Assembly (NCBI GenBank): GCA_050951805.1
Contig: JBMNJT010000003.1
Location: 1 to 64,000 of the forward strand
DNA: 64,000 nucleotides
Direction of reading: 5' to 3'
Origin: Bacillota bacterium
Lineage (GTDB): Bacteria; Bacillota; DTU025
Part shown: piece by piece, positions 1 to 64,000 of the stretch
Layout of the letters: each line of letters starts with the position of its first letter
Numbering within the stretch: the first letter of the stretch is position 1
The notes under the pieces: generated by a model
Databases searched by the model: none
What the model was told of the DNA's origin: nothing
What the model saw: the letters and a program-made list of their open reading frames with translations, nothing else
Position numbers and translations under genes: made by a program

Positions 1-381
1 TCTGGGCCTTTCGTCTGATCAAGCATGAGACCGCCCATGATCACAGCCGGGCTTCGGGGCAGATAAGGCGGAGTCTGTACAAGCTGAAGGGCGCGCCCGA
101 GGCCGGCCTGTTCCACGCCAGAAGAGCGGCCCTGCTTGCGCCTGACGAATCGGAGTACAAGGAGCGAGTCCTCGAATACTACCGGCCAGGTTTCCGAACG
201 GGTGTTCTCGCGTCAGGAAGCTATCCGGCTGGGTCGGGAAGTGTTGGCGTCCAACCCCGGCAACCGAGAGGTGCAGGCCCTAGTGGAGCGCTTGGAGCAC
301 GGCGAATCCTCACACGAGTCCCGAACAGGGTTGACCCCAACCGCGACCGGGCAAAGGCAGAGGCAGTCGGCCCGCCGATAG
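1..381 (+). pseudogene. 3' part of a helical (TPR-like) immunity-candidate gene, second copy of 8649-9908, with 1-nt insertions
   Basis: 1-335 is near-identical to 9577-9910; extra bases in gaatactaccggcc and gagtcccgaac shift the frame; begins before the window. Confidence 0.75.
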
Positions 382-476
382 TGAACTGCGAGTGTGACGC
401 GAATGGCTGCCAAGTTAGGGTCTGCTAGTGCAGTGCAACCACCGCCATACTGTAATCGGACCGAGAGCAACCGGGA
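1..476 (+). repeat. Direct repeat of 9577-10050 (gene end plus about 140 bp of non-coding tail)
   Basis: Both begin tctgggcctttcgtctgatcaagcatgagaccgcc and stay alignable to ggaccgagag(c/t)aac(c/t)ggga. Confidence 0.9.
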
Positions 477-1102
477 AGCCTTTTGATGAAGGCACTGGGC
501 TTTACTACTTCGGGGCGAGGGTACTATGACCCCGAGGTGGGGAGGTTTACGAGTAGTGACCCAGCGAAAGACGGGCTGAATTGGTATGGGTATGCAGACG
601 GCAATCCGCTTGTCTTCGTTGATCCCGATGGGAGAGCTTCCACAACAGCGGAACCGATCGGAAGGTACCCTTCAGACGTGTTCACTATTATCATAACGGC
701 CACTGCTTGCTGAACCTATGCTACGAGACAGCCATCACAGTGAAGGATTTACTCTGGTCTAAGAGGACGATACACGTTGACACAATGACTATGACAGAGT
801 AGCCGGACAAGAAGTACATCATGCTTGTCCATTTCACTGATGAAGCGTCTGTTCCCACGATAAAAACAGCCAGGGCATTGAGACCGGGCAAAACGGGGTT
901 CGTATTCCTCACTATGCCTGACATGATTGGCAAGCCGGTTGCGCAGGTTGAGCACGAACTTGGCCTAGCTCCAGGCAGGGGGTCATGGGTGTTTCTGGTC
1001 AGGATAGAACCGGAGAAGGTAGTGTACCGGGGATTTGCTGTCCCATTTGCTTCAGGGCGGGTACACAACCCTGGAGGGGCACCGGAGTTCATAACGTGGT
1101 AA
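470..1102 (+). pseudogene. Orphan Rhs core end plus toxin tip, probable HYD1-type ADP-ribosyltransferase, frameshifted
   Basis: Core motif GKPFDEGTGLYYFGAR/YYDPEVGRFTSSDPAKDGLNWYGY..NPL.FVDPDG with +1 shift near 520; tip 821-1102 has VHFTD...IKTARALRPG..GFVFLT, similar to the HYT..I....L.P...Y.T pattern. Confidence 0.65.
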
Positions 1103-1207
1103 CCCGATTCCGGAAGACGATTGGCTTTTCAATGGCTCAACTGAATCGTTATTGGCCAAGTAGTATTGGCCACAGAATCCCTGTATGCTTTGAAAGGATG
1201 CGTCACA

Positions 1208-2040
1208 ATGGAATTTTACTGAGAAGATACTTCAGACTGCAAAGCAAATGTGCGCCATTGGTCAGAGGACCCAGATGGGAGATATTGCATTGGCCCTCAG
1301 AGACTTGTACGACCCTCTCGGTCCTGAGGAAAAAGCCCAGTTTGAAGCAGCAGTGATATTCCTGCTGGAGCAGCGAGATATGCGGGTTTTGACGAGCTGT
1401 GCTGGCTATGCGGCATGCTCGAAATCGAAGAAGCGACCCCAGTGCTGATGGAGCCTGCTTCGCGACAGAGAATTTGCGTCCCAACATGGAACCGACATTG
1501 CAATCGCGCTTTCACGCCAGGGTGCCGGGAAGGCCGCAGCATTGCTGATGAGCATTGTTCATGACGGGGCTAACTTCTCCCTTGCTGATTAAGCGTCGGA
1601 GTCCGATAACCCATTCATGTCTCATCGCTTTAGCAGGAGGCAATTCCATTGCCGCGGCACCGTATCTGAGGATGCTATTTGATGATGAGATGGAGGAACG
1701 GTTTTAAGTCTTGGCGCGCTGGCCCGGAGTAACTACTGGGTAGGCGGAGCACTGCCGATGCTCATGGTGGAGATCGTGTCCGAGTTCGGCGTTGACGGGG
1801 TGGACTTGATCAAGGAGATGTTCCAAGACACGCCTGCAGAGTGGGAGGCTTATCTGAAGATCGCGCTTTCCGAGACCATCCGAGGATTAGTCGAACCGGG
1901 GCCCGGCGGCATCAGTCCACCCGCTGGTATCTAGGGAGGCCGTTGAGCGTCTTCGGGAGTATATGGCATCGCTCAGCGCTACCACGGACTACATAACGCC
2001 TGCGCTTCCGCCTATGGACTATTTTGGCTGTGGAGAATGA
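1208..2040 (+). pseudogene. Immunity-candidate pseudogene (helical repeat), paralog of 2477-3297
   Basis: Alignable to 2477-3297 along its length (GDIALALRDLYD vs GEIALALGELYD; MVEIVSEFGVDGVDLIKEMF); several stops and indels. Confidence 0.7.
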
Positions 2041-2133
2041 CGAGGGGGCTGTGGCGCGTCGGCATTACGCAAGTCCCTTGGAGCACTCTATCTCGTGACA
2101 CCGTAAGCCATTCTGCGTCTACGACGACGGGCC

Positions 2134-2463
2134 TTGGGTGAGCTTGATCTCTCCAAGGCGGTCGTTAGGAGAGCTTCCACTGATAGAGACAGCCAGAATA
2201 CGACACTTGAGCGAGAAGGGTTCACATTCGTCGCCATATCAGACGCGATCGGCAAGTGTGTTGCGCACGTGGAGCATGAACGTGGCCTAGCTCAAGGAAG
2301 CGGAGAATGGGCATTCTTCGTCAGGATAGAGCTGAGCAAGGCAGTGTACCGGAGACTTGGTGTTCCGTTTGCTTCGGGTGGTACAGCTCATGTGATTCCT
2401 GGAAGGAGTGTCCGTTCAACCGAGCAACTCCATCGTTCTGTTGGTGAATGGCATTCGCTCTGA
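2134..2463 (+). pseudogene. Second, degenerate copy of the ART-like toxin tip
   Basis: GFTFVAISDAIGKCVAHVEHERGLAQGSGEWAFFVRIE aligns with GFVFLTMPDMIGKPVAQVEHELGLAPGRGSWVFLVRIE of 821-1102; the HFT segment is missing. Confidence 0.7.
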
Positions 2464-2476
2464 AAGGGGGATCATA

Positions 2477-3297
2477 GTGGATTTGGCGCAAAGAATACTT
2501 CAAATTGCAGAGGAGAAGCGCTACACCGAGCAAAACACCCAGCCGGGAGAGATTGCATTGGCCCTTGGGGAATTGTATGACTCTCTTGGCACCGAGGAAC
2601 AGACTCAGTTTACAGAAGCTGTGGTGAACCTCTTGGAACTCCGAGATCTGCGGGTTTTGAGGAGCTATGCCGGCTGTGCGGTGTGCTGCAGATCGAGGAC
2701 GCGACTTCGGTATTGATAGAGCTGCTCCGAGGCAACGAGCTTGCGCCCGTGCATAGAACCCAAGCTGCAGCGGCGCTCTCGCGCCAGGGTGCAGCGGAGG
2801 CTTCAGCGTTGCTGATGAGAATTGTCCATGAGCGGCTAACTTCTCCATCGCCGCGGAAGCGTCGGAGCCCGATGACTGAAGCGTATCTCATCGTTTTGGC
2901 GGGAGGCAATCCTGTCGCTGTAGCGCCATATATGAGGGTGTTATTTGAGCAAGAGATGAGGAATGGTTTCAAGCCCTGGCCTGCGGGTCCTGAGTACTAC
3001 TCGGCAGATGCAACGCTTCCGGTATTGATGATGGAGATCGTATCGGAGTTCGATGCTGACGGGGTGGACTTGATCAAGGAAATGTTCCGCGACACGCCCG
3101 CCCAATGGGAGGCCTTCCTTAGGGTCGCGCTTTCCGAGACAGTTCGAAGATTGCTCGAGCCGGAACCGGGTGGAAACAGTCTTCCTGCGGTATCCGAGGA
3201 GGCTGTTCAGAGTCTGCGGGAATACATAGAATCGCTCAGCCTTAACACGAACTACTTTGCGCCCGCGCTTCCGCCCATAGACTACTACAGTGAGTAA
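2477..3297 (+). CDS. Immunity candidate, helical/HEAT-like, split by one frameshift near 2650 (ORFs 2477-2716 and 2683-3297)
   Basis: aaggggg RBS then GTG at 2477; follows the toxin tip directly; two overlapping ORFs. Confidence 0.55.
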
Positions 3298-3382
3298 CAG
3301 AGCTGTGGCCTATTACCGATGCGCAGCTTCCCGGGAGCGCTCCGTTCCTAGCGATATCTGATCTCCGGCACCCGTAGAATAG

Positions 3383-3634
3383 TTGATGAGTGAATTATCT
3401 GGATCCTCTTTAAACGCGTCCTCCCATTTGTTGACTTGTACATGCGCCGTGATCGGTGTATTTGGCAAGGCGCTCCAAGGTGTGAGAGGTGTGAAGGTCA
3501 AGACGGTGTCAATTGTCAGCACATTGGCCACATGGATTGGCAGCAGACTCGTGTGCCCACTGGTCATAATATTGCTCCCTGAATACAAGTATTGGCTGAG
3601 GCCGCCCAATGAGACTTTCACCGTCTCTATCTAG
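3383..3634 (+). CDS. Small hydrophobic hypothetical protein or remnant
   Basis: 83-aa ORF with hydrophobic segments, co-oriented with the cassette array. Confidence 0.25.
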   Translation: MMSELSGSSLNASSHLLTCTCAVIGVFGKALQGVRGVKVKTVSIVSTLATWIGSRLVCPLVIILLPEYKYWLRPPNETFTVSI

Positions 3635-3829
3635 AAGCCAGGATAACCTGGCGCGAAGGCAGGTGGGAACATGTTCAGAAACCGACGCCAAGCGGCAAAC
3701 AAGAAATACTGGGACGTTATGGTGGTAGGGACCAAAACCCGTGGCAAGTTTCTATCTCTATATCGCAGCGGTCACCTGAAGGGCGATATGTTTTGACTCG
3801 CCAAATCATATACAGATCATGCCATCGAC

Positions 3830-4465
3830 TTGGCGGTGCTTGATCACGATGAGGAGGCTATCGACTGGTTCTGTGCAGCGCTTGAGACCTTCGACATTGC
3901 GATTGCCGCTGAAGGAGGCAGCATCAAGCCGCAAGAGATGTCTGAAGTGGAGGAGTATACTCTATGGCGCGCTTTGTACTCCAAACACATAGCCACATGG
4001 GCTGTACATGGCACTAAGGATATCGAGCTTCTTCGTCGAGCCATTGGGTGCCGAACCCGAGACCGCTCTTTTGAAAACTCGGACACGGATACTTACCACG
4101 AGCTCAAGGAAGTGTTCATTTCAGAGCTTGTGGAGGCTGAGGAATGGCAACAGGCGTTCGAGTTCTGCTCCCAACTGTATGGAAAACCTCCGCCGCCTTA
4201 CTGCCGGGAAATGCTTGACACTTTTGGAGGTCTAGTGTGCTCGCTCAAGTTGCTCGACGATGATAAGACGGACGATGCGCTTTGCGACACCATCAAGTCC
4301 GCCTATTTGAAGTTCCTAGACCGCAGCATCAAGTATGACAAGAACGGCCCATCCTGGCCATTTAACACATTTGACCTTGTACGATTTCAACACCTGAGGC
4401 ATCGGTACATTGAGCGGGACAATCCTCTGGCCTTGCAGGTGTTCAAGGAAATTCGCGGGTACTGA
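3830..4465 (+). CDS. Hypothetical acidic helical protein, orphan immunity candidate
   Basis: 211-aa ORF with protein-like composition inside the toxin/immunity array; true start uncertain. Confidence 0.6.
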   Translation: MAVLDHDEEAIDWFCAALETFDIAIAAEGGSIKPQEMSEVEEYTLWRALYSKHIATWAVHGTKDIELLRRAIGCRTRDRSFENSDTDTYHELKEVFISELVEAEEWQQAFEFCSQLYGKPPPPYCREMLDTFGGLVCSLKLLDDDKTDDALCDTIKSAYLKFLDRSIKYDKNGPSWPFNTFDLVRFQHLRHRYIERDNPLALQVFKEIRGY

Positions 4466-4560
4466 CGATGCAACGGTGAATGCTATCGAGTAAAGTGGCC
4501 CTAGGTAGGTAGCCTGGCGTCATCCCTTGCTCTTCGGGACCAGACTAGTCTATATCGCCC

Positions 4561-5211
4561 GACCAGTCGAAGCAGGGGCTAAACTGGTACATCTATTGCG
4601 CGAATAACCCGCTCATATGTGTTGATCCAGATGGAAACACGTACGTAATTCTTTGGTCATATAGCGGCTCGGAGCTTCAAGATTATAAAAGGCCTGACGG
4701 GACAGTGGATTGGGCAAGATTCGAAAGAGAAAGTCCGTTTGCCAGGGCTGCTCAGACGAGAAGGAACGAGTTGCTGGCGGCAGGCGAGGACCAGAGTAAC
4801 ATAGTGGTACAGAGGATAGACAATGCCCGGGCACTGGAGTCGACATGGATGAAGCTAGCCAAACTAGAGAAAGTAGATGGACTGAACATGTACTCTCATG
4901 GCTATTCTAGGGGTCCCGAGGTTGCAGGAGGGAGCAAGGATGTATGGGAGAGGATCATCACTGTGAGTCTCAATTGGAGCGATGAAGCGATTGCAGTTTT
5001 CCACGGATGCAACACGGCTGATTTTGCTGCCAGATTTGCAGAGACTCAGCACGTTACTACATATGGGCAACAGGGATACTCGTCGTTTTCTTCGAACCCA
5101 GTATTGCACGTTCGGATTTTCTCCTGGTCACCACGTATGTACCTGTACCATTTCGAATTTCTCAATTTGTTGAATACTAACTGGTGGGGGGTGGCGTACA
5201 CTGTTGACTAA
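4561..5211 (+). pseudogene. Orphan Rhs tip with His-Gly...Gly-Cys-Asn motif (putative cysteine protease-like toxin)
   Basis: In frame from 4561: DQSKQGLNWYIYCANNPLICVDPDG then tip containing MYSHG and VFHGCNTA; no start codon for the core fragment. Confidence 0.75.
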
Positions 5212-5692
5212 TCACACGGCGTTTCGAAATTGGGTCTCTAGCAACCGGGCCATAATACTAGTAATCGCCGTAGTCAGCGTCTGCGTGGGACATGCAATCC
5301 TCGAGAGACAAGCTATGAAAAGGGTGATTGTGCTTATGGCCCGTTCCTTTCAGAGAGGTGCAGCGCCCGATATGGCTTTGTTCACCAGTGATGCTGTATT
5401 CAAACACGAGAACCTTCAGTCGCCATGTGATATGGCACTAGAGATGTTTGCGCAGAGAGCAGCCCAGTATCATGCATTTGGCGATATCTACGTGCAGAAG
5501 ATTGAGGCCGTATCTTGCAGTATGGCCTCAATCAAGACGACATCTTGGTTTTCGATCAATGGGTCGTCTTATGAAGCTTCGGGCATCGTAGTTCTTAAGA
5601 AACTTGGGCTTTTCAGATGGAGAATTGCCAGCGTATCATCGGACTATCCGGCTTTCCGAGAGTTGTTCTTTGACGCAGCATCAAATGCATGA
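5204..5692 (+). CDS. Membrane-anchored immunity candidate, possibly NTF2-like fold
   Basis: Overlaps the toxin stop; N-terminal TM (AIILVIAVVSVCVG); C-terminal strands ending RWRIASVS. Confidence 0.65.
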   Translation: MTNHTAFRNWVSSNRAIILVIAVVSVCVGHAILERQAMKRVIVLMARSFQRGAAPDMALFTSDAVFKHENLQSPCDMALEMFAQRAAQYHAFGDIYVQKIEAVSCSMASIKTTSWFSINGSSYEASGIVVLKKLGLFRWRIASVSSDYPAFRELFFDAASNA

Positions 5693-5844
5693 CCGGCAGC
5701 AGCTGTGGGTGGTTAGGAAGAACGTTGCGTTATGCTTTGGGAATCGATCGGACTCGGCTTTGTGTCGCTAGATGTGAGCATAGCGAAAGCCACCTGGGAG
5801 CGAGAGGCCCCTCCCTATCCCTTAGCGTTACACTCCAACTTACC

Positions 5845-5892
5845 CCCCCAGTTTCCAGCTATATATTATGACGTGTAACTGGAAACTGGGGG
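5845..5892. repeat. 14-bp perfect inverted repeat (hairpin)
   Basis: cccccagtttccag (5845-5858) and ctggaaactggggg (5879-5892). Confidence 0.85.
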
Positions 5893-5999
5893 CATATGAG
5901 ACCGAAAAGACGGTGCAGTACTCGAACAGGCTAGAGCCGACTGAGTAGTAACCGATCTTCGGCACTCCGAGGCATTAGGATTTGGAATTCTACGGATCG

Positions 6000-8126
6000 C
6001 TGAGTATCCCGATGGGTCTCAGGTCAAGCATGAGTACACGGCAGTGAATGGTTCCTTACCGATCGAGCTTGCGGCAGTGCTCGTTTGTCCATTCGCCCCT
6101 AATCCAGATGAACAATGGATGAGCTGGAGCAGGGAAGAGACAGGGGACTCATCTAACTGGCAGGACCCTGTTTATCGTGGATACGATGTGTTGGGACGCA
6201 CTGCAATACGGTTTCGCGTTCCTACAATCTGAGAGGTTGGCTCGAAAGCGAAACCTGGCGGATTGAAGGAGAATCCCATGCCATCCGGTATCAGTATGAT
6301 CACCTGGGAACAGGATCCGCATGACTTACCCGAATGGCCATGCCGTAGGTTTTCAATATGACAGGGCCAACCGTCTCATAGGCATCCCGGGATACTGTGA
6401 CAGCCTGGCATACAATGATAGCAACTTCCTGACGTCAATACAGTTTGCCAATGGAGTGTCCACTTCGTATACACCCGATTCGCGAAGCAGGATAGCTCGA
6501 ATCTTAACTGCTTTCCAGGGTCAGACCTGCCTCGACCTCGCGTATGAGTACACGATGGCCGGGAACATCGGAAGGATCGTGGATGCGAGCGATGGAACCG
6601 CGACTGCTTTGCAGTTTGAGTACAGTCCTGCCAATCAGCTGACACGCGCAGAAGTCCGCACTTCGACAGGAGTCGAAAATGTGGAATACGCCTATGATGG
6701 CGCAGGCAATAGAATCATAGAGAATTGGTCAGATAGCCGCGGGACGATCAGCTATCAGTATGGCATCGGCAACATGCTGCACAGCAGGACCTCTTCGGAG
6801 GGAACGACCGAATACGCGTGGGGGACGTATGGGCAGCTTCTGTCGAAGACAAAGGACGGCGCAAGAACCGAGTATCGCTACGATGCCAGTCGCACAATGA
6901 AGAATGTGAGCGTTCGAGATCGGACGACGGCAAGCTTCTTCTATGATGCCTTTGGGCGGCGCATTATGACCATGGAAGGCATGGATATCAAAATATCCTT
7001 GCACTCAGGCAACGACATAGTTTTCGAGTGCCCTGTTGCCGAGGTTACTCCTCCCCCAGAGGTTATTCTTCCCCCAGACGAGCCGATAGAGATACTGGAA
7101 TCGAATGCAGCTCCTGACCTGTCGCCCCCGCCCAATTTCGGCGCGAGAGGAACGCGGACATGCTACATAGCCGCCAACGGCAAGTAATTGGCCAAAACAG
7201 TGCAGGAAGGCGAGAACCCCGCCCAAACCTACTTCCTGCACACGGACATGTTGGGCTCCATCAGGGCGATCACCGACTCCGCAGGCCAGGTAGCGGCGAG
7301 GTTCGAGTATGAGCCGTTTGGACTTGTCACCGAAAGATCAGGTTCTGCAGCCTCCGGAGCGGAAAGATACACCGGGAAGCCTTTTGATGAAGGCACTGGG
7401 CTTTACTACTTCGGGGCGAGGTACTATGACCCCGAGGCGGGGAGGTTTACGAGCAGGGACCCAGCGAAAGACGGGCTGAATTGGTATGCATATTGCCGTC
7501 AGAATCCGCTCATATACGTGGATCCCGACGGCGAATGCCCTCTCCCCATCATAACCGGGGCGATAGGAGCTGCGGCAGGCGCGGGATACGAGGCGGTACT
7601 CTCGTACAGACAAGAGGGAAAGATAAACTGGGCTAGAGTGACACAAGGGGCCATTGTTGGAGGTGCTGTAGGGCTTGGAGGAGGCGCAGCGACCTCGCTG
7701 GTAACTAGTGCGGGCCTTGGCGGGGCATGTGCAACGCTCACAGCAGGCGAGACTATGGCAGGTTTCACAGCCTTGGTTCAGGGCGGATGGGCGGCTACCG
7801 CATGGGGAGTGTCCAAGGGCGGAGTAAACCAGGGCATAAAGCACTTCTTCCATTACTGGCGTGATGAACCCAAGAGGCTCATCGGTATTGCGGAGAGACT
7901 GGGAGTGGATGTCTGCGCAATCGGCCCCACGAAGGCAGGGTTTTCGAAGTTCACTGAACTTGCTCTAGACATTGTGGACAACTGGGAAAGGCTTGGTGGA
8001 TTGATGCGGACCTGGCAGAATGGCAAGGCGGCATACTGGTTCGATGACGTGATTGTGATTATCTTCGACGGCAAGCTACAGAGCATGATGCTGGGATCGC
8101 TGGGGTATTTTCGGGGGATGAAATGA
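6000..8126 (+). pseudogene. 5'-truncated Rhs gene with core and toxin tip, interrupted by in-frame TAA at 7185-7187
   Basis: YD repeats (YDRANRL, YAYDGAGNR, YDAFGRRI); NGK*LAK corresponds to NGKHLAK in other copies; core ends RQNPLIYVDPDG; Gly/Ala-rich segment then tip. Confidence 0.9.
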
Positions 8127-8142
8127 CTGGGGGGGTGTAGCT

Positions 8143-8568
8143 GTGAAATACGAAGCAGCAATCTGCAGGCTTGATGAGGCAGACTACTACGACGGCTATG
8201 TTACTGTTTCGATTTTGGGGCGGAGCCTTCGCGTATACTACCAGGCACCGGTGGAGTTTGCTCTGGAGAAGTTGGTGCCTGACACCGTCATTCTGGTTGA
8301 TCTGTGGCATGTATACGGAAACGCCGTCAAGAACGATGTTGTTCAGAAGGCGTTTATTACATCACCGAGTACTAGCACAGCCACTGTCCGGGGGCAGGTC
8401 GTTGAGATCGCGTCTCCTGTAGAGTTCAGAGTAGACTGCGGGATATTGATAGACATAGATAACCGTGATGGGTCGGAGAGAATTGCGATGGGAGATAGCA
8501 TTGAGACGTGTGGCTGCTGCAAAATCTACTTTCCGAAAACGGAGTGGAACAGAGAGGCCGTCCTCTGA
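8143..8568 (+). CDS. Cytoplasmic immunity candidate for the 7188-8126 tip
   Basis: 141-aa beta-rich acidic ORF 16 bp after the toxin stop, G-rich RBS. Confidence 0.7.
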   Translation: MKYEAAICRLDEADYYDGYVTVSILGRSLRVYYQAPVEFALEKLVPDTVILVDLWHVYGNAVKNDVVQKAFITSPSTSTATVRGQVVEIASPVEFRVDCGILIDIDNRDGSERIAMGDSIETCGCCKIYFPKTEWNREAVL

Positions 8569-8648
8569 CCGGGTAGCATGAACAATATGAGATCTGTGGA
8601 ATTGCGACAGCCGTTATTGCGAAGGCGGGCTATGACTCCTTCGGAGGC

Positions 8649-9908
8649 GTGGCATACGAGGAGGACAGCGCGATGAGAGAGTCAGACATAACGTTATCCG
8701 AATTGGTGCTATCCAGATGCCTTCGGGATGCGGATTTAGAGAAAGATGCAGCTCAACGCGAATCCTTCTTGGAGAGATCGTTTGAGTACGTGAAGTCATT
8801 GCCAAAGTGGCGGAAACGGTTTCTCCACGAACTAACTTGCGGGAGGTTCGAAGAGGCCGGCAAGTTAGCGGATGCCGAAGCCCCTGGCGCGATGATGTCG
8901 ATTATGTTCGAGCTGAGCTATACAGAGCCGGACCTTCGTGAGTACGCATACTGGATCGCCAGGCTCATAAACAAGGAAACTGCGGACGATCACGCCTCTG
9001 CCGCTGCATCGCTGGCCGCTGACATGGCGTCAGTCGATGGTTGCTGCAGTACCGCTGTGGCTCATCGGCGTCGCGCCATCGTCATAGACCCGCACGACGT
9101 GTGGATGAGGCTGAGTCTGTGCTATGACAAAGGCAGCGTCCGCGGGGACCTCCTGTCGTGGTACGATATCGCCGAACTGAGAGAGCAACTGAGGCAAGTG
9201 GTTACGCAGGATTACGGCATTGCCCTGGAGGACCTTAAAGAGATGGATTTCGATCCGCACGATCCTCTCTACGGCGTACAGTCAGTCCTGAGGGAAGCCG
9301 AGGAGTTCGGCGAATCTCCTGAGCTCCTTGCCAGACTGCACGCTGACTCGCTCACGGCGGACTGGCCGATTGAGGAATTCGTCGACGGGATTCTGCGTGC
9401 AGCTGGCTGGGCAGATCATGCGAGCGCGCCGGATGACGTAAGGGAGTTCGTGAAACTGGTTTTTCTAGTAAAATACGATGAGGCGGATAAGCTGGCCCGG
9501 GAGCTGGGAGAATCGACGGTTCAGCCTCTGCTGGACGCACTCAGCTCCGAAACGCCGGATATCTGCTCGTACGCGTTCTGGGCCTTTCGTCTGATCAAGC
9601 ATGAGACCGCCTATAATCACAGCCGGGCTTCGGGGCAGATAAGGCGGAGTCTGTACAAGCTGAAGGGCGCGCCTGAGGCCGGCCTGTTTCACGCCAGAAG
9701 AGCGGCCCTGCTTGCGCCTGACGAATCGGAGTACAAGGAGCGAGTCCTCGAATACCACGGCCAGGTTTCCGAGCGGGTGTTCTCGCGTCAGGAAGCTATC
9801 CGGCTGGGTCGGAAAGTGTTGGCGTCCAACCCCGGCAACCGAGAGGTGCAGGCCCTAGTGGAGCGCTTGGATCAGGGCGAATCCTCACACGAGTCCGAAC
9901 AGGGTTGA
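8649..9908 (+). CDS. Helical TPR-like immunity candidate with two homologous halves
   Basis: 419 aa; GRFEEAGKLA..PDLREYAYWIARLINKETADDH repeats as VKYDEADKLA..PDICSYAFWAFRLIKHETAYNH. Confidence 0.75.
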   Translation: MAYEEDSAMRESDITLSELVLSRCLRDADLEKDAAQRESFLERSFEYVKSLPKWRKRFLHELTCGRFEEAGKLADAEAPGAMMSIMFELSYTEPDLREYAYWIARLINKETADDHASAAASLAADMASVDGCCSTAVAHRRRAIVIDPHDVWMRLSLCYDKGSVRGDLLSWYDIAELREQLRQVVTQDYGIALEDLKEMDFDPHDPLYGVQSVLREAEEFGESPELLARLHADSLTADWPIEEFVDGILRAAGWADHASAPDDVREFVKLVFLVKYDEADKLARELGESTVQPLLDALSSETPDICSYAFWAFRLIKHETAYNHSRASGQIRRSLYKLKGAPEAGLFHARRAALLAPDESEYKERVLEYHGQVSERVFSRQEAIRLGRKVLASNPGNREVQALVERLDQGESSHESEQG

Positions 9909-10509
9909 CTCCAACCGCGACCGGGCAAAGGCAGAGGCAGTCGGCGCGCCGGTAGTGAACTGCGAGTGTGACGCGCCTGGCTGCCAAGTTAGAGTCTGCT
10001 AGTGCAGTGCAACCACCGCAATACTGTACTCGGACCGAGAGTAACTGGGATTACTGCTGGATGTTATGGATCTGGCCCTGGACGCTGTTGCCGGTGATGC
10101 CTCGGGCTTGGCGAAAACGGCTCTAGGAATGGCGAGCGAGGAAATCACAAGCTTTCTAGTTGTTCCCGAAATCATCTCTGCCGTCTGCGATCAAAAGCTG
10201 AGACATGAGTTCGAACCCTTGTACGGGTCGGGCAGCGCAGACAAACGCTGTGGCGCTGCCCAGCTTGCAGAAATGCTGTCCGTGTTGGAGCCGCGCTACG
10301 AAGGAGTGCATGATTCCTCGACAATGATGAGGAATGGCTATTCAACTACATATATAGGTGGCCCGCATACGATGATTATCGCGAGTGCTGGTATGAGTAT
10401 GACGTATATACATGGGACTAGGATACCTGGAAATGGAGATGGGCATGTGTCCTTTCCTATTGGGCCTCCGTGGAAACCTAGTGCCCACGAATGTGCTAGG
10501 AGGGCTATT

Positions 10510-11754
10510 ATGAGGACCCAAGAGACCAGAGTTTCCAGCCTGAATGCAGGCCTGTCATTGCTAACGCTTGCGTCGGTCTTCATTGGACTGCTTGTTTTCG
10601 GCGATGCGTGGGCATCGCACGATCTGGGGCGCTTCAGCTTCTCATCACTGCAATCAACAGTCCAAGCCGAACCGAGTGGCGTGGCTGTGGAGATAGGGGA
10701 TGTGACTACTGATGTTCGTTCGTTAATCACAGTTGAAGTGTGTGGGATGGCTGTAGCGCCCGACGGGATCGTGTGGGGCTGGGGAGACAGTTATTGGGGT
10801 CAACTACTCTTGAAGTGGGGAAATTGGTGTAGGCGTCCGAGGCCCATTCCGGGCTTGCCCAAGGCCAAGGCTGTGTCGATAGGCATCTCGAAGAACCTGC
10901 TTCTTGGCTTGGACGAAAGCGTATGGACATGGGGCGACTATCCAGAAGGTAACTGGAACCGCAGCCAGCCAAGGCGAGTTGCCGGACTTCCTCCCATGTC
11001 TGCCATTGATGCCGGTGGAGGTCATTGCATGGCGCTGACTTCCGAAGGCGTTGTATGGACATGGGGGGGCAATCGTTGGGGGCAACTTGGAGATGGGAGC
11101 ACGGCTACACGCGAGGTTCCTCAGCCAGTAGCCGAGCTTTCTGGGGTAGTGGACATATCGGCTGGATGCTCCCATTCACTTGCTCTCTGCAACGACGGGT
11201 CGGTCTGGGCGTGGGGAGATTGTGTCGGCGCCGAGGCTGACGCTGAATCAAGCGGCTCTCCTATGCCTTCAAGGGTTGAGGGCCTACCGCGCGCTGTGCG
11301 AGTCGAGGCCGGAGCAGGTTTCTCGATGGCTCTCACGGCAGATGGCGAGGTGTGGATGTGGGGCGCTTCATCATCGTCTTTGGCGCGCGTGAGCGATGAG
11401 ATCACGATGGTCCCGAGGCGGGTTCAAGGTCTCCCGCCAGCAATAGGAATCAGCGCAGGCGCCGGACATTGTCTAGTGGTCACGGCTGATGGAACAGTAT
11501 GGGCATGGGGAGATAACTCCTTCGGGGTATTGGGCGATGGGACTGAGAAGAGCCGAGCTACGCCGAAACCAGTGCCTGGTATATCCGGCGCAGTGGCAGT
11601 GGCCGCAGGCCTGCACCTTTCGGCCTGTGTGACATCGGATGGCTCGGTATGGGAGTGGGGTCTGGCTGATCGCGGTTTGTTAGGAGACTATCGGGGCTGC
11701 CTGCTGCCCCGCAAAGTCAGAGTGCCGTTGTTGACATATACCAGGGATGGATGA
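10510..11754 (+). CDS. Exported RCC1/BLIP-II repeat beta-propeller protein
   Basis: About 7 repeats such as AIDAGGGHCMALTSEGVVWTWGGNRWGQLGDG; aggagg RBS before ATG 10510; N-terminal hydrophobic signal; the ORF is open upstream to 10066. Confidence 0.9.
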   Translation: MRTQETRVSSLNAGLSLLTLASVFIGLLVFGDAWASHDLGRFSFSSLQSTVQAEPSGVAVEIGDVTTDVRSLITVEVCGMAVAPDGIVWGWGDSYWGQLLLKWGNWCRRPRPIPGLPKAKAVSIGISKNLLLGLDESVWTWGDYPEGNWNRSQPRRVAGLPPMSAIDAGGGHCMALTSEGVVWTWGGNRWGQLGDGSTATREVPQPVAELSGVVDISAGCSHSLALCNDGSVWAWGDCVGAEADAESSGSPMPSRVEGLPRAVRVEAGAGFSMALTADGEVWMWGASSSSLARVSDEITMVPRRVQGLPPAIGISAGAGHCLVVTADGTVWAWGDNSFGVLGDGTEKSRATPKPVPGISGAVAVAAGLHLSACVTSDGSVWEWGLADRGLLGDYRGCLLPRKVRVPLLTYTRDG

Positions 11755-12379
11755 GCTTTGAGACTAAGCTGTGATAGCGGCTGGGCGGAAACATCGGCGC
11801 GGGCAGGCTTGTCTTGAAGGCGAGGTTGAAGATGGTCTCCGAGTGCGAGGCCCGCGAGTTCTTTGCCCTGGCGGGCACCGCCCTGCGGCGCGACGCCGAG
11901 GACTTCGGCAAACAGACGGGGACAGTTGAGTTGAGGTGTGATCATGACAACTAAAGAATCGGCAAGGGGGGGTCAAGATACTGGGTGTGCGTGCATTTGG
12001 GTGATGCGGAGTCGCCCGAGGTTCCGGACGCTTCATTTGAGACTCCGAAAGAGTGCGGGAAATATGAAGAGGTGTTTGGGTATATTCATCCTGCCTGCTC
12101 ATTCTTGCGGCCTATCTTACCTCGTTCGGCATCACGGAGGATAATTCTACCGTTGGCGGTGAGTCCTGATCAAGGATAACGCCTTGGGACTGACGAAGTT
12201 CAAGAGCGCAGAAGGCGTATAGGTATGTTTTGGGCTGCCAAGGGGCTTAGTACACAGCCCAGGTGGCGCAGCTGATTGGAGGCCTCGGGGCCGGACAGAA
12301 TGGCCGAGCGTCTCCCAATCCAGCGGATGCATCAGGGGTTGCAGCTGAGGCTTGCCATTGAGCGGTTAATCGCCTCCAT

Positions 12380-13330
12380 TTGGAAGCCGCATCAATCGGG
12401 TGCATGAAGGGATGGGAACATCACAAAAAATCGGCGCAAAGCGGGAAGAACGTCACAACCGTGCACTCCGGGAATGATGTAGCGCATATGGCTCGAAAGA
12501 CCCTTTGGCAGGAGCAAGGAGACGTTGGATCTGTGGCCGTGGGCAGACCCGGCATTCCTCCGGGAGAAACAGCAGTAGCAATGTACGAGGCCAGCTGCCA
12601 TGGGGATGAACCCTGTCGCGCGTGGCTGCGAAGTCTGGAATTCCAGCAGAAGAACACCCAAGTAACGTTTGAAAGCACGCATTCTTGCAGACACACCTCA
12701 ACGATCAGCCACGACTTGGCGCAGCGCTTAGAAGGGTTGAGCCCAGGTGTTCAAGCGATAGCGTGGAAAGCTCAGATCAGGTTGCATAAGAAACACGTGC
12801 AGGTTGTTTCAAGAGGCAAGAGCTATTCAGTTGCTTTGGTGGCAGTTACCCGCGAATTCCTGAGCTTCGTCTGGGCAACAGCGCAACAGGTTAACCGCGA
12901 AGTGGCAGATGGCCGCAGGGCGGCGAAAACTATAATCTTGCACACCGAGGCAATTAGGCGAAACCTGTGTGATCTCAGGGCAACGTAGTTTCCTACGGGC
13001 AATACTCAGGGAGCAAATGCATAGTTTCCTATTGACGCCAAGGTTTCGGTAGAAGGATGCCTATGAACCAGAAGTTGGTAAGGACAATCCACGAAAAAGT
13101 CATGCGCAACGTTGATAGAGGCGTTACGTGCGAATCTAGTGTGAGCGAGCTCCAGACGGTGGTATTGGTGGCGGTAACCAACCCGCAGACATGAGACTGC
13201 CAACCGTTGACGAAAAGAGCATATTTGGGACCGCTACTACCGAAGCAAGAATCGGGGCTTGACGGCCTCGTCTATATGAACTCTTGGTTACTTGAGATTC
13301 GCTCCTGACTAAGAAGTAGACAGGGGGCGT
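12380..13330 (+). mobile_element. IS110-family remnant: internally deleted transposase plus long 3' non-coding end
   Basis: HKKS and AMYEAS resemble the RuvC-like N-terminus; AIAWKAQIRLHKK..RGKSYSVALVAVTREFLSFVWA is a typical IS110 C-terminus; only about 200 aa remain; boundaries approximate. Confidence 0.7.
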
Positions 13331-13820
13331 CCGGAATTCAGACAGCGAAGGGCTTGGGCTAGTCATGACCCCGTGAATGTACGCTCATGCTCCATTTCTA
13401 TTGTATTATGCATGGTCTTCTTTCACGTTGCCCCTATACATCGGCGTGTAGGGGCTTTCTGCATCGATTTCTGCGCGAAAATGACTAGAGGTGGATTAGG
13501 CTCTATCTGAAATCTGAGCATTTTGGTTTCGGACGTGATTAGAACTTAGACACCTTGCTGTAATCGCTAGATCCCTGCAAGAAGTCCCGATTCTCCGCCG
13601 CATGTCTTCTTCCGTTTTCAAGGAATCTGCTGTAGACCCTCACGTGCCAACTGGTCTCTAATATTATCCATAAATGGTCAACCTCCTCAATGGAAGTATT
13701 GTCCATTTACATAAGATATATTACAGATTCAAAGAATCCAGTGGTTTCGGCAAGCCCGGTCGATCAGGTCGGAGCGAAGCGACGCGCGGCATGAAATCGC
13801 GACTCTTGGTTAGTGATTCG

Positions 13821-14555
13821 CTATGATCTCTGTTCTGCCTTCCTCATCGACTCCCCTTTCAGATGTATTCTATGTGAACTATGGACCAGACGGTCGAGGA
13901 CTGCGTCGGCCACAGATGGATCGATGATTGATGCGTGCCAGTCTTCAACAGGAAGTTGGCTGGCGATTATCGTGGATGACAGCTGGCTGCGATCGTCGAT
14001 GATCTCCAGGATGTCGCGGCTTTCCACAGGACTCAGCGGTGCCGTTCCCCAGTCGTCCAGGATAAGCAAACGTATCTTGGAGAGCCTGACCAGCATTTTG
14101 GGATACGATCCGTCTCCGCGGGCAATGGCCAGTTCAGGTAGGAGGCGCGGCACTCTGTAGCACCGCGCACTGAACCCGTGGCGACAGGCGGAGTGGGCCA
14201 GAGCGCAGGCTATGAATGTTTTGCCCACGCCCGTAGGCCCAGTGATTAGGACATTCTGCGAGCCTCTAATCCAATCGCAAGTGGCAAGGTGAACCACGAG
14301 GTTTCGATCCAGGCCGCGTGGCTGCCGATAATTAATATCTTCTACGCATGCCGGAAGACGCAGCTTGGCCGCCTTGAGCAGACGGGCCAGCCGCCTGTTT
14401 TGCCGGTATGTCCATTCCTGGTCAACCATCAGGCTGAAGCGCTCGTCGAAGGACAATTCATCTATGTTGGGTCTTTTCCTTTGCGACGAGTACGCCTCGC
14501 CCATCCCAGTCGGGCGCATGTCGTTTAGCCGTGTTATGGTGTGTTCAATCAACAC
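13821..14555 (-). CDS. istB: IS21 helper ATPase IstB
   Basis: aggagg RBS and GTG at 14555; GPTGVGKT Walker A, LLILDDWG Walker B, ADAVLDRLVH, GESMRK. Confidence 0.9.
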   Translation of the reverse strand: MLIEHTITRLNDMRPTGMGEAYSSQRKRPNIDELSFDERFSLMVDQEWTYRQNRRLARLLKAAKLRLPACVEDINYRQPRGLDRNLVVHLATCDWIRGSQNVLITGPTGVGKTFIACALAHSACRHGFSARCYRVPRLLPELAIARGDGSYPKMLVRLSKIRLLILDDWGTAPLSPVESRDILEIIDDRSQLSSTIIASQLPVEDWHASIIDPSVADAVLDRLVHSSHRIHLKGESMRKAEQRS

Positions 14556-15825
14556 TTTGTCAGTCCTCCTAGGTGAAGTAGCCTGGACCCCGGACGTTTC
14601 GATGGGCGGGCATCGACTCGGGCGATGGCTTGGCTCTGTTGTGACCCGGCCTCGGCCAAAGGCCCTATGATGGATTGCCACTCTATGGCCGCGATTGAAT
14701 ACCTCCACAGTCTTTGCAGTCAGGCGAACATCGAGTTCGCGGCCTATGAGGCTATGAGGGACGCTGTACAGGTTGTGGTCGACTGTAATGTGATGGTCTA
14801 TGTTCACAGTTGCCTTTCTCCATTCGGCGAACACGTAGCGTGTCTCGGGAAGAGGCCTGAGAGCCGGCCTATCTATCTGCTCGTACAGAGACCTGCGCGT
14901 TCCATCCATCTTCTGAAAGGGTTTGTTGTTCAGCACATCCAGCTTTTCGCGGATAGCACCGTTCAGCTGGTGTAGGCCAAAGAAGGTGATGTTGCGTATC
15001 GCGGCTAGTATCCACCCCTCTACGACCTGGACTCCCTTCTCAACCTTTGCCTTGTCTCTCGGCTTGCGGGGCCGCGCAGGAATGACCACCGCTCCGTAGT
15101 ATTCGGCCATCTCGCTGTACGTGGGGTTTATGTCCGGCTCGTAGCGACAAGTCCTCGATACTCCGGCCTTTAGATTATCAGGCACCCAGATCTCTGCCGA
15201 CCCCTCAAAAAACTCCAGAGCATTGCGGGTTAAGGCCACCCATGATTCCAAATCCTGCGCCATCGTAGCTTCTGCTATATGTGTAGTTGCTCGCTCCCAA
15301 CACTGCAACGTACACGTACGCGTGCTCGATTTCGCCCGAGACAGGATCCACTATTGGCACGGTCTCTCCAGCGAAGTCCACGAACATCTTCTCCCCAGCC
15401 CGATGTGTCTGCCGCATCATGACGTCAAGCTTGCGTACCCATTCGCGATAGTGGGCGCAGAATTGGCTGTACTGGATCCCATCGGGGTTTGCCTGCTTGT
15501 ATTCATACCACAGAAGCTGCAGAGTAACGGATTTCTTGCGTTTGAGCTCTCGGTGAACCTGTTCCCATTCCGGCATAGGCCTGCCCCTGGGCTTGCCCGT
15601 GTTGCCCGCATAGAGCAGTTGTTCCACATCGTCCCAAGTCATGTTATCTGGGATCGGCCAACCGAGCCCAGCGCCCTCGGCTCTCCTCAGCACATCGCCG
15701 ACCGTGCTGTGGGCAATCTGCAGGCTTTCGGCAATTTGGCGACGGCTCAACCCCATCTGGTGATAAAGCCTGAGAATCTCCCTAATCTTGCGCATCGACA
15801 ACCTCCTATTTGCCACGGCCTTCAA
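14556..15825 (-). pseudogene. istA: IS21 transposase IstA, frameshifted near 15270 and C-terminally deleted
   Basis: MRKIREILRL HTH, GEKMFVDFAG, VPDNLK, PRDKAKVE are split over two frames; runs into istB without the usual C-terminal region. Confidence 0.85.
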
Positions 15826-16482
15826 TCACCCTCCCAAGAACATCTTGTTTGCGGGAGTTCGGTGATTCTATGTAGCGATCCTGTGGCATAGTTGCCGGCG
15901 CACTTCAGCTCCGAATCTAAGCCGTTGCCCTGGACGGTTTGCCCCGGAATCGGTGGACGAATTGGACCGGAATATGCATCACCTGGAGCATGACCAGAGC
16001 CAGCGCTGTCGGCCCACTTTACATGTGCGGAGCTATGGAGCTAAGCAAGTCACAAAGAGCATCCTATCCTAGTCAAGTGGCTGAGACCTGAACAGTAGGT
16101 AAGACAGACTCAGGATCGCACAGAAACGTATCGAGACTTACTGAGATCCCAATAGTGACGAGCATCGGCAACTGGGACTTGCTTTGCCTATCAGCGATTC
16201 TAAACAAATCCTCCTAAGGCAGCCAGCAGGTCAACGGGACATCGGAAGCTCCCACGTTATCGGAATGATGTGGCTGGACCAGGTAAGGGTGAGACAGCGT
16301 CGGATATTGCGGGTATATATGTAAATCGGTCGGTACACACATGGTGTGTATGAGGGAGGAGTTCCTTGATTCGTAGCGAATTATGGAAAGACTAGACAAT
16401 ACAGCCGCGAATTGGGCAAGAAACTACCGTCTTCTACGTGTCAGAGCAACGAGCATGTGGCTGTAGGCGTGAGGTAGAGAAT

Positions 16483-18003
16483 ATGAGAAAGGCGTTTTTC
16501 GGCGACTTTGCGACTGGCCATTTCCAGCTTCCAAGAGTGTTGTTGCTCCGTCGGCGCATTACCGCTATCCTGCTTGCATGCATCTGCTCACTATGTTGCA
16601 TGACCGTTCGTGTTCATGCGACATCAACATGTCTATCTGAACAAGGTTGTGCTCTCGTATCAATAGACGCCGTTTCTCAGGATGTGAAGATCGTCATAGC
16701 CCAGCTTGCAGCCTCTGCAGGCGTGAATGTGGTCATTGACGACTCAATCGCAGCGAGAGTGACGGTGCATCTAGCTGATGTTCCGTTCGACTACGCCATC
16801 GAAACAATAGCCTGCGCCGCAGGGGCCGATATTGCTATCAACAGAGGGCTATACATCCTGACGAATTTGCGCGCCCACTACGCCCAGCCTCAGGTTGCGA
16901 CTGAACAGACGGTGTCGCAGATTGTGGATGTTTCTGGCTTGGATTTCTCCTTGGCTCTAAGGCTTGTGCATACAGTGGCGGAAGAGCTCGAGGTTGAGCC
17001 GTTTCCGGAGCTTGGCGCGGTGATGATGCGTGGACCATACAGTCAGGTAAACGCGGCCAAAGCGGCGATTGACGGATACCTGAGGTCTGCTTCATCGTAC
17101 CGCCAGATCGATCCGGAGAGCTTCCGGTTAATGAGGCTGGCGTATGCTGACGCCTCGGAAGTGTCGATGTCGCTTCAGGGACAGTTTCATTCGGTTCGCA
17201 TAGTGCCGGCAAGAGGGGAGAACGCCATCTTGCTGACCGGGTCGGCCAAGCAGGTAGAGCTGGCCGCGGCAGCTGCTGAAGAGCTTGACCGCGTCCCTGC
17301 GCTATTGTCGTTCGACGCGGAGATCCTGGAGGTTAACTCTGATGACATGGACTCGTTCGGGATTGACTGGCAAAACAATCAGGGCCAGCCCATGTTGACG
17401 CTCACGTTCCGTGAGATGGATTCTCCGATCATTCCGGGTTCTCCTCCGCCGGGCGATGTCTTCGCCGCTAGGCCTTGGATCAGGAGCTCGCTGCAGGTTG
17501 TGAGCCAGGTCAGGCTTCTTGAGAGCGAGGGAAAGGCCAAGGTGCTTGCCCGTCCCAGCATAACGACGCTGGAGAACAGAACAGCAAGAATCGTTACTGG
17601 CGACAGGTACACCATTGTCATCAATCAGACAAGCGGCGGGAGCGCGTGGCAGCAGCTTCAGTACATAGATTCAGGGGTTCAACTGGAGCTTACGGCCAGA
17701 CTTGATCCTGCCGGATGTATTGTTGTTGCCTTGAGCCCTCGAATAACTGCGGTCACCGGGTTTTCGCGGGAGGGTTATCCGGTGTTGAGCACGAGAGAAG
17801 CGCAGACCACTGTTAGGCTTCGCGATGGTGAGACGCTGGCCATCGGCGGCCTCATAAGGGACGAGTCGAGCGAAGTTCAGAGCGGGCTTCCCGGGCTATC
17901 GTCTCTCGGGCTAATAGGCCGTCTTTTCGGATCCCAGAGCAAACAGGCAAAACGCACCGAGGTGGTCATTCTGTTGACTCCAAGGGTAGTGAGCCCAGAA
18001 TAA
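16483..18003 (+). CDS. Outer-membrane secretin (GspD/PilQ superfamily)
   Basis: Signal-like segment; N0-like AGVNVVIDDSIAARVTVHLADVPFDYAI; N3-like LAYADASEV..ENAILLTG..ELD; C-domain EGKAKVLARPSITTLEN, TTVRLRDGETLAIGGLI, GLPGLSSLGLIGRLF, EVVILLTPRVV. Confidence 0.95.
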   Translation: MRKAFFGDFATGHFQLPRVLLLRRRITAILLACICSLCCMTVRVHATSTCLSEQGCALVSIDAVSQDVKIVIAQLAASAGVNVVIDDSIAARVTVHLADVPFDYAIETIACAAGADIAINRGLYILTNLRAHYAQPQVATEQTVSQIVDVSGLDFSLALRLVHTVAEELEVEPFPELGAVMMRGPYSQVNAAKAAIDGYLRSASSYRQIDPESFRLMRLAYADASEVSMSLQGQFHSVRIVPARGENAILLTGSAKQVELAAAAAEELDRVPALLSFDAEILEVNSDDMDSFGIDWQNNQGQPMLTLTFREMDSPIIPGSPPPGDVFAARPWIRSSLQVVSQVRLLESEGKAKVLARPSITTLENRTARIVTGDRYTIVINQTSGGSAWQQLQYIDSGVQLELTARLDPAGCIVVALSPRITAVTGFSREGYPVLSTREAQTTVRLRDGETLAIGGLIRDESSEVQSGLPGLSSLGLIGRLFGSQSKQAKRTEVVILLTPRVVSPE

Positions 18004-18014
18004 GGATATAGGGA

Positions 18015-21000
18015 GTGGTCGACATGGCGAGGAAGCGAGATATGAGGTTGCAGGTCCTCCTGGTCATAGCATTACTGCTCGTTCTGTCGGGTTTTGCAGC
18101 CCGTTGCGCGGCTGCTGAGCCTTTGCCGGGCGACCCTGATGCAACCTGGACTAGATACATCACTCGCGAGTACGGCATAGAAGCGCAAGAGCTCGGCGGC
18201 CTGCGCAGGGCAGGCATGACATGGCCAAGCATCGCCGCCTATCTTGAGACCTTGTATCCTCATGAAACCATTGTGATGGACACAGATGACTTTGTGGAGC
18301 TCGCCTCGGGCAGCGGCATTACCCCATTTGAGTCTATCGAAACCTACAAGCGGGCCTTGAGCCACCAGACGGATCCCTCATGGTTGGCCAACTTGTATGC
18401 TGAGACTGGCAGTTGGGGGAGGATTGAGAGCGCCTTTGACAATAGAAAGCAGGCATACAGCCTGATAGATCAAGACGCTTTCGTGAGCAGTTCTGCGGCT
18501 GTGCCCCCGCAATCAATGGGCGAGGCCCTGTCGCCGCTCTATGGCGTATCGGCGGATTCTTTTGATACAGCAATCAGGCTAGGCATGGATACCGAGGACA
18601 TAGTTGATACGATGTTCATGGTAGAACTTGTATCAGAGGATGACATGGAGAAGACAGCCAATTTCAATGAGGCCGTCTACGCTAGTCGGCAGTTGGCGCC
18701 TGAGCTTTTGCCGCTAAGGCAGCGTTGGCCGGTCCGCGAGTTTCCAAGAGAGCTTTTGCCTCTCGTGCCCCCATCTGGCGTACAGGGTGCGGCTGCGCGG
18801 CAGCTGCCGACCGCGAGGCCAATCTCATCGGGACATATTCCCAAGGGGATGTCGGCGGCTGGCGCTGGATCAAATTCATCCATCGTCGATCCGAGCATAC
18901 TCTATGGCACAGAGAGGGTATCGCCTTTCAAGGCCTACTTCGAGGGCTTTGCGGAGCGAGTGGATCCATCTTCAGGAGCCCTCGTTGTCCGCCAAACCGA
19001 CTTTGTTCTGCCGGGGCGCGCTGGCCTCGACTTCGCCTTGACTCGAGTCTACAATAGTGGGCTGGCGAGTTTTGACATCCCGCGCACTAAAATTAGAGGG
19101 ATTCGGGACAGGAGCGGATCGACTGACTGGGAAGTATGGGGAGAGAAGATCCCCAACGCGTTTTTGGAGAAGCGCTTTGGAATCGGAGTAGGATGGCGTC
19201 TGGCGTTTCCAACCATCGAGTTTACTGACGGGCAGAAGTATCTGCACATGGATGATGGCGGCGTCTACAAGATTGGGGGAGGAAACTACGACGACGTAGG
19301 CTACTATCTGGTGGATTACGGTGTTCAGGATATGGTGTTCAGCGAGGATAAGTCTTATACGAGTCCCCTGGATGGCGCCGTATCCATGTACAAGCTCAGG
19401 CGCAAAGATGGAGTGGAATGGCTGTTTGGCTCGGATGGACGGCTGCTTTGCGTCAGGGATCGGTTTGGCAACGAGATCAAGTTCCAGTGCCAGGCCCCAT
19501 CGGGTGGGCTTGCCAGGATAGTGAAGGCGGTCGATACGGTCGGTCGACAGATTCTCTTCACCTACCAGGCAGATCAGGTTGTTGTGACTGTCATCCCTGG
19601 GGACGCATCATCGGCATCGACGTGGACGTACAAGCTGGAGTCAGCGGGTGGAAACCATTCCGACAGAATGAAGCTTGCCGCGGTCATTCCTCCGGCTGGT
19701 CGAGCGGTGTCCTACGAATATTCCACTGACGGCACAACGTTTACGCCGCATGTCCCTGGTGCAGGCACAGGCAGCCCAGTAACCCTGGATTATCTCAATC
19801 TTGTAACCATACACCATCAAGGCGAGGCCAGGTTCAACAAATCACCAGGGCATACGGCGCAATCATGCTACGAGTACGAGGCCTCGCACAAGAGCATGAA
19901 TAGTGGCGACCCCTCGAAATCCGACCCGTCGCAGCTGGGGTATTATCGCGTCGTGCGACGCTTTGACCTCGTGCCAACCGTGGATTTGTCGGGTGGACAG
20001 CCCTCCTCTGTGATCAGGCGCGAAGGCGAAGCCGAATTCGTCTATGCCGACTGGAATCGATCCACGCTGAGATACGGATGCACTCGAATCGCGCAAATGG
20101 CTGCGGGGGAGGCAGGCATCGCGCCTGCCAGAGAGTCTTGGCAATTCGACAAGAAACATAGGCTGATTACGCACGAGACTACGGGAGCCGACAGCGGAGA
20201 GAACCGCGGTCTTGAAGAGAAGATCTCAATCTCCTACAGTTATCTTGGCGACGATGACAAGCTGATAAGCAAGGAAGAGAAGGCCATCAGCGTCGGATCC
20301 GCCGAGCGTAGTGAGAATACCCAGTATATCTGGGACGGAGTGGGAAACCTCTTGGTCACTATAGACCCTGCCAACAGGAGGATAGAGAGGTGGTACGACC
20401 AGCGGTATTCTTTGCTAACCATGCAGGCTGAAGAGACAGTTGCTCCGAATGGATCCAAAGCCGCCCGCGTGCAGGAATACAAGTTGACTCCGGACAAAAG
20501 GGCGGTTAAAGAAGAGTGGGCATACATGGCTCTGCCTTCCACAGGCGGAACAACGAACTATTCAGCGGAGATCATGCGATCGGATGTTCCACAGGGCAGC
20601 TTCTGGACATGGTCGCCCTCAGGGGCCATCACGAACGCTAGGATTGATATCAGATGGTACAACAAAGGGTTTTGGCTAGATGCGGCGGAGTACACCATAT
20701 ACTACCGCGAATCCGGCGCCAGCCGATGGACCAGATACGCATCCAAGCGCCATCAGCATTTCCGGCGCGGCGGGGGAACCGACACCTGGAACATAGCGTT
20801 ATCGTCAACGCCCAAGCGGTACGACATAAAAGTGCAAGTGCGGCTATCTCCCATATGGATTTCGTCCGCTTCAGCGGTGGGCCCAGGCCCTGCGTGGATG
20901 CCGAGAAATGCAGGGGAGATATCCAAGCAGAGGTTCGAATATCACTCTCTCTACCCGTGGCTTCCAACCAAATCCTCTGTTCTCGGCTTCGGATCCTCAG

Positions 21001-24000
21001 GCGAGGAGTCAGCTACTACGTACAAGTACGAGGATGGAAGGTTTCTTTTCCCTACTTCGATAGAAACCGTGGTGCGCAACGCTGACTCAGCTTCAGCCAC
21101 AATTCGCACGGAAGCCCAGTATGACGGATTCGGCAGGGTCGCGCGGTACAACAAATACACTGTGGGCGACCCATCGGCAAGCGCGTCGCACAGCTGCTTC
21201 ACGTACGACGAGATCGGTCGCCTGCTGACTGCCGAAAGGCCCGCCCAAAGCCAAACTGGCGGGTATGTGAGGCCAACATACAGGCGAGCCTACGATGATC
21301 AGAACTTCATCGTTACCATCAGCGATGAACTGAATCGCAAGACGAGGGAGACCTATGACGGCCTGGGCCGGTTTGTGCTGGCAGAGCAGGAGGAAGCCCC
21401 TGGCCTGTGGAGGCAGGTGGCTCATGTCCAATACGACTCTTTGGGAAGGCTTGCGCGGCAATACGATGCTTTCGGCGTGGCGCACGAGACCAAATATGAG
21501 TACGACGCGTTTGGGCGAATAATCAAGACGCATTATCCCATGGAACTAGGCATGAGCGACTATGACCGCACTTTCTCCGAGTCATGGAGCGTGGACGCCG
21601 GGGATCTTCCGGCTTCGCTGTATCTGCCCGCGTTTCCGGCTGGGACGGGATACACAGCGGGGTATGCAACCGCTGTGAGGTGGGAGAAGGAGAACGCGGC
21701 AAGAAAAGCGTCGGAGCTGGAGCATTCAACGTACCGAGGATACGACGTAGCGGGCAGGTTGATTTGGAGCGCGGCGCAGACTGGGCCGGGGTCGAGCGAT
21801 TGGAGCGCGGCGTGTTACAGATATGACGACCTCGACAGGCTGGAGGCCAGTTGGGTCTATATCCAGGGGAACACATGGGACAAGACGTCACACGAATACG
21901 GCCTACATTTCGATGCGCCCACAGCCATGGCCTTGCCGGGGAACGGAAACCCAGAGCCGAGACATGAATACAGGTACAACAGCCGGGGATTGAAGGTTGC
22001 GGAGGATCCGGGCAAACCGTATGCGATCTGGTTTGGTTACGATGAGCTCGGCCGCCTCAAGACTGCGGACTACCGCGATGCCGCGGCTCCGATGAGCTCC
22101 AAACTCTTCTACGACCACGACGGTCGCATAACCCGGGCTGAGCTAACGAAGAGCGGGGCGCTTCAGAACGAGACGACCGCCACGTACAACCTTCGCGGGT
22201 GGCTTGTGGACGAGACTTGGATCATAGACGGAGAGCCATATTCCATGAGCTATGCCTATGACGACGTCGGCAACCGCATAAGCATGACTTACCCCAATAG
22301 TGTGAGCTTCAATTTCGAGTATGACAACCGCAACAGGCTGGCCAGGATCCCAGGTTACTTCGGCCCCGTGAACCAGCCCAGGCAGGTGGGGTTTACATAC
22401 GATGCCAACGGCCATCTTGCAAGCTCTACTTCGATCAACGGGGTGAGCACCGCCTACGCGACCGATGCCCAGGGCAGGCTGAAGTCGATAACCGCAACAA
22501 GGCAACAGCCGTTTGAAAACATACTGCAACTTGGCTACTCGTACACGTCCCAAGGGAATGTATCCCGCATATCTGGGATCAATGGGGGCTTTCCGTTTGA
22601 GCTGAACTACGGGTACGACCGGATCAACAGGCTCACGTTTGCCCAGGTTCCCAGGCCTGGAGGAATGGCCAACGTAACCTACCAGTATGACGGGGCAGGC
22701 AATCGAACGGTTGAGAGCTGGTCGGACACTGGCACAGTGCAGTACCAGTACTTGCCTGGAAACTACCTGAGGACCCGGGGGACGACAGCCTACTCCTGGG
22801 GGCCCTACGGGCAGTTGACATCAAAGACGCAAGGCCAGACAAGAACGGATTATGCGTACAGCGCTCAGCGCCTGATGAACGAGGTGAAGGTGGACGGCGC
22901 GGCTCTGGCGAAATACGAGTACGACGCCATGGGCCGCAGGATAAAGACGATCCAGGGCGAAACGACCACCATAACCTTGCACTCTGGAAACGACATAGTG
23001 TATGAGGTTCGCACAATGCCGCAGGCCGCGGGTTCGAACGCTGGGCTAAACGCAATCCCGGGCGACCCGATAATAGTCGATCCGATTGGCCCGATAATTG
23101 AGGATCCGCCGACTCCACCGCCTGATGACCCAGAGGATCCTGACCCAGATGATCCCGATCCAGACGATCCCGATCCAGATGATCCCGGCACGGGCGATCC
23201 GCCCACTTCCCCGGTGACGGAGTATGACAGACTCGTCACATGCTACCTTGTCCTGAACGGGAAACACTTGGCTAAGGTAGTACAGCAAGACTCGGATCCT
23301 GCTGAAGTCTACTTTTGCCACACCGACATGCTAGGATCCATAAGGGCGATCACCGACTCTTCGGGCGAGGTCGCAGCGAGGTTCGAGTATGAGCCGTTCG
23401 GGTTGGTTATCGAAGAGTCAGGCATTGCAGCCTCCGGAGCGGAAAGATACACCGGCAAGCCCTATGATCAAGGTATTGGCTTTTACTTCTTCGGGGCGAG
23501 GTATTATGACCCCGAGGTGGGGAGATTCACAAGCCGGGATTTAGCCAAGGATGGGCTAAACTGGTATGCATACTGCCGTCAGAATCCGTTGGTATACGTG
23601 GACCCGGATGGATGGAAGATCATATATGCTGACGGTAGTACTGAACGGGAAAAAGATGCGTTTGGCGAGGCCATCGAGTACCTCAAAGAAGACTCCGGAA
23701 CAGCACAAATTCTAGTGAATACGCTCGAGAAGTCGGAAGAGGTCATCGTCATACGGTTTTTGAAGTATCCACTTCTCGACCCGTCGAGGAAGAGAAAGCA
23801 TGCCTATATCCCGGGTAAGCGAACCATTGAATGGTGTCCTAATATGGGGATACGACTTAAAGATGGAAGAATCCAGAGTCCAGCCTTGGCATTGGCGCAC
23901 GAGATGGGACATGCTGAACAGTGGCTGGGCAATGGCCCAAAGACTGAGGAGGCCAATCTAGAAAAATGGGAGACGCCAATTGCCAAGCAACTCGGAGAGC

Positions 24001-24125
24001 CGGTTCGACCATACTACAGCTACGGACATTCCTCGGATCCATTGCCGAGGACTATGGGCCCTACATCACGTGAAGAAGCTGTACGCACATGGGCTCCATC
24101 GGGCACATACGGGCTTCTTTACTGA
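18015..24125 (+). CDS. Full-length Rhs/YD-repeat toxin with Sec-type signal peptide and C-terminal HExxH zinc metallopeptidase (M91-like)
   Basis: MARKRDMRLQVLLVIALLLVLSGFAARCAAA signal; VDPSSGALVVRQTDFVLPGRAGLDFALTRVYNS; many YD repeats; DPDG at 23601-23612; SPALALAHEMGH..EE..ETPIAKQLGEPVR..Y. Confidence 0.95.
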   Translation: MVDMARKRDMRLQVLLVIALLLVLSGFAARCAAAEPLPGDPDATWTRYITREYGIEAQELGGLRRAGMTWPSIAAYLETLYPHETIVMDTDDFVELASGSGITPFESIETYKRALSHQTDPSWLANLYAETGSWGRIESAFDNRKQAYSLIDQDAFVSSSAAVPPQSMGEALSPLYGVSADSFDTAIRLGMDTEDIVDTMFMVELVSEDDMEKTANFNEAVYASRQLAPELLPLRQRWPVREFPRELLPLVPPSGVQGAAARQLPTARPISSGHIPKGMSAAGAGSNSSIVDPSILYGTERVSPFKAYFEGFAERVDPSSGALVVRQTDFVLPGRAGLDFALTRVYNSGLASFDIPRTKIRGIRDRSGSTDWEVWGEKIPNAFLEKRFGIGVGWRLAFPTIEFTDGQKYLHMDDGGVYKIGGGNYDDVGYYLVDYGVQDMVFSEDKSYTSPLDGAVSMYKLRRKDGVEWLFGSDGRLLCVRDRFGNEIKFQCQAPSGGLARIVKAVDTVGRQILFTYQADQVVVTVIPGDASSASTWTYKLESAGGNHSDRMKLAAVIPPAGRAVSYEYSTDGTTFTPHVPGAGTGSPVTLDYLNLVTIHHQGEARFNKSPGHTAQSCYEYEASHKSMNSGDPSKSDPSQLGYYRVVRRFDLVPTVDLSGGQPSSVIRREGEAEFVYADWNRSTLRYGCTRIAQMAAGEAGIAPARESWQFDKKHRLITHETTGADSGENRGLEEKISISYSYLGDDDKLISKEEKAISVGSAERSENTQYIWDGVGNLLVTIDPANRRIERWYDQRYSLLTMQAEETVAPNGSKAARVQEYKLTPDKRAVKEEWAYMALPSTGGTTNYSAEIMRSDVPQGSFWTWSPSGAITNARIDIRWYNKGFWLDAAEYTIYYRESGASRWTRYASKRHQHFRRGGGTDTWNIALSSTPKRYDIKVQVRLSPIWISSASAVGPGPAWMPRNAGEISKQRFEYHSLYPWLPTKSSVLGFGSSGEESATTYKYEDGRFLFPTSIETVVRNADSASATIRTEAQYDGFGRVARYNKYTVGDPSASASHSCFTYDEIGRLLTAERPAQSQTGGYVRPTYRRAYDDQNFIVTISDELNRKTRETYDGLGRFVLAEQEEAPGLWRQVAHVQYDSLGRLARQYDAFGVAHETKYEYDAFGRIIKTHYPMELGMSDYDRTFSESWSVDAGDLPASLYLPAFPAGTGYTAGYATAVRWEKENAARKASELEHSTYRGYDVAGRLIWSAAQTGPGSSDWSAACYRYDDLDRLEASWVYIQGNTWDKTSHEYGLHFDAPTAMALPGNGNPEPRHEYRYNSRGLKVAEDPGKPYAIWFGYDELGRLKTADYRDAAAPMSSKLFYDHDGRITRAELTKSGALQNETTATYNLRGWLVDETWIIDGEPYSMSYAYDDVGNRISMTYPNSVSFNFEYDNRNRLARIPGYFGPVNQPRQVGFTYDANGHLASSTSINGVSTAYATDAQGRLKSITATRQQPFENILQLGYSYTSQGNVSRISGINGGFPFELNYGYDRINRLTFAQVPRPGGMANVTYQYDGAGNRTVESWSDTGTVQYQYLPGNYLRTRGTTAYSWGPYGQLTSKTQGQTRTDYAYSAQRLMNEVKVDGAALAKYEYDAMGRRIKTIQGETTTITLHSGNDIVYEVRTMPQAAGSNAGLNAIPGDPIIVDPIGPIIEDPPTPPPDDPEDPDPDDPDPDDPDPDDPGTGDPPTSPVTEYDRLVTCYLVLNGKHLAKVVQQDSDPAEVYFCHTDMLGSIRAITDSSGEVAARFEYEPFGLVIEESGIAASGAERYTGKPYDQGIGFYFFGARYYDPEVGRFTSRDLAKDGLNWYAYCRQNPLVYVDPDGWKIIYADGSTEREKDAFGEAIEYLKEDSGTAQILVNTLEKSEEVIVIRFLKYPLLDPSRKRKHAYIPGKRTIEWCPNMGIRLKDGRIQSPALALAHEMGHAEQWLGNGPKTEEANLEKWETPIAKQLGEPVRPYYSYGHSSDPLPRTMGPTSREEAVRTWAPSGTYGLLY
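22106..23407 (+). repeat. Rhs core repeat, near-identical copies at about 28270-29309 and 35770-37057; shorter copies at 30365 and 32357
   Basis: Direct nucleotide identity over more than 1 kb, for example aacatactgcaacttggctactcgtacacgtcccaagggaatg in all three long copies. Confidence 0.95.
23100..23208 (+). repeat. Coding Pro/Asp tandem repeat (15-bp PDPDD units) in Rhs
   Basis: EDPPTPPPDDPEDPDPDDPDPDDPDPDDPGTGDPP; one unit shorter at about 36760-36855 and absent at about 29100. Confidence 0.9.
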
Positions 24126-24141
24126 GGAGGTAGTCGCTCAG

Positions 24142-24795
24142 ATGACGAGAAAGAGGGCACTTGCTGCGGTTATGCTCTTGTTGTTGCTTGTTGTTGTCGC
24201 ATGGATCAGCTGGGGCTCAGTCTATAGGGGCAGTGATGAAACGCCCTTCCCCGCCGGTCTGGCCGAACGCGCTCAACGGGGGGACCTAGCGCTTACGATC
24301 TACTATGTGCCCGTGTCCACGCACATAGAGGTTGTTCCTCTGTGGTCTCCGGAACATCTGAGAAATCGTGGGTACGACTGCAGAGTAGAGGTTCTCCCAG
24401 AGCTGCTTAGGCGTTACATAGGCGCGCTACAACAGATTGACGAGTTAAGGTTGAGGCCAACTAGGCGTGTCGATGAATATGCCATGGATTTGAGAGTATT
24501 GGGCGAATTCTCGAGTGGGGGAAAGGTGATTCTTTCCTTCGGACTAAACTCGCCTACTGGCTGGCCAGTGATGTTTGTCAACGATTCGACGGTCAGGGCC
24601 AAGAGGGAGTTTTACGATCTAGTTAGGCCATTCTTGCCTCGTTGTGAAATTGCTGAGTATGATGAGTATCTCGAGTACTTCGGATATTGGGGACGGGTCA
24701 GAGCCCTTGGTGAAGGGATCAAAGATCTGATAGGCGGATGCGTGCCGTATTGGTCGCCGGACGAACAGCTGAACCAAAGGAGGCAAGTGCAATGA
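24142..24795 (+). CDS. Membrane-anchored immunity candidate 1 for the metallopeptidase tip
   Basis: gaggagg RBS, ATG 24142; MTRKRALAAVMLLLLLVVVAW anchor; directly after the toxin. Confidence 0.8.
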   Translation: MTRKRALAAVMLLLLLVVVAWISWGSVYRGSDETPFPAGLAERAQRGDLALTIYYVPVSTHIEVVPLWSPEHLRNRGYDCRVEVLPELLRRYIGALQQIDELRLRPTRRVDEYAMDLRVLGEFSSGGKVILSFGLNSPTGWPVMFVNDSTVRAKREFYDLVRPFLPRCEIAEYDEYLEYFGYWGRVRALGEGIKDLIGGCVPYWSPDEQLNQRRQVQ

Positions 24796-25343
24796 GGAGT
24801 AAGATGGCGACGATGTCGATGGCTTGTTTCCTTGCTGTTTTGCTTGTTGCCGCAGCGGGCGATGTGGCATTGGCTCCGGCCTGCTTCGCGGCGTCAGATG
24901 ATCGCCTGCCTTCGTCCAACTTAGCATCTGAGTACTGGATTGAACTCACCATCTTCTACATTCCATTGACGAAGTCGACTGACAGCCCATGTAGAACCCG
25001 AGCGGACGTGATGCGGAATTCCATATACAGGATCGAGTGTATACGAGGGAGTTGGAAATACAAGGAACTGCTCGAAATGATAGATGAGCTTGAGCCGAAG
25101 ATAGTCGACGACTTCGATGCGGACAGCCTTGACCTAAGGATATGGGGACAGTTTACTCTCAATTACTACGACTTGATAATGGAATTTGGCCTGCTTGGGG
25201 TGGCCGATGGTCGAAGGGTCATGGTCATAGACAACTTCATAGTGGAAGAAGCGCCTGAGTTCTATGAACTAGTGTCGTTTTTCGTTCCAGTCACAGAAAT
25301 AGAAGATTTCGACCTGGCAATGCAAAAGCTTGGGTATAGATAG
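24792..25343 (+). CDS. Exported immunity candidate 2, paralog of 24142-24795
   Basis: ATGA overlap; signal peptide; LTIFYIP..IDEL..DLRIWGQF..EFYELV aligns with LTIYYVP..IDEL..DLRVLGEF..EFYDLV. Confidence 0.8.
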   Translation: MRSKMATMSMACFLAVLLVAAAGDVALAPACFAASDDRLPSSNLASEYWIELTIFYIPLTKSTDSPCRTRADVMRNSIYRIECIRGSWKYKELLEMIDELEPKIVDDFDADSLDLRIWGQFTLNYYDLIMEFGLLGVADGRRVMVIDNFIVEEAPEFYELVSFFVPVTEIEDFDLAMQKLGYR

Positions 25344-25428
25344 AGGGACTCGCGAGGAGGCGGGCGACCGCCTCCAAAAAACTCCAGCGGATTGATATGG
25401 TGCGAGATTCGGGCCGATTGAGAGCGGA

Positions 25429-27207
25429 ATGGGGGACCCCCAAGTGAGATCTTTGCGGAGGTATGTTGAGGTGAGGAATTGGTGGTCACTTGTATTGAAG
25501 GAGTGGCGCGGTTTCTGGCCCCGAATTCTGTTGGCCTCGGCGGCCACCTTAGGGTTTGACGCCTGGCTGGCGATCAGGGTGGCGGTATGGGAAATGGAAC
25601 GAGGTGAGGGGCTTGCTTTTGTGTTGTCATTCATTCCTTTTGCGGGAATATGCATAGCCTCTCTGATAGTCGGATATTTCACAATGCGCAGTGACTGGCG
25701 CGACCGTGCCGAGTTGCATCTCCCCTCATCCCCAATGAGCTGTGCCGGGGTGATCTGGGCCAAGCTGCTTGCAGCCGCTCTCGGTCTGGCGCTCATCGCT
25801 GTCGTGGCAACCACGGGAACATGGATTGTAGCGAGAAGATCCTCAATGTTCTACTCCGCCATCATATCAATGAAGAAGAACATTCTTTGGCTCAAGCCAT
25901 GGGAGAAGGCCATCGATATCACATGGGTAGTGATCTGTTTGATCCTCGGCCCTGCTCTCAGCGTTGCAGTTGGGATCTTCTCCTTCACAATAGGAACCAT
26001 TGTGCCGCGGATCTCAGGGCTGATCGCTGCAGTCGTTTGTGTACTCACATTCTACTTGGCCTTTGCATTTGCGCCGCATGCTATGTACATAGCATCGTTC
26101 ATACCCACTCCAGGTTTGATCGTGTACAAAGAGATGGATTACTTGGAGGCTTATCGTAAGGTTATTCCCCTCAGACCGTTCTGGCCCGCTTTGGCGGCCA
26201 TAGTCTTGCTCATCTTTGTCGCAGGAAAGATCCTCGAGTCGCAGAAGTCGGCGCCTGGCCGGCGGGAATCTGTTATGACGGGAGAGCTGTCGAAGACGAT
26301 CTCTCGTCAAGGAATAGTCATATTCGCTCTCGTCTTGCTTGCCGTAATAGCAAGTTTCACCCATCCATGGCTGTCGGGAAGCCAACTGCTGGTTTATAAA
26401 TCCCCGCCGGGGTCCGTCTCAATGATCGGTTTTACAAAGGACGCCTCCGCAAGCATTCCATTTGAGAAGACCTTCAGCACCGCCGGCGTCCAGCGCGTAG
26501 ATATACAGGCGCATCATGGCGAAATAACGGTCGTTGGGACAGATAGTAACAGCATCACCTTAACAGGCAAGTTGGTCGCGTACGGCGACACAGTGGAACA
26601 GGCCGAGAAGAAGTTGGGGTTTCTGCAGCTGAACACGCAGATCTGTGGCGACGTTCTCGAGATCGTCGCCAAGCCAGATGAATCAGTTGTGAGCAAGTGG
26701 ATGGGCGATGCCATTCTCCGTGTTGAGGTCCCGGCGGGGATAGCTGTAAGCTCCGCACTGTCATTTGGCGACACTACACTGGAAGGGATCGATGGCGCAA
26801 TCCGGGTCAGAACAAGCAGAGGCGGCAAAATCAGAGTGAATTCCACCAGGGGTGATCTGGATGTAGAAGCCACGGGCAAAATCGAAGTCAATGATGCAGA
26901 GGTCACGGGAAGGATGCGCCTGTTCTCATCTTGGGGCTCAATTGGCTTCCGGGGAACCCTCGGACAAAGCAACGACATCGAAACTGGAGAGAACGCGGTT
27001 ACAATCGAAGTTCCACAATCAACCTGTGTGCAGGCCGATGCAGCATCCTCCAGGGGGGACGTTTCCATCACGCTACCTATTGCCGGTGAAATCTCGGAGC
27101 GCTCCGGGGAAACGCCGTCGTCGTACGTAGGAGTGCTCGGAGAAGGCGCCCCGACAGGAGAACTCAAGGTGCGCGCCAACTACGCGATCAACATTTCGGG
27201 GCTATGA
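25429..27207 (+). CDS. Multi-TM (ABC-2 permease-like) domain fused to a DUF4097-like beta-strand repeat domain
   Basis: About 7 TM segments with LVLKEWR and LHLPSSP..VIWAKLLAA; C-half has GEITVVG, LRVEVP, SFGDTTLEGIDGAIRVRTSRGGKI, SSRGDVSI. Confidence 0.7.
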   Translation: MGDPQVRSLRRYVEVRNWWSLVLKEWRGFWPRILLASAATLGFDAWLAIRVAVWEMERGEGLAFVLSFIPFAGICIASLIVGYFTMRSDWRDRAELHLPSSPMSCAGVIWAKLLAAALGLALIAVVATTGTWIVARRSSMFYSAIISMKKNILWLKPWEKAIDITWVVICLILGPALSVAVGIFSFTIGTIVPRISGLIAAVVCVLTFYLAFAFAPHAMYIASFIPTPGLIVYKEMDYLEAYRKVIPLRPFWPALAAIVLLIFVAGKILESQKSAPGRRESVMTGELSKTISRQGIVIFALVLLAVIASFTHPWLSGSQLLVYKSPPGSVSMIGFTKDASASIPFEKTFSTAGVQRVDIQAHHGEITVVGTDSNSITLTGKLVAYGDTVEQAEKKLGFLQLNTQICGDVLEIVAKPDESVVSKWMGDAILRVEVPAGIAVSSALSFGDTTLEGIDGAIRVRTSRGGKIRVNSTRGDLDVEATGKIEVNDAEVTGRMRLFSSWGSIGFRGTLGQSNDIETGENAVTIEVPQSTCVQADAASSRGDVSITLPIAGEISERSGETPSSYVGVLGEGAPTGELKVRANYAINISGL

Positions 27208-27462
27208 ACTTGTTAGCCACGTAGAGGCCGCAGATGGCTAGAGGCGAATCGGGTCCTGGTGTGGCGGACAGAAGCTGTTGCGGATAGAGAAGGTCTAGCG
27301 GGCGACGAATTCACCTGAATAATCTGATCCCTTCCAATGCGGGGGTCTGAGGAAGAGGAGAATGCCACAATGCGTATCGATTTCTCGAGTAATCGGTCTC
27401 AGGATTCTGATGAATGTGGGTTCGGGTCGAGGTTGTGAAGCCCCAGACAGACTAGGCTCAAG

Positions 27463-28065
27463 TTGCTAGTTGTTTTGGGCGCGCTTTGCGCCCTCTGTCT
27501 GGTCGCTGTGCAAGTGATGTCGGCGCTGGCTGCTCCGCCTTTTGAGGTTGGGCATCCCTGGCGCCTCACAGCGATCATTGTCAACGAAACGGATCCCGAT
27601 CTTGATCCGGATTTATGGATAGCTTCAGCAGAGGTGTCGCCTCCCAAGGACAACAGCGCTTTGCTTCAACTCTACTTCGGGCCAGGAGGGTGGCTACACA
27701 AGCCAGTGACGCTTCTCGGAGCTGAGGTCATAGTTGAGTACTGTGACGCTCTGGGTAGGGTTCTTGCACGAGGGTCTGCGAAGGTAAAAGCGCCTGAGAC
27801 CGACGAAGATCCAGTCGCTGCCAGCCCCATCCGCCTGAAGGGCATACCCACGGATACTGACTACATATTCGTATGGCTGAAATGGATGAACATCTCCGGC
27901 GAGCTTATCGAATTCAACTGGCCGGCAGACCCGCATCAGCTTGGCGTGGCTGTGCTGAGGGAACGATTGCGGCTAGCTGATTACCTTGGTTATGAGCCCA
28001 ATGACGATGTGCAAGCGCTCATAGATAGGCTTGTGATGGAAATAGCTGACGCATTTCGCGAATAG
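27463..28065 (+). CDS. Hypothetical exported protein
   Basis: 200-aa ORF with signal-like N-terminus ending ALAAP; start uncertain. Confidence 0.6.
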   Translation: MLVVLGALCALCLVAVQVMSALAAPPFEVGHPWRLTAIIVNETDPDLDPDLWIASAEVSPPKDNSALLQLYFGPGGWLHKPVTLLGAEVIVEYCDALGRVLARGSAKVKAPETDEDPVAASPIRLKGIPTDTDYIFVWLKWMNISGELIEFNWPADPHQLGVAVLRERLRLADYLGYEPNDDVQALIDRLVMEIADAFRE

Positions 28066-28214
28066 TGGTGTCTCGCATGGATGAAGCGCCGGTCTGGATC
28101 AATCCTGCATGAGACAGATACGCTCATGTATGCAAGTAGTGAATCGTGAGCTAATGGAACCGGGGAACCCTTGCCCCCAACCGCCGCCAGCGGGGATGCA
28201 TCCTGTGGATAAGG

Positions 28215-30053
28215 GTGTCTCTTGCTGCGTCGCATTCGATGGTCTATGTCTATGACAATACTGGCAACGGCATAAGAATGACGTATCCCAATGACGTAAG
28301 CTTCAGTTTCGAGTATGACAACCGCAACAGGCTGGCTAGGATCCCAGGTTACTTCGGCTCCGTGGACCAGCCGTGGCAGATGGGGTTTACGTACGATGCC
28401 AACGGCCATCTTGCAAGCTCTACTTCGATCAACGGGGTGAGCACCGGCTACACGACCGATGCCCAGGGCAGGCTGAAGTCCATAACTGCAACAAGGCAAC
28501 AGCCGTTTGAAAACATACTGCAACTTGGCTACTCGTACACGTCCCAAGGGAATGTATCCCGCATATCTGGAATCAATGGGGGTTCTCCGTTTGAGCTGAA
28601 CTACGGGTACGACCGGATCAACAGGCTCACGTTTGCCCAGGTTCCCAGGCCCGGGGGAATGGCCAACGCAACCTACCAGTATGACGGGGCAGGCAATCGA
28701 ACGGTTGAGAGCTGGTCGGACACTGGCACAGTGCAATGCCAGTACTTGCCTGGAAACTACCTGAGGACCCGGGGGACGACAGCCTACTCCTGGGGGCCAT
28801 ACGGGCAGTTGACATCAAAGACGCAAGGCCAGACAAGAACGGATTATGCGTACAGCGCTCAGCGCCTGATGAGCGAGGTGAAGGTGGACGGCGCGGCTCT
28901 GGCGAAATACGAGTACGACGCCATGGGCCGCAGGATAAGGGCGATCGAGGGCGAGTCGACCGTCATAACCTTGCACTCTGGGAACGATATAGTGTACGAG
29001 GTTCGCACAATGTCGCAGGCTGCGGGTTCGAACGCTGGGCTAAACGCAATCCCGGGCGACCCGATAATAGTCGATCCGATTGGCCTGATAATTGAGGATC
29101 CGCCCACTTCCCCGGTGACGGAGTATGACAGACTCGTCACATGCTACCTTGTCCTGAACGGGAAACACTTGGCTAAGGTAGTGCAGCAAGACTTGGATTC
29201 CGCTGAAGCCTACTTTTGCCACACCGACATGCTGGGATCCATAAGGGCGATCACCGATTCTTCGGGCGAGGTCGCAGCGAGGTTCGAATATGAACCGTTC
29301 GGGTTGGTTGCCACATCAACAGGGCCGCTGGCCAGCGGAGCGCATAGATTCACTGGAAAGCCTGAGGATGGCGCTATAGGGTTCTACTACTTTGGGGCCA
29401 GGTACTATGACCCCGAGGTGGGGAGGTTTACGAGTAGGGATCCGATCTATCATGGGGCAAATTGGTACTCATATTGCAGTTCGAATCCTCTTGCGTCCTG
29501 TGACCGTAACGGATTACGAGACGAGCCGGGAACCGGTTCAGGGGTTATTCGGTCGGAGCAAGAACTATTCATAGTGGAAACACAGGAGGCCTATCCCGGA
29601 TTCGTATGGGACTCCCGGAACCAAGCTCCCTTTCACACGCAGTTTTTCGCTTGGCTGAACGATCATCCTAAGGAACGCGGAAGAGTATTTCCTGAGCCCA
29701 ATTGGTCACTCAGATTAGGGCTCAGTGCGTCTATCTGGCCGTACGGGGTTGAAGGCCATCTAGATCTAGGTGCACGAAGGGTGCAGGTTGGGAAGACGTT
29801 GTCGGCCCAATCAATTGCCGGATTCAGCTTTGACACAGAGTTCAGCAGGAGATTGCGAAATGTGGACGTTAGGGTTGAGACGACGGTGGGCCTGAACAAG
29901 CACTTTGGCATTGGCGCATTGTGGGATCTTCACGAGGATGGAAGAGCATCATGGGCCGGGTTAGCGCTTCATGTGGGCCCTGGCTATGGCCTCCCGATTA
30001 GCTTAACCGTTCCAATACCCAAGCATGCGCCTCCGTTTGGCGGGATTATCTAG
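28215..30053 (+). CDS. Orphan Rhs module (core plus alternative tip of unknown activity)
   Basis: Core near-identical to 22270-23407; ends NPLASCDRNG and continues into a distinct Gly-rich, beta-rich tip. Confidence 0.88.
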   Translation: MSLAASHSMVYVYDNTGNGIRMTYPNDVSFSFEYDNRNRLARIPGYFGSVDQPWQMGFTYDANGHLASSTSINGVSTGYTTDAQGRLKSITATRQQPFENILQLGYSYTSQGNVSRISGINGGSPFELNYGYDRINRLTFAQVPRPGGMANATYQYDGAGNRTVESWSDTGTVQCQYLPGNYLRTRGTTAYSWGPYGQLTSKTQGQTRTDYAYSAQRLMSEVKVDGAALAKYEYDAMGRRIRAIEGESTVITLHSGNDIVYEVRTMSQAAGSNAGLNAIPGDPIIVDPIGLIIEDPPTSPVTEYDRLVTCYLVLNGKHLAKVVQQDLDSAEAYFCHTDMLGSIRAITDSSGEVAARFEYEPFGLVATSTGPLASGAHRFTGKPEDGAIGFYYFGARYYDPEVGRFTSRDPIYHGANWYSYCSSNPLASCDRNGLRDEPGTGSGVIRSEQELFIVETQEAYPGFVWDSRNQAPFHTQFFAWLNDHPKERGRVFPEPNWSLRLGLSASIWPYGVEGHLDLGARRVQVGKTLSAQSIAGFSFDTEFSRRLRNVDVRVETTVGLNKHFGIGALWDLHEDGRASWAGLALHVGPGYGLPISLTVPIPKHAPPFGGII

Positions 30054-30072
30054 GGGTATAAGGAGCTGACAT

Positions 30073-30333
30073 ATGTTGGGCGTGCGGATTATCGTAGTCA
30101 TGTTGGCTGGTGCAGGCATTGTATTTGGCACGCTCCAGATTCTTGGGTCGGTCTACGGCTGGAGAGCGTTTTTTGATCCACCCACTGAATGGAATCGGTT
30201 TTGGCCTCAGTCATTCCTGAAGAGTGCACTGGGCTTAGAGATGCTACTGACATACAACTACATTACTGGCGCCTTGATGATTGTAGTGGCCACTGGTTTT
30301 TTGGTGGCTCTGGTACGCGGAAGCATCGAGTAG
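30073..30333 (+). CDS. Two-TM immunity candidate (Imm17-like layout)
   Basis: aaggag RBS; 86 aa, two TM helices flanking an aromatic loop WRAFFDPP..FW; directly after the tip. Confidence 0.7.
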   Translation: MLGVRIIVVMLAGAGIVFGTLQILGSVYGWRAFFDPPTEWNRFWPQSFLKSALGLEMLLTYNYITGALMIVVATGFLVALVRGSIE

Positions 30334-30364
30334 CAGCAAGAGCATCTGCCCAAGGGTAATCAGT

Positions 30365-31097
30365 TACCTTGTCCTGAACGGGAAACACTTGGCTAAGGTA
30401 GTACAGCAAGACTCGGATCCTGCTGAAGTCTACTTTTGCCACACCGACATGCTAGGATCCATAAGGGCGATCACCGACTCTTCGGGCGAGGTCGCAGCGA
30501 GGTTCGAGTATGAGCCGTTCGGGTTGGTTGCCACATCAACAGGGCCGCTGGCCAGCGGAGCGCACAGATTCACTGGAAAGCCTGAGGATGGCGCTATAGG
30601 GCTCTACTACTTTGGGGCCAGGTACTATGACCCCGAGGTCGGCAGGTTCACAAGTAGGGATCCAGCGGAAGATGGGCTGAACTGGTACGTATACTGCATT
30701 AACAACCCACTCAGATACATCGATGCTGATGGCCGATGGACCCTTGCCGTCGGCGGCAATGCGGTAGCAGCGTTTCTTCTGAAGGTAGGATTAACAGGCT
30801 AAGTAGTAATAGATGGGCACGGAAATATCGGGATTCTCATCGCTGTTGATATGGGAGGAGAAACGCCAAATGCCGGAGCAGCTCTTGCGTTCACATACAC
30901 TGGAGCAGACACGATATTCGATTTGCGGGGAATCGGATGTGCGGCGGGTGCAGCGTCTGCCTGATCCTACAAAAAGAAGCATCATGGGCGAACTGGGTAT
31001 TCCCGCAGAGACTTTTGGTGGAATGAGCAGCGGTAGCCCGGATTACCGGAGATCCGCTGGCAGCGCCCCGAGCGGAGTCACGTACTGTGCCATGTAG
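30365..31097 (+). pseudogene. Orphan Rhs core end plus Gly-rich tip, nonsense at 30800-30802 and a later frameshift
   Basis: HTDMLGS..YDPEVGRFTSRDP..NNPLRYIDADG; TAA where the 37 kb copy has CAA. Confidence 0.85.
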
Positions 31098-31229
31098 CCT
31101 TGCAGCCGAACTCTGCCTTAGCCATAGATAGTGCAGCGCCGGGTGGAAGGTCGCATACTTGGCTCTGACGCCTCGAGAGTCGGCTTTTGCACAGGAGGGA
31201 ATGCTTTGCGGAGAGTATTGCAGGAGTTC

Positions 31230-31790
31230 ATGTCTCATTTCCGTCGCATGTGGAACGTGGGGAGAAAGAACATAGCCTATGCCGCCAAGTGGGGGACACT
31301 CCTTTTTGTCGGTACTGCCTTGTGCGTAGATATGGGAATATCGGAAATATTGGGTGTATCCATAACTGCATTTGGCATATGTCAACTGTACCATGCTCGT
31401 TACGTGCTGAGCCTGTTTGACGAGTATCGGGATGCGCTACTGCCGTATTTTCACATGGATGCCAAGCAAGTTGAGCGCTATATGATGTGGTACCGGTATG
31501 GTGTAGGCGGAGCGAGGCTCATCGGACTCATAGCAATCGTTGGAGGCGCCTTTTCCACGATAGCCGTCCGAAAAGAGCTGTTGTCTTCGCTTCGCGCGAT
31601 CACTGGGGGCCAGCTTGTCAGTCACATAGCTATGATGATCGGCGTAATCATAGTTCTTTATTCTGGTGCCATAATACAGCTCACACCGGAGGGAAGCGTC
31701 TGGCGACAGAGGTGTATGTTGTTCTGGTTCCGAGCGTCGGGGGTCATGGTCATTCTCACGGGCCTGCTCATGTCATATCTCGTGCCTTGA
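31230..31790 (+). CDS. Membrane immunity candidate (about 5 TM), copy 1
   Basis: aggag RBS before ATG 31230; hydrophobic ORF following the tip. Confidence 0.7.
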   Translation: MSHFRRMWNVGRKNIAYAAKWGTLLFVGTALCVDMGISEILGVSITAFGICQLYHARYVLSLFDEYRDALLPYFHMDAKQVERYMMWYRYGVGGARLIGLIAIVGGAFSTIAVRKELLSSLRAITGGQLVSHIAMMIGVIIVLYSGAIIQLTPEGSVWRQRCMLFWFRASGVMVILTGLLMSYLVP

Positions 31791-31849
31791 GTCGACAGAA
31801 TCGCCGGCCCGGACGGGCTTTACGAGGTCGGCTGCTATCGGGCCGGAGA

Positions 31850-32320
31850 AGGTAGTCAACGACGGGGACCTTGTCATGGGGCTTCACTGTATATGGCAAT
31901 GCGATGCGAAACAGGACGTTCGGTTCTTCCAATGCCAAATCGAGGCGTATTCCAGGTGGGACAGGGCGGAATGGATGATGGGTTGGAGGATGGGACAAGA
32001 AATCCCGAACCCTGTGAGGTATCGCGTCATGAACAGGGTTCAGCCCATTAACTTTTTTCACACAGGCAGCACTGCGTTCCTCGTGTCGGGCAGGGTCGCG
32101 AAAGTAGCGATGGTCAACTCGATTTCGGCATTGGACGAGAAAGGTCTAGACGATTAGAGTCCCCTCGTTCCGAAACATGTCCGCGGTAGCGGCGGACGCC
32201 TCCCACTCCATTGCGCTGCTCTCCGACGGAACCCTGTGGGAATGGGGGGCGCTCGGTCGCATCCCTCGATTCGATTTGCACTACCCGTATCTATGGCTAC
32301 ATCCGGTTCAACTGAGGCCA
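31850..32320 (+). pseudogene. RCC1-repeat gene remnant, copy 1 (copy 2 at about 33780-34250)
   Basis: SDGQLDFG and MSAVAADASHSIALLSDGTLWEWG are readable in + frames. Confidence 0.55.
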
Positions 32321-32356
32321 TGATTGCAGACGGAGCGGCTTGCTTGTGAATCCAGC

Positions 32357-33029
32357 GAAGTCTACTTTTGCCACACCGACATGCTGGGATCCATAAGGGC
32401 GATCACCGACTCTTCGGGAGAGGTCGCAGCGAGGTTCGAGTATGAGCCGTTCGGGTTGGTTGCCACATCAACAGGGCCGCTGGCCAGCGGAGCGCACAGA
32501 TTCACTGGAAAGCCTGAGGATGGCGCTATAGGGCTCTACTACTTTGGGGCCAGGTACTATGACCCCGAGGTCGGCAGGTTCACAAGTAGGGATCCAGCGG
32601 AAGATGGGCTGAACTGGTACGTATACTGCATTAACAACCCACTCAGATACATCGATGCTGATGGCCGATGGACCCTTGCCGTCGGCGGCAATGCGGTAGC
32701 AGCGTTTCTTCTGAAGGTAGGATTAACAGGCTAAGTAGTAATAGATGGGCACGGAAATATCGGGATTCTCATCGCTGTTGATATGGGAGGAGAAACGCCA
32801 AATGCCGGAGCAGCTCTTGCGTTCACATACACTGGAGCAGACACGATATTCGATTTGCGGGGAATCGGATGTGCGGCGGGTGCAGCGTCTGCCTGATCCT
32901 ACAAAAAGAAGCATCATGGGCGAACTGGGTATTCCCGCAGAGACTTTTGGTGGAATGAGCAGCGGTAGCCCGGATTACCGGAGATCCGCTGGCAGCGCCC
33001 CGAGCGGAGTCACGTACTGTGCCATGTAG
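32357..33029 (+). pseudogene. Orphan Rhs core end plus tip, duplicate copy
   Basis: Same as 30425-31097 including the TAA. Confidence 0.85.
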
Positions 33030-33161
33030 CCTTGCAGCCGAACTCTGCCTTAGCCATAGATAGTGCAGCGCCGGGTGGAAGGTCGCATACTTGGCTCTGA
33101 CGCCTCGAGAGTCGGCTTTTGCACAGGAGGGAATGCTTTGCGGAGAGTATTGCAGGAGTTC

Positions 33162-33722
33162 ATGTCTCATTTCCGTCGCATGTGGAACGTGGGGAGAAAG
33201 AACATAGCCTATGCCGCCAAGTGGGGGACACTCCTTTTTGTCGGTACTGCCTTGTGCGTAGATATGGGAATATCGGAAATATTGGGTGTATCCATAACTG
33301 CATTTGGCATATGTCAACTGTACCATGCTCGTTACGTGCTGAGCCTGTTTGACGAGTATCGGGATGCGCTACTGCCGTATTTTCACATGGATGCCAAGCA
33401 AGTTGAGCGCTATATGATGTGGTACCGGTATGGTGTAGGCGGAGCGAGGCTCATCGGACTCATAGCAATCGTTGGAGGCGCCTTTTCCACGATAGCCGTC
33501 CGAAAAGAGCTGTTGTCTTCGCTTCGCGCGATCACTGGGGGCCAGCTTGTCAGTCACATAGCTATGATGATCGGCGTAATCATAGTTCTTTATTCTGGTG
33601 CCATAATACAGCTCACACCGGAGGGAAGCGTCTGGCGACAGAGGTGTATGTTGTTCTGGTTCCGAGCGTCGGGGGTCATGGTCATTCTCACGGGCCTGCT
33701 CATGTCATATCTCGTGCCTTGA
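33162..33722 (+). CDS. Membrane immunity candidate, copy 2
   Basis: Identical translation to 31230-31790. Confidence 0.7.
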   Translation: MSHFRRMWNVGRKNIAYAAKWGTLLFVGTALCVDMGISEILGVSITAFGICQLYHARYVLSLFDEYRDALLPYFHMDAKQVERYMMWYRYGVGGARLIGLIAIVGGAFSTIAVRKELLSSLRAITGGQLVSHIAMMIGVIIVLYSGAIIQLTPEGSVWRQRCMLFWFRASGVMVILTGLLMSYLVP

Positions 33723-34288
33723 GTCGACAGAATCGCCGGCCCGGACGGGCTTTACGAGGTCGGCTGCTATCGGGCCGGAGAAGGTAGTCAACGACGGGGA
33801 CCTTGTCATGGGGCTTCACTGTATATGGCAATGCGATGCGAAACAGGACGTTCGGTTCTTCCAATGCCAAATCGAGGCGTATTCCAGGTGGGACAGGGCG
33901 GAATGGATGATGGGTTGGAGGATGGGACAAGAAATCCCGAACCCTGTGAGGTATCGCGTCATGAACAGGGTTCAGCCCATTAACTTTTTTCACACAGGCA
34001 GCACTGCGTTCCTCGTGTCGGGCAGGGTCGCGAAAGTAGCGATGGTCAACTCGATTTCGGCATTGGACGAGAAAGATCTAGACGATTAGAGTTCCCTGGT
34101 TCCGAAACGTGTCCGCGGTAGCGGCGGGCGCCTTTCACTCCATTGCGCTGCTCTCCGACGGAACCCTGTGGGAATGGGGGGAGCTCGGCCACATCCCCCG
34201 ATTTGATTTTTGCTACCCATATCTATGGCCACATCCGGTTCGATTGAGGCCATGATTGCAGACGGGGCGGCTTGCTTGTGAATCCAGC

Positions 34289-34749
34289 CAGCGGCTCTTG
34301 CGACAGTCGTTTACGGTGAGAACGTTTTGCGCTCGCATGTATCTGAAGTCAAGGATCAGGTCGCTATCCTTGCGCTAATCATGTATGGTCATGATGCATC
34401 TATCGGAGTATGTCAGGTCAAGTTTTCAACCGCCCTGATGCTTGATCTGTCGATCAGCCCGAAATACTGGGCGACGCTTTCCAGGGCCGAGAGACAGAAG
34501 TTTCAGGCGTGTTTGGCGAAGGCGGCAATGCCTTACGCGGAACTCTATGTAGAGCGCCTTTCTGATCCTGTAACTTGCATGGAATATGCAGCTAGGTACC
34601 TTGCTTTCTTGGCCGAAGCTAGGGATTATGAGTCTCCAGAGGTATGGCTTTCTGATTACAATCGAGGGCTGTCGGAGTATAAGACTGCGACTGCATACGG
34701 TCAGCGCTACACTCGAGTTGCGAACCGTTATGCGTTTGCGATGGAGTAG
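34289..34749 (+). pseudogene. Orphan toxin tip with lysozyme/lytic transglycosylase-like motifs
   Basis: In frame AALATVVYGEN..ASIGVCQVK..LSDPVTCMEYAARYL..SDYNRG..YG, matching the SLT motif order; 5' end cut at the duplication junction. Confidence 0.7.
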
Positions 34750-34755
34750 GAGCTT

Positions 34756-35745
34756 ATGAGTGTCTCATTTGTGCGCGTGGTAATAGCAGGTATAGCGGTG
34801 TTTCTTGCAGTGTGTGTTTTTGTGTTCGTCTGGTATGGATCGTCTCTGCACGTACAGAAGACTATTGAGGAGTGGGAGAATCTTGGCACGGCATATCTCG
34901 ACCAAATTCATCGTGTGCTCACATCTGACCTGGAATGGGGTGCGAAGGAGCGTGCTCTGTTTGCCATAGAGAAGATACAGGATCCGTCGAGCCTAAGACA
35001 TTTGGTCAATCAGCTCTACTATAGTGGCCATTGGTGGCGGCGCGGTTGGGACGGGGAGAAGCGCTATCATGTAGATGCGTTCAGAGAAAGCGTCATGTAC
35101 GCCATATGCCTTTATGGGGATGATGGTTTGCCCATTCTTGTGCAGGAACTTGAGCTCAAGGGGCATCGAGCGTCAGATTACGCAATATGGGGAATTGGAT
35201 TGCTGAAGACTCAATCCGCACGCCGGGTTCTGGAGAATATAGCTCGGGACCCCAACTGGCGGCCAAAAAGTGAAGCTGTAACAGAAGCGCTGAGGCTATG
35301 GAGTCTGCCGGAGGCGCGGATGGCTAAGTTAAGCCTGCATCCTGACGAAGTCGACGACGAGCTGGCGAAGCTCACGGCGGCAGTTGAGACTGGAATAGGG
35401 CTTGTCGAGGAAATCCATTTTTGCGCCGTGGTCGACAGCTTGGGGTCGCTGAGGGTAGACCGCAGCAGAGAAGTGCTGAGGCGAATTGTGGAGCAGTTCC
35501 CGAGCCGTACTATTCAAGCAGCAAGCGTCCGTGCCCTCGGCCTGATCGGCGCACCTGCTGATGTGCCGTTCGTATGTGAATACGTGTTTGACTGTGATAT
35601 CGACATGAGGCGGGAGGCTATAGTAGCACTGGGGAAAATGGGGGACGAATCAGCCATTCCTACGTTGAAGAAGGTTCTTCAGCGAGAGCATGAGGCCCCT
35701 CGCAACAAGCGCCTTGCAGCAGAGGCAATAGACATGATTCGGTGA
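34756..35745 (+). CDS. Membrane-anchored HEAT/PBS-lyase repeat protein, immunity candidate
   Basis: aggag RBS; N-terminal TM; ASVRALGLIG, RREAIVALGKMGDESAIPTL, LAAEAI. Confidence 0.85.
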   Translation: MSVSFVRVVIAGIAVFLAVCVFVFVWYGSSLHVQKTIEEWENLGTAYLDQIHRVLTSDLEWGAKERALFAIEKIQDPSSLRHLVNQLYYSGHWWRRGWDGEKRYHVDAFRESVMYAICLYGDDGLPILVQELELKGHRASDYAIWGIGLLKTQSARRVLENIARDPNWRPKSEAVTEALRLWSLPEARMAKLSLHPDEVDDELAKLTAAVETGIGLVEEIHFCAVVDSLGSLRVDRSREVLRRIVEQFPSRTIQAASVRALGLIGAPADVPFVCEYVFDCDIDMRREAIVALGKMGDESAIPTLKKVLQREHEAPRNKRLAAEAIDMIR

Positions 35746-35758
35746 GGTTGCAGGTCGA

Positions 35759-37625
35759 TTGACTGAGGCCTTCTACGACCACGACGGTCGCATTACCCGG
35801 GCTGAGCTAACGAAGAGCGGGACGCTTCAGAATGAGACGACCGCCACGTACAACCTTCGCGGATGGCTTGTGGACGAGACTTGGATCATAGACCGAGAGC
35901 CATATTCCATGAGCTATGCCTATGACGACGTCGGCAACCGCATAAGCATGACTTACCCCAATAGTGTGAGCTTCAATTTCGAGTATGACAACCGCAACAG
36001 GCTGGCCAGGATCCCAGGATACTTCGGCCTCGTGAACCAGCCGTGGCAAATGGGGTTCGCATACGATGCCAACGGCTATCTTGCAAGCTCTACTTCGATC
36101 AACGGGGTGAGCACCGCCTACGCGACCGATGCCCAGGGCAGGCTGAAGTCCATAACCGCAACAAGGCAACAGCCGTTTGAAAACATACTGCAACTTGGCT
36201 ACTCGTACACGTCCCAAGGGAATGTATCCCGCATATCTGGGATCAATGGGGGTTCTCCGTTTGAGCTGAACTACGGATACGACCGGATCAACAGGCTCAC
36301 GTTTGCCCAGGTTCCCAGGCCCGGGGGAATGGCCAACGCAACCTACCAGTATGACGGGGCAGGCAATCGAACGGTTGAAAGCTGGTCGGACACTGGCACA
36401 GTGCAGTACCAGTACTTGCCCGGCAATTACCTTAGGACCCGGGGGACGACAGCCTACTCCTGGGGGCCATACGGGCAGTTGACATCAAAGACGCAAGGCC
36501 AGACAAGAACGGATTATGCGTACAGCGCTCAGCGCCTGATGAACGAGGTGAAGGTGGACGGCGTGGCTCTGGCGAAATACGAGTACGACGCCATGGGCCG
36601 CAGGATAAAGACGATCCAGGGCGAAACGACTACCATAACCTTGCACTCTGGGAACGATATAGTGTACGAGGTTCGCACAATGTCGCAGGCTGCGGGTTCG
36701 AACGCTGGGCCAAACGCAATCCCGGGCGACCCGATAATAGTCGATCCGATTGGTCCGATAATTGAGGATCCGCCGACTCCACCGCCTGATGACCCAGAGG
36801 ATCCTGACCCAGATGATCCCGATCCAGACGATCCCGGCACGGGCGACCCGCCCACTTCCCCGGTGACGGAGTATGACAGACTCGTCACATGCTACCTTGT
36901 CCTGAACGGGAAACACTTGGCTAAGGTAGTACAGCAAGACTCGGATCCTGCTGAAGTCTACTTTTGCCACACCGACTTGCTAGGATCCATAAGGGCGATC
37001 ACCGACTCTTCGGGCGAGGTCGCAGCGAGGTTCGAATATGAACCGTTCGGGTTGGTTGCCACATCAACAGGGCCGCTGGCCAGCGGAGCGCACAGATTCA
37101 CTGGAAAGCCTGAGGATGGCGCTATAGGGCTCTACTACTTCGGGGCCAGGTAATATGACCCCGAGGTAGGGAGGTTCACAAGTAGGGATCCAGCGGAAGA
37201 TGGGCTGAACTGGTACGTATACTGCATTAACAACCCACTCAGATACATCGATGCTGATGGCCGATGGACCCTTGCCGTCGGCGGCAATGCGGTAGCAGCG
37301 TTTCTTCTGAAGGTAGGATTAACAGGCCAAGCAGTAGTAGATGGGCACGGAAATATCGGGATTCTCATCGCTGTTGATATGGGAGGAGGAACGCCAAATG
37401 CCGGAGCAGCTCTTGCGTTCACATACACTGGAGCAGACACGATATTCGATTTGCGGGGAATCGGATGTGCGGTGGGTGCAGCGCCTGCCTGATCCTACAA
37501 AGAGAATCATCATGGGCGAATTGGGTATTCCCGCAGAGGCTATTGGTGGAATGAGCAGCGGTAGCCCGGATTACCGGAGATCCGCTGGCAGCGCCCCGAG
37601 CGGAGTCACGTACTGTGCCATGTAG
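35759..37625 (+). pseudogene. Orphan Rhs module with long core, nonsense at 37151-37153, same tip as 30365-31097
   Basis: Core matches 22106-23407; GAR*YDP (TAC to TAA); tip WTLAVGGNAVAAFLLKVGLTGQAVVDGHGNIG. Confidence 0.88.
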
Positions 37626-37757
37626 CCTTGCAGCCGAACTCTGCCTTAGCCATAGATAGTGCAGCGCCGGGTGGAAGGTCGCATACTTGGCTCTGACGCC
37701 TCGAGAATCGGCTTTTGCACAGGAGGGAATGCTTTGCGGAGAGTATTGCAGGAGTTC

Positions 37758-37981
37758 ATGTCTCATTTCCGTCGCATGTGGAACGTGGGGAGAAAGAACA
37801 TAGCCTATGCCGCCAAGTGGGGGACACTCCTTTTTGTCGGTACTGCCTTGTGCGTAGATATGGGAATATCGGAAATATTGGGTGTATCCATAACTGCATT
37901 TGGCATATGTCAACTGTACCATGCTCGTTACGTGCTGAGCCTGTTTGACGAGTATCGGGATGCGCTACTGCCGTATTTTCA
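37758..37981 (+). pseudogene. Membrane immunity candidate, copy 3, truncated by IS256
   Basis: Identity to 31230 onward stops at ccgtattttca (37981), where the IS end starts. Confidence 0.8.
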
Positions 37982-39589
37982 GATCAAGTCCGAAATGTGC
38001 TGTAAAAACAGTTCTCCTCTACTGGAGCATGTTTGTATAGATAGCTAGTCGGGACTGCCGACGAATTTCATCCAATTCCTCTTCCTTGGTATAGTGGACG
38101 CATTCGACTGGTTTGCACTTTCTATCCAAGTCGAATGAGTATTGTACTCCGGCTCGGCCTCGAGGCAAGTTAGTCCATGACCAAGATATTTATCTCTAGC
38201 TAGGTTCTGCTCGCCTCTCGGCTGGCGCCGGAGTCAGCGATAGCCATCAGCTTGGATTGTAACGAGAAGCGCTAACCCTCAAGCGACATGGAGCGAGGAT
38301 TCTGCCTGCCCCGATTCACAAGCCTGCTTCCATTGCCAATACTCAGCCATGTTGAGATACCTGCGAGCGGTACTCATCCCTTTCGATAAGCGCAGCACCA
38401 AGCAGCCTGATGGCCGAATCATCATTGGGGAATATCCTTATCACCCGTTCCCGCCTTCGGATCTCTTCGTTGAGCCTCTCTACACAGTTGGTTGTTCTCA
38501 GCCTTTTCCGGAGGCATTGGGGTAGAACCATTACAGCCATTGCATCGTCAAATCCTTCTTCAAGCCTGTCGATTGCCTTAGGGGCCCGAGCTGCGAAATC
38601 AGCGATGATGCCCTCTGGCAGTATCCATATCGGGCGCTTCAAACATGAGGCGCAGTCGGGAGTGGAGTTGCCTTGGGGCACGCATCCAGGATGTTCTTAG
38701 TGAAATGAGTCTGGCAACGCTGCCATGATGCCCCCTGAAACTCTACTGCTACAGCATTGACTAGTCCTCCATGGTCATCTGACACCACAAGGTCTACGCC
38801 CGAAAGGCCCCTTGCCTTTAAAGAGTTGAAGAACTCGCGCCATGAGTCTTCCTTCTCGCTGTCTGCAAGCATGAACCCGATAATCTCGCGCATGCCTTCA
38901 GAGTTTACGCCTACGGCAATCAGCGCACTGTGATTCCAGACCCTGCCTCCCTTGCGGATCTTGATCACTATCGCATCAACCAATAAAAACGGATATGGCC
39001 CTTTGTCGAGAGGACGTTCGCGCCATTCGCGCACTGCAGGGTCCAGCGTCTTCACCATGTCTGAGACTGTGGATTCCGAGATGTCCACACCACATAGCTC
39101 GCGGGTTATCTTTCGGATCTTACGAGTAGACACTCCGTTCCAACAAGCGTGGCAATCAGGGCTCGTTCGCTGCGCTGGTACCTCTCAAAAAGGTCCGTAT
39201 CCAGTTTGCCCTCTTTAAACTGAGGGACCTCGAAGGTAATTGAGCCTACCCGCGTCACCAAGGATCGCCTTCTGGACCCATTGCGATACCCGGTCCGCTC
39301 CTCAGTTCTCTGATAAGGCTCTGCCCCAAGCTGCTCCGTAGCCTGCGCTTCAAGCACCTGGTTAAGCACTGATTCAAGAAGGTTTGCTAACCCACGGTCC
39401 CCATCAAAAAGTCCATGCAATTGCTCTTCGGATATGCTAATCTGATATGTAGCCATTGGTTCTCCTCCTAGTAGATAATTGGTTCTTCCATGCTCCAATT
39501 CTACTAGAGAACCAGTGGCCTTTCCATACCCATCCCCACCCACCACAACAGGGCAAAGGCCTTTTTACAGCATTATATCGGACGTGACT
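37982..39589 (-). mobile_element. IS256-family element with frameshifted, deleted transposase (ATG 39456)
   Basis: Imperfect IRs gatcaagtccgaaatgtgctgtaaaa and agtcacgtccgatataatgctgtaaaa; RTGYRNG, LFERYQRSE, STRKI, VSDDHGGL, WQRCQTHF, LRTTNCVERLNEEIRRR in three frames. Confidence 0.9.
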
Positions 39590-39609
39590 ACCTGCACATG
39601 AAGATAGGC

Positions 39610-40023
39610 TTGAGGAACGGTTTGTGGGTCATTTTGGGTGTTGCGGTTTTTGTGGGAGTGTTCCGGTATCTGTACCACCCAAATGAGATTCCCCTGGAAT
39701 ACATTGGCTTCATTGACACCGATGACGATGACGATATGGATTATTGAGATATGTATAGAGCTGAAGGAATGCCTTATGGAGTCTTCAAGGGGATGGAGGC
39801 TTCCCAATTGCCAAATGTTGATTCTGACAAGAACTACCTGGTTGTATCGAGGCCAAGGGAAATCGACAGAATGATCTATTTTGGGATGAGCCGCTTTCAA
39901 TGGCCCTATCATGAAGCATACCAGGCAGAGATAAGTTTCAAAGACGAGATCATACCTGGAAGGTTGCATATGTACAGAAGTCCTCGAATTCTTTGCCCGT
40001 TTGTAGAACACGGAGTGAACTGA
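39610..40023 (+). pseudogene. Membrane-anchored hypothetical protein remnant with in-frame TGA at 39745
   Basis: GLWVILGVAVFVGVFRYLYHPNEIPLEYIG..DY*DMYRAEG reads through in one frame into ORF 39751-40023. Confidence 0.45.
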
Positions 40024-40288
40024 AGAGCAGCACCCGCACAATGCTGGATTTGGCCTACGAATAGGATTCTCATGGAAACGTTGCGAAACAGCCTGCAAAT
40101 AGTGTTTGAAGACCATTAGGCGGCCAACGTCTCACTCATGGCTATCGCCGTCGGGGCCGGCCAAGTTCATAATGACTTGCTCGGGCCGTCTTGTCTAGTT
40201 GGGACACGCGAAACAGGGGCTGTGCGTGGCCGCCAACCACATAGTAGGATAGCGCGTATGGGCCGCCGCCCACGGGGGATGCCCTCTG

Positions 40289-41311
40289 TTACCATCTGTT
40301 CTTGACTTCCTCCGCAAACCCAAGGAAGTCCTTGAGCTCGATGACGGTGCCATCGTCCAGCACCGCTCTTCCCGTGAACCTGCCAAAGACTTGATGTTGA
40401 TTCGAGCGGAAGAATAACGCGTTGATGTCTGCATTCCGATCGATGATGGGGTAGAAATCCATTTCGAATCGCCGGTCATTGCTCGTGAACTTCCAAGGCT
40501 CAAGATAATCGTTGGGTGGGATGTGAAATGTGATCTGGTCCAGCTTGTGAGCCTTGTTGTTGTAGAATAGCATGTTCTCGGACGCGCAAGATGTGTCTCC
40601 GAATCCATAGCCTATGTTGAAACCGAACGGCGTCCCATCTACAAGCCCCGAGGCTGAGCCCCAGTACCACGTATTCGAGTACGTCCATACTCCCCTTCCC
40701 CAATCCAAGACAGCGAAGGATCTCGCCGGATCGAAGGCCCTCTTTTCGCTGCCGAGCATGAGGATCCCTTCGGCAGGCATGCAATTTATCTTCTGATTAT
40801 AGTAAAAAGCATGAGGGTTGCCGGCAAATGGCGTGGCTATTACCATCGTGTCCATGGGCTTTGGCTGAGTCATGCGAATCGTTCCCTGAAGCGGTTTGCC
40901 ATCGGCGAAGTTGGCGAAGAACACGTTGATCAGCCTTTGGCGACCGTCTTTAATGAACTCAAGGTTAAGATTCTTGTGTTCGAAAGATACATTGCCCTCA
41001 TTGGACGTTGTGGGCATGTTGAGCTTGCCCATGGGAAAACCGGTGATCACAGTCTGCGTGATCTCACCCGGCTCGGTAAGGTCGAGAAAGGTCACAGAAC
41101 CCATGCCTGCATAGCCTAAATCCGCAATTGTGAATGCCGCCCCATACTCCTCCGTCAGGATGCAGTAGTAATCCCATTCCTTGATCTTCAGCTTCGAGGC
41201 TCGTATTCGCTCGCGGTTGTAACGTAGCAAGAGATCCTTCGCCCAACCCCTTTGGATCAAGACCCCATTGGAGTCCAACAAGTCGGAACTTTTCGTAATC
41301 TCTATCTGCAC
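40289..41311 (-). CDS. DUF2804-like protein
   Basis: KIKEWDYY, TIADLGY, FYYNQKINCMPAEG, LDWGRGVW..W.W, ASEN, QHQVFGRFTG, GFAEEVKNRW; aaggggg RBS and GTG at 41311. Confidence 0.85.
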   Translation of the reverse strand: MQIEITKSSDLLDSNGVLIQRGWAKDLLLRYNRERIRASKLKIKEWDYYCILTEEYGAAFTIADLGYAGMGSVTFLDLTEPGEITQTVITGFPMGKLNMPTTSNEGNVSFEHKNLNLEFIKDGRQRLINVFFANFADGKPLQGTIRMTQPKPMDTMVIATPFAGNPHAFYYNQKINCMPAEGILMLGSEKRAFDPARSFAVLDWGRGVWTYSNTWYWGSASGLVDGTPFGFNIGYGFGDTSCASENMLFYNNKAHKLDQITFHIPPNDYLEPWKFTSNDRRFEMDFYPIIDRNADINALFFRSNQHQVFGRFTGRAVLDDGTVIELKDFLGFAEEVKNRW

Positions 41312-41560
41312 CTCGGCGCCCCCTTTCTGTATCTTGCCACTGCTTTCGACTGGGATGACCCAATTCTTACAGAGGTGGTTCAATTCCCCCCCCCCATTTT
41401 CCCATGAAACCATTCGACATCATTGCCTGCGTTCTCCTGCCTAAGCGAGGTCAAGGCACAGAAATTTATCATGCGTTGTACCGGCCCACGCTCAGCTTGC
41501 ACCATGGGTGGGCTTGCCGGATCCCTACTTTAGCGGCATGTGCGGATGGAAGGACTTCAC

Positions 41561-41589
41561 TTGCTTCCAAGGCTCAACTCGGGTATAGT
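41561..41589 (+). promoter_or_regulatory. Putative sigma70/sigmaA promoter for the B12 operon
   Basis: TTGCTT-17 bp-TATAGT about 20 nt upstream of the riboswitch. Confidence 0.5.
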
Positions 41590-41611
41590 TTTTGTTGACA
41601 ACTGAATCGAC

Positions 41612-41780
41612 TTCAACCAGGTGCCTATAGAGGGATAATAGGGAATCAGGTGCAAGTCCTGAACGGTCCCGCCACTGTAACCGGTGAGCGCGCGACATGA
41701 GCCACTGTCACGAGATGAGATGGGAAGGCTGTCGCCAACACGCTGTGACCCGGAAGTCAGGAGACCTGCCTGGGTTGGAA
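41612..41780 (+). ncRNA. Cobalamin riboswitch 1
   Basis: aggtgcc..aatagggaatcaggtgcaagtcctgaacggtcccgccactgtaa..gccactg..gggaagg..agtcaggagacctgcc (B12 box). Confidence 0.95.
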
Positions 41781-41846
41781 GTACCGTGAGCCTTCGGCGC
41801 AAGGGCGGGTACTGCATGTGACAATCCAGTCATGTAAGTGGTTTTA

Positions 41847-41878
41847 GCCCGGCCTTTATCGAAAGGTCGGGTTTTTTG
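41847..41878 (+). terminator. Intrinsic terminator of the riboswitch expression platform
   Basis: gcccggccttt-atcg-aaaggtcgggt followed by a T tract. Confidence 0.8.
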
Positions 41879-41916
41879 ATACGACCTGGTGGGCACTTGC
41901 GGCATGATGAGGGGAT

Positions 41917-44154
41917 GTGAGGCAGTTGGGCACGAGTGTCAGTGCCAATGCCATTGGATTTGCATACGGTTTAGCCCCGGTCTTTTCCGACGTATCCTTC
42001 CGATTGGATCCGGGGCGCTTTCTGGGAGTAGTCGGCCCCAACGGCGCAGGCAAGACTACGCTGCTCAAATGTTTGGCCGGCCTTTTGAAGCCATCGGTCG
42101 GTGAAATCCTGCTCGGGGGCGGCTGCCTCTCGTGCTTACAGAGGGAAGAGATAGCGAAGATCGTTGCGGTGGTTCCCCAGGATACACGGGTCGGATTCGA
42201 CTTTTCGGTGGAGGAGTTCGTGATGATGGGGCGGATCCCTCACCTCAAGAGGTTCTCGCGGGAAACGCGCAAAGATCGGGAGGCGGTGCGCTGGGCGATT
42301 GAATCGACCGGCATGGCCCCTTTTGCTCAAAGACTTGTCACATCACTGAGCGGTGGAGAGAGGCAGCGTGCCGCCATCGCTCGGGCGCTCGCTCAGGAGC
42401 CTAAAGTCCTCCTTCTAGATGAGCCCACATCCCACCTGGACATAAGGCGACAAGTGGAGATCTTGGACCTGGTCAAGATCATGAGCCTCGAACGCGACAT
42501 TACCGTGGTCGGGGTATTTCATGACCTGAGCCTTGCATCCATGTACTGTGATGAGATTCTGATGATGACAGAAGGCGAAGCCCGCTATTCTGGCACGCCT
42601 GAGGAGGTTTTGACGCAGGAAAACGTGGGGAGTCTGTATGGAGATAGAGTTGTGGTGACTGATCACCCTGTGCACTCTACTCCGCTCGTAGCGCCGCGCT
42701 CCTGTGCCCTGCTGAACAAGGACAACGAGCCTGGCAACGTAACTGGCATCGAGAACAAGCCTTGCGAGGCGGGCGAACTCGGCAAATCAGACCGGCCGGA
42801 CAAGTCTGGACGGCTCACCCTCATTACAGGGGGCGCAAGGAGCGGGAAGAGCTCATTTGCCGAGCGCATGGCTGCTGAGGCTGGGACTAAGGTCATGTAT
42901 GTAGCGACATGCGAGCCCATGGACGAAGAGATGCGTGCTCGGGTGAGCCGGCATCGTGAGCGAAGGCCGAAGTGGTGGATTACGGTGGAGGAGCCTGTTG
43001 ATGTTGCTGCGACAATCGCGAACGAGGCGAGTAACTACGATGCGGTGCTAGTCGATTGCCTCGGCCTTTTTGTCAGCAACCACCTGTTTGCGCAGGACGA
43101 AGAGGCTGATGATCAATCCAAGACAGAGGCCGTGCTGGCCGAGGTTGCAAGATTTGCCGAGGCGGCACGCGATGCCGGTTCCCACGTCATTGTCGTTACC
43201 AACGAGGTTGGGATGGGCGTTGTGCCTGCATATCCCCTCGGGCGTCTCTTCAGGGATGTGCTCGGATGGGCCAACCAAATCGTGGCTGAAGAGGCAGACG
43301 AGGTCTATCTGTGCGTGGCGGGGGAGCCTGTCAGGATAAAACCTCGGGGTGAAGCAGGAGTTGGTGAACGATTGCGGGCAGTCAACCGATCCGAGTCTCC
43401 AAGGCCTCGCCTTGAAAGAATAAGGGACCTCCTCATATACAACATGCCCGATGGGGCGGCGCTTGTCGTGTCGTGTGACTCGGCAGGTGCCATCGGCCCC
43501 AAAGGGCGCGATGTGATTGCAACGTCAGGCTACGTACTGGGCAGGTACATCACTCGCGTTGCTCTCATGGAACTTATCGCATGCGGCGCACAACCTATCC
43601 TGGTGGTGGACGCGCTCTGCGTCGAGCGTGACCCCACAGGCGATGAGATCATAAAGGGCGTGCGGGACGAGGCGGCCCTTGCGGGGCTCGATCCTGAAAT
43701 GGCTGTGACGGGGAGTACCGAAGAGAACATCGCTACCTCTCAGACAGGCATCGGCATCGCTGCCATTGGGATTGCGGAAAGGTCAGAACTGAGGCTGGGA
43801 AGGGCCTCGGTTGGCGATGCCCTCGTCTGCATTGGGGTTGCGAAGGTAGGCAACGAAGTGACTTTGGATGACCCGGAAATCGTGGATCTTGGAGCAGTGA
43901 GGGCTCTGGCCAATATCGAGTGGGTTCACGAGATCGTGCCTGTAGGTTCCCGTGGAATTCGCGCCGAGGCGGAGGACTTGGCCGAAACGAACGGCCTCAG
44001 GTTTCGGGTGAAACCAGGCGCCCATCTCGACTTGGACAAGTCGGCCGGACCTGCAACGTGTGTGGTTGCGGCATGCGATGATGCACATTGGCAGGAGCTA
44101 TCAGCCATGATTGGACAGCCGGTATTCATGGTCGGAGAGGTTGAGGCGCCATGA
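41917..44154 (+). CDS. Fusion: BtuD/FepC-type ABC ATPase + CobU cobinamide kinase/guanylyltransferase + CblS-like alpha-ribazole kinase
   Basis: GPNGAGKT, LSGGERQR, LLLDEPT; GGARSGKS, RHRERRP..W.TVEEP, VTNEVGMG..GRLFRD; RDL, SCDSAGAIGPK, GSTEEN..SQTGIG. Confidence 0.9.
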   Translation: MRQLGTSVSANAIGFAYGLAPVFSDVSFRLDPGRFLGVVGPNGAGKTTLLKCLAGLLKPSVGEILLGGGCLSCLQREEIAKIVAVVPQDTRVGFDFSVEEFVMMGRIPHLKRFSRETRKDREAVRWAIESTGMAPFAQRLVTSLSGGERQRAAIARALAQEPKVLLLDEPTSHLDIRRQVEILDLVKIMSLERDITVVGVFHDLSLASMYCDEILMMTEGEARYSGTPEEVLTQENVGSLYGDRVVVTDHPVHSTPLVAPRSCALLNKDNEPGNVTGIENKPCEAGELGKSDRPDKSGRLTLITGGARSGKSSFAERMAAEAGTKVMYVATCEPMDEEMRARVSRHRERRPKWWITVEEPVDVAATIANEASNYDAVLVDCLGLFVSNHLFAQDEEADDQSKTEAVLAEVARFAEAARDAGSHVIVVTNEVGMGVVPAYPLGRLFRDVLGWANQIVAEEADEVYLCVAGEPVRIKPRGEAGVGERLRAVNRSESPRPRLERIRDLLIYNMPDGAALVVSCDSAGAIGPKGRDVIATSGYVLGRYITRVALMELIACGAQPILVVDALCVERDPTGDEIIKGVRDEAALAGLDPEMAVTGSTEENIATSQTGIGIAAIGIAERSELRLGRASVGDALVCIGVAKVGNEVTLDDPEIVDLGAVRALANIEWVHEIVPVGSRGIRAEAEDLAETNGLRFRVKPGAHLDLDKSAGPATCVVAACDDAHWQELSAMIGQPVFMVGEVEAP

Positions 44155-44903
44155 AAAGAGTAATTGATAGGTTCGCGATAGCCATGTCGTTTCTGACCGT
44201 CTTGCCTGTTTACAGAGGGGATGCGCCGTGGGAAGACGAGATTGCCCGCTCCGCAGTCTTCTTCCCCTTGATCGGGCTGGTGATAGGTCTCATCGTAGCT
44301 GCGGTTGACGCACTTGCCCTGCATGCATTCAGTCCGCTGTGTGCTGCGGTTATCGGGATGATGGTGCAGTTTTGGGTTACAGGCGGAATGCACGTGGACG
44401 GGCTCATGGACACTGCCGATGGGATGCTGAGCGGGCGCTCAGCTGACAGGATCCTCGCCATCATGCACGACGGCAGCGTGGGGCCGATGGGGGCGACCGT
44501 TGGAGTGTTCATAATCATCCTCAAAGTTGCATTGGCGGCTTCGATGAGCGGCAGAACCCGCACAGCTGCCCTCATGTGCGCACCTGCCATGGGACGGTTG
44601 AGCATGGTTCTGTCCTTTTGCTTGTTCCCTCCCGCCACGCCTGAGCGTGGAATGGGAAGGCAGTTGGCCCGGAAAGTTGGCCCGGGAGAGTTTGCGATTA
44701 CCCTGTCATGCACTGCCGCACTCTGCTTTATGTTAGCCGGGCCCAGATCGCTTTCGGCCGCAGCCTGCTCCTTAGGTGTAGCGCTATTTGCGGGCTGGAG
44801 AGTATCGAGTTCCATCGGGGGAGTGACCGGGGATGTTTACGGGGCCCTATGCGAAATCGCAGAAGTCGTGTCGCTCGCGGCCTTCGCTTTCACGGCCGCA
44901 TAG
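44151..44903 (+). CDS. cobS: Cobalamin synthase
   Basis: FLTVLP, FPLIG, TGGMHVDGLMDTADG, IMHDGSVG, GGVTGDVYGA. Confidence 0.95.
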   Translation: MKRVIDRFAIAMSFLTVLPVYRGDAPWEDEIARSAVFFPLIGLVIGLIVAAVDALALHAFSPLCAAVIGMMVQFWVTGGMHVDGLMDTADGMLSGRSADRILAIMHDGSVGPMGATVGVFIIILKVALAASMSGRTRTAALMCAPAMGRLSMVLSFCLFPPATPERGMGRQLARKVGPGEFAITLSCTAALCFMLAGPRSLSAAACSLGVALFAGWRVSSSIGGVTGDVYGALCEIAEVVSLAAFAFTAA

Positions 44904-44930
44904 CTAGAGAATTGGAGTGCTGAGCGCGCT

Positions 44931-45596
44931 ATGGTAAAACGTATCTACCTTGTTCGGCACGGAGAGACTGCTGCAACCTCTGGGCGAAGGTTCGAAGGCT
45001 CGGGCCCAATAAGCGGGCTCGGGACTCCTCTTTCGGAGAAGGGCGCGATCCAGGCTGAGATGGCGGCTGATGCCCTGGCGGGCGAGGACGTTTTTGGGGT
45101 GTATGCGAGCCCTCTCTTGAGAACGGTACAGACCGCAATCCCAATATCCCAGGCCACAGGGGTTGCGATTGAGCTTGAACCGGATCTTGCGGAAGGCTCT
45201 TTCGGGGCCTGGGAAGGGATGACCTTCGATGAGATAGAGCACCGGTATCCTTTGGAAGTAAAGCGGTGGTTTGCAGATCCATTGGGGTACGCGCCCCCCG
45301 GGGGCGAGTCCGTTCGGCAGCTTGCTGCGAGAGTCATCCCTTGCATAGAGCGGATTGCCGGCAAGTTCCAGGGCGAAGAGGGCACGGCAGTAGTTGTGAC
45401 ACATGGGGGCCCCATCAGGGCAGTCCTTTCGTCTTGTTTGTGTGGAAACCTTGAGATGTTCGGGTCGATCCCAGTGGACCCCGGATCCATCAGCACCTTG
45501 CGGTGTGTCGGGCCGGGGGCTGCCGGAATCGAGGTTGAATCGATGAATGTGACATCGTTTTCGGAGAGAGGCAGAGCGGCCCGTTTTAGAGGATAG
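44931..45596 (+). CDS. cobC: Histidine phosphatase, alpha-ribazole/adenosylcobalamin phosphatase
   Basis: LVRHGET, SPLLR, FGAWEG, PGGES, VTHGGPIR; cob context. Confidence 0.85.
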   Translation: MVKRIYLVRHGETAATSGRRFEGSGPISGLGTPLSEKGAIQAEMAADALAGEDVFGVYASPLLRTVQTAIPISQATGVAIELEPDLAEGSFGAWEGMTFDEIEHRYPLEVKRWFADPLGYAPPGGESVRQLAARVIPCIERIAGKFQGEEGTAVVVTHGGPIRAVLSSCLCGNLEMFGSIPVDPGSISTLRCVGPGAAGIEVESMNVTSFSERGRAARFRG

Positions 45597-45623
45597 GCTC
45601 AAGTGCGGGCCAAAACAGAATAT

Positions 45624-45797
45624 CGGTGCAAACAGGCGCCCCGCAAGCCGGGGAGAATAGGGAATCAGGTGTGAGACCTGAGCGGCCCCGCCACTGTAAC
45701 CGCGAGCGTGCAGCATGGCCACTGTCGCTGGGAGCGATGGGAAGGCGCTGGATTTGACGCTATGACCGGAAGCCAGGAGACCTGCCTGTTTGCCGCG
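45624..45797 (+). ncRNA. Cobalamin riboswitch 2
   Basis: aatagggaatcaggtgtgagacctgagcggccccgccactgtaa..gccactg..gggaagg..agccaggagacctgcc. Confidence 0.95.
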
Positions 45798-45922
45798 CCT
45801 GAACCTTCGGCGGAAAGGGGGCGGTGCATGGGCAGGCCGTTTCGTCTGTCATACACATGTGTTGCTGTCCGGCTTTCAAGAGGAGTCCGGACGTCCATAT
45901 TTCTACAGAATGGGGGATTCAC

Positions 45923-46852
45923 ATGTTCAAAAAAGATTGGATCAGATCCCTATCGGCAATCGTGCTGGCTGTGTTATTGACGTTGGTTCCCGGGGCAATA
46001 GGGGCGCACGCCGCCGACATGTACCCATTGTCCATCACCGATGACCTGGGCCGAAAGGTTGAGATAACGAGCAAGCCTCGACGGTTTGTTTCTCTCGCCC
46101 CTAGTTGGACTGAGATCCTTTTTGAGCTCGGCCTTGGCGACCAGGTAGTGGGGGTGACCCAATTCTGCGACTACCCAGCAGAAGCGGCCAAGAAGACCAA
46201 GGTAGGAGGGTTTTCGGACCCGAACATCGAGCTGATCGTCTCGCTTCAGGCTGACGTGGTTTTTGGAACCACGATGCACATGAAAGTGGCACCTGAGTTC
46301 GAAAAGCGCGGAATCAAGTTCGTATGCCAGAATGCTCAGACGGTGCGCGGCGTAATGGACAATATCATGATGGCAGCCAAGATAGCGGGTGTTCCTGATC
46401 GAGCTGACAAGGTGAACGGAAATATCGAAAAGACAATGGCCCAGGTGACAAAAGCGGTGGCCAAGATCCCTGTCAAAGAACGTCTCAGCGTGCTGTATCT
46501 CGTATGGGACGAGCCGGTGATGAGTGTCGGTCCCAACACTCTCATCTCCGACATGATCACATGTGCGGGAGGAGTGAGCATTACTCGCGACGCGTCCTCC
46601 GACTACCCTTCATACAGCCTTGAAACCATAGTGGCCAAGAATCCAGACGTGATACTCGCACCCCACGTGCATAGTGGCGGTGGACTGGATCCTGCGACAC
46701 TGAAATCGAAGGCGGGATGGCAGACGATCGATGCAGTGCGCAAGGGGAATGTATTCCTGGTCGACGATAACCTCGTGTCGAGGCCGGGCCCGCGCGTTGG
46801 CGAAGGCGTTATGGAGTTTGCGAGGGCTCTCTATCCTGAGCTGTTTCGGTAA
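45923..46852 (+). CDS. btuF: Cobalamin ABC transporter substrate-binding protein
   Basis: Signal peptide; ITDDLGR, VSLAPSWTEILF, VGVTQFCDYP, SRPGPR; downstream of a B12 riboswitch. Confidence 0.9.
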   Translation: MFKKDWIRSLSAIVLAVLLTLVPGAIGAHAADMYPLSITDDLGRKVEITSKPRRFVSLAPSWTEILFELGLGDQVVGVTQFCDYPAEAAKKTKVGGFSDPNIELIVSLQADVVFGTTMHMKVAPEFEKRGIKFVCQNAQTVRGVMDNIMMAAKIAGVPDRADKVNGNIEKTMAQVTKAVAKIPVKERLSVLYLVWDEPVMSVGPNTLISDMITCAGGVSITRDASSDYPSYSLETIVAKNPDVILAPHVHSGGGLDPATLKSKAGWQTIDAVRKGNVFLVDDNLVSRPGPRVGEGVMEFARALYPELFR

Positions 46853-46908
46853 GGAGCTGGCCTGGCAGCCCGGCAGATGGCGAGTATAGGAAATGCAGGT
46901 GAGGGCGG

Positions 46909-47949
46909 GTGCGGGATAGGTTGGGCAAAGGACTTATGCCGATTCTGATTGTGTCTTTGGTAGTAGTGTCTGTCTTGTCATTGAGAATAGGGGCAGTCGA
47001 GCTTTCCGGGAAGGAGATACTTGCTGTGATATGGGACTGGATTGTCTCGACGGCAACTGGTGACCGAAAAGGAGACTCTACTCCCACCGAAGAGATCGTT
47101 CTTAGGATCCGAATGCCCAGGATCGTCCTGGCGGCGCTTGTGGGAGCATCCCTTGCGCTGTCTGGCACTGTGTATCAGGCGCTCTTTCGGAATCCGATGG
47201 CAGATCCATACGTGATCGGGGCGTCAGCCGGCGCATCCTTAGGGGCGACAATAGCCATGATGCTCCCGATCAGCGTCCAAACGCTCCATCTGGGAGTTGT
47301 TCCGCTATTCGCCTTCATCGGCTCTATAGTCAGCGTTGCTACGGTGTTCAACCTTGCACGAGTGGGCGAGAGGACTCCAATGGTCAACTTGATTCTCGCG
47401 GGCGTTGCTGTTGGATCTATTCTCTCGTCCCTCGTGTCGCTTCTTATGTATCTCATGCCCCAGGACGGCCTTCATGGCTTGATGTTCTGGCTCATGGGGG
47501 GCTTTTCGGGGCGAAACTGGACACACGTTCTCGTGATGCTTCCCCATCTGGTTCTCGGTCTGACAGTGATCATCTACTACTGGAGAGAGCTAAATGCGAT
47601 TCTTTTGGGTGAGGAGGAGGCACTGAGCCTCGGAGTCGACGTCGGCAAAGTCACAAGAAGGCTCATAGCCGCTGCCTCTCTGCTAACCGCTGCTTCAGTG
47701 GCCTCCAGCGGGATCATAGGGTTCGTGGGCTTGGTCGTTCCACACTTGGTGAGAATAGTGATCGGCCCTGACCATAAGAAATTGATTCCAAACGCATGTC
47801 TGCTCGGCGCAGTATTCATGTTGGCTGCAGACACCGTTGCACGATCTATCATTCCTCCGAGGGAGCTGCCGGTGGGAATCGTCACATCGCTTGCGGGGGG
47901 GCCGTTCTTTATCTATTTGTTGAGGAAATACAAGGTGAAGGAGTGGTGA
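46909..47949 (+). CDS. btuC: Cobalamin ABC transporter permease (FecCD family)
   Basis: IRMPRI, LFRNPMADPYVIG, GIIGFVGLVVPH, ELPVGIVT. Confidence 0.92.
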   Translation: MRDRLGKGLMPILIVSLVVVSVLSLRIGAVELSGKEILAVIWDWIVSTATGDRKGDSTPTEEIVLRIRMPRIVLAALVGASLALSGTVYQALFRNPMADPYVIGASAGASLGATIAMMLPISVQTLHLGVVPLFAFIGSIVSVATVFNLARVGERTPMVNLILAGVAVGSILSSLVSLLMYLMPQDGLHGLMFWLMGGFSGRNWTHVLVMLPHLVLGLTVIIYYWRELNAILLGEEEALSLGVDVGKVTRRLIAAASLLTAASVASSGIIGFVGLVVPHLVRIVIGPDHKKLIPNACLLGAVFMLAADTVARSIIPPRELPVGIVTSLAGGPFFIYLLRKYKVKEW

Positions 47950-47955
47950 TCAGAT

Positions 47956-48798
47956 TTGCCTGCGGCCACAATCATGATTCAGGGCACTACATCCTCTGCG
48001 GGAAAGAGCGTGCTTTGCGCCGGGCTTTGCCGCCTCTTTCATCAGGAGGGCTTCAGAGTTGCTCCTTTCAAATCGCAGAACATGTCCACAGAGTCCGCGA
48101 TTACGGCTGACGGCGGCGAAATCAGCGTTTCCCAGGCTTTTCAGGCGCTTGCTTGTGGAATCCAACCGTCAGCAGACATGAATCCAGTACTGCTCAAACC
48201 CCTCGGCGACATGACCAGCGAGGCAATACTTGCTGGCAAGAGCGTTGGCGTGATCCACGCGGCGGAATACCGGTACAGGCACTTAGGTGCCGCTCTCGGG
48301 TGCATTGAGCGGTCGTACCGTCGACTCGCAGCTGAATACGACATTGTAGTGATAGAGGGCGCCGGGAGCCCCGCCGAGGTCAACCTGAAGGACAGGGATA
48401 TTTGCAACATGAGGATCGCCCGGATGGCCGACGCTCCGGTTTTACTGGTGGCGAATATCGATCCAGGCGGGGCGCTGGCCGCCATCGTGGGCACCCTCGA
48501 GCTGCTCGATGCGGATGAGCGGGACAGAGTAAAGGGGCTTGTGATAAACAAGTTCAGGGGAGACTTCTCCCTTCTTGCGCCAGGGCTCGACTTCCTCGAA
48601 AAGAAGACAGGAAAACCGGTTTTGGGCGTGATTCCCTACATCGATAACCTTGCCATTGCGGAAGAGGACTCGCTTGGCGGAAAAAGAGGAATCTCTTTGG
48701 GGGCTATCTCGACGCTCGATGCGGAATGCGACAGGATTGCGGCGGCTGTGCGGAAAGCCATCGATATCGATGAGCTGTTCGGGATTATGGGGCTGTAG
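47956..48798 (+). CDS. cobQ: Cobyric acid synthase, synthetase domain only (280 aa)
   Basis: IMIQGTTSSAGKS, PFKSQNMS, MNPVLLKP, IEGAGSPAEVNL, INKFRGD, EEDSL then directly the terminal helix. Confidence 0.88.
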   Translation: MPAATIMIQGTTSSAGKSVLCAGLCRLFHQEGFRVAPFKSQNMSTESAITADGGEISVSQAFQALACGIQPSADMNPVLLKPLGDMTSEAILAGKSVGVIHAAEYRYRHLGAALGCIERSYRRLAAEYDIVVIEGAGSPAEVNLKDRDICNMRIARMADAPVLLVANIDPGGALAAIVGTLELLDADERDRVKGLVINKFRGDFSLLAPGLDFLEKKTGKPVLGVIPYIDNLAIAEEDSLGGKRGISLGAISTLDAECDRIAAAVRKAIDIDELFGIMGL

Positions 48799-48799
48799 G

Positions 48800-49765
48800 A
48801 TGAGCACAGGTGTGATGGTCGTAATCGCCTTCCTCGTTGATGCGGCAATGGGGGATCCAATACGTGGTACGCACCCGGTAGTTCTCATGGGCAGGGCGAT
48901 CGAGTTGCTCGAAAAGGTTCTCCGGCCTAGACGCGCCGAGCCCAAGACGGAGAAGATCATGGGAGCGGTTCTTGCCGCTACAATTGTAGCAGGAACCTAT
49001 GCTGTCTCCAGAACGCTGCTCAATGCAGTGCGCGGCTTTTGTCCGCACGCAGGCGATATCCTGGAGATCTGGCTGTTGTCGACCGCCTTGGCGGCTCGAG
49101 GCCTCTATGATAGCGCCATGCAGGTGCGCGCGCCGCTGCTAGACGGCAACCTTCCGGCAACCAGGGAGAACTTGAGCATGATAGTGGGACGCGATACAGA
49201 GAACCTCAGTGAGGAAGAGGCGGTTCGCGCAACCGTGGAGACTGTTGCTGAGAACACGTCTGATGGGGTGATAGCGCCGCTCCTGTTCGGATTGATAGGA
49301 GGCGCGCCGTTGGCATTGGCATATAAGGCAGTCAACACCCTCGACTCGATGGTAGGGTACAAGGATGAACGTTATGCCGATTTCGGGTGGGCGTCTGCAA
49401 AACTGGATGATATTGCAAACTTCATTCCTGCCCGGATTGCCGGCCTCTTCCTGGTGGCTGCGGCCGCAGTGACGGGACATGACTGTAGGGGCGCATGGCG
49501 TGTCATGTTGAGAGACCAAAGAGCGCATCCAAGCCCAAACTCGGGGGTAGGAGAGGCAGCGGTTGCAGGGGCCTTAGGCGTGCAGCTAGGAGGGGTCAAC
49601 ACATATGGAGGACAGGAATCTGTCAGGCCGCATATCGGCGATGCTGTAAAGACCCTTGAGCCTCGCCATATTGAAGAATCTGTCCACTTGATGTACTGGG
49701 CGTCTGCAATGGCGATGGCGGCAGGGGCTGCATTGCGCGCGGTCATCGATGGAATCGGGGTGTGA
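48800..49765 (+). CDS. cbiB: Adenosylcobinamide-phosphate synthase
   Basis: GDP..HPV, IVGRDT, ETVAENTSDGVIAP, YKAVNTLDSMVGY, HPSPNSG. Confidence 0.95.
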   Translation: MSTGVMVVIAFLVDAAMGDPIRGTHPVVLMGRAIELLEKVLRPRRAEPKTEKIMGAVLAATIVAGTYAVSRTLLNAVRGFCPHAGDILEIWLLSTALAARGLYDSAMQVRAPLLDGNLPATRENLSMIVGRDTENLSEEEAVRATVETVAENTSDGVIAPLLFGLIGGAPLALAYKAVNTLDSMVGYKDERYADFGWASAKLDDIANFIPARIAGLFLVAAAAVTGHDCRGAWRVMLRDQRAHPSPNSGVGEAAVAGALGVQLGGVNTYGGQESVRPHIGDAVKTLEPRHIEESVHLMYWASAMAMAAGAALRAVIDGIGV

Positions 49766-50876
49766 GAGTGTAATGGTGGATTATTGTATCCCGCTTCACG
49801 GCGGGAATGTGCATCGTGCGGCGCGCGCCCGGCGCGTGGATGTGGAAAAGGTGCTGGATTTCAGCGCAAACATCAATCCTCTCGGGCCTTCGCCATTGGC
49901 GACCGAAGCCATAAGGTCCAATCTGCACATGATAAGGCATTATCCGGATCCAGACTGCACTGAGCTGCGAGAGGAGCTTGCTCAGTATCTACAGGCAGAT
50001 GTGGCTTCGGTGATAGTGGGAAACGGCGGGGCAGAGATTATCCAGATGCTCGCGTACGTTCTGAGGCCCCAGAAGGCGTTGATCCTGTCGCCCACATTCT
50101 CCGAGTACGGCAGAGCTGTGGCATGTGCGGGGGGAACGGTTGTGAGGGTTCCGCTTCGAAGAGACGATGGATATTCCATAGACTACGATATGGTCCGCGC
50201 GAACATGGACGGCGTCGACATGGTGTGGGTGTGCAATCCTAACAATCCCACAGGGACTCTTTTACCGAGGAAAGCCATCCTGGAACTGGCAGACATTGTG
50301 GCTCGATGCGGGGCTGCTTTGGTGGTAGATGAGGCTTTCATCGATTTCGTTGCTGATTCGGAAGAATACAGTGTGCGGGACGAAGTTCAAGAAAGAAGGA
50401 ACCTCGTGGTTATCGGGTCTTTGACGAAGTTCTTCGCAATCCCCGGACTTCGAGTCGGCTATGCGATTGCCCCCGAGGACTTGGCAGACAGATTGCGGCG
50501 GCAGGCGCCGCCATGGAACGTGAACTTTCTGGCCCAGGTTGCAGCTGTGGCGTCATTGCAAGATACGGAATACATGGGGTCCACCAGAGAGTTTATTGCG
50601 CGCGAGCGTTCCTGGCTTGTTCGAGAGCTTGAGAAGCTAGGGGCGGAAGTTGGCGTCAAGGTTATCCCTCCGTCCGCAAACTTCATCCTTCTTGACATGA
50701 GTGAATCGGGGCTGAGCTCGGCAAAGTTGTGTCGTAGGTTATCGTGCTCAAACATTCTGGTGCGCGATTGCAGCAATTTCCCATTCCTCAGTGAAAACCA
50801 TGTGCGGATTGCAGTGCGTAGTCGGCCTGAGAATGAAAGGCTCCTTGAGGCGCTCAGAGAGGTCTTCGGTGAATGA
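49749..50876 (+). CDS. cobD: L-threonine-O-3-phosphate decarboxylase (PLP)
   Basis: HGGN, LDFSANINPLG, YPDP, CNPNNPTG, VDEAFIDF, SLTKFFAIPGLRVGY. Confidence 0.92.
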   Translation: MESGCESVMVDYCIPLHGGNVHRAARARRVDVEKVLDFSANINPLGPSPLATEAIRSNLHMIRHYPDPDCTELREELAQYLQADVASVIVGNGGAEIIQMLAYVLRPQKALILSPTFSEYGRAVACAGGTVVRVPLRRDDGYSIDYDMVRANMDGVDMVWVCNPNNPTGTLLPRKAILELADIVARCGAALVVDEAFIDFVADSEEYSVRDEVQERRNLVVIGSLTKFFAIPGLRVGYAIAPEDLADRLRRQAPPWNVNFLAQVAAVASLQDTEYMGSTREFIARERSWLVRELEKLGAEVGVKVIPPSANFILLDMSESGLSSAKLCRRLSCSNILVRDCSNFPFLSENHVRIAVRSRPENERLLEALREVFGE

Positions 50877-51182
50877 GCAGCTCCAAGAATATTTCAGGTC
50901 AAGCAAAAAGCCACTGCCAGGAAACTAGCCTCCACTTCATGGGATGCAATGAAGATTCCGTGGATAACGTTACACACGTTTTGAGTCCGAAAGAGTGCCA
51001 TATATAGATAGGACTGGACACTAAATGGGTAACTACCAATTGCGTTAGCTTGTATTTTGATACTACGATTTTTCGCAGTATGGACCATGAACGGCGTTTG
51101 CTTGCCACTCAAAAGCTTTCACAACTTGCAAAAAGGAAGAAGCTTCTGCAGCGGCGTTTCGACTGGCTATGGATGCGCCCGT

Positions 51183-52007
51183 TCAAAGTGGCCAAAACTT
51201 CTCGACTAGGCCCAATACGATTTCAAAGGCGATCAGGATGATCACAAGCCACTCAAGTCGTGTCCCGCGCTTGGCGTGGTAAAGGTCGGCAAAGACTCCG
51301 GTGATGTCGAGAAGGGTCTCTGTCTTGTGAGTCACCTTCCCATACCTGTCCGGAAGCTCAAACACATGCTCAAGCTCGAGGTAGAGTTCTTGCGCCTCTT
51401 GTAATCTCCATACCACATCCGGCTTGTCGAGGACCATGATGTACGAGATGGAACTATAGCGGTAGCTGAGAATTCGGCCGGAAAGCTTCGCTAGGCGTTC
51501 ATCGCTTATGGCCATGGTGCCCTTTTCCAGCTCGTTAATGACGACTTCGACATCATCAAACAGCTTGCTTAATTCGTCTTCGATCCGTTCGAGGGCCGCG
51601 GACTTGGCGAGTATGACGGCTATGAGTTCGAGGTAGTACGGCTCAAGTGTCGGAGCTATCAGTTCGTCGTAGGTGACTGAGAGCTTGTCGCCGCCGACGG
51701 TCAGCTGGTAGTCATCGGTGTACTTCGTGATTGCAAAGCCCGCGATATTCCGGTCAACCTTCGCCAGATAGTCTATGGAGTCCCTGATGTCGCTTTCGGA
51801 GAAGTTGACGAATACCAAAGAGCCGAAGGAGAAGATGAACAAGCTTTTGTCGGCCGGTTGGGGCAGAATGCCAGATAGGCGCTGTTCGTTGAGGGCGAGC
51901 GTGTCCTCCCATGATAGTTTGCGTTCTATGCCGAAGTGAGATGCGATCTTGGAAAGGTTGATCTCTCGACAGACCGCTACAGCCTTAAGACGTGATGAAT
52001 TCATCAA
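51183..52007 (-). CDS. RMD1/DUF155 family protein
   Basis: FIFSFGSLVFVN, LAKSAALERIE, LDKPDVVW, FELPDRY, RLEWLVIILIAFEI. Confidence 0.88.
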   Translation of the reverse strand: MMNSSRLKAVAVCREINLSKIASHFGIERKLSWEDTLALNEQRLSGILPQPADKSLFIFSFGSLVFVNFSESDIRDSIDYLAKVDRNIAGFAITKYTDDYQLTVGGDKLSVTYDELIAPTLEPYYLELIAVILAKSAALERIEDELSKLFDDVEVVINELEKGTMAISDERLAKLSGRILSYRYSSISYIMVLDKPDVVWRLQEAQELYLELEHVFELPDRYGKVTHKTETLLDITGVFADLYHAKRGTRLEWLVIILIAFEIVLGLVEKFWPL

Positions 52008-52632
52008 ATGTCACGCTACAGGGCCCCCGTATGGGGAAGTAGCGTTTTCCCTCCTTCATAGGCCGATGCCGAAATCCTTGTGCCATCCAACTTGCGCAGG
52101 TCAAAAATGGCCTGTAACGCATCTTCTAAAGGCAAATTCCTACGCCTTCGAGCGTGATCATCAAGGACTTTGGAATATTATATCACTGCTGTTGTAAGAA
52201 TTATATAGCCCCGGGGTGCGCCAATGGTGGTGGCCTCTTCCATATTCATCAGTTCAAAACCCATCTACAGAGTCATCCCTTGCCGTGAGGCGAGCCTTAA
52301 TATGACCTTAATGGCTAATGACGCAATAATGAGTGAAATCAGAGGGGACGTGAAAGAAATATCTGCAGAGTAGGAAGGAGAATGGCAATGAGACTAGAAT
52401 ATTGCATATTAGAAGCCAGATGAATGTGGCATGGAGATATGGAGAGGGCCACTCATGGAGCGCTTTCGCTTCATGCGCGCGCCCTCATTCCTTTCACTGT
52501 CGGACGGGGCTATAAGGCTGGCTGCCAACTGAATAAGTGCTCTGCCTTGATCAAAACATTGTGGCCGTGATGCATTGATGAGAACCTGTAACTGCTCAGT
52601 GAGCAGATTAACAATGTGAGGAGGCAAATCTG

Positions 52633-53772
52633 ATGAAAAGGCTACTGAAAAGGCTTCTAGTGCTAGTCCTGGCCATAGCTATGCTGGCATCAGCGACGCT
52701 ATCGGCCGCCCCCCCTAGGATTGAGGCGGAACTCAACTTGATTACTCCCGTAGCTAGCTTTGTAAGCGTGGCCGCTCTCGACGCTTTCAAACCTTGGGCG
52801 AAGGCGAAGTATGGAATTGACGTGAAGACCAACTACACGAGTAAAGGCACTCAGTTGGCAGTAGGCATGATTCGAGAGTGGGGATCAAATCCCCAGGCCG
52901 ACGTGATTTGGGGCGGAGAGACGGTGCTCTATGATCTCTTGGCCGCTGATGGCTTCCTGGTCAAGCACGAAGTCTCGCAGGCCCTGCTCGACCGGATACC
53001 TGCAACTATGGGTCAGCCAAAGCCCATGCCATTGAAGGATCCTAAGGGATTCTGGACTGGTACCGCGTTGGAACCCTACGGAATCGTGTACAACGAAGGT
53101 TTGGTCACGAAAAGACTTCGGACGACCCCACCTCAAACATGGGAAGACCTCGTGAGTAATCCACGTTTCAAAGGCCAAATAGCGCAGTGCACGCCTGACA
53201 ATTCCAGCTCCAATCATGCCACCTATGAGGTTATACTTCAGAAGTATGGCTGGGAAAAGGGTTGGGAATGGCTTTCCAAGCTGGGTGCTTACACCGGCCA
53301 ATTCGTCGCGAAGTCAGGCGACGTCCCGGCTGTCGTAGCCAAAGGCGAATATGCACTGGGCTTTGCAGTTCCAAGCTACATGGCATTTGAGAACTACCTC
53401 CACGGCGGGGATATCCGGTTCATAGCGCCTCCCGGCGCATACGTCACCCCTGAACCAATCGGTGTCATAAAGAACTGCAAGAACCCCAACACAGCAAAGG
53501 CTTTCATCGAATTCCTGCTTACAGACGAAGGACAGAAGTTGTTCATCGATCGGGGCCTGTTCCCGATAGTGCCTGACCTCAAGGTCGCCGGTCCGGCCGG
53601 TTCAACAGCTGAGAAGGCAGTCATATTCTACGGCGGGCGCAGAAGCTATTTCGATGGCGTTGTGGAGAACACTTATGACAACACGTTGTCTGCCAGGCGA
53701 GAAAGCGAAGTGAACAGGTACTTCAGAGAGAACATCTTTTCAAAACTGGACCAGCTTAAAGCGAAGTACTAG
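52633..53772 (+). CDS. ABC transporter substrate-binding protein (Fe3+/thiamine/phosphonate family)
   Basis: Signal peptide; NPQADVIWGG, GIVYN, PQTWEDL, AKAFIEFLLTDEGQ. Confidence 0.9.
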   Translation: MKRLLKRLLVLVLAIAMLASATLSAAPPRIEAELNLITPVASFVSVAALDAFKPWAKAKYGIDVKTNYTSKGTQLAVGMIREWGSNPQADVIWGGETVLYDLLAADGFLVKHEVSQALLDRIPATMGQPKPMPLKDPKGFWTGTALEPYGIVYNEGLVTKRLRTTPPQTWEDLVSNPRFKGQIAQCTPDNSSSNHATYEVILQKYGWEKGWEWLSKLGAYTGQFVAKSGDVPAVVAKGEYALGFAVPSYMAFENYLHGGDIRFIAPPGAYVTPEPIGVIKNCKNPNTAKAFIEFLLTDEGQKLFIDRGLFPIVPDLKVAGPAGSTAEKAVIFYGGRRSYFDGVVENTYDNTLSARRESEVNRYFRENIFSKLDQLKAKY

Positions 53773-53851
53773 TCGAGTTGAAGCAAATAACTTCACTGGT
53801 CTGCGGGCGGGGTCTCGCCCGCAGACCAGCCAGTCGTTCGAGGTGAAGTGC

Positions 53852-54919
53852 ATGAATATCAGGCTCATCGGAGTCACGAAAAGGTTCAAGACTGTTGAGG
53901 TCCTGAGCAAGGTAGATTTGCATGTGCGCGCCGGAGAACTCTTCACTTTGCTGGGGCCTTCAGGTTGTGGCAAGACAACTACGTTGCGCCTCATTGCAGG
54001 GTTTTACGTCCCCGATGAGGGCAAGATCATGTTCGGTGAGCGCGAGGTGCAAGATATCCCCACATTCAAGCGGAACATAGGCATGGTCTTTCAGAACTAC
54101 GCCCTTTGGCCTCATATGACTGTCTACAAGAATGTGGCATATGGCCTTCAGTTCAAAAAAGAACCCAAATCGGAGTGGCCCAGAATAGTAAATGAGGCTT
54201 TGGTCAAGGTGGGATTGGCGGGATACGAGGATCGCTATCCAGGCCAACTGTCGGGAGGACAACAGCAGCGTGTGGCGCTCGCCAGGGCGCTGGCGCTCAA
54301 CCCAGACGTCCTGCTCTTGGACGAACCCTTGTCCAACCTGGACGCCAAGATTCGGGCTTCGGTCCGCGCTGAAATCCGAAAGATTCAGCAGGAACTGGGC
54401 ATAACCACGGTCTATGTGACACATGACCAAGAGGAAGCCCTGACGCTCTCCGACAGGATAGGCATCATGCGTGAAGGTCAGCTGGTCCAGATCGGAACCC
54501 CGCATGACCTTTACGAGAGACCAGCTACGCGTTTTGTGGCGGATTTTATCGGCGCCAACAACTTGGTAGCTGGCACGGTAAAGGCCACAGGCGACGACAT
54601 TATAGTCGAAACGGAGCTGGGGCTTTTCAAAGGGTACACCCACTCCGAGTTGAAGCCTGGCGACAAGTGCACCTTGGCCTTCAGGCCTGAAAACGTGGAG
54701 GTTAGCACCACTGAGCCATCTGGGGAAGACAACTGGATACAGGGAAAGATAAGCTTCGCCAGTTACATGGGGAGCACTCTTCGCTACGAAATGGATCATC
54801 CGTCAGGCGTCTTGCTTAAGGCCGACGTCAAGAACCCGTTGCATCATGAGGAGTTGTCGTGGGGTAGTGACGTGTATTTCTGCTTTCCGAAATCTGCTGC
54901 GCTTGTCATAGCGGATTGA
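53852..54919 (+). CDS. ABC transporter ATP-binding protein (PotA/FbpC type)
   Basis: GPSGCGKT, FQNYALWPH, LSGGQQQR, LLLDEPLSNLD, VTHDQEEA, TOBE-like tail. Confidence 0.95.
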   Translation: MNIRLIGVTKRFKTVEVLSKVDLHVRAGELFTLLGPSGCGKTTTLRLIAGFYVPDEGKIMFGEREVQDIPTFKRNIGMVFQNYALWPHMTVYKNVAYGLQFKKEPKSEWPRIVNEALVKVGLAGYEDRYPGQLSGGQQQRVALARALALNPDVLLLDEPLSNLDAKIRASVRAEIRKIQQELGITTVYVTHDQEEALTLSDRIGIMREGQLVQIGTPHDLYERPATRFVADFIGANNLVAGTVKATGDDIIVETELGLFKGYTHSELKPGDKCTLAFRPENVEVSTTEPSGEDNWIQGKISFASYMGSTLRYEMDHPSGVLLKADVKNPLHHEELSWGSDVYFCFPKSAALVIAD

Positions 54920-54958
54920 TACGCTGATTCCGACCATGGACGGGCAGGTGATTGTATT

Positions 54959-57025
54959 ATGTCTTCAGGAATGAGCGCAACGGGTTTGAGAAGGTGGATC
55001 AGAGAGTCCAAACTATGGATACTGCCCATCTATCTCTTCTTGATAATATTTGTCATATTTCCCCTGGTAAGGCTCTTTGTCGATTCGTTTACAACGGCCG
55101 ACATACCGCTTTCGGCGCTGAACGAGGTGGTCCTCCTCGTCGATATGCTTGAGGAGAAAGTGAACGCAGGGGAAATGGAGGACGCTCTGGCAGCGTCACA
55201 TGATATCGCGCTTCAGCTTGACAGGTCTGTGGACGTAATTGGACACATGATCGACGCGCTTGGCAGGGCGACGTTCTCTCAAGACGAGCTCATAGCCAAA
55301 TGGAAGAAAGCCCAGGAGGATGTGGCGAAGGAAGCGGCGGTGATGGCGGAGCTCCAAGACGATCCAGTGGCCGCTCTTGCAGAGTCACGCAAGGCTACGG
55401 CACTCATAGATGAGGTTGTAAGTCTTCCACGACAGGCTTTCTCGGTAGAATTCTTTCTCGATGTTTTCAGAGACGAGTTATACATGAAGGCTCTAGGAAA
55501 TTCCTTGTTGCTAGGCCTTGCCACAGTTGCCACAACTTCAGTGATAGGATTTGCTGTGGCATACGTGCTCGTAAGATACGATTTTCCCGGCAGGAAGGTC
55601 TACAATTTCCTTACCACTATACCCATAGTTATGCCTCCTCTAGTGGGAGTGCTGGGGTTCATCTTCATACTGGGCAGAGGCGGCATGGTTAACGAGCTGT
55701 TTTATCAGTTGGTGGACGTCCTGGAAAGCTCATGGCCTGCCATGTCTAACTGGCTTTTCGACCGTTTGCCGTTCAACTTCATCTATGGCTGGCATGGCCT
55801 CTTGTTGGTTGAGACATTTCACTTGTTCCCGCTTATTACCCTGAATGTCCTGGACTCGCTCAGCAAGATAGACGCATCCTTGGAGGAAGCGGCTGAAAGC
55901 GTTGGATCTGTGGGATTCAAGCGTCTGTTCGACGTCACTATCCCCCTGACTATACCGGGATTTGTTACCGGGGCATTGCTCGTTTTCATCGGGGCATTTG
56001 CGGACTTCGCAGCTCCAATGGTGGTGGGCTTGACCAACTTCATCGCTCCCCTGGCCTACATGGATATTCAGCAGTTCACCGACAGACACTTGTTCAAGAT
56101 GGGCATTACCGTGGGCGCGGTAATGGTGGTGATCTCTGTAGTGTTATTGCTGATAGCCAAGAAATACATATCCCTCAAGGACTACACCACTCTTTCATAC
56201 AGGGCGGTGGAAAGGAAACCACTCGAAGGCAAGAAGCAGGCGTGGGTCCATGTTTTCCTGATCCTGCTTCTTATTATCAGCTACACCCCGTACTTGGGTG
56301 TTGCGCTTGCGTCTTTCTCAAGGAGCTGGTCGATGTCGCCGCTTCCCACTGCTTGGACGCTTGCACATTATGAGAAGATCTTGCTGTATGCACCAGGGTA
56401 TATCATCAATACCTTCCAATTCTGCATATTGGCCATAATCATGTGCATAGTGATCGGATTGCCCGTAGCATGGATCATGGCCAGAACAGATACGTGGAGC
56501 AGTGGAGCGTTAGATATTCTGACCACGTTGGTGTTGGCTTTGCCCGGCACTGCTTTGGGCATAGCATACATCAGAGCTTTCAATACCCCAATACTCGGGA
56601 GCGTGCCATTGGCCAACATATGGATCATAATCCCAATTGTGTTGGCTGTGAGACGGCTCCCATATACGGTCCGATCCTCCTACGGCTCCCTCTTGGTCGT
56701 GCATCGTTCGATGGAGGAGGCTGCCCAATCTGTGGGCGCGGGAGGATTCAAGACATTCAAGGACATCACTCTTCCGTTGGTTTGGAAAGGGGTGCTGGCG
56801 GGGGCGTTGTTCTCCTTCATAACATCTATACAGGAGAGCGCGGCAACACTGCTTCTGGCCATACCGGGTTGGGAGACGATGACCGTCGGCATATTCACCT
56901 TCTACACCGGAGGGACCCACGGAGATGCGGCTGCTCTAGGATTCATCCTTGTTGTTGTGGGCGTGATCACGTTGTTCATAATGGACAGGTTGAGCAGCGC
57001 CACAGCAGGCGGGTTGTTCGGATAA
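54959..57025 (+). CDS. ABC transporter permease, duplicated domain (FbpB type)
   Basis: Two EAA loops (LEEAAESVG, MEEAAQSVGA); many TM helices. Confidence 0.93.
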   Translation: MSSGMSATGLRRWIRESKLWILPIYLFLIIFVIFPLVRLFVDSFTTADIPLSALNEVVLLVDMLEEKVNAGEMEDALAASHDIALQLDRSVDVIGHMIDALGRATFSQDELIAKWKKAQEDVAKEAAVMAELQDDPVAALAESRKATALIDEVVSLPRQAFSVEFFLDVFRDELYMKALGNSLLLGLATVATTSVIGFAVAYVLVRYDFPGRKVYNFLTTIPIVMPPLVGVLGFIFILGRGGMVNELFYQLVDVLESSWPAMSNWLFDRLPFNFIYGWHGLLLVETFHLFPLITLNVLDSLSKIDASLEEAAESVGSVGFKRLFDVTIPLTIPGFVTGALLVFIGAFADFAAPMVVGLTNFIAPLAYMDIQQFTDRHLFKMGITVGAVMVVISVVLLLIAKKYISLKDYTTLSYRAVERKPLEGKKQAWVHVFLILLLIISYTPYLGVALASFSRSWSMSPLPTAWTLAHYEKILLYAPGYIINTFQFCILAIIMCIVIGLPVAWIMARTDTWSSGALDILTTLVLALPGTALGIAYIRAFNTPILGSVPLANIWIIIPIVLAVRRLPYTVRSSYGSLLVVHRSMEEAAQSVGAGGFKTFKDITLPLVWKGVLAGALFSFITSIQESAATLLLAIPGWETMTVGIFTFYTGGTHGDAAALGFILVVVGVITLFIMDRLSSATAGGLFG

Positions 57026-57262
57026 CGCAGCCAATCAGTGGAATGCCTGGACCTCATGGAGAGGTGATTCAGGAAAACGTCTGGGCTGGCCCGGCAGTAT
57101 CGTGCCTGGCAGTCGGATGAATAAATAGCCGATCGTGGCGGAGCGCGTTGCGCAATGTTGTGATCGGCTTTTCTTTTGCACGTCGTAGGGCAACATAAGA
57201 GGCTCTGCGCTATGTAGCAGAAAGAGACAGAATTCTCCGTACGGCTATGGACTTCTTACCGC

Positions 57263-57335
57263 CTGAGGATTCAAACCCAGGCTGTCAAAGATGGCTCAAA
57301 CATCTGCTGCGACTTGCCCGGGTTTGAATCCTCAG
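57263..57335. repeat. 19-bp inverted repeat (18/19 match), hairpin or miniature element
   Basis: ctgaggattcaaacccagg (57263-57281) and cccgggtttgaatcctcag (57317-57335). Confidence 0.8.
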
Positions 57336-57437
57336 TCATTATGCGCGTTGGAGTCTGTTTGGCAATCGAAAAGTTCATAGTTCGGCAGTCAAAAAGTGCA
57401 TAGGCTACCACCACGCCCGGGGTCGGATCTCAGGGCC

Positions 57438-58229
57438 CTATTGGGCCGGGTCGTTTTTGTAAATAGTGTTTTGTTGGGGGTGGGCACCTCCAACGTCATC
57501 TGGGACATGCAATTGGGAGAGGGCGTGCCGTAGACGGTAGCTCTCCCCTGTGAATGCAAGCACATGTCCGTGATGAACAAGCCTGTCAATGAGCGCGGCA
57601 GTGAGCCGGCTGTCGTTGATTACCGTGTTCCATTGTCCGAACTCAAGGTTCGTAGTGATGGCTACGCTTCGGCGCTCATAGCAGCTGGCGATTACTTGGA
57701 ACAAGAGCTCTGCTGCGTGACGGGGTAGAGGTAGGAAGCCCAGTTCATCCACGATAAGCAGATCGCATGATTCGAGATCGCGTATTAAGCTTCCAAGAGT
57801 CCCTTTTGCGTTCTTCTCCAGCAAGCGGTTTGCCAGATCAACTGTCTGAAAGAATCGGACCTCCTTTCCGCTGAGGACAGCCTTAAGCCCCAGCGCTATC
57901 ACAAGATGAGTTTTGCCTGTCCCCACGCCGCCCATGCAAATCAGGGACTCCTTCTCATCGATGAACCTCAGTTCGGTTAGATGTTCTATCGTGGTTTGGG
58001 GCGGCAATATGATGTTGTCCCAGGAGAACTCCTCCAGCGTCTTGGTTTGCGGAAACCCTGCACGCTTCAACCTTCGCCGGTTTCGATTCTTCTCTCGGTT
58101 TCTTAGCTCTTCTGCAAATAGATCAGTCAGGAATTGCTCTCTGCTTTCAAAGGGTATTTCATTGTAGGTCTGGCTCACCGAACCGAGTTTGAGCATCTTA
58201 CACTGCTTCTGAAGCAAAGAGTCTGTCAT
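57438..58229 (-). CDS. istB: IS21 helper ATPase IstB
   Basis: GGVGTGKT, LLIVDELG, ITTNLEFGQW, AALIDRLVHH, GESYR. Confidence 0.95.
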   Translation of the reverse strand: MTDSLLQKQCKMLKLGSVSQTYNEIPFESREQFLTDLFAEELRNREKNRNRRRLKRAGFPQTKTLEEFSWDNIILPPQTTIEHLTELRFIDEKESLICMGGVGTGKTHLVIALGLKAVLSGKEVRFFQTVDLANRLLEKNAKGTLGSLIRDLESCDLLIVDELGFLPLPRHAAELLFQVIASCYERRSVAITTNLEFGQWNTVINDSRLTAALIDRLVHHGHVLAFTGESYRLRHALSQLHVPDDVGGAHPQQNTIYKNDPAQ

Positions 58230-59749
58230 GCCTTGACCACTCCTTCAGCCCGTGCAGGCAAGAGCTTGTCGTAGACTGCGGAATCTGGATTGTAAGCTGC
58301 TACTTCAATTGGCGTGTATCCCTCGGCAATAGGTTCGGGAAGCCCGTTTTCGGGGTTAAGCGCATACAGCTTGAGCTCAACGTTCGCGGGGTTGGCGCGC
58401 CTATCGGCTGGCAACGCCTCAAGCGCCTCAGCTACTTCGTCTATGGAATACATCTTCAGCATGTCTCTCACGAACCGTACTCTAGCTGACCGTTCCGATG
58501 CATTCGCCTCCTTGAGGTAGGCTTGGACCGCCTTCGGAAGATAGCGGAACATAGCTGAATGCACGGCAGCTCGTGGCCTACGTGAGTAGATCTCAAAATG
58601 GGCCAGCCAGTCAATTGGTTGCTCTTTGAGCATGTAGTGCCTTGGCAGCGTTGTGAGCGCTTCGCCTTCCCGGTTCCGCACCTCGATGCGATCCCAATAC
58701 ACACTGAGCAAAACCTTCTGCCGTGGTTTCCCCTGTGGCACTGAATAGGTTTCCGACTCGAAGCGGAATTGAGCATAGTTGTTTAATACTGCAGCATCAA
58801 GCCGCACAGCCTCGAATGGAACGCTTGGGAGCGGCAGCAACGCTGATTGCTCTTCTCGCCACATGTCGGCTATAGTCCTGCCCTTCTTGTAATGAATGCG
58901 ATCCATGTCGCGGATAGCTTTAATTGCCAGTTGTTCGCCGAGCTCCTCGAAACTGTTGAGGGGCTGAAGAGGGCATAGCCATTGCCGGCGTGAGTATCCT
59001 ACCTTGTTTTCAACATTTCCTTTCTCGTTGCCTCGAGCCGGCGCACAGAAATCAACATCGAAGCGATAATGGAGCTGAAAGCGCATGAACGCCTCCGTAA
59101 GCGTGCGTTCTTCGCCCTTCCCTATGGTTGCTACCATAGTCGTCGCATTGTCCAATACTAGCCTCTGCGGCACACCCCCTGCCTGCTCAAACAGAAGGCG
59201 AAGACCCTCCAGAAGGCACTCACCGTTCTCTGATGGCATTGGAACCGCAAAGCCAGCGTTTGACCATGGAAACGAAAGAACAAGCGCCTTGGCTTCCACG
59301 ATCTTTCCATCCCGAACACAGCGGATTGTTCCGAAATCCGCCTGGGCTTCTCCAGGTTCGTGCACGAGTTCAACGTAGGCCGTGGGTTCGGGTTCTTCCT
59401 TGAGCAACTCTTTCCGCCGATTTCGAACATACTCCCTAACTGTGCGTTCACTGCCTTTAAAGCCATGTTTATCTCGCAGCTCCCTATAGATGGCTGCAGC
59501 ATTTCGCCGATCCTTTCTCTGCAGCAATTGATCCTCAAGCAGCCAGGTATCTACAATGTCTGCCACGGGATCCATTACAGGCCTACGCTTCTTTCTAACC
59601 GTAGGCGGCGATTCATTCCAGTCCTCCTTGTAAGCATATTTTGCCGCCGTTCTCCAACACACGTCGACTTTCCTGGCAATTTCGCTGATAGATGCACCTT
59701 CGTTTTCGAAGGCATGCTTGATATAATACTGTACAGGCATAGCGATCAC
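58226..59749 (-). CDS. istA: IS21 transposase IstA
   Basis: HTH SISEIAR, PGEAQADFG, GGVPQRLVLDN, GNEKGNVENKVGY. Confidence 0.95.
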   Translation of the reverse strand: MIAMPVQYYIKHAFENEGASISEIARKVDVCWRTAAKYAYKEDWNESPPTVRKKRRPVMDPVADIVDTWLLEDQLLQRKDRRNAAAIYRELRDKHGFKGSERTVREYVRNRRKELLKEEPEPTAYVELVHEPGEAQADFGTIRCVRDGKIVEAKALVLSFPWSNAGFAVPMPSENGECLLEGLRLLFEQAGGVPQRLVLDNATTMVATIGKGEERTLTEAFMRFQLHYRFDVDFCAPARGNEKGNVENKVGYSRRQWLCPLQPLNSFEELGEQLAIKAIRDMDRIHYKKGRTIADMWREEQSALLPLPSVPFEAVRLDAAVLNNYAQFRFESETYSVPQGKPRQKVLLSVYWDRIEVRNREGEALTTLPRHYMLKEQPIDWLAHFEIYSRRPRAAVHSAMFRYLPKAVQAYLKEANASERSARVRFVRDMLKMYSIDEVAEALEALPADRRANPANVELKLYALNPENGLPEPIAEGYTPIEVAAYNPDSAVYDKLLPARAEGVVKA

Positions 59750-60029
59750 TCCACGTTACCTCCCCTATTGGTCACATCCAAATCTAGGGAGGTATTCTTG
59801 TGGCGTGGTGGTTATGCCTTCTTAATCTTCAATTTCTCCTGTGACATTTTGGCTGCCGTTCTCTGTATTTCTATTATGCCGAAAACAGCGTTGGAGCCCA
59901 GCGAGGAGGCGGGATGCAGCATTCTCTGCGTCGGGCAACTACTTTTTAAGCAGTGGTGTAACGAGTGAGCGGAAGAGGCTTCGGTTTTGCGGGAGACCGG
60001 CGCGAGTTTGAAGCCAGGCGCATTCATGA

Positions 60030-60941
60030 TCAGCGTTGCAGGGATTTCTTGTGGACTGTGCCGTTATCCTTATGTGAATTACAGTCGAACGCGGTGGAGT
60101 CCTCTTGATCATCGCCGTAAGCCCATGTGATGGCCTGTTTTGTCACTGCCTTGTAGTAATGGTCCATGGTCTGGATGAATGTCCGGCTCAAGTTGGTGTT
60201 ACCTTGATCCCGCAAAGGAAGCGGCCCTAGATGCTTGATGGCAACGGCGTCGATAGAGGGAGGCACAATGGAGATAGCAACATGGTCTAAGTGCTCAACA
60301 TCGCCGTTCCAGAATTCCTCGGGGGACGGGCAGAGATCTTCGGCCAGCGCGGCTGCAGCATCTGTGCAGCGTGTTGTGTTCTCAGGCTCGGATGCTTCCT
60401 GGCATGCTGCTTGAGAGCGCTTGCGCCTCAACGAAATGAGCAGGTCTTCCTTTCTCATTCCCCTCAAGAGGAAGAGGAGAAAAGGGTCGCGGTCGAACTC
60501 CTGCGCTAAGACATAGTGGACGGCTGCAATGTGCTTGCAGGGGTTGGCCCAATCAGGGCAAGTGCACGATGTTGCCAAGTCTTCCTCTGAGACGGGAAAG
60601 AGGGCCGCATCGCATTGCGCGAAAGCTTCTTCGATGTTCTCAGGCATTTCGCCGGCCAAGAGGCTGGCGGCAAACGCCGCGCTTTCGGCCATGGCGGTTG
60701 TCACGCGATCCCAGTCCGATTCGTTTAGGGGCTTCATCCTTATTTGAACCTTGTATGGCCGAGAGCGGGAACCCTGCACCTTGGCTTCCGCCATGCCGGG
60801 GCTAACATCTACGGACAGAACATTACCCGCCCGCGCATATGACCTGCCTCTTTGCAGTCGGTTTGCCCAGCCGAAATTCTCCAGGGCAAAGGTCCACCTT
60901 TTCGCCCACCAGCTGCCGCCGAATTCATTTTTCCGCGCCAT
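60030..60941 (-). CDS. SWIM zinc-finger protein
   Basis: RLQRGRSYARAG, VQGSRSRPY, CTCPDWANPCKH, DPFLLFLLRG. Confidence 0.92.
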   Translation of the reverse strand: MARKNEFGGSWWAKRWTFALENFGWANRLQRGRSYARAGNVLSVDVSPGMAEAKVQGSRSRPYKVQIRMKPLNESDWDRVTTAMAESAAFAASLLAGEMPENIEEAFAQCDAALFPVSEEDLATSCTCPDWANPCKHIAAVHYVLAQEFDRDPFLLFLLRGMRKEDLLISLRRKRSQAACQEASEPENTTRCTDAAAALAEDLCPSPEEFWNGDVEHLDHVAISIVPPSIDAVAIKHLGPLPLRDQGNTNLSRTFIQTMDHYYKAVTKQAITWAYGDDQEDSTAFDCNSHKDNGTVHKKSLQR

Positions 60942-60992
60942 GAACCAATAGCCTCCCATGCGCCGCTCGGGTTATCCGCCGAGCTATTGACG

Positions 60993-63900
60993 CTAGTCGT
61001 CGTCGATGATGCTTTCGTCTCTAAGGGTGAATATGTTGCGCAATTCATCGGTGGACATTTCCGTGATCCACTCTTCGCCCGTTCCGATTATGCTGTCCGC
61101 CAATGCTCTTTTCTCATCTATCATCTGGTCAATTTGTTCTTCAACGGTGCCTCCGCAGAGGAATTTGTAGACATTGACGTTTTTCTTTTGGCCTATGCGA
61201 AAGGCCCTGTCCGTTGCCTGGTCCTCCACGGCGGGGTTCCACCAACGGTCAAAATGAAATACATAACTTGCCTGCGTCAGATTGAGCCCCAGGCCTCCGG
61301 CTTTGAGGGAGAGAATGAAGATGGGCGGCCCGTTGGGATCGTTTTGGAACCGCTCTATCATTCTGTCTCTTTCCTTTTGCGGCACGCCACCGTGAAGGAA
61401 CAACACTTCTTGCCTGAGTGCTTTGGAAAGGTAGTGCTTGAGGAGTGTTCCCATTTCGGAAAACTGCGTGAAGATAAGGGCTCTGTCCCCTTCTTCCACT
61501 ATCTCATCGAGCATTTCCTCAAGGCGCGAGAGTTTCCCTGACCGTCCTTCCAGCCTGCTGTTGTCATGCAGGAATTGCGCAGGATGATTGCAGACCTGTT
61601 TCAGCTTGAGAAGAGCCGCAAGAATAGCTCCTCTTCGCTCCATGCCTGAAGCTTCTTCGATGGTGGCGATCATGTCGCGGACAACCGCTTCATACAGGGT
61701 TGCCTGCTCCTTTGTGAGACTACAATAGACTTTGGTCTCATGCTTTTCCGGTAGGTCCTGTATTATTAGCGGGTCAGTTTTGACTCGACGCAAGATGAAG
61801 GGGGCAGTCAGCTTGCGGAGCCGGGCGGATGCTGCGGCATCGCCATAGCGCTCTATCGGCGTTGCAAAGTGTTGCCTGAAGCCTGCGGCTGAGCCAAGGT
61901 AACCGGGGTTGAGAAAATCCATGATAGACCACAGTTCAAAGAGACGGTTTTCTACGGGGGTCCCGGTCAAGGCCACCCTGAAATCCGCGGTCAGCCTGCG
62001 GGCGCTCTGAGCCTGCTTTGTGCCGTGGTTCTTTATGTTCTGTGCCTCATCCAGCACCAGCGAATTCCAGTGGAGCGATGAGAGTGTATCCTCGTCGCGA
62101 GAAAGCAGCGCGTACGTGGTGATAACCACATCGCTTTGCTTGGCTTCTTGGGCGAACTCGTCTCCTATCAGCCTGTCTGATCCGTGATGGAGCATCACAT
62201 TGAGGGAAGGGGCAAACCTGGCCAGCTCCCGCTTCCAGTTTCCCGCTACAGATGTAGGACAGACGAGTAATGACGGGCCGGGGTCCTTCTCGTAAAGGAG
62301 CAGAGCGATGATCTGGATCGTCTTGCCAAGCCCCATGTCGTCAGCGAGACAGGCGCCTAGCCCCCATTGCTTCAGAAAGGCTAGCCAAGAGTAGCCCCTG
62401 ATCTGGTATGGGCGGAGATTTCCTACGAATCCTTCGGGTTGAGGAAGCTCAGAGATCTTCTCGCCGGAATTGAGCCGGTCGAGGAGCTCTCCCATCCAGC
62501 CATCTGCTTCGATGGCTGTGACAGGAAGTCCGGTTTGAGCCTCTATTTCCTCCCCCATGCCCAAAGACAGAGAGAGTATCTCCTGCACACTCATTTGCTG
62601 TCGTCGCTTTGGGTTGTTCCAGAACCTAATGGCGGCCTCAACGTCATCAGGCCGTATTACAACCCACTCTCCCCTCACTTTTACGAGCGGCACCTTCAGC
62701 GAGGCGAGCCTGTCAAATTCCTCTGAGCTCATCTCCTGATCCCCGATGGCCACTTTCCAGTCGTAGTCCACCAGGGTGGAGGCGGTGAGGCGGCTTGACG
62801 CTGCCTGGCCGCCTACTTTGAGCGTGATGCCCACATTGGCAGCGTTACCTGAAGTTCGATCCCACCATGGTGGGACCAGCGTTCCATAGCCACCCTCTTG
62901 CAGAAGAGGACATATATCGCGCAGAAAGGAGTATGCCTCTGCCGGCGAGAGTTGGCACGATTCGGGGCATGGGTCCTTCAGGCTTTCTTCGACTTGGGGG
63001 ATGAACGAGCTCACACGGGCCAGATCGGCGAGAAGCCTCTCCTGCGGGTTCTCAAATCTTTTTCCTAGGAACCGAAGGACGCCTCCGCTTTCCTCCCATA
63101 CCTTCTCTGCGGGTACGAGCACAGACGGGTCGTCTACCGCCTGCAACAGGTATCTCAATGTCCATGGATCTTTTGGGTCTTCGGGCGTCTCCAGCTTGAA
63201 GCATGTCCGAAACCCGCCTTGCGGACCAGGCGTTTCTGCTTGAGCGGCCCACTCCTTCACCGCTCTGGACAGGGAGCGGACGTCGGATTTGTCTCCGCTG
63301 ATGCGCGAGTCCTCTCTGGCCAGGTTTGCGATCCACGAGTGGGTGGGGGAAACGACTCCCAAAAGCTCCATGGTGAGCCTGTTCTCTGCCTCGTCGCCAC
63401 GCTGGCCCAGGGCCTGGGCACGTGAAATCATCTCGCTCCGTTCGTTTTCGAGGATGGCTCTAACAGTTTCATCCATTGCTGTGCATATGAAGCTTTGAAG
63501 CAAATCCTCTTTGCAAAGGATCGAGTCCGTTGCCTGAGCGAGAGTCATTCCTGCCTCTCCAGAGCGGGCCTTGGTATGAGGCAAAACCGCCCTCGAGATG
63601 CCTGGCATAGCCTGGGCCAGTGCATCGATGCGAAGGATGTCGGTTTGTTCGTCTAATACGGGGAGCCAGACTCCCCTGAAGGAAGAGCACTGTTTGCGCT
63701 CTGATGCGCGGGCGCCCGCTGCCTGGCAGATGCCTGGAAGAAAGCGTTGCCTTGCCACGAGCTCCAGGACGAGCTTAGCAGCCAAAGACCAATATCGGAC
63801 GTCTGCTCCCAGCATGACTGGATGTTGCCCCTGAAGGCTGCATGGCAGGATCCTGGCGCTGTCAGGCAGCGCGGAGAAGATTTTGACAGCGTCCGGAGCT

Positions 63901-64000
63901 GCAATGGCGATCCCGTTCACCTGGAATAGTTCGAAGGTGGCATGAGCTTTTTGGCCGAAGGCATCCGGTTCCTCCAGAGACTCTGTCTGGCTGCCCAGGT
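60993..64000 (-). CDS. SNF2-family (DEAD/DEAH-like) helicase/ATPase, N-terminus outside the window
   Basis: LRPYQ, LADDMGLGKT, LDEAQNIKN, LTGTPVEN, LSLKAGGLGLNL, DRWWNPAVEDQATDRAFRIGQ; the frame stays open to the window edge. Confidence 0.95.
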   Translation of the reverse strand, partial: LGSQTESLEEPDAFGQKAHATFELFQVNGIAIAAPDAVKIFSALPDSARILPCSLQGQHPVMLGADVRYWSLAAKLVLELVARQRFLPGICQAAGARASERKQCSSFRGVWLPVLDEQTDILRIDALAQAMPGISRAVLPHTKARSGEAGMTLAQATDSILCKEDLLQSFICTAMDETVRAILENERSEMISRAQALGQRGDEAENRLTMELLGVVSPTHSWIANLAREDSRISGDKSDVRSLSRAVKEWAAQAETPGPQGGFRTCFKLETPEDPKDPWTLRYLLQAVDDPSVLVPAEKVWEESGGVLRFLGKRFENPQERLLADLARVSSFIPQVEESLKDPCPESCQLSPAEAYSFLRDICPLLQEGGYGTLVPPWWDRTSGNAANVGITLKVGGQAASSRLTASTLVDYDWKVAIGDQEMSSEEFDRLASLKVPLVKVRGEWVVIRPDDVEAAIRFWNNPKRRQQMSVQEILSLSLGMGEEIEAQTGLPVTAIEADGWMGELLDRLNSGEKISELPQPEGFVGNLRPYQIRGYSWLAFLKQWGLGACLADDMGLGKTIQIIALLLYEKDPGPSLLVCPTSVAGNWKRELARFAPSLNVMLHHGSDRLIGDEFAQEAKQSDVVITTYALLSRDEDTLSSLHWNSLVLDEAQNIKNHGTKQAQSARRLTADFRVALTGTPVENRLFELWSIMDFLNPGYLGSAAGFRQHFATPIERYGDAAASARLRKLTAPFILRRVKTDPLIIQDLPEKHETKVYCSLTKEQATLYEAVVRDMIATIEEASGMERRGAILAALLKLKQVCNHPAQFLHDNSRLEGRSGKLSRLEEMLDEIVEEGDRALIFTQFSEMGTLLKHYLSKALRQEVLFLHGGVPQKERDRMIERFQNDPNGPPIFILSLKAGGLGLNLTQASYVFHFDRWWNPAVEDQATDRAFRIGQKKNVNVYKFLCGGTVEEQIDQMIDEKRALADSIIGTGEEWITEMSTDELRNIFTLRDESIIDDD

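What the first reader, a model, noticed from the sequence alone, without database searches (positions are those of the whole stretch)
16483..25343. Stand-alone secretin in an operon with a signal-peptide Rhs toxin: candidate new toxin export system
Seen: a complete secretin ends at 18003 and a 2036-aa Rhs protein starts 11 bp later, followed by two immunity candidates. The Rhs begins with a Sec-type signal peptide. No PAAR, VgrG, WXG/LXG, TcdB-like or TpsB gene, and no pilin, ATPase or other T2SS/T4P gene, is visible in these 64 kb. Known: Rhs toxins are usually exported by T6SS in Gram-negatives, by Sec alone in monoderms (WapA), or as Tc/T9SS cargo; secretins normally sit in T2SS, T4P or T3SS clusters. 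Inference: in a diderm cell the toxin crosses the inner membrane via Sec and exits or is displayed through its own dedicated secretin, possibly borrowing pilus machinery encoded elsewhere.
Basis: partly seen in the sequence, partly recalled or inferred. Interest (0 to 1): 0.88.

Follow-up and report, generated by a model that had tools for sequence, protein, structure and literature searches.

The report
Secretin gene paired with Rhs toxin
An outer-membrane channel gene (a secretin) sits directly in front of a giant Rhs toxin gene that carries an export signal, and the same pair recurs in distantly related double-membraned Firmicutes, pointing to an undescribed and possibly motor-free way of getting such toxins out of the cell.

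Summary
A 506-aa secretin (16483-18003) is followed 20 bp later (11 bp if the GTG at 18015 is used) by a 2033-aa Rhs protein with a Sec-type signal peptide. Two paralogous exported immunity candidates and an orphan Rhs-CT array follow. The genome is diderm (BamA present). No T6SS sheath or PAAR was found. Its single type IV pilus cluster, with its own secretin, lies on another contig.

The pairing is not unique. Of 15 non-redundant loci carrying this secretin type with downstream sequence, 14 have an Rhs gene directly downstream, down to 33-36% secretin identity and with unrelated upstream neighbours. These secretins form one clade (SH-aLRT 99-100), apart from the pilus-linked secretins of the same genomes. 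They fall below every curated secretin subtype cut-off. In the 21-genome class, the Rhs N-terminal domain occurs only in genomes with this secretin (8 of 8; 0 of 11 without).

A second secretin clade in other families is also followed by signal-peptide Rhs genes. One 96%-complete genome keeps the secretin and three such Rhs genes, but no pilus or T2SS motor genes were found.

Best reading: a dedicated two-gene secretin-Rhs export or display module. Translocation itself is inferred, not shown. I found no published description.

The parts
16483..18003 (+). Secretin gene (506 aa from ATG 16483; the open frame starts at GTG 16438). Signal peptide with likely cleavage after VHA, residue 46. Then N0, N1 and N3 periplasmic domains and a C-terminal secretin barrel; no S-domain.
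   Evidence: Pfam Secretin 2.1e-40 and Secretin_N 3.8e-09. AF2 model domain order. Foldseek top hits are GspD and InvG, E down to 3e-19. Below the NCBIfam cut-offs for GspD, SctC, PilQ and MshL.
18004..18023 (+). Intergenic spacer with the Shine-Dalgarno-like AGGGAG (18010-18015). No terminator-like site between the two genes.
   Evidence: Sequence. The terminator scan lists no site between 17000 and 18400 on the + strand.
18024..18116 (+). Rhs signal peptide (31 aa: basic n-region, hydrophobic core, AAA then E).
   Evidence: Translation. The same layout is seen in all 9 aligned orthologues. Judged by eye, not by SignalP.
18117..18779 (+). Rhs N-terminal all-helical domain (about 220 aa), a candidate secretin-targeting or anchoring module. 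It is followed by a low-complexity linker reaching about 18950.
   Evidence: AF2 pLDDT about 75-90 for residues 38-232, all helices. No Pfam family even at E up to 10. No PDB fold match at E 0.001 or better. 37 proteins in 1.84 billion at E up to 0.001; in the 19 best hits the domain lies in the first 290 residues.
18954..23612 (+). Rhs shell: DUF6531 plug region (18954-19061), YD/RHS repeats, and the Rhs-associated core (about 23388-23612) ending in the DPDG autoproteolysis-type motif.
   Evidence: Pfam RHS_repeat, DUF6531 and RHS. TIGR03696 at residues 1792-1866. DUF6531 coordinates. PDB sequence matches to Rhs, teneurin and YenC2 chains.
23622..24125 (+). C-terminal toxin domain (about 165 aa) with an HEMGH zinc-metallopeptidase motif.
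   Evidence: Weak Peptidase_M91 match, E 5.7e-4, on the isolated C-terminus. The motif is visible in the translation.
24142..24795 (+). Immunity candidate A (217 aa from ATG 24142), with an N-terminal membrane anchor or signal sequence.
   Evidence: Start-codon and RBS inspection. Paralogue of candidate B, 31% identity. No Pfam or NCBIfam family.
24792..25343 (+). Immunity candidate B (183 aa from ATG 24792), with a signal peptide.
   Evidence: No family.
28215..37489 (+). Array of orphan Rhs C-terminal modules: 28215-30053, 30287-30799, 32324-32731 and 35738-37489.
   Evidence: BLASTP to the main Rhs, 75-93% identity over the core region. Six copies of the 300-nt core-coding segment within window 1-40000, five of them outside the main gene. 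Pfam RHS_repeat and RHS.

Best explanation
The secretin and the Rhs gene form a dedicated two-gene toxin export or display module of diderm Firmicutes.

Inferred sequence of events: the Rhs precursor crosses the inner membrane through Sec, using its signal peptide. It is then in the periplasm. The multimeric secretin encoded just upstream, and probably co-transcribed, provides its route through the outer membrane or its anchorage in it. The Rhs-specific helical N-terminal domain is the most likely element that docks on the secretin.

Outside the cell, the Rhs shell would deliver its C-terminal HExxH metallopeptidase-like toxin to competitors. Both immunity candidates are exported or membrane-anchored, so the toxin probably acts in the cell envelope. 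The orphan C-terminal modules downstream supply alternative toxins by recombination.

Shown here: the gene pair, its conservation, the separate secretin clade, genome-level co-occurrence, and the absence of T6SS sheath and PAAR matches.

Inferred: Sec export, passage or display through the secretin, the role of the N-domain, independence from a pilus-type motor, and the target compartment.
For: (1) Synteny. There are 15 non-redundant loci with this secretin type and readable downstream DNA. 14 have an Rhs gene directly downstream on the same strand. They come from three of the four families of the window's class, two further families of the phylum (G076, G113), and the metagenome contigs L043, L046 and L042+L044. 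Secretin identity to the window goes down to 33-36% (duplicates removed). Upstream neighbours differ from locus to locus: MMPL/LolA-like, MacAB-TolC-like, a Y-family polymerase, a sugar kinase, SpoIID, an ABC permease.

(2) Own clade. 16 and then 17 such secretins form one branch with SH-aLRT 99 and 100. This branch is separate from the two secretin clades that lie beside pilus or T2SS genes in the same genomes. In the 5.8-billion-protein search, 23 proteins score 311 bits or more and the next scores 127 bits.

(3) Co-occurrence in the 21-genome class. The secretin is in 10 of 21 genomes. The Rhs N-terminal region is in 8 of 21, all among those 10. DUF6531, which marks Rhs starts, is in 7 of 21, all among those 10. 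None of these was found in the 11 genomes without the secretin.

(4) The N-domain is rare and appears Rhs-specific. 37 of 1.84 billion representatives match at E up to 0.001. Of the 7 clear hits scanned, 6 carry RHS_repeat and/or DUF6531.

(5) A second secretin clade is also followed by signal-peptide Rhs genes, directly or after a CarboxypepD_reg-like exported protein. It is found in G181, G264, G290 (degraded) and two loci in G398.

(6) In the complete genome G181, the two other secretins lie about 9 kb from a PilB/GspE-type ATPase gene. The Rhs-linked secretin lies more than 500 kb from any.

(7) Genome G013 (96% complete) has this secretin as its only secretin, plus three Rhs genes with the N-domain. 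No convincing PilB/GspE (best hit 28 bits), no PilC/GspF and no prepilin peptidase was found.

(8) All carriers tested have a BamA-type Omp85.

(9) A 5,568-nt contig from a metatranscriptome library (1 mismatch) spans window 16860-22427, across the secretin-Rhs junction. Another spans 23874-25572.
Against: No call shows binding or transport.

Known secretins work with an inner-membrane machine. A T2SS paper states that folded effectors pass only by an active process (passages of PMC10550240).

The one Rhs cocoon whose size I read measures 86 x 65 A (RhsA, passage of PMC8765631). The cargo sizes quoted for T2SS secretins are 55 A (CbpD) and at least 60 A (endopilus). A folded shell would therefore be at or beyond the known limit. 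The shell region here, about 1,500 aa, is also long.

In G013 the secretin and the three Rhs genes are not adjacent.

Many copies are interrupted or truncated: G004:C6, G009 (two loci), G011, G006, G113, and one stop each in G014 and L044. The module is therefore often decaying, or the assemblies are imperfect.

The missing pilus genes of G013 could all sit on one unassembled contig, because they are clustered in relatives.

Co-occurrence counts are over related genomes and are not independent.

RNA-library contigs cannot prove a single transcript and may contain DNA.
Confidence: 0.6

Rival explanations
1. T2SS-like reading. The secretin is a second, cargo-specialised outer-membrane port. It is driven in trans by the type IV pilus machinery (PilB/PilC/pilins) encoded elsewhere, which pushes the folded Rhs out as a pseudopilus piston would.
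For: The window's genome has a complete-looking T4P set on C2: PilB, PilT, PilC, PilD and a giant PilQ-type secretin. The secretin keeps an N0-like domain, the part that contacts inner-membrane partners in T2SS and T4P secretins. This comes from the AF2 model, a weak GspD_N0 match at E 0.06, and a PDB hit to a PilQ N-terminal fragment at residues 74-133. Folded T2SS cargo needs an active process (PMC10550240 passage).
Against: G013 has the secretin and three cognate Rhs genes, but none of the three T4F markers was found. No pilus or T2SS gene is linked to the pair in any of the loci examined. In G181 the Rhs-linked secretin lies more than 500 kb from any PilB/GspE-type gene.
Confidence: 0.17
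2. The secretin is not the exit. It is the recognition or entry site on neighbouring kin cells, or a general envelope factor. For example, it could be a receptor or portal that lets the Rhs or its toxin into the periplasm of cells carrying the same module (a 'greenbeard'-type exchange).
For: The immunity candidates are exported or membrane-anchored, so the toxin probably needs to reach only the target's periplasm. Paralogous secretin-Rhs pairs coexist in one genome, in G004 and G009, as expected if each Rhs matches its own secretin.
Against: A gene that makes its bearer sensitive would be expected to be lost rather than kept in an operon with the toxin. The operon order (channel gene first, then a giant Sec-dependent toxin) is that of known export pairs such as TpsB-TpsA (recalled). 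No evidence here bears directly on import.
Confidence: 0.08
3. There is no functional link. Rhs genes and this secretin travel together only because they share a mobile or recombination-prone island, and the secretin serves another unknown cargo.
For: The region is rich in IS elements and orphan Rhs modules. Many copies are degraded.
Against: The adjacency survives to 33-36% secretin identity, in different genomic contexts, with same-strand gaps from overlap up to 357 bp. A second secretin clade shows the same link. When unlinked, as in G013, the two still co-occur. In the class, no Rhs start was found in a genome without the secretin.
Confidence: 0.06

Closest known systems
Type II secretion (GspD secretin exporting Sec/Tat-dependent folded proteins)
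   Same: The cargo has a signal peptide, so there is a periplasmic intermediate. The outer-membrane component is a secretin with N0-N1-N3 domains plus a barrel. The best full-length fold matches are GspD chains, and the best NCBIfam model is GspD.
   Different: No GspE/F/C or pseudopilin genes are linked. The score is 150 bits against the GspD cut-off of 351. There is one cargo gene in the operon instead of dispersed substrates. One carrier genome has no detectable T4F machinery.
Two-partner secretion / contact-dependent inhibition (TpsB-TpsA, CdiB-CdiA; type Vb)
   Same: The operon logic matches: an outer-membrane channel gene, then a very large Sec-dependent polymorphic toxin with an N-terminal targeting region, a variable C-terminal toxin, an immunity gene and orphan toxin modules. 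No motor is needed (features of TPS/CDI recalled from the literature; orphan modules here).
   Different: The channel is a multimeric secretin (PF00263), not an Omp85/POTRA protein. The cargo is a YD/Rhs shell, not an FHA beta-helix. No TPS domain was reported by Pfam on the Rhs.
WapA-type Sec-dependent Rhs toxins of monoderm Firmicutes
   Same: A signal peptide followed by an Rhs shell and a C-terminal toxin, with no PAAR/VgrG. The DUF6531 family also rings in the Bacillus subtilis control genome.
   Different: The carriers here have an outer membrane (BamA). They would therefore need a further step, for which the secretin is the candidate. The N-terminal domain is a different, unnamed helical domain.
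T6SS-delivered Rhs effectors (PAAR/VgrG-mounted, e.g. RhsA, Tse5, Tse15)
   Same: The same shell, DUF6531 plug region, core and autoproteolysis-type motif.
   Different: These are cytoplasmic proteins without signal peptides, loaded on VgrG (PMC8765631, abstract and passages). Here there is a signal peptide, no PAAR in the genome and no TssC.
Secretin co-option by filamentous phages (pIV) and T3SS (InvG/SctC)
   Same: These are precedents for a secretin recruited away from pilus systems to serve another cargo. [quoted passage not shown]
   Different: Those secretins still work with a dedicated inner-membrane assembly machine. None is linked here.

Membership tests
Secretin superfamily (PF00263) | C-terminal secretin barrel domain above the Pfam gathering score | tested here: met
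   138.5 bits against a cut-off of 27.5, E 2.1e-40, residues 360-518. Foldseek probability 1.00 to GspD, InvG, PilQ, pIV and RcpA chains.
Secretin superfamily (PF00263) | Periplasmic ring-building N domain(s) (Secretin_N) | tested here: met
   Secretin_N scores 37.1 bits against 28.2. The AF2 model shows three alpha/beta N domains before the barrel.
T2SS secretin GspD (NCBIfam TIGR02517, equivalog) | Score at or above the curated cut-off of 351.35 bits | tested here: not met
   150.4 bits, and only residues 235-519 aligned.
T2SS as a system | Secretin encoded with GspE ATPase, GspF platform, GspC and pseudopilins | tested here: not met
   None of these is in the 64-kb window or beside the orthologous pairs. 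The T2SSE and T2SSF hits of the genome are only on contig C2.
Type IV pilus secretin PilQ (NCBIfam TIGR02515) | Score at or above the cut-off of 284.35 bits, and placement with pilus-linked secretins | tested here: not met
   128 bits. In both trees the Rhs-linked secretins form a branch (SH-aLRT 99 and 100) apart from the T4P-cluster secretins of the same genomes.
Rhs / YD-repeat polymorphic toxins | RHS/YD repeats plus the Rhs-associated core domain before a variable C-terminus | tested here: met
   RHS_repeat 100.3 bits against 22. TIGR03696 68.6 bits against 32.5, and YD_repeat_2x 49.1 against 15.8. Orphan C-terminal modules lie downstream.
T6SS Rhs effectors | PAAR or VgrG-binding N-terminus, and a T6SS in the genome | tested here: not met
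   No PAAR_motif match and no VipB/TssC match in the 97%-complete genome. The N-terminus is a signal peptide. VgrG itself was not searched.
Two-partner secretion (type Vb) | Omp85/POTRA TpsB transporter next to a cargo with a TPS domain | tested here: not met
   The adjacent channel is PF00263, not Omp85. The only Omp85 hit in the genome is one BamA-like gene on C2. No TPS-domain family is listed for the Rhs.
Tc toxin BC components | TcdB/TcaC (SpvB, mid-N) N-terminal region and a TcA partner | tested here: not met
   The Pfam scan of the Rhs lists only RHS_repeat, RHS, DUF6531, DUF6443 (weak) and Peptidase_M91 (weak). The PDB match to YenC2 covers only the core region.
Sec-dependent export | Cleavable N-terminal signal peptide on both proteins | tested here: inconclusive
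   The n-, h- and c-regions are visible in the translations and conserved in orthologues. No signal-peptide predictor was available.

The most novel reading that the evidence does not exclude
A secretin with no pilus-type motor is by itself the outer-membrane translocon, or surface anchor, for a giant Sec-exported Rhs toxin. It recognises the toxin through a private helical N-terminal domain. This would be a new, minimal class of secretin-based secretion system, a 'two-partner' system built from a secretin and an Rhs. It arose once or twice in diderm Firmicutes; the two secretin clades are each monophyletic, and their mutual relation is unresolved.
Probability: 0.35. Interest if true: 0.9.

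Novelty: new variant of a known kind. Interest (0 to 1): 0.8.

Why it matters
How signal-peptide-bearing polymorphic toxins cross the outer membrane of diderm bacteria without T5SS or T6SS is an open question. For the Neisseria MafB toxins, the authors suspected a secretin, tested PilQ, and found it dispensable (PMC4287609 passage). The 2012 catalogue of polymorphic toxins labels such proteins 'T2SS' from the signal peptide alone. The word 'secretin' does not occur in the first 300,000 characters held of that paper (PMC3482391).

A conserved operon that couples one secretin to one Rhs toxin gives a concrete, testable answer for one lineage. If the secretin works without a motor, three things would follow:
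- It would be the simplest secretin-based exporter known.
- It would be a natural system for studying how a secretin gate opens for very large cargo.
- It would be a further case of secretin co-option, alongside T3SS and filamentous phages (PMC6668835 passage).

It would also show how diderm Firmicutes fight competitors; no T6SS was found in the window's genome. Two carriers of the related variant are closed genomes (G181, G398). Experiments may therefore be feasible if these correspond to cultures.

Tried and rejected
(1) Complex prediction of the secretin N0-N3 region (A1 residues 45-290) with the Rhs N-domain (A2 residues 32-250). Result: 'no answer', score 0.00 in two runs, controls not run. 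This is no evidence either way; a secretin monomer is also a poor stand-in for a 12-15-mer.

(2) Foldseek of the Rhs N-terminal model against the PDB gave no match at E 0.001 or better. The weak multi-stretch hits of the N-domain profile are TPR or low-complexity proteins, so at most there is a faint TPR-like character.

(4) The 167-aa ORF after the G013 secretin is not related to anything and looks spurious.

(5) I tested co-divergence of secretin and Rhs N-domain identities across 8 loci (28 pairs). The first run had a frame error in one row. The corrected run gives Spearman 0.50 and Pearson 0.67. The pairs are not independent, and linked genes co-diverge anyway, so I do not use this result.

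(6) RNA-library contigs leave parts of the stretch uncovered, for example 14001-15002 in the IS21.

(7) IS21 displacement of an ordinary PilQ/GspD is rejected: the relatives have other neighbours, and the clade is separate.

(8) Earlier-findings look-ups by place and by sequence found nothing.

(9) Six literature searches listed no paper on a secretin-Rhs pair. I saw only titles and the starts of abstracts of the listed papers, plus passages of PMC4287609, PMC6668835, PMC3482391, PMC8765631 and PMC10550240. Supplements were not available.
Full report
1. What is in the window.

The + strand carries a secretin frame at 16438-18003 and a 2036-codon frame at 18015-24125.

Pfam assigns Secretin (2.1e-40) and Secretin_N to the first gene. 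The second has RHS_repeat (6e-29), DUF6531, the RHS core and a weak Peptidase_M91 match. NCBIfam adds the Rhs-associated core at 68.6 bits against a cut-off of 32.5.

The likely starts are ATG 16483 and ATG 18024. The first gives a 506-aa product identical in length to database protein P0003. The second sits 8 nt behind AGGGAG. The spacer is therefore 20 bp, or 11 bp if the GTG is used, and no terminator-like site lies between the genes.

Both products start with a basic stretch, a hydrophobic core and an Ala-rich cleavage-type site. This was judged by eye, because no predictor was available.

The Rhs ends in a roughly 165-aa domain with an HEMGH motif, behind a DPDG motif of the Rhs core.

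Two ORFs follow it. They are paralogues of each other (31% identity). From their best start codons (24142 and 24792), each begins with a membrane anchor or signal peptide.

Further downstream lie orphan Rhs C-terminal modules. The 300-nt core-coding segment occurs six times in window 1-40000, five of them outside the main gene.

A degraded IS21 lies 600 bp upstream of the secretin.

2. The genome.

The window is the first 64 kb of contig C3 of a 2.75-Mb, 8-contig assembly that is 97% complete.

- It has a BamA-type Omp85, so it is diderm.
- No T6SS sheath protein and no PAAR was found.
- It has a single type IV pilus cluster on contig C2: PilB, PilT, PilC, PilD, and a PilQ-type secretin in a 1477-codon frame.
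- The window's secretin is the only other full secretin.
- The window's Rhs is the only full-length Rhs.
- On contig C5, a fragment of the secretin (residues 1-66, 65% identity) is joined to an Rhs fragment (residues 1449-1829). This looks like the remnant of a second pair.

3. The pair is conserved.

The class of this organism, as held, is one order of 21 species genomes. A secretin of the window's type (39-100% identity) is found in 10 of the 21.

I fetched the DNA around these hits, around metagenome contigs found with an alignment of the clade, and around hits in a 401-genome sample of the phylum. After removing duplicates, this gives 15 non-redundant loci with readable downstream sequence. 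The duplicates were G001, identical to the window at 99.97%; L041 = G011; L045 = G006; and L042+L044, which are one locus.

In 14 of the 15, an Rhs gene follows the secretin on the same strand, with spacing from overlap up to 357 bp. These include secretins only 33-36% identical to the window's (L043, G076). They also include two families outside the class (G076, G113).

The exception is G013, treated in section 7.

One locus (G020) runs off its contig and is uninformative.

Upstream neighbours are unrelated from locus to locus. The conserved unit is therefore the pair itself, and the IS21 in the window is incidental.

Several copies are interrupted or truncated: G004:C6, both G009 loci, G011, G006, G113, and single stops in G014 and L044. 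This indicates frequent decay, assembly error, or both.

4. The secretin is a type of its own.

It scores below the curated cut-offs of every named secretin subtype:
- GspD: 150 against 351
- SctC: 129 against 238
- PilQ: 128 against 284
- MshL: 118 against 250

Against 5.8 billion proteins, 23 proteins score 311-1093 bits and the next scores 127 bits. Source names among the 23 include a Limnochordaceae MAG and a Clostridia MAG.

I built a maximum-likelihood tree of the N3-plus-barrel region. In it, the 16 Rhs-linked secretins form one branch (SH-aLRT 99). This branch is apart from the two other secretin clades of the class.

With more rows added, the clade (17 rows, including G076) has support 100. 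The two other clades turn out to hold the secretins that lie beside PilB/GspE-type genes in G181 and G113.

The AF2 model gives signal peptide, N0, N1, N3 and barrel, without an S-domain. Its best full-length fold matches are GspD and InvG.

5. The Rhs has a private N-terminal domain that tracks the secretin.

After the signal peptide comes a roughly 220-aa all-helical domain (pLDDT about 75-90). It is conserved in the orthologues. It has no Pfam family even at E up to 10 and no PDB fold match at E 0.001 or better.

A profile of this domain finds 37 proteins among 1.84 billion representatives at E up to 0.001, and 20 at 1e-10 or better. In the 19 best hits the domain lies in the first 290 residues. 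Of 7 clear hits scanned, 6 carry RHS_repeat and/or DUF6531. The weak multi-stretch hits are TPR or low-complexity proteins.

Within the class, the N-terminal region is found in 8 of 21 genomes and DUF6531 in 7 of 21. All of these are among the 10 genomes with the secretin, and none among the 11 without. These genomes are kin, so I give counts only.

6. A second secretin clade shows the same link.

More distant secretins (about 30-35% identity to the window's, with an AMIN-like N-terminus) form their own branch with support 100. They occur in two closed genomes (G181, G398) and two MAGs (G264, G290).

- In G181, G264 and one G398 locus, the order is: secretin, a signal-peptide CarboxypepD_reg-like protein, then a signal-peptide Rhs with DUF6531.
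- In the other G398 locus, the Rhs follows the secretin directly.
- G290 is a degraded version.

Whether the two Rhs-linked clades are sisters is unresolved. The link is therefore either ancient or arose twice.

7. Is a pilus-type motor needed?

In the closed genome G181, the other two secretins lie about 9 kb from a PilB/GspE-type gene. The Rhs-linked one lies more than 500 kb from any.

G013 is 96% complete with 2% contamination and has BamA. The Rhs-linked secretin is its only secretin. It sits at a contig start and is followed by housekeeping genes. G013 also has three Rhs genes with the N-domain on other contigs, none preceded by a secretin.

In G013 the best PF00437 match is a 28-bit partial hit. 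No PF00482 match and no PF01478 match was found.

This argues that the secretin can serve Rhs proteins encoded in trans, and that it does not need a type IV filament machine. The caveat is that these genes are clustered in relatives, so one missing contig would hide all of them.

8. Expression.

The 3-kb stretch across the junction is held by many bioreactor, landfill and sludge metagenomes, and by four metatranscriptome runs of two studies.

In one RNA library, a 5,568-nt contig with one mismatch covers 16860-22427, bridging the two genes. Another contig covers 23874-25572, which includes the Rhs end, both immunity candidates and the start of the next ORF.

This fits transcription of the operon. 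It proves neither a single transcript nor the absence of DNA in the libraries.

9. Mechanism, and what speaks against it.

The most economical reading has three steps: Sec export, a periplasmic stage, and exit or surface display through the cognate secretin. The helical N-domain is the candidate docking element. The exported immunity candidates suggest an envelope-acting metallopeptidase toxin.

The operon logic is that of two-partner secretion and CDI (recalled), but it is built from a secretin and an Rhs.

Against it:
- Nothing here shows binding.
- Folded T2SS cargo is said to need an active process, and the cargo sizes quoted are 55-60 A (PMC10550240 passages). The RhsA cocoon measures 86 x 65 A (PMC8765631 passage), so a folded shell would be a very tight fit.

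Alternatives that remain open are display with only part of the protein in the channel, or export before the shell closes.

10. Literature and earlier notes.

Six searches listed no paper on a secretin-Rhs pair; I read titles and the starts of abstracts only.

Passages I read:
- For MafB toxins, a secretin route was suspected, and PilQ was found dispensable (PMC4287609).
- Secretins were co-opted repeatedly (PMC6668835).
- The 2012 polymorphic-toxin catalogue does not contain the word 'secretin' in the text held (PMC3482391).

Two earlier notes of this scan, on other genomes, describe other secretin cassettes without a motor (e1-910240, e1-4253890). They are unchecked AI notes. I use them only as context suggesting that motor-less secretin modules may be a wider theme.

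11. Verdict.

The functional coupling of this secretin clade with signal-peptide Rhs toxins is well supported by comparative genomics. The transport step and its independence from a motor are inferences. I rate it a new variant of known kinds (secretin-based export; Rhs polymorphic toxins), with a substantial chance of being a new minimal secretion system.

Noticed in passing
window 13821-15891 (- strand) and 57438-59749 (- strand): Two IS21-family elements. In the first, the IstA frame is broken: an HTH piece lies at 15205-15825, and a Mu-transposase C-terminal piece is fused in frame with IstB at 13821-15308. The second looks intact, with IstA of 507 aa and IstB of 263 aa. The contig of the near-identical genome G001 ends at the first IS.
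   Followed up: partly
G000 contig C5:2109-3486 (- strand): This is a remnant of a second secretin-Rhs pair. The first 66 residues of a secretin (65% identical to the window's) run directly into an Rhs fragment matching residues 1449-1829 (92% identical). It looks like a large deletion or recombination product. Similar fused remnants occur in G004:C37 and G004:C6.
   Followed up: partly
window 25429-27207 (+): A 592-aa ORF with several predicted membrane helices in the first half and a beta-rich, repeat-like C-terminal half. It has no Pfam or NCBIfam family. A paralogue, split into two frames, lies at C7:1349-3100. It sits between the immunity candidates and the orphan Rhs modules; its role is unknown.
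   Followed up: no
window 456-710, 6300-8123, 28155-37489: Orphan Rhs C-terminal modules lie on both sides of the main gene. The core-coding 300-nt segment occurs six times within window 1-40000. Three copies (30365-30724, 32297-32656, 36893-37252) are 86-99% identical to one another, suggesting recent duplication.
   Followed up: partly
G000 C2:1170897-1175327 and relatives (rows with open frames of 1200-1775 aa): The pilus-cluster secretins of this class sit in very long open frames (1,200-1,775 codons), far longer than usual PilQ proteins. The N-terminal parts were not examined.
   Followed up: no
L102 (G181:C1:2733000-2750000), L100 (G264:C116), L104 (G398:C1:1472000-1491500): A variant cassette: secretin, then an exported CarboxypepD_reg-like beta-sandwich protein (330-450 aa), then a signal-peptide Rhs with an acidic low-complexity or TSP3-like stretch before DUF6531. 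In G181 a sigma-54 activator gene lies just upstream.
   Followed up: partly
L031 (G014:C29) 7672-7674 and L044 1921-1923: Single in-frame stops interrupt otherwise well-conserved Rhs genes. In G014 the stop is a TGA after the first helical module of the N-domain. In L044 it lies after the DUF6531 region. They could be sequencing errors, early decay, or read-through sites.
   Followed up: no
window 10066-11754 (+): A 562-aa RCC1-repeat (beta-propeller) protein lies between the upstream orphan Rhs pieces and the IS21.
   Followed up: no
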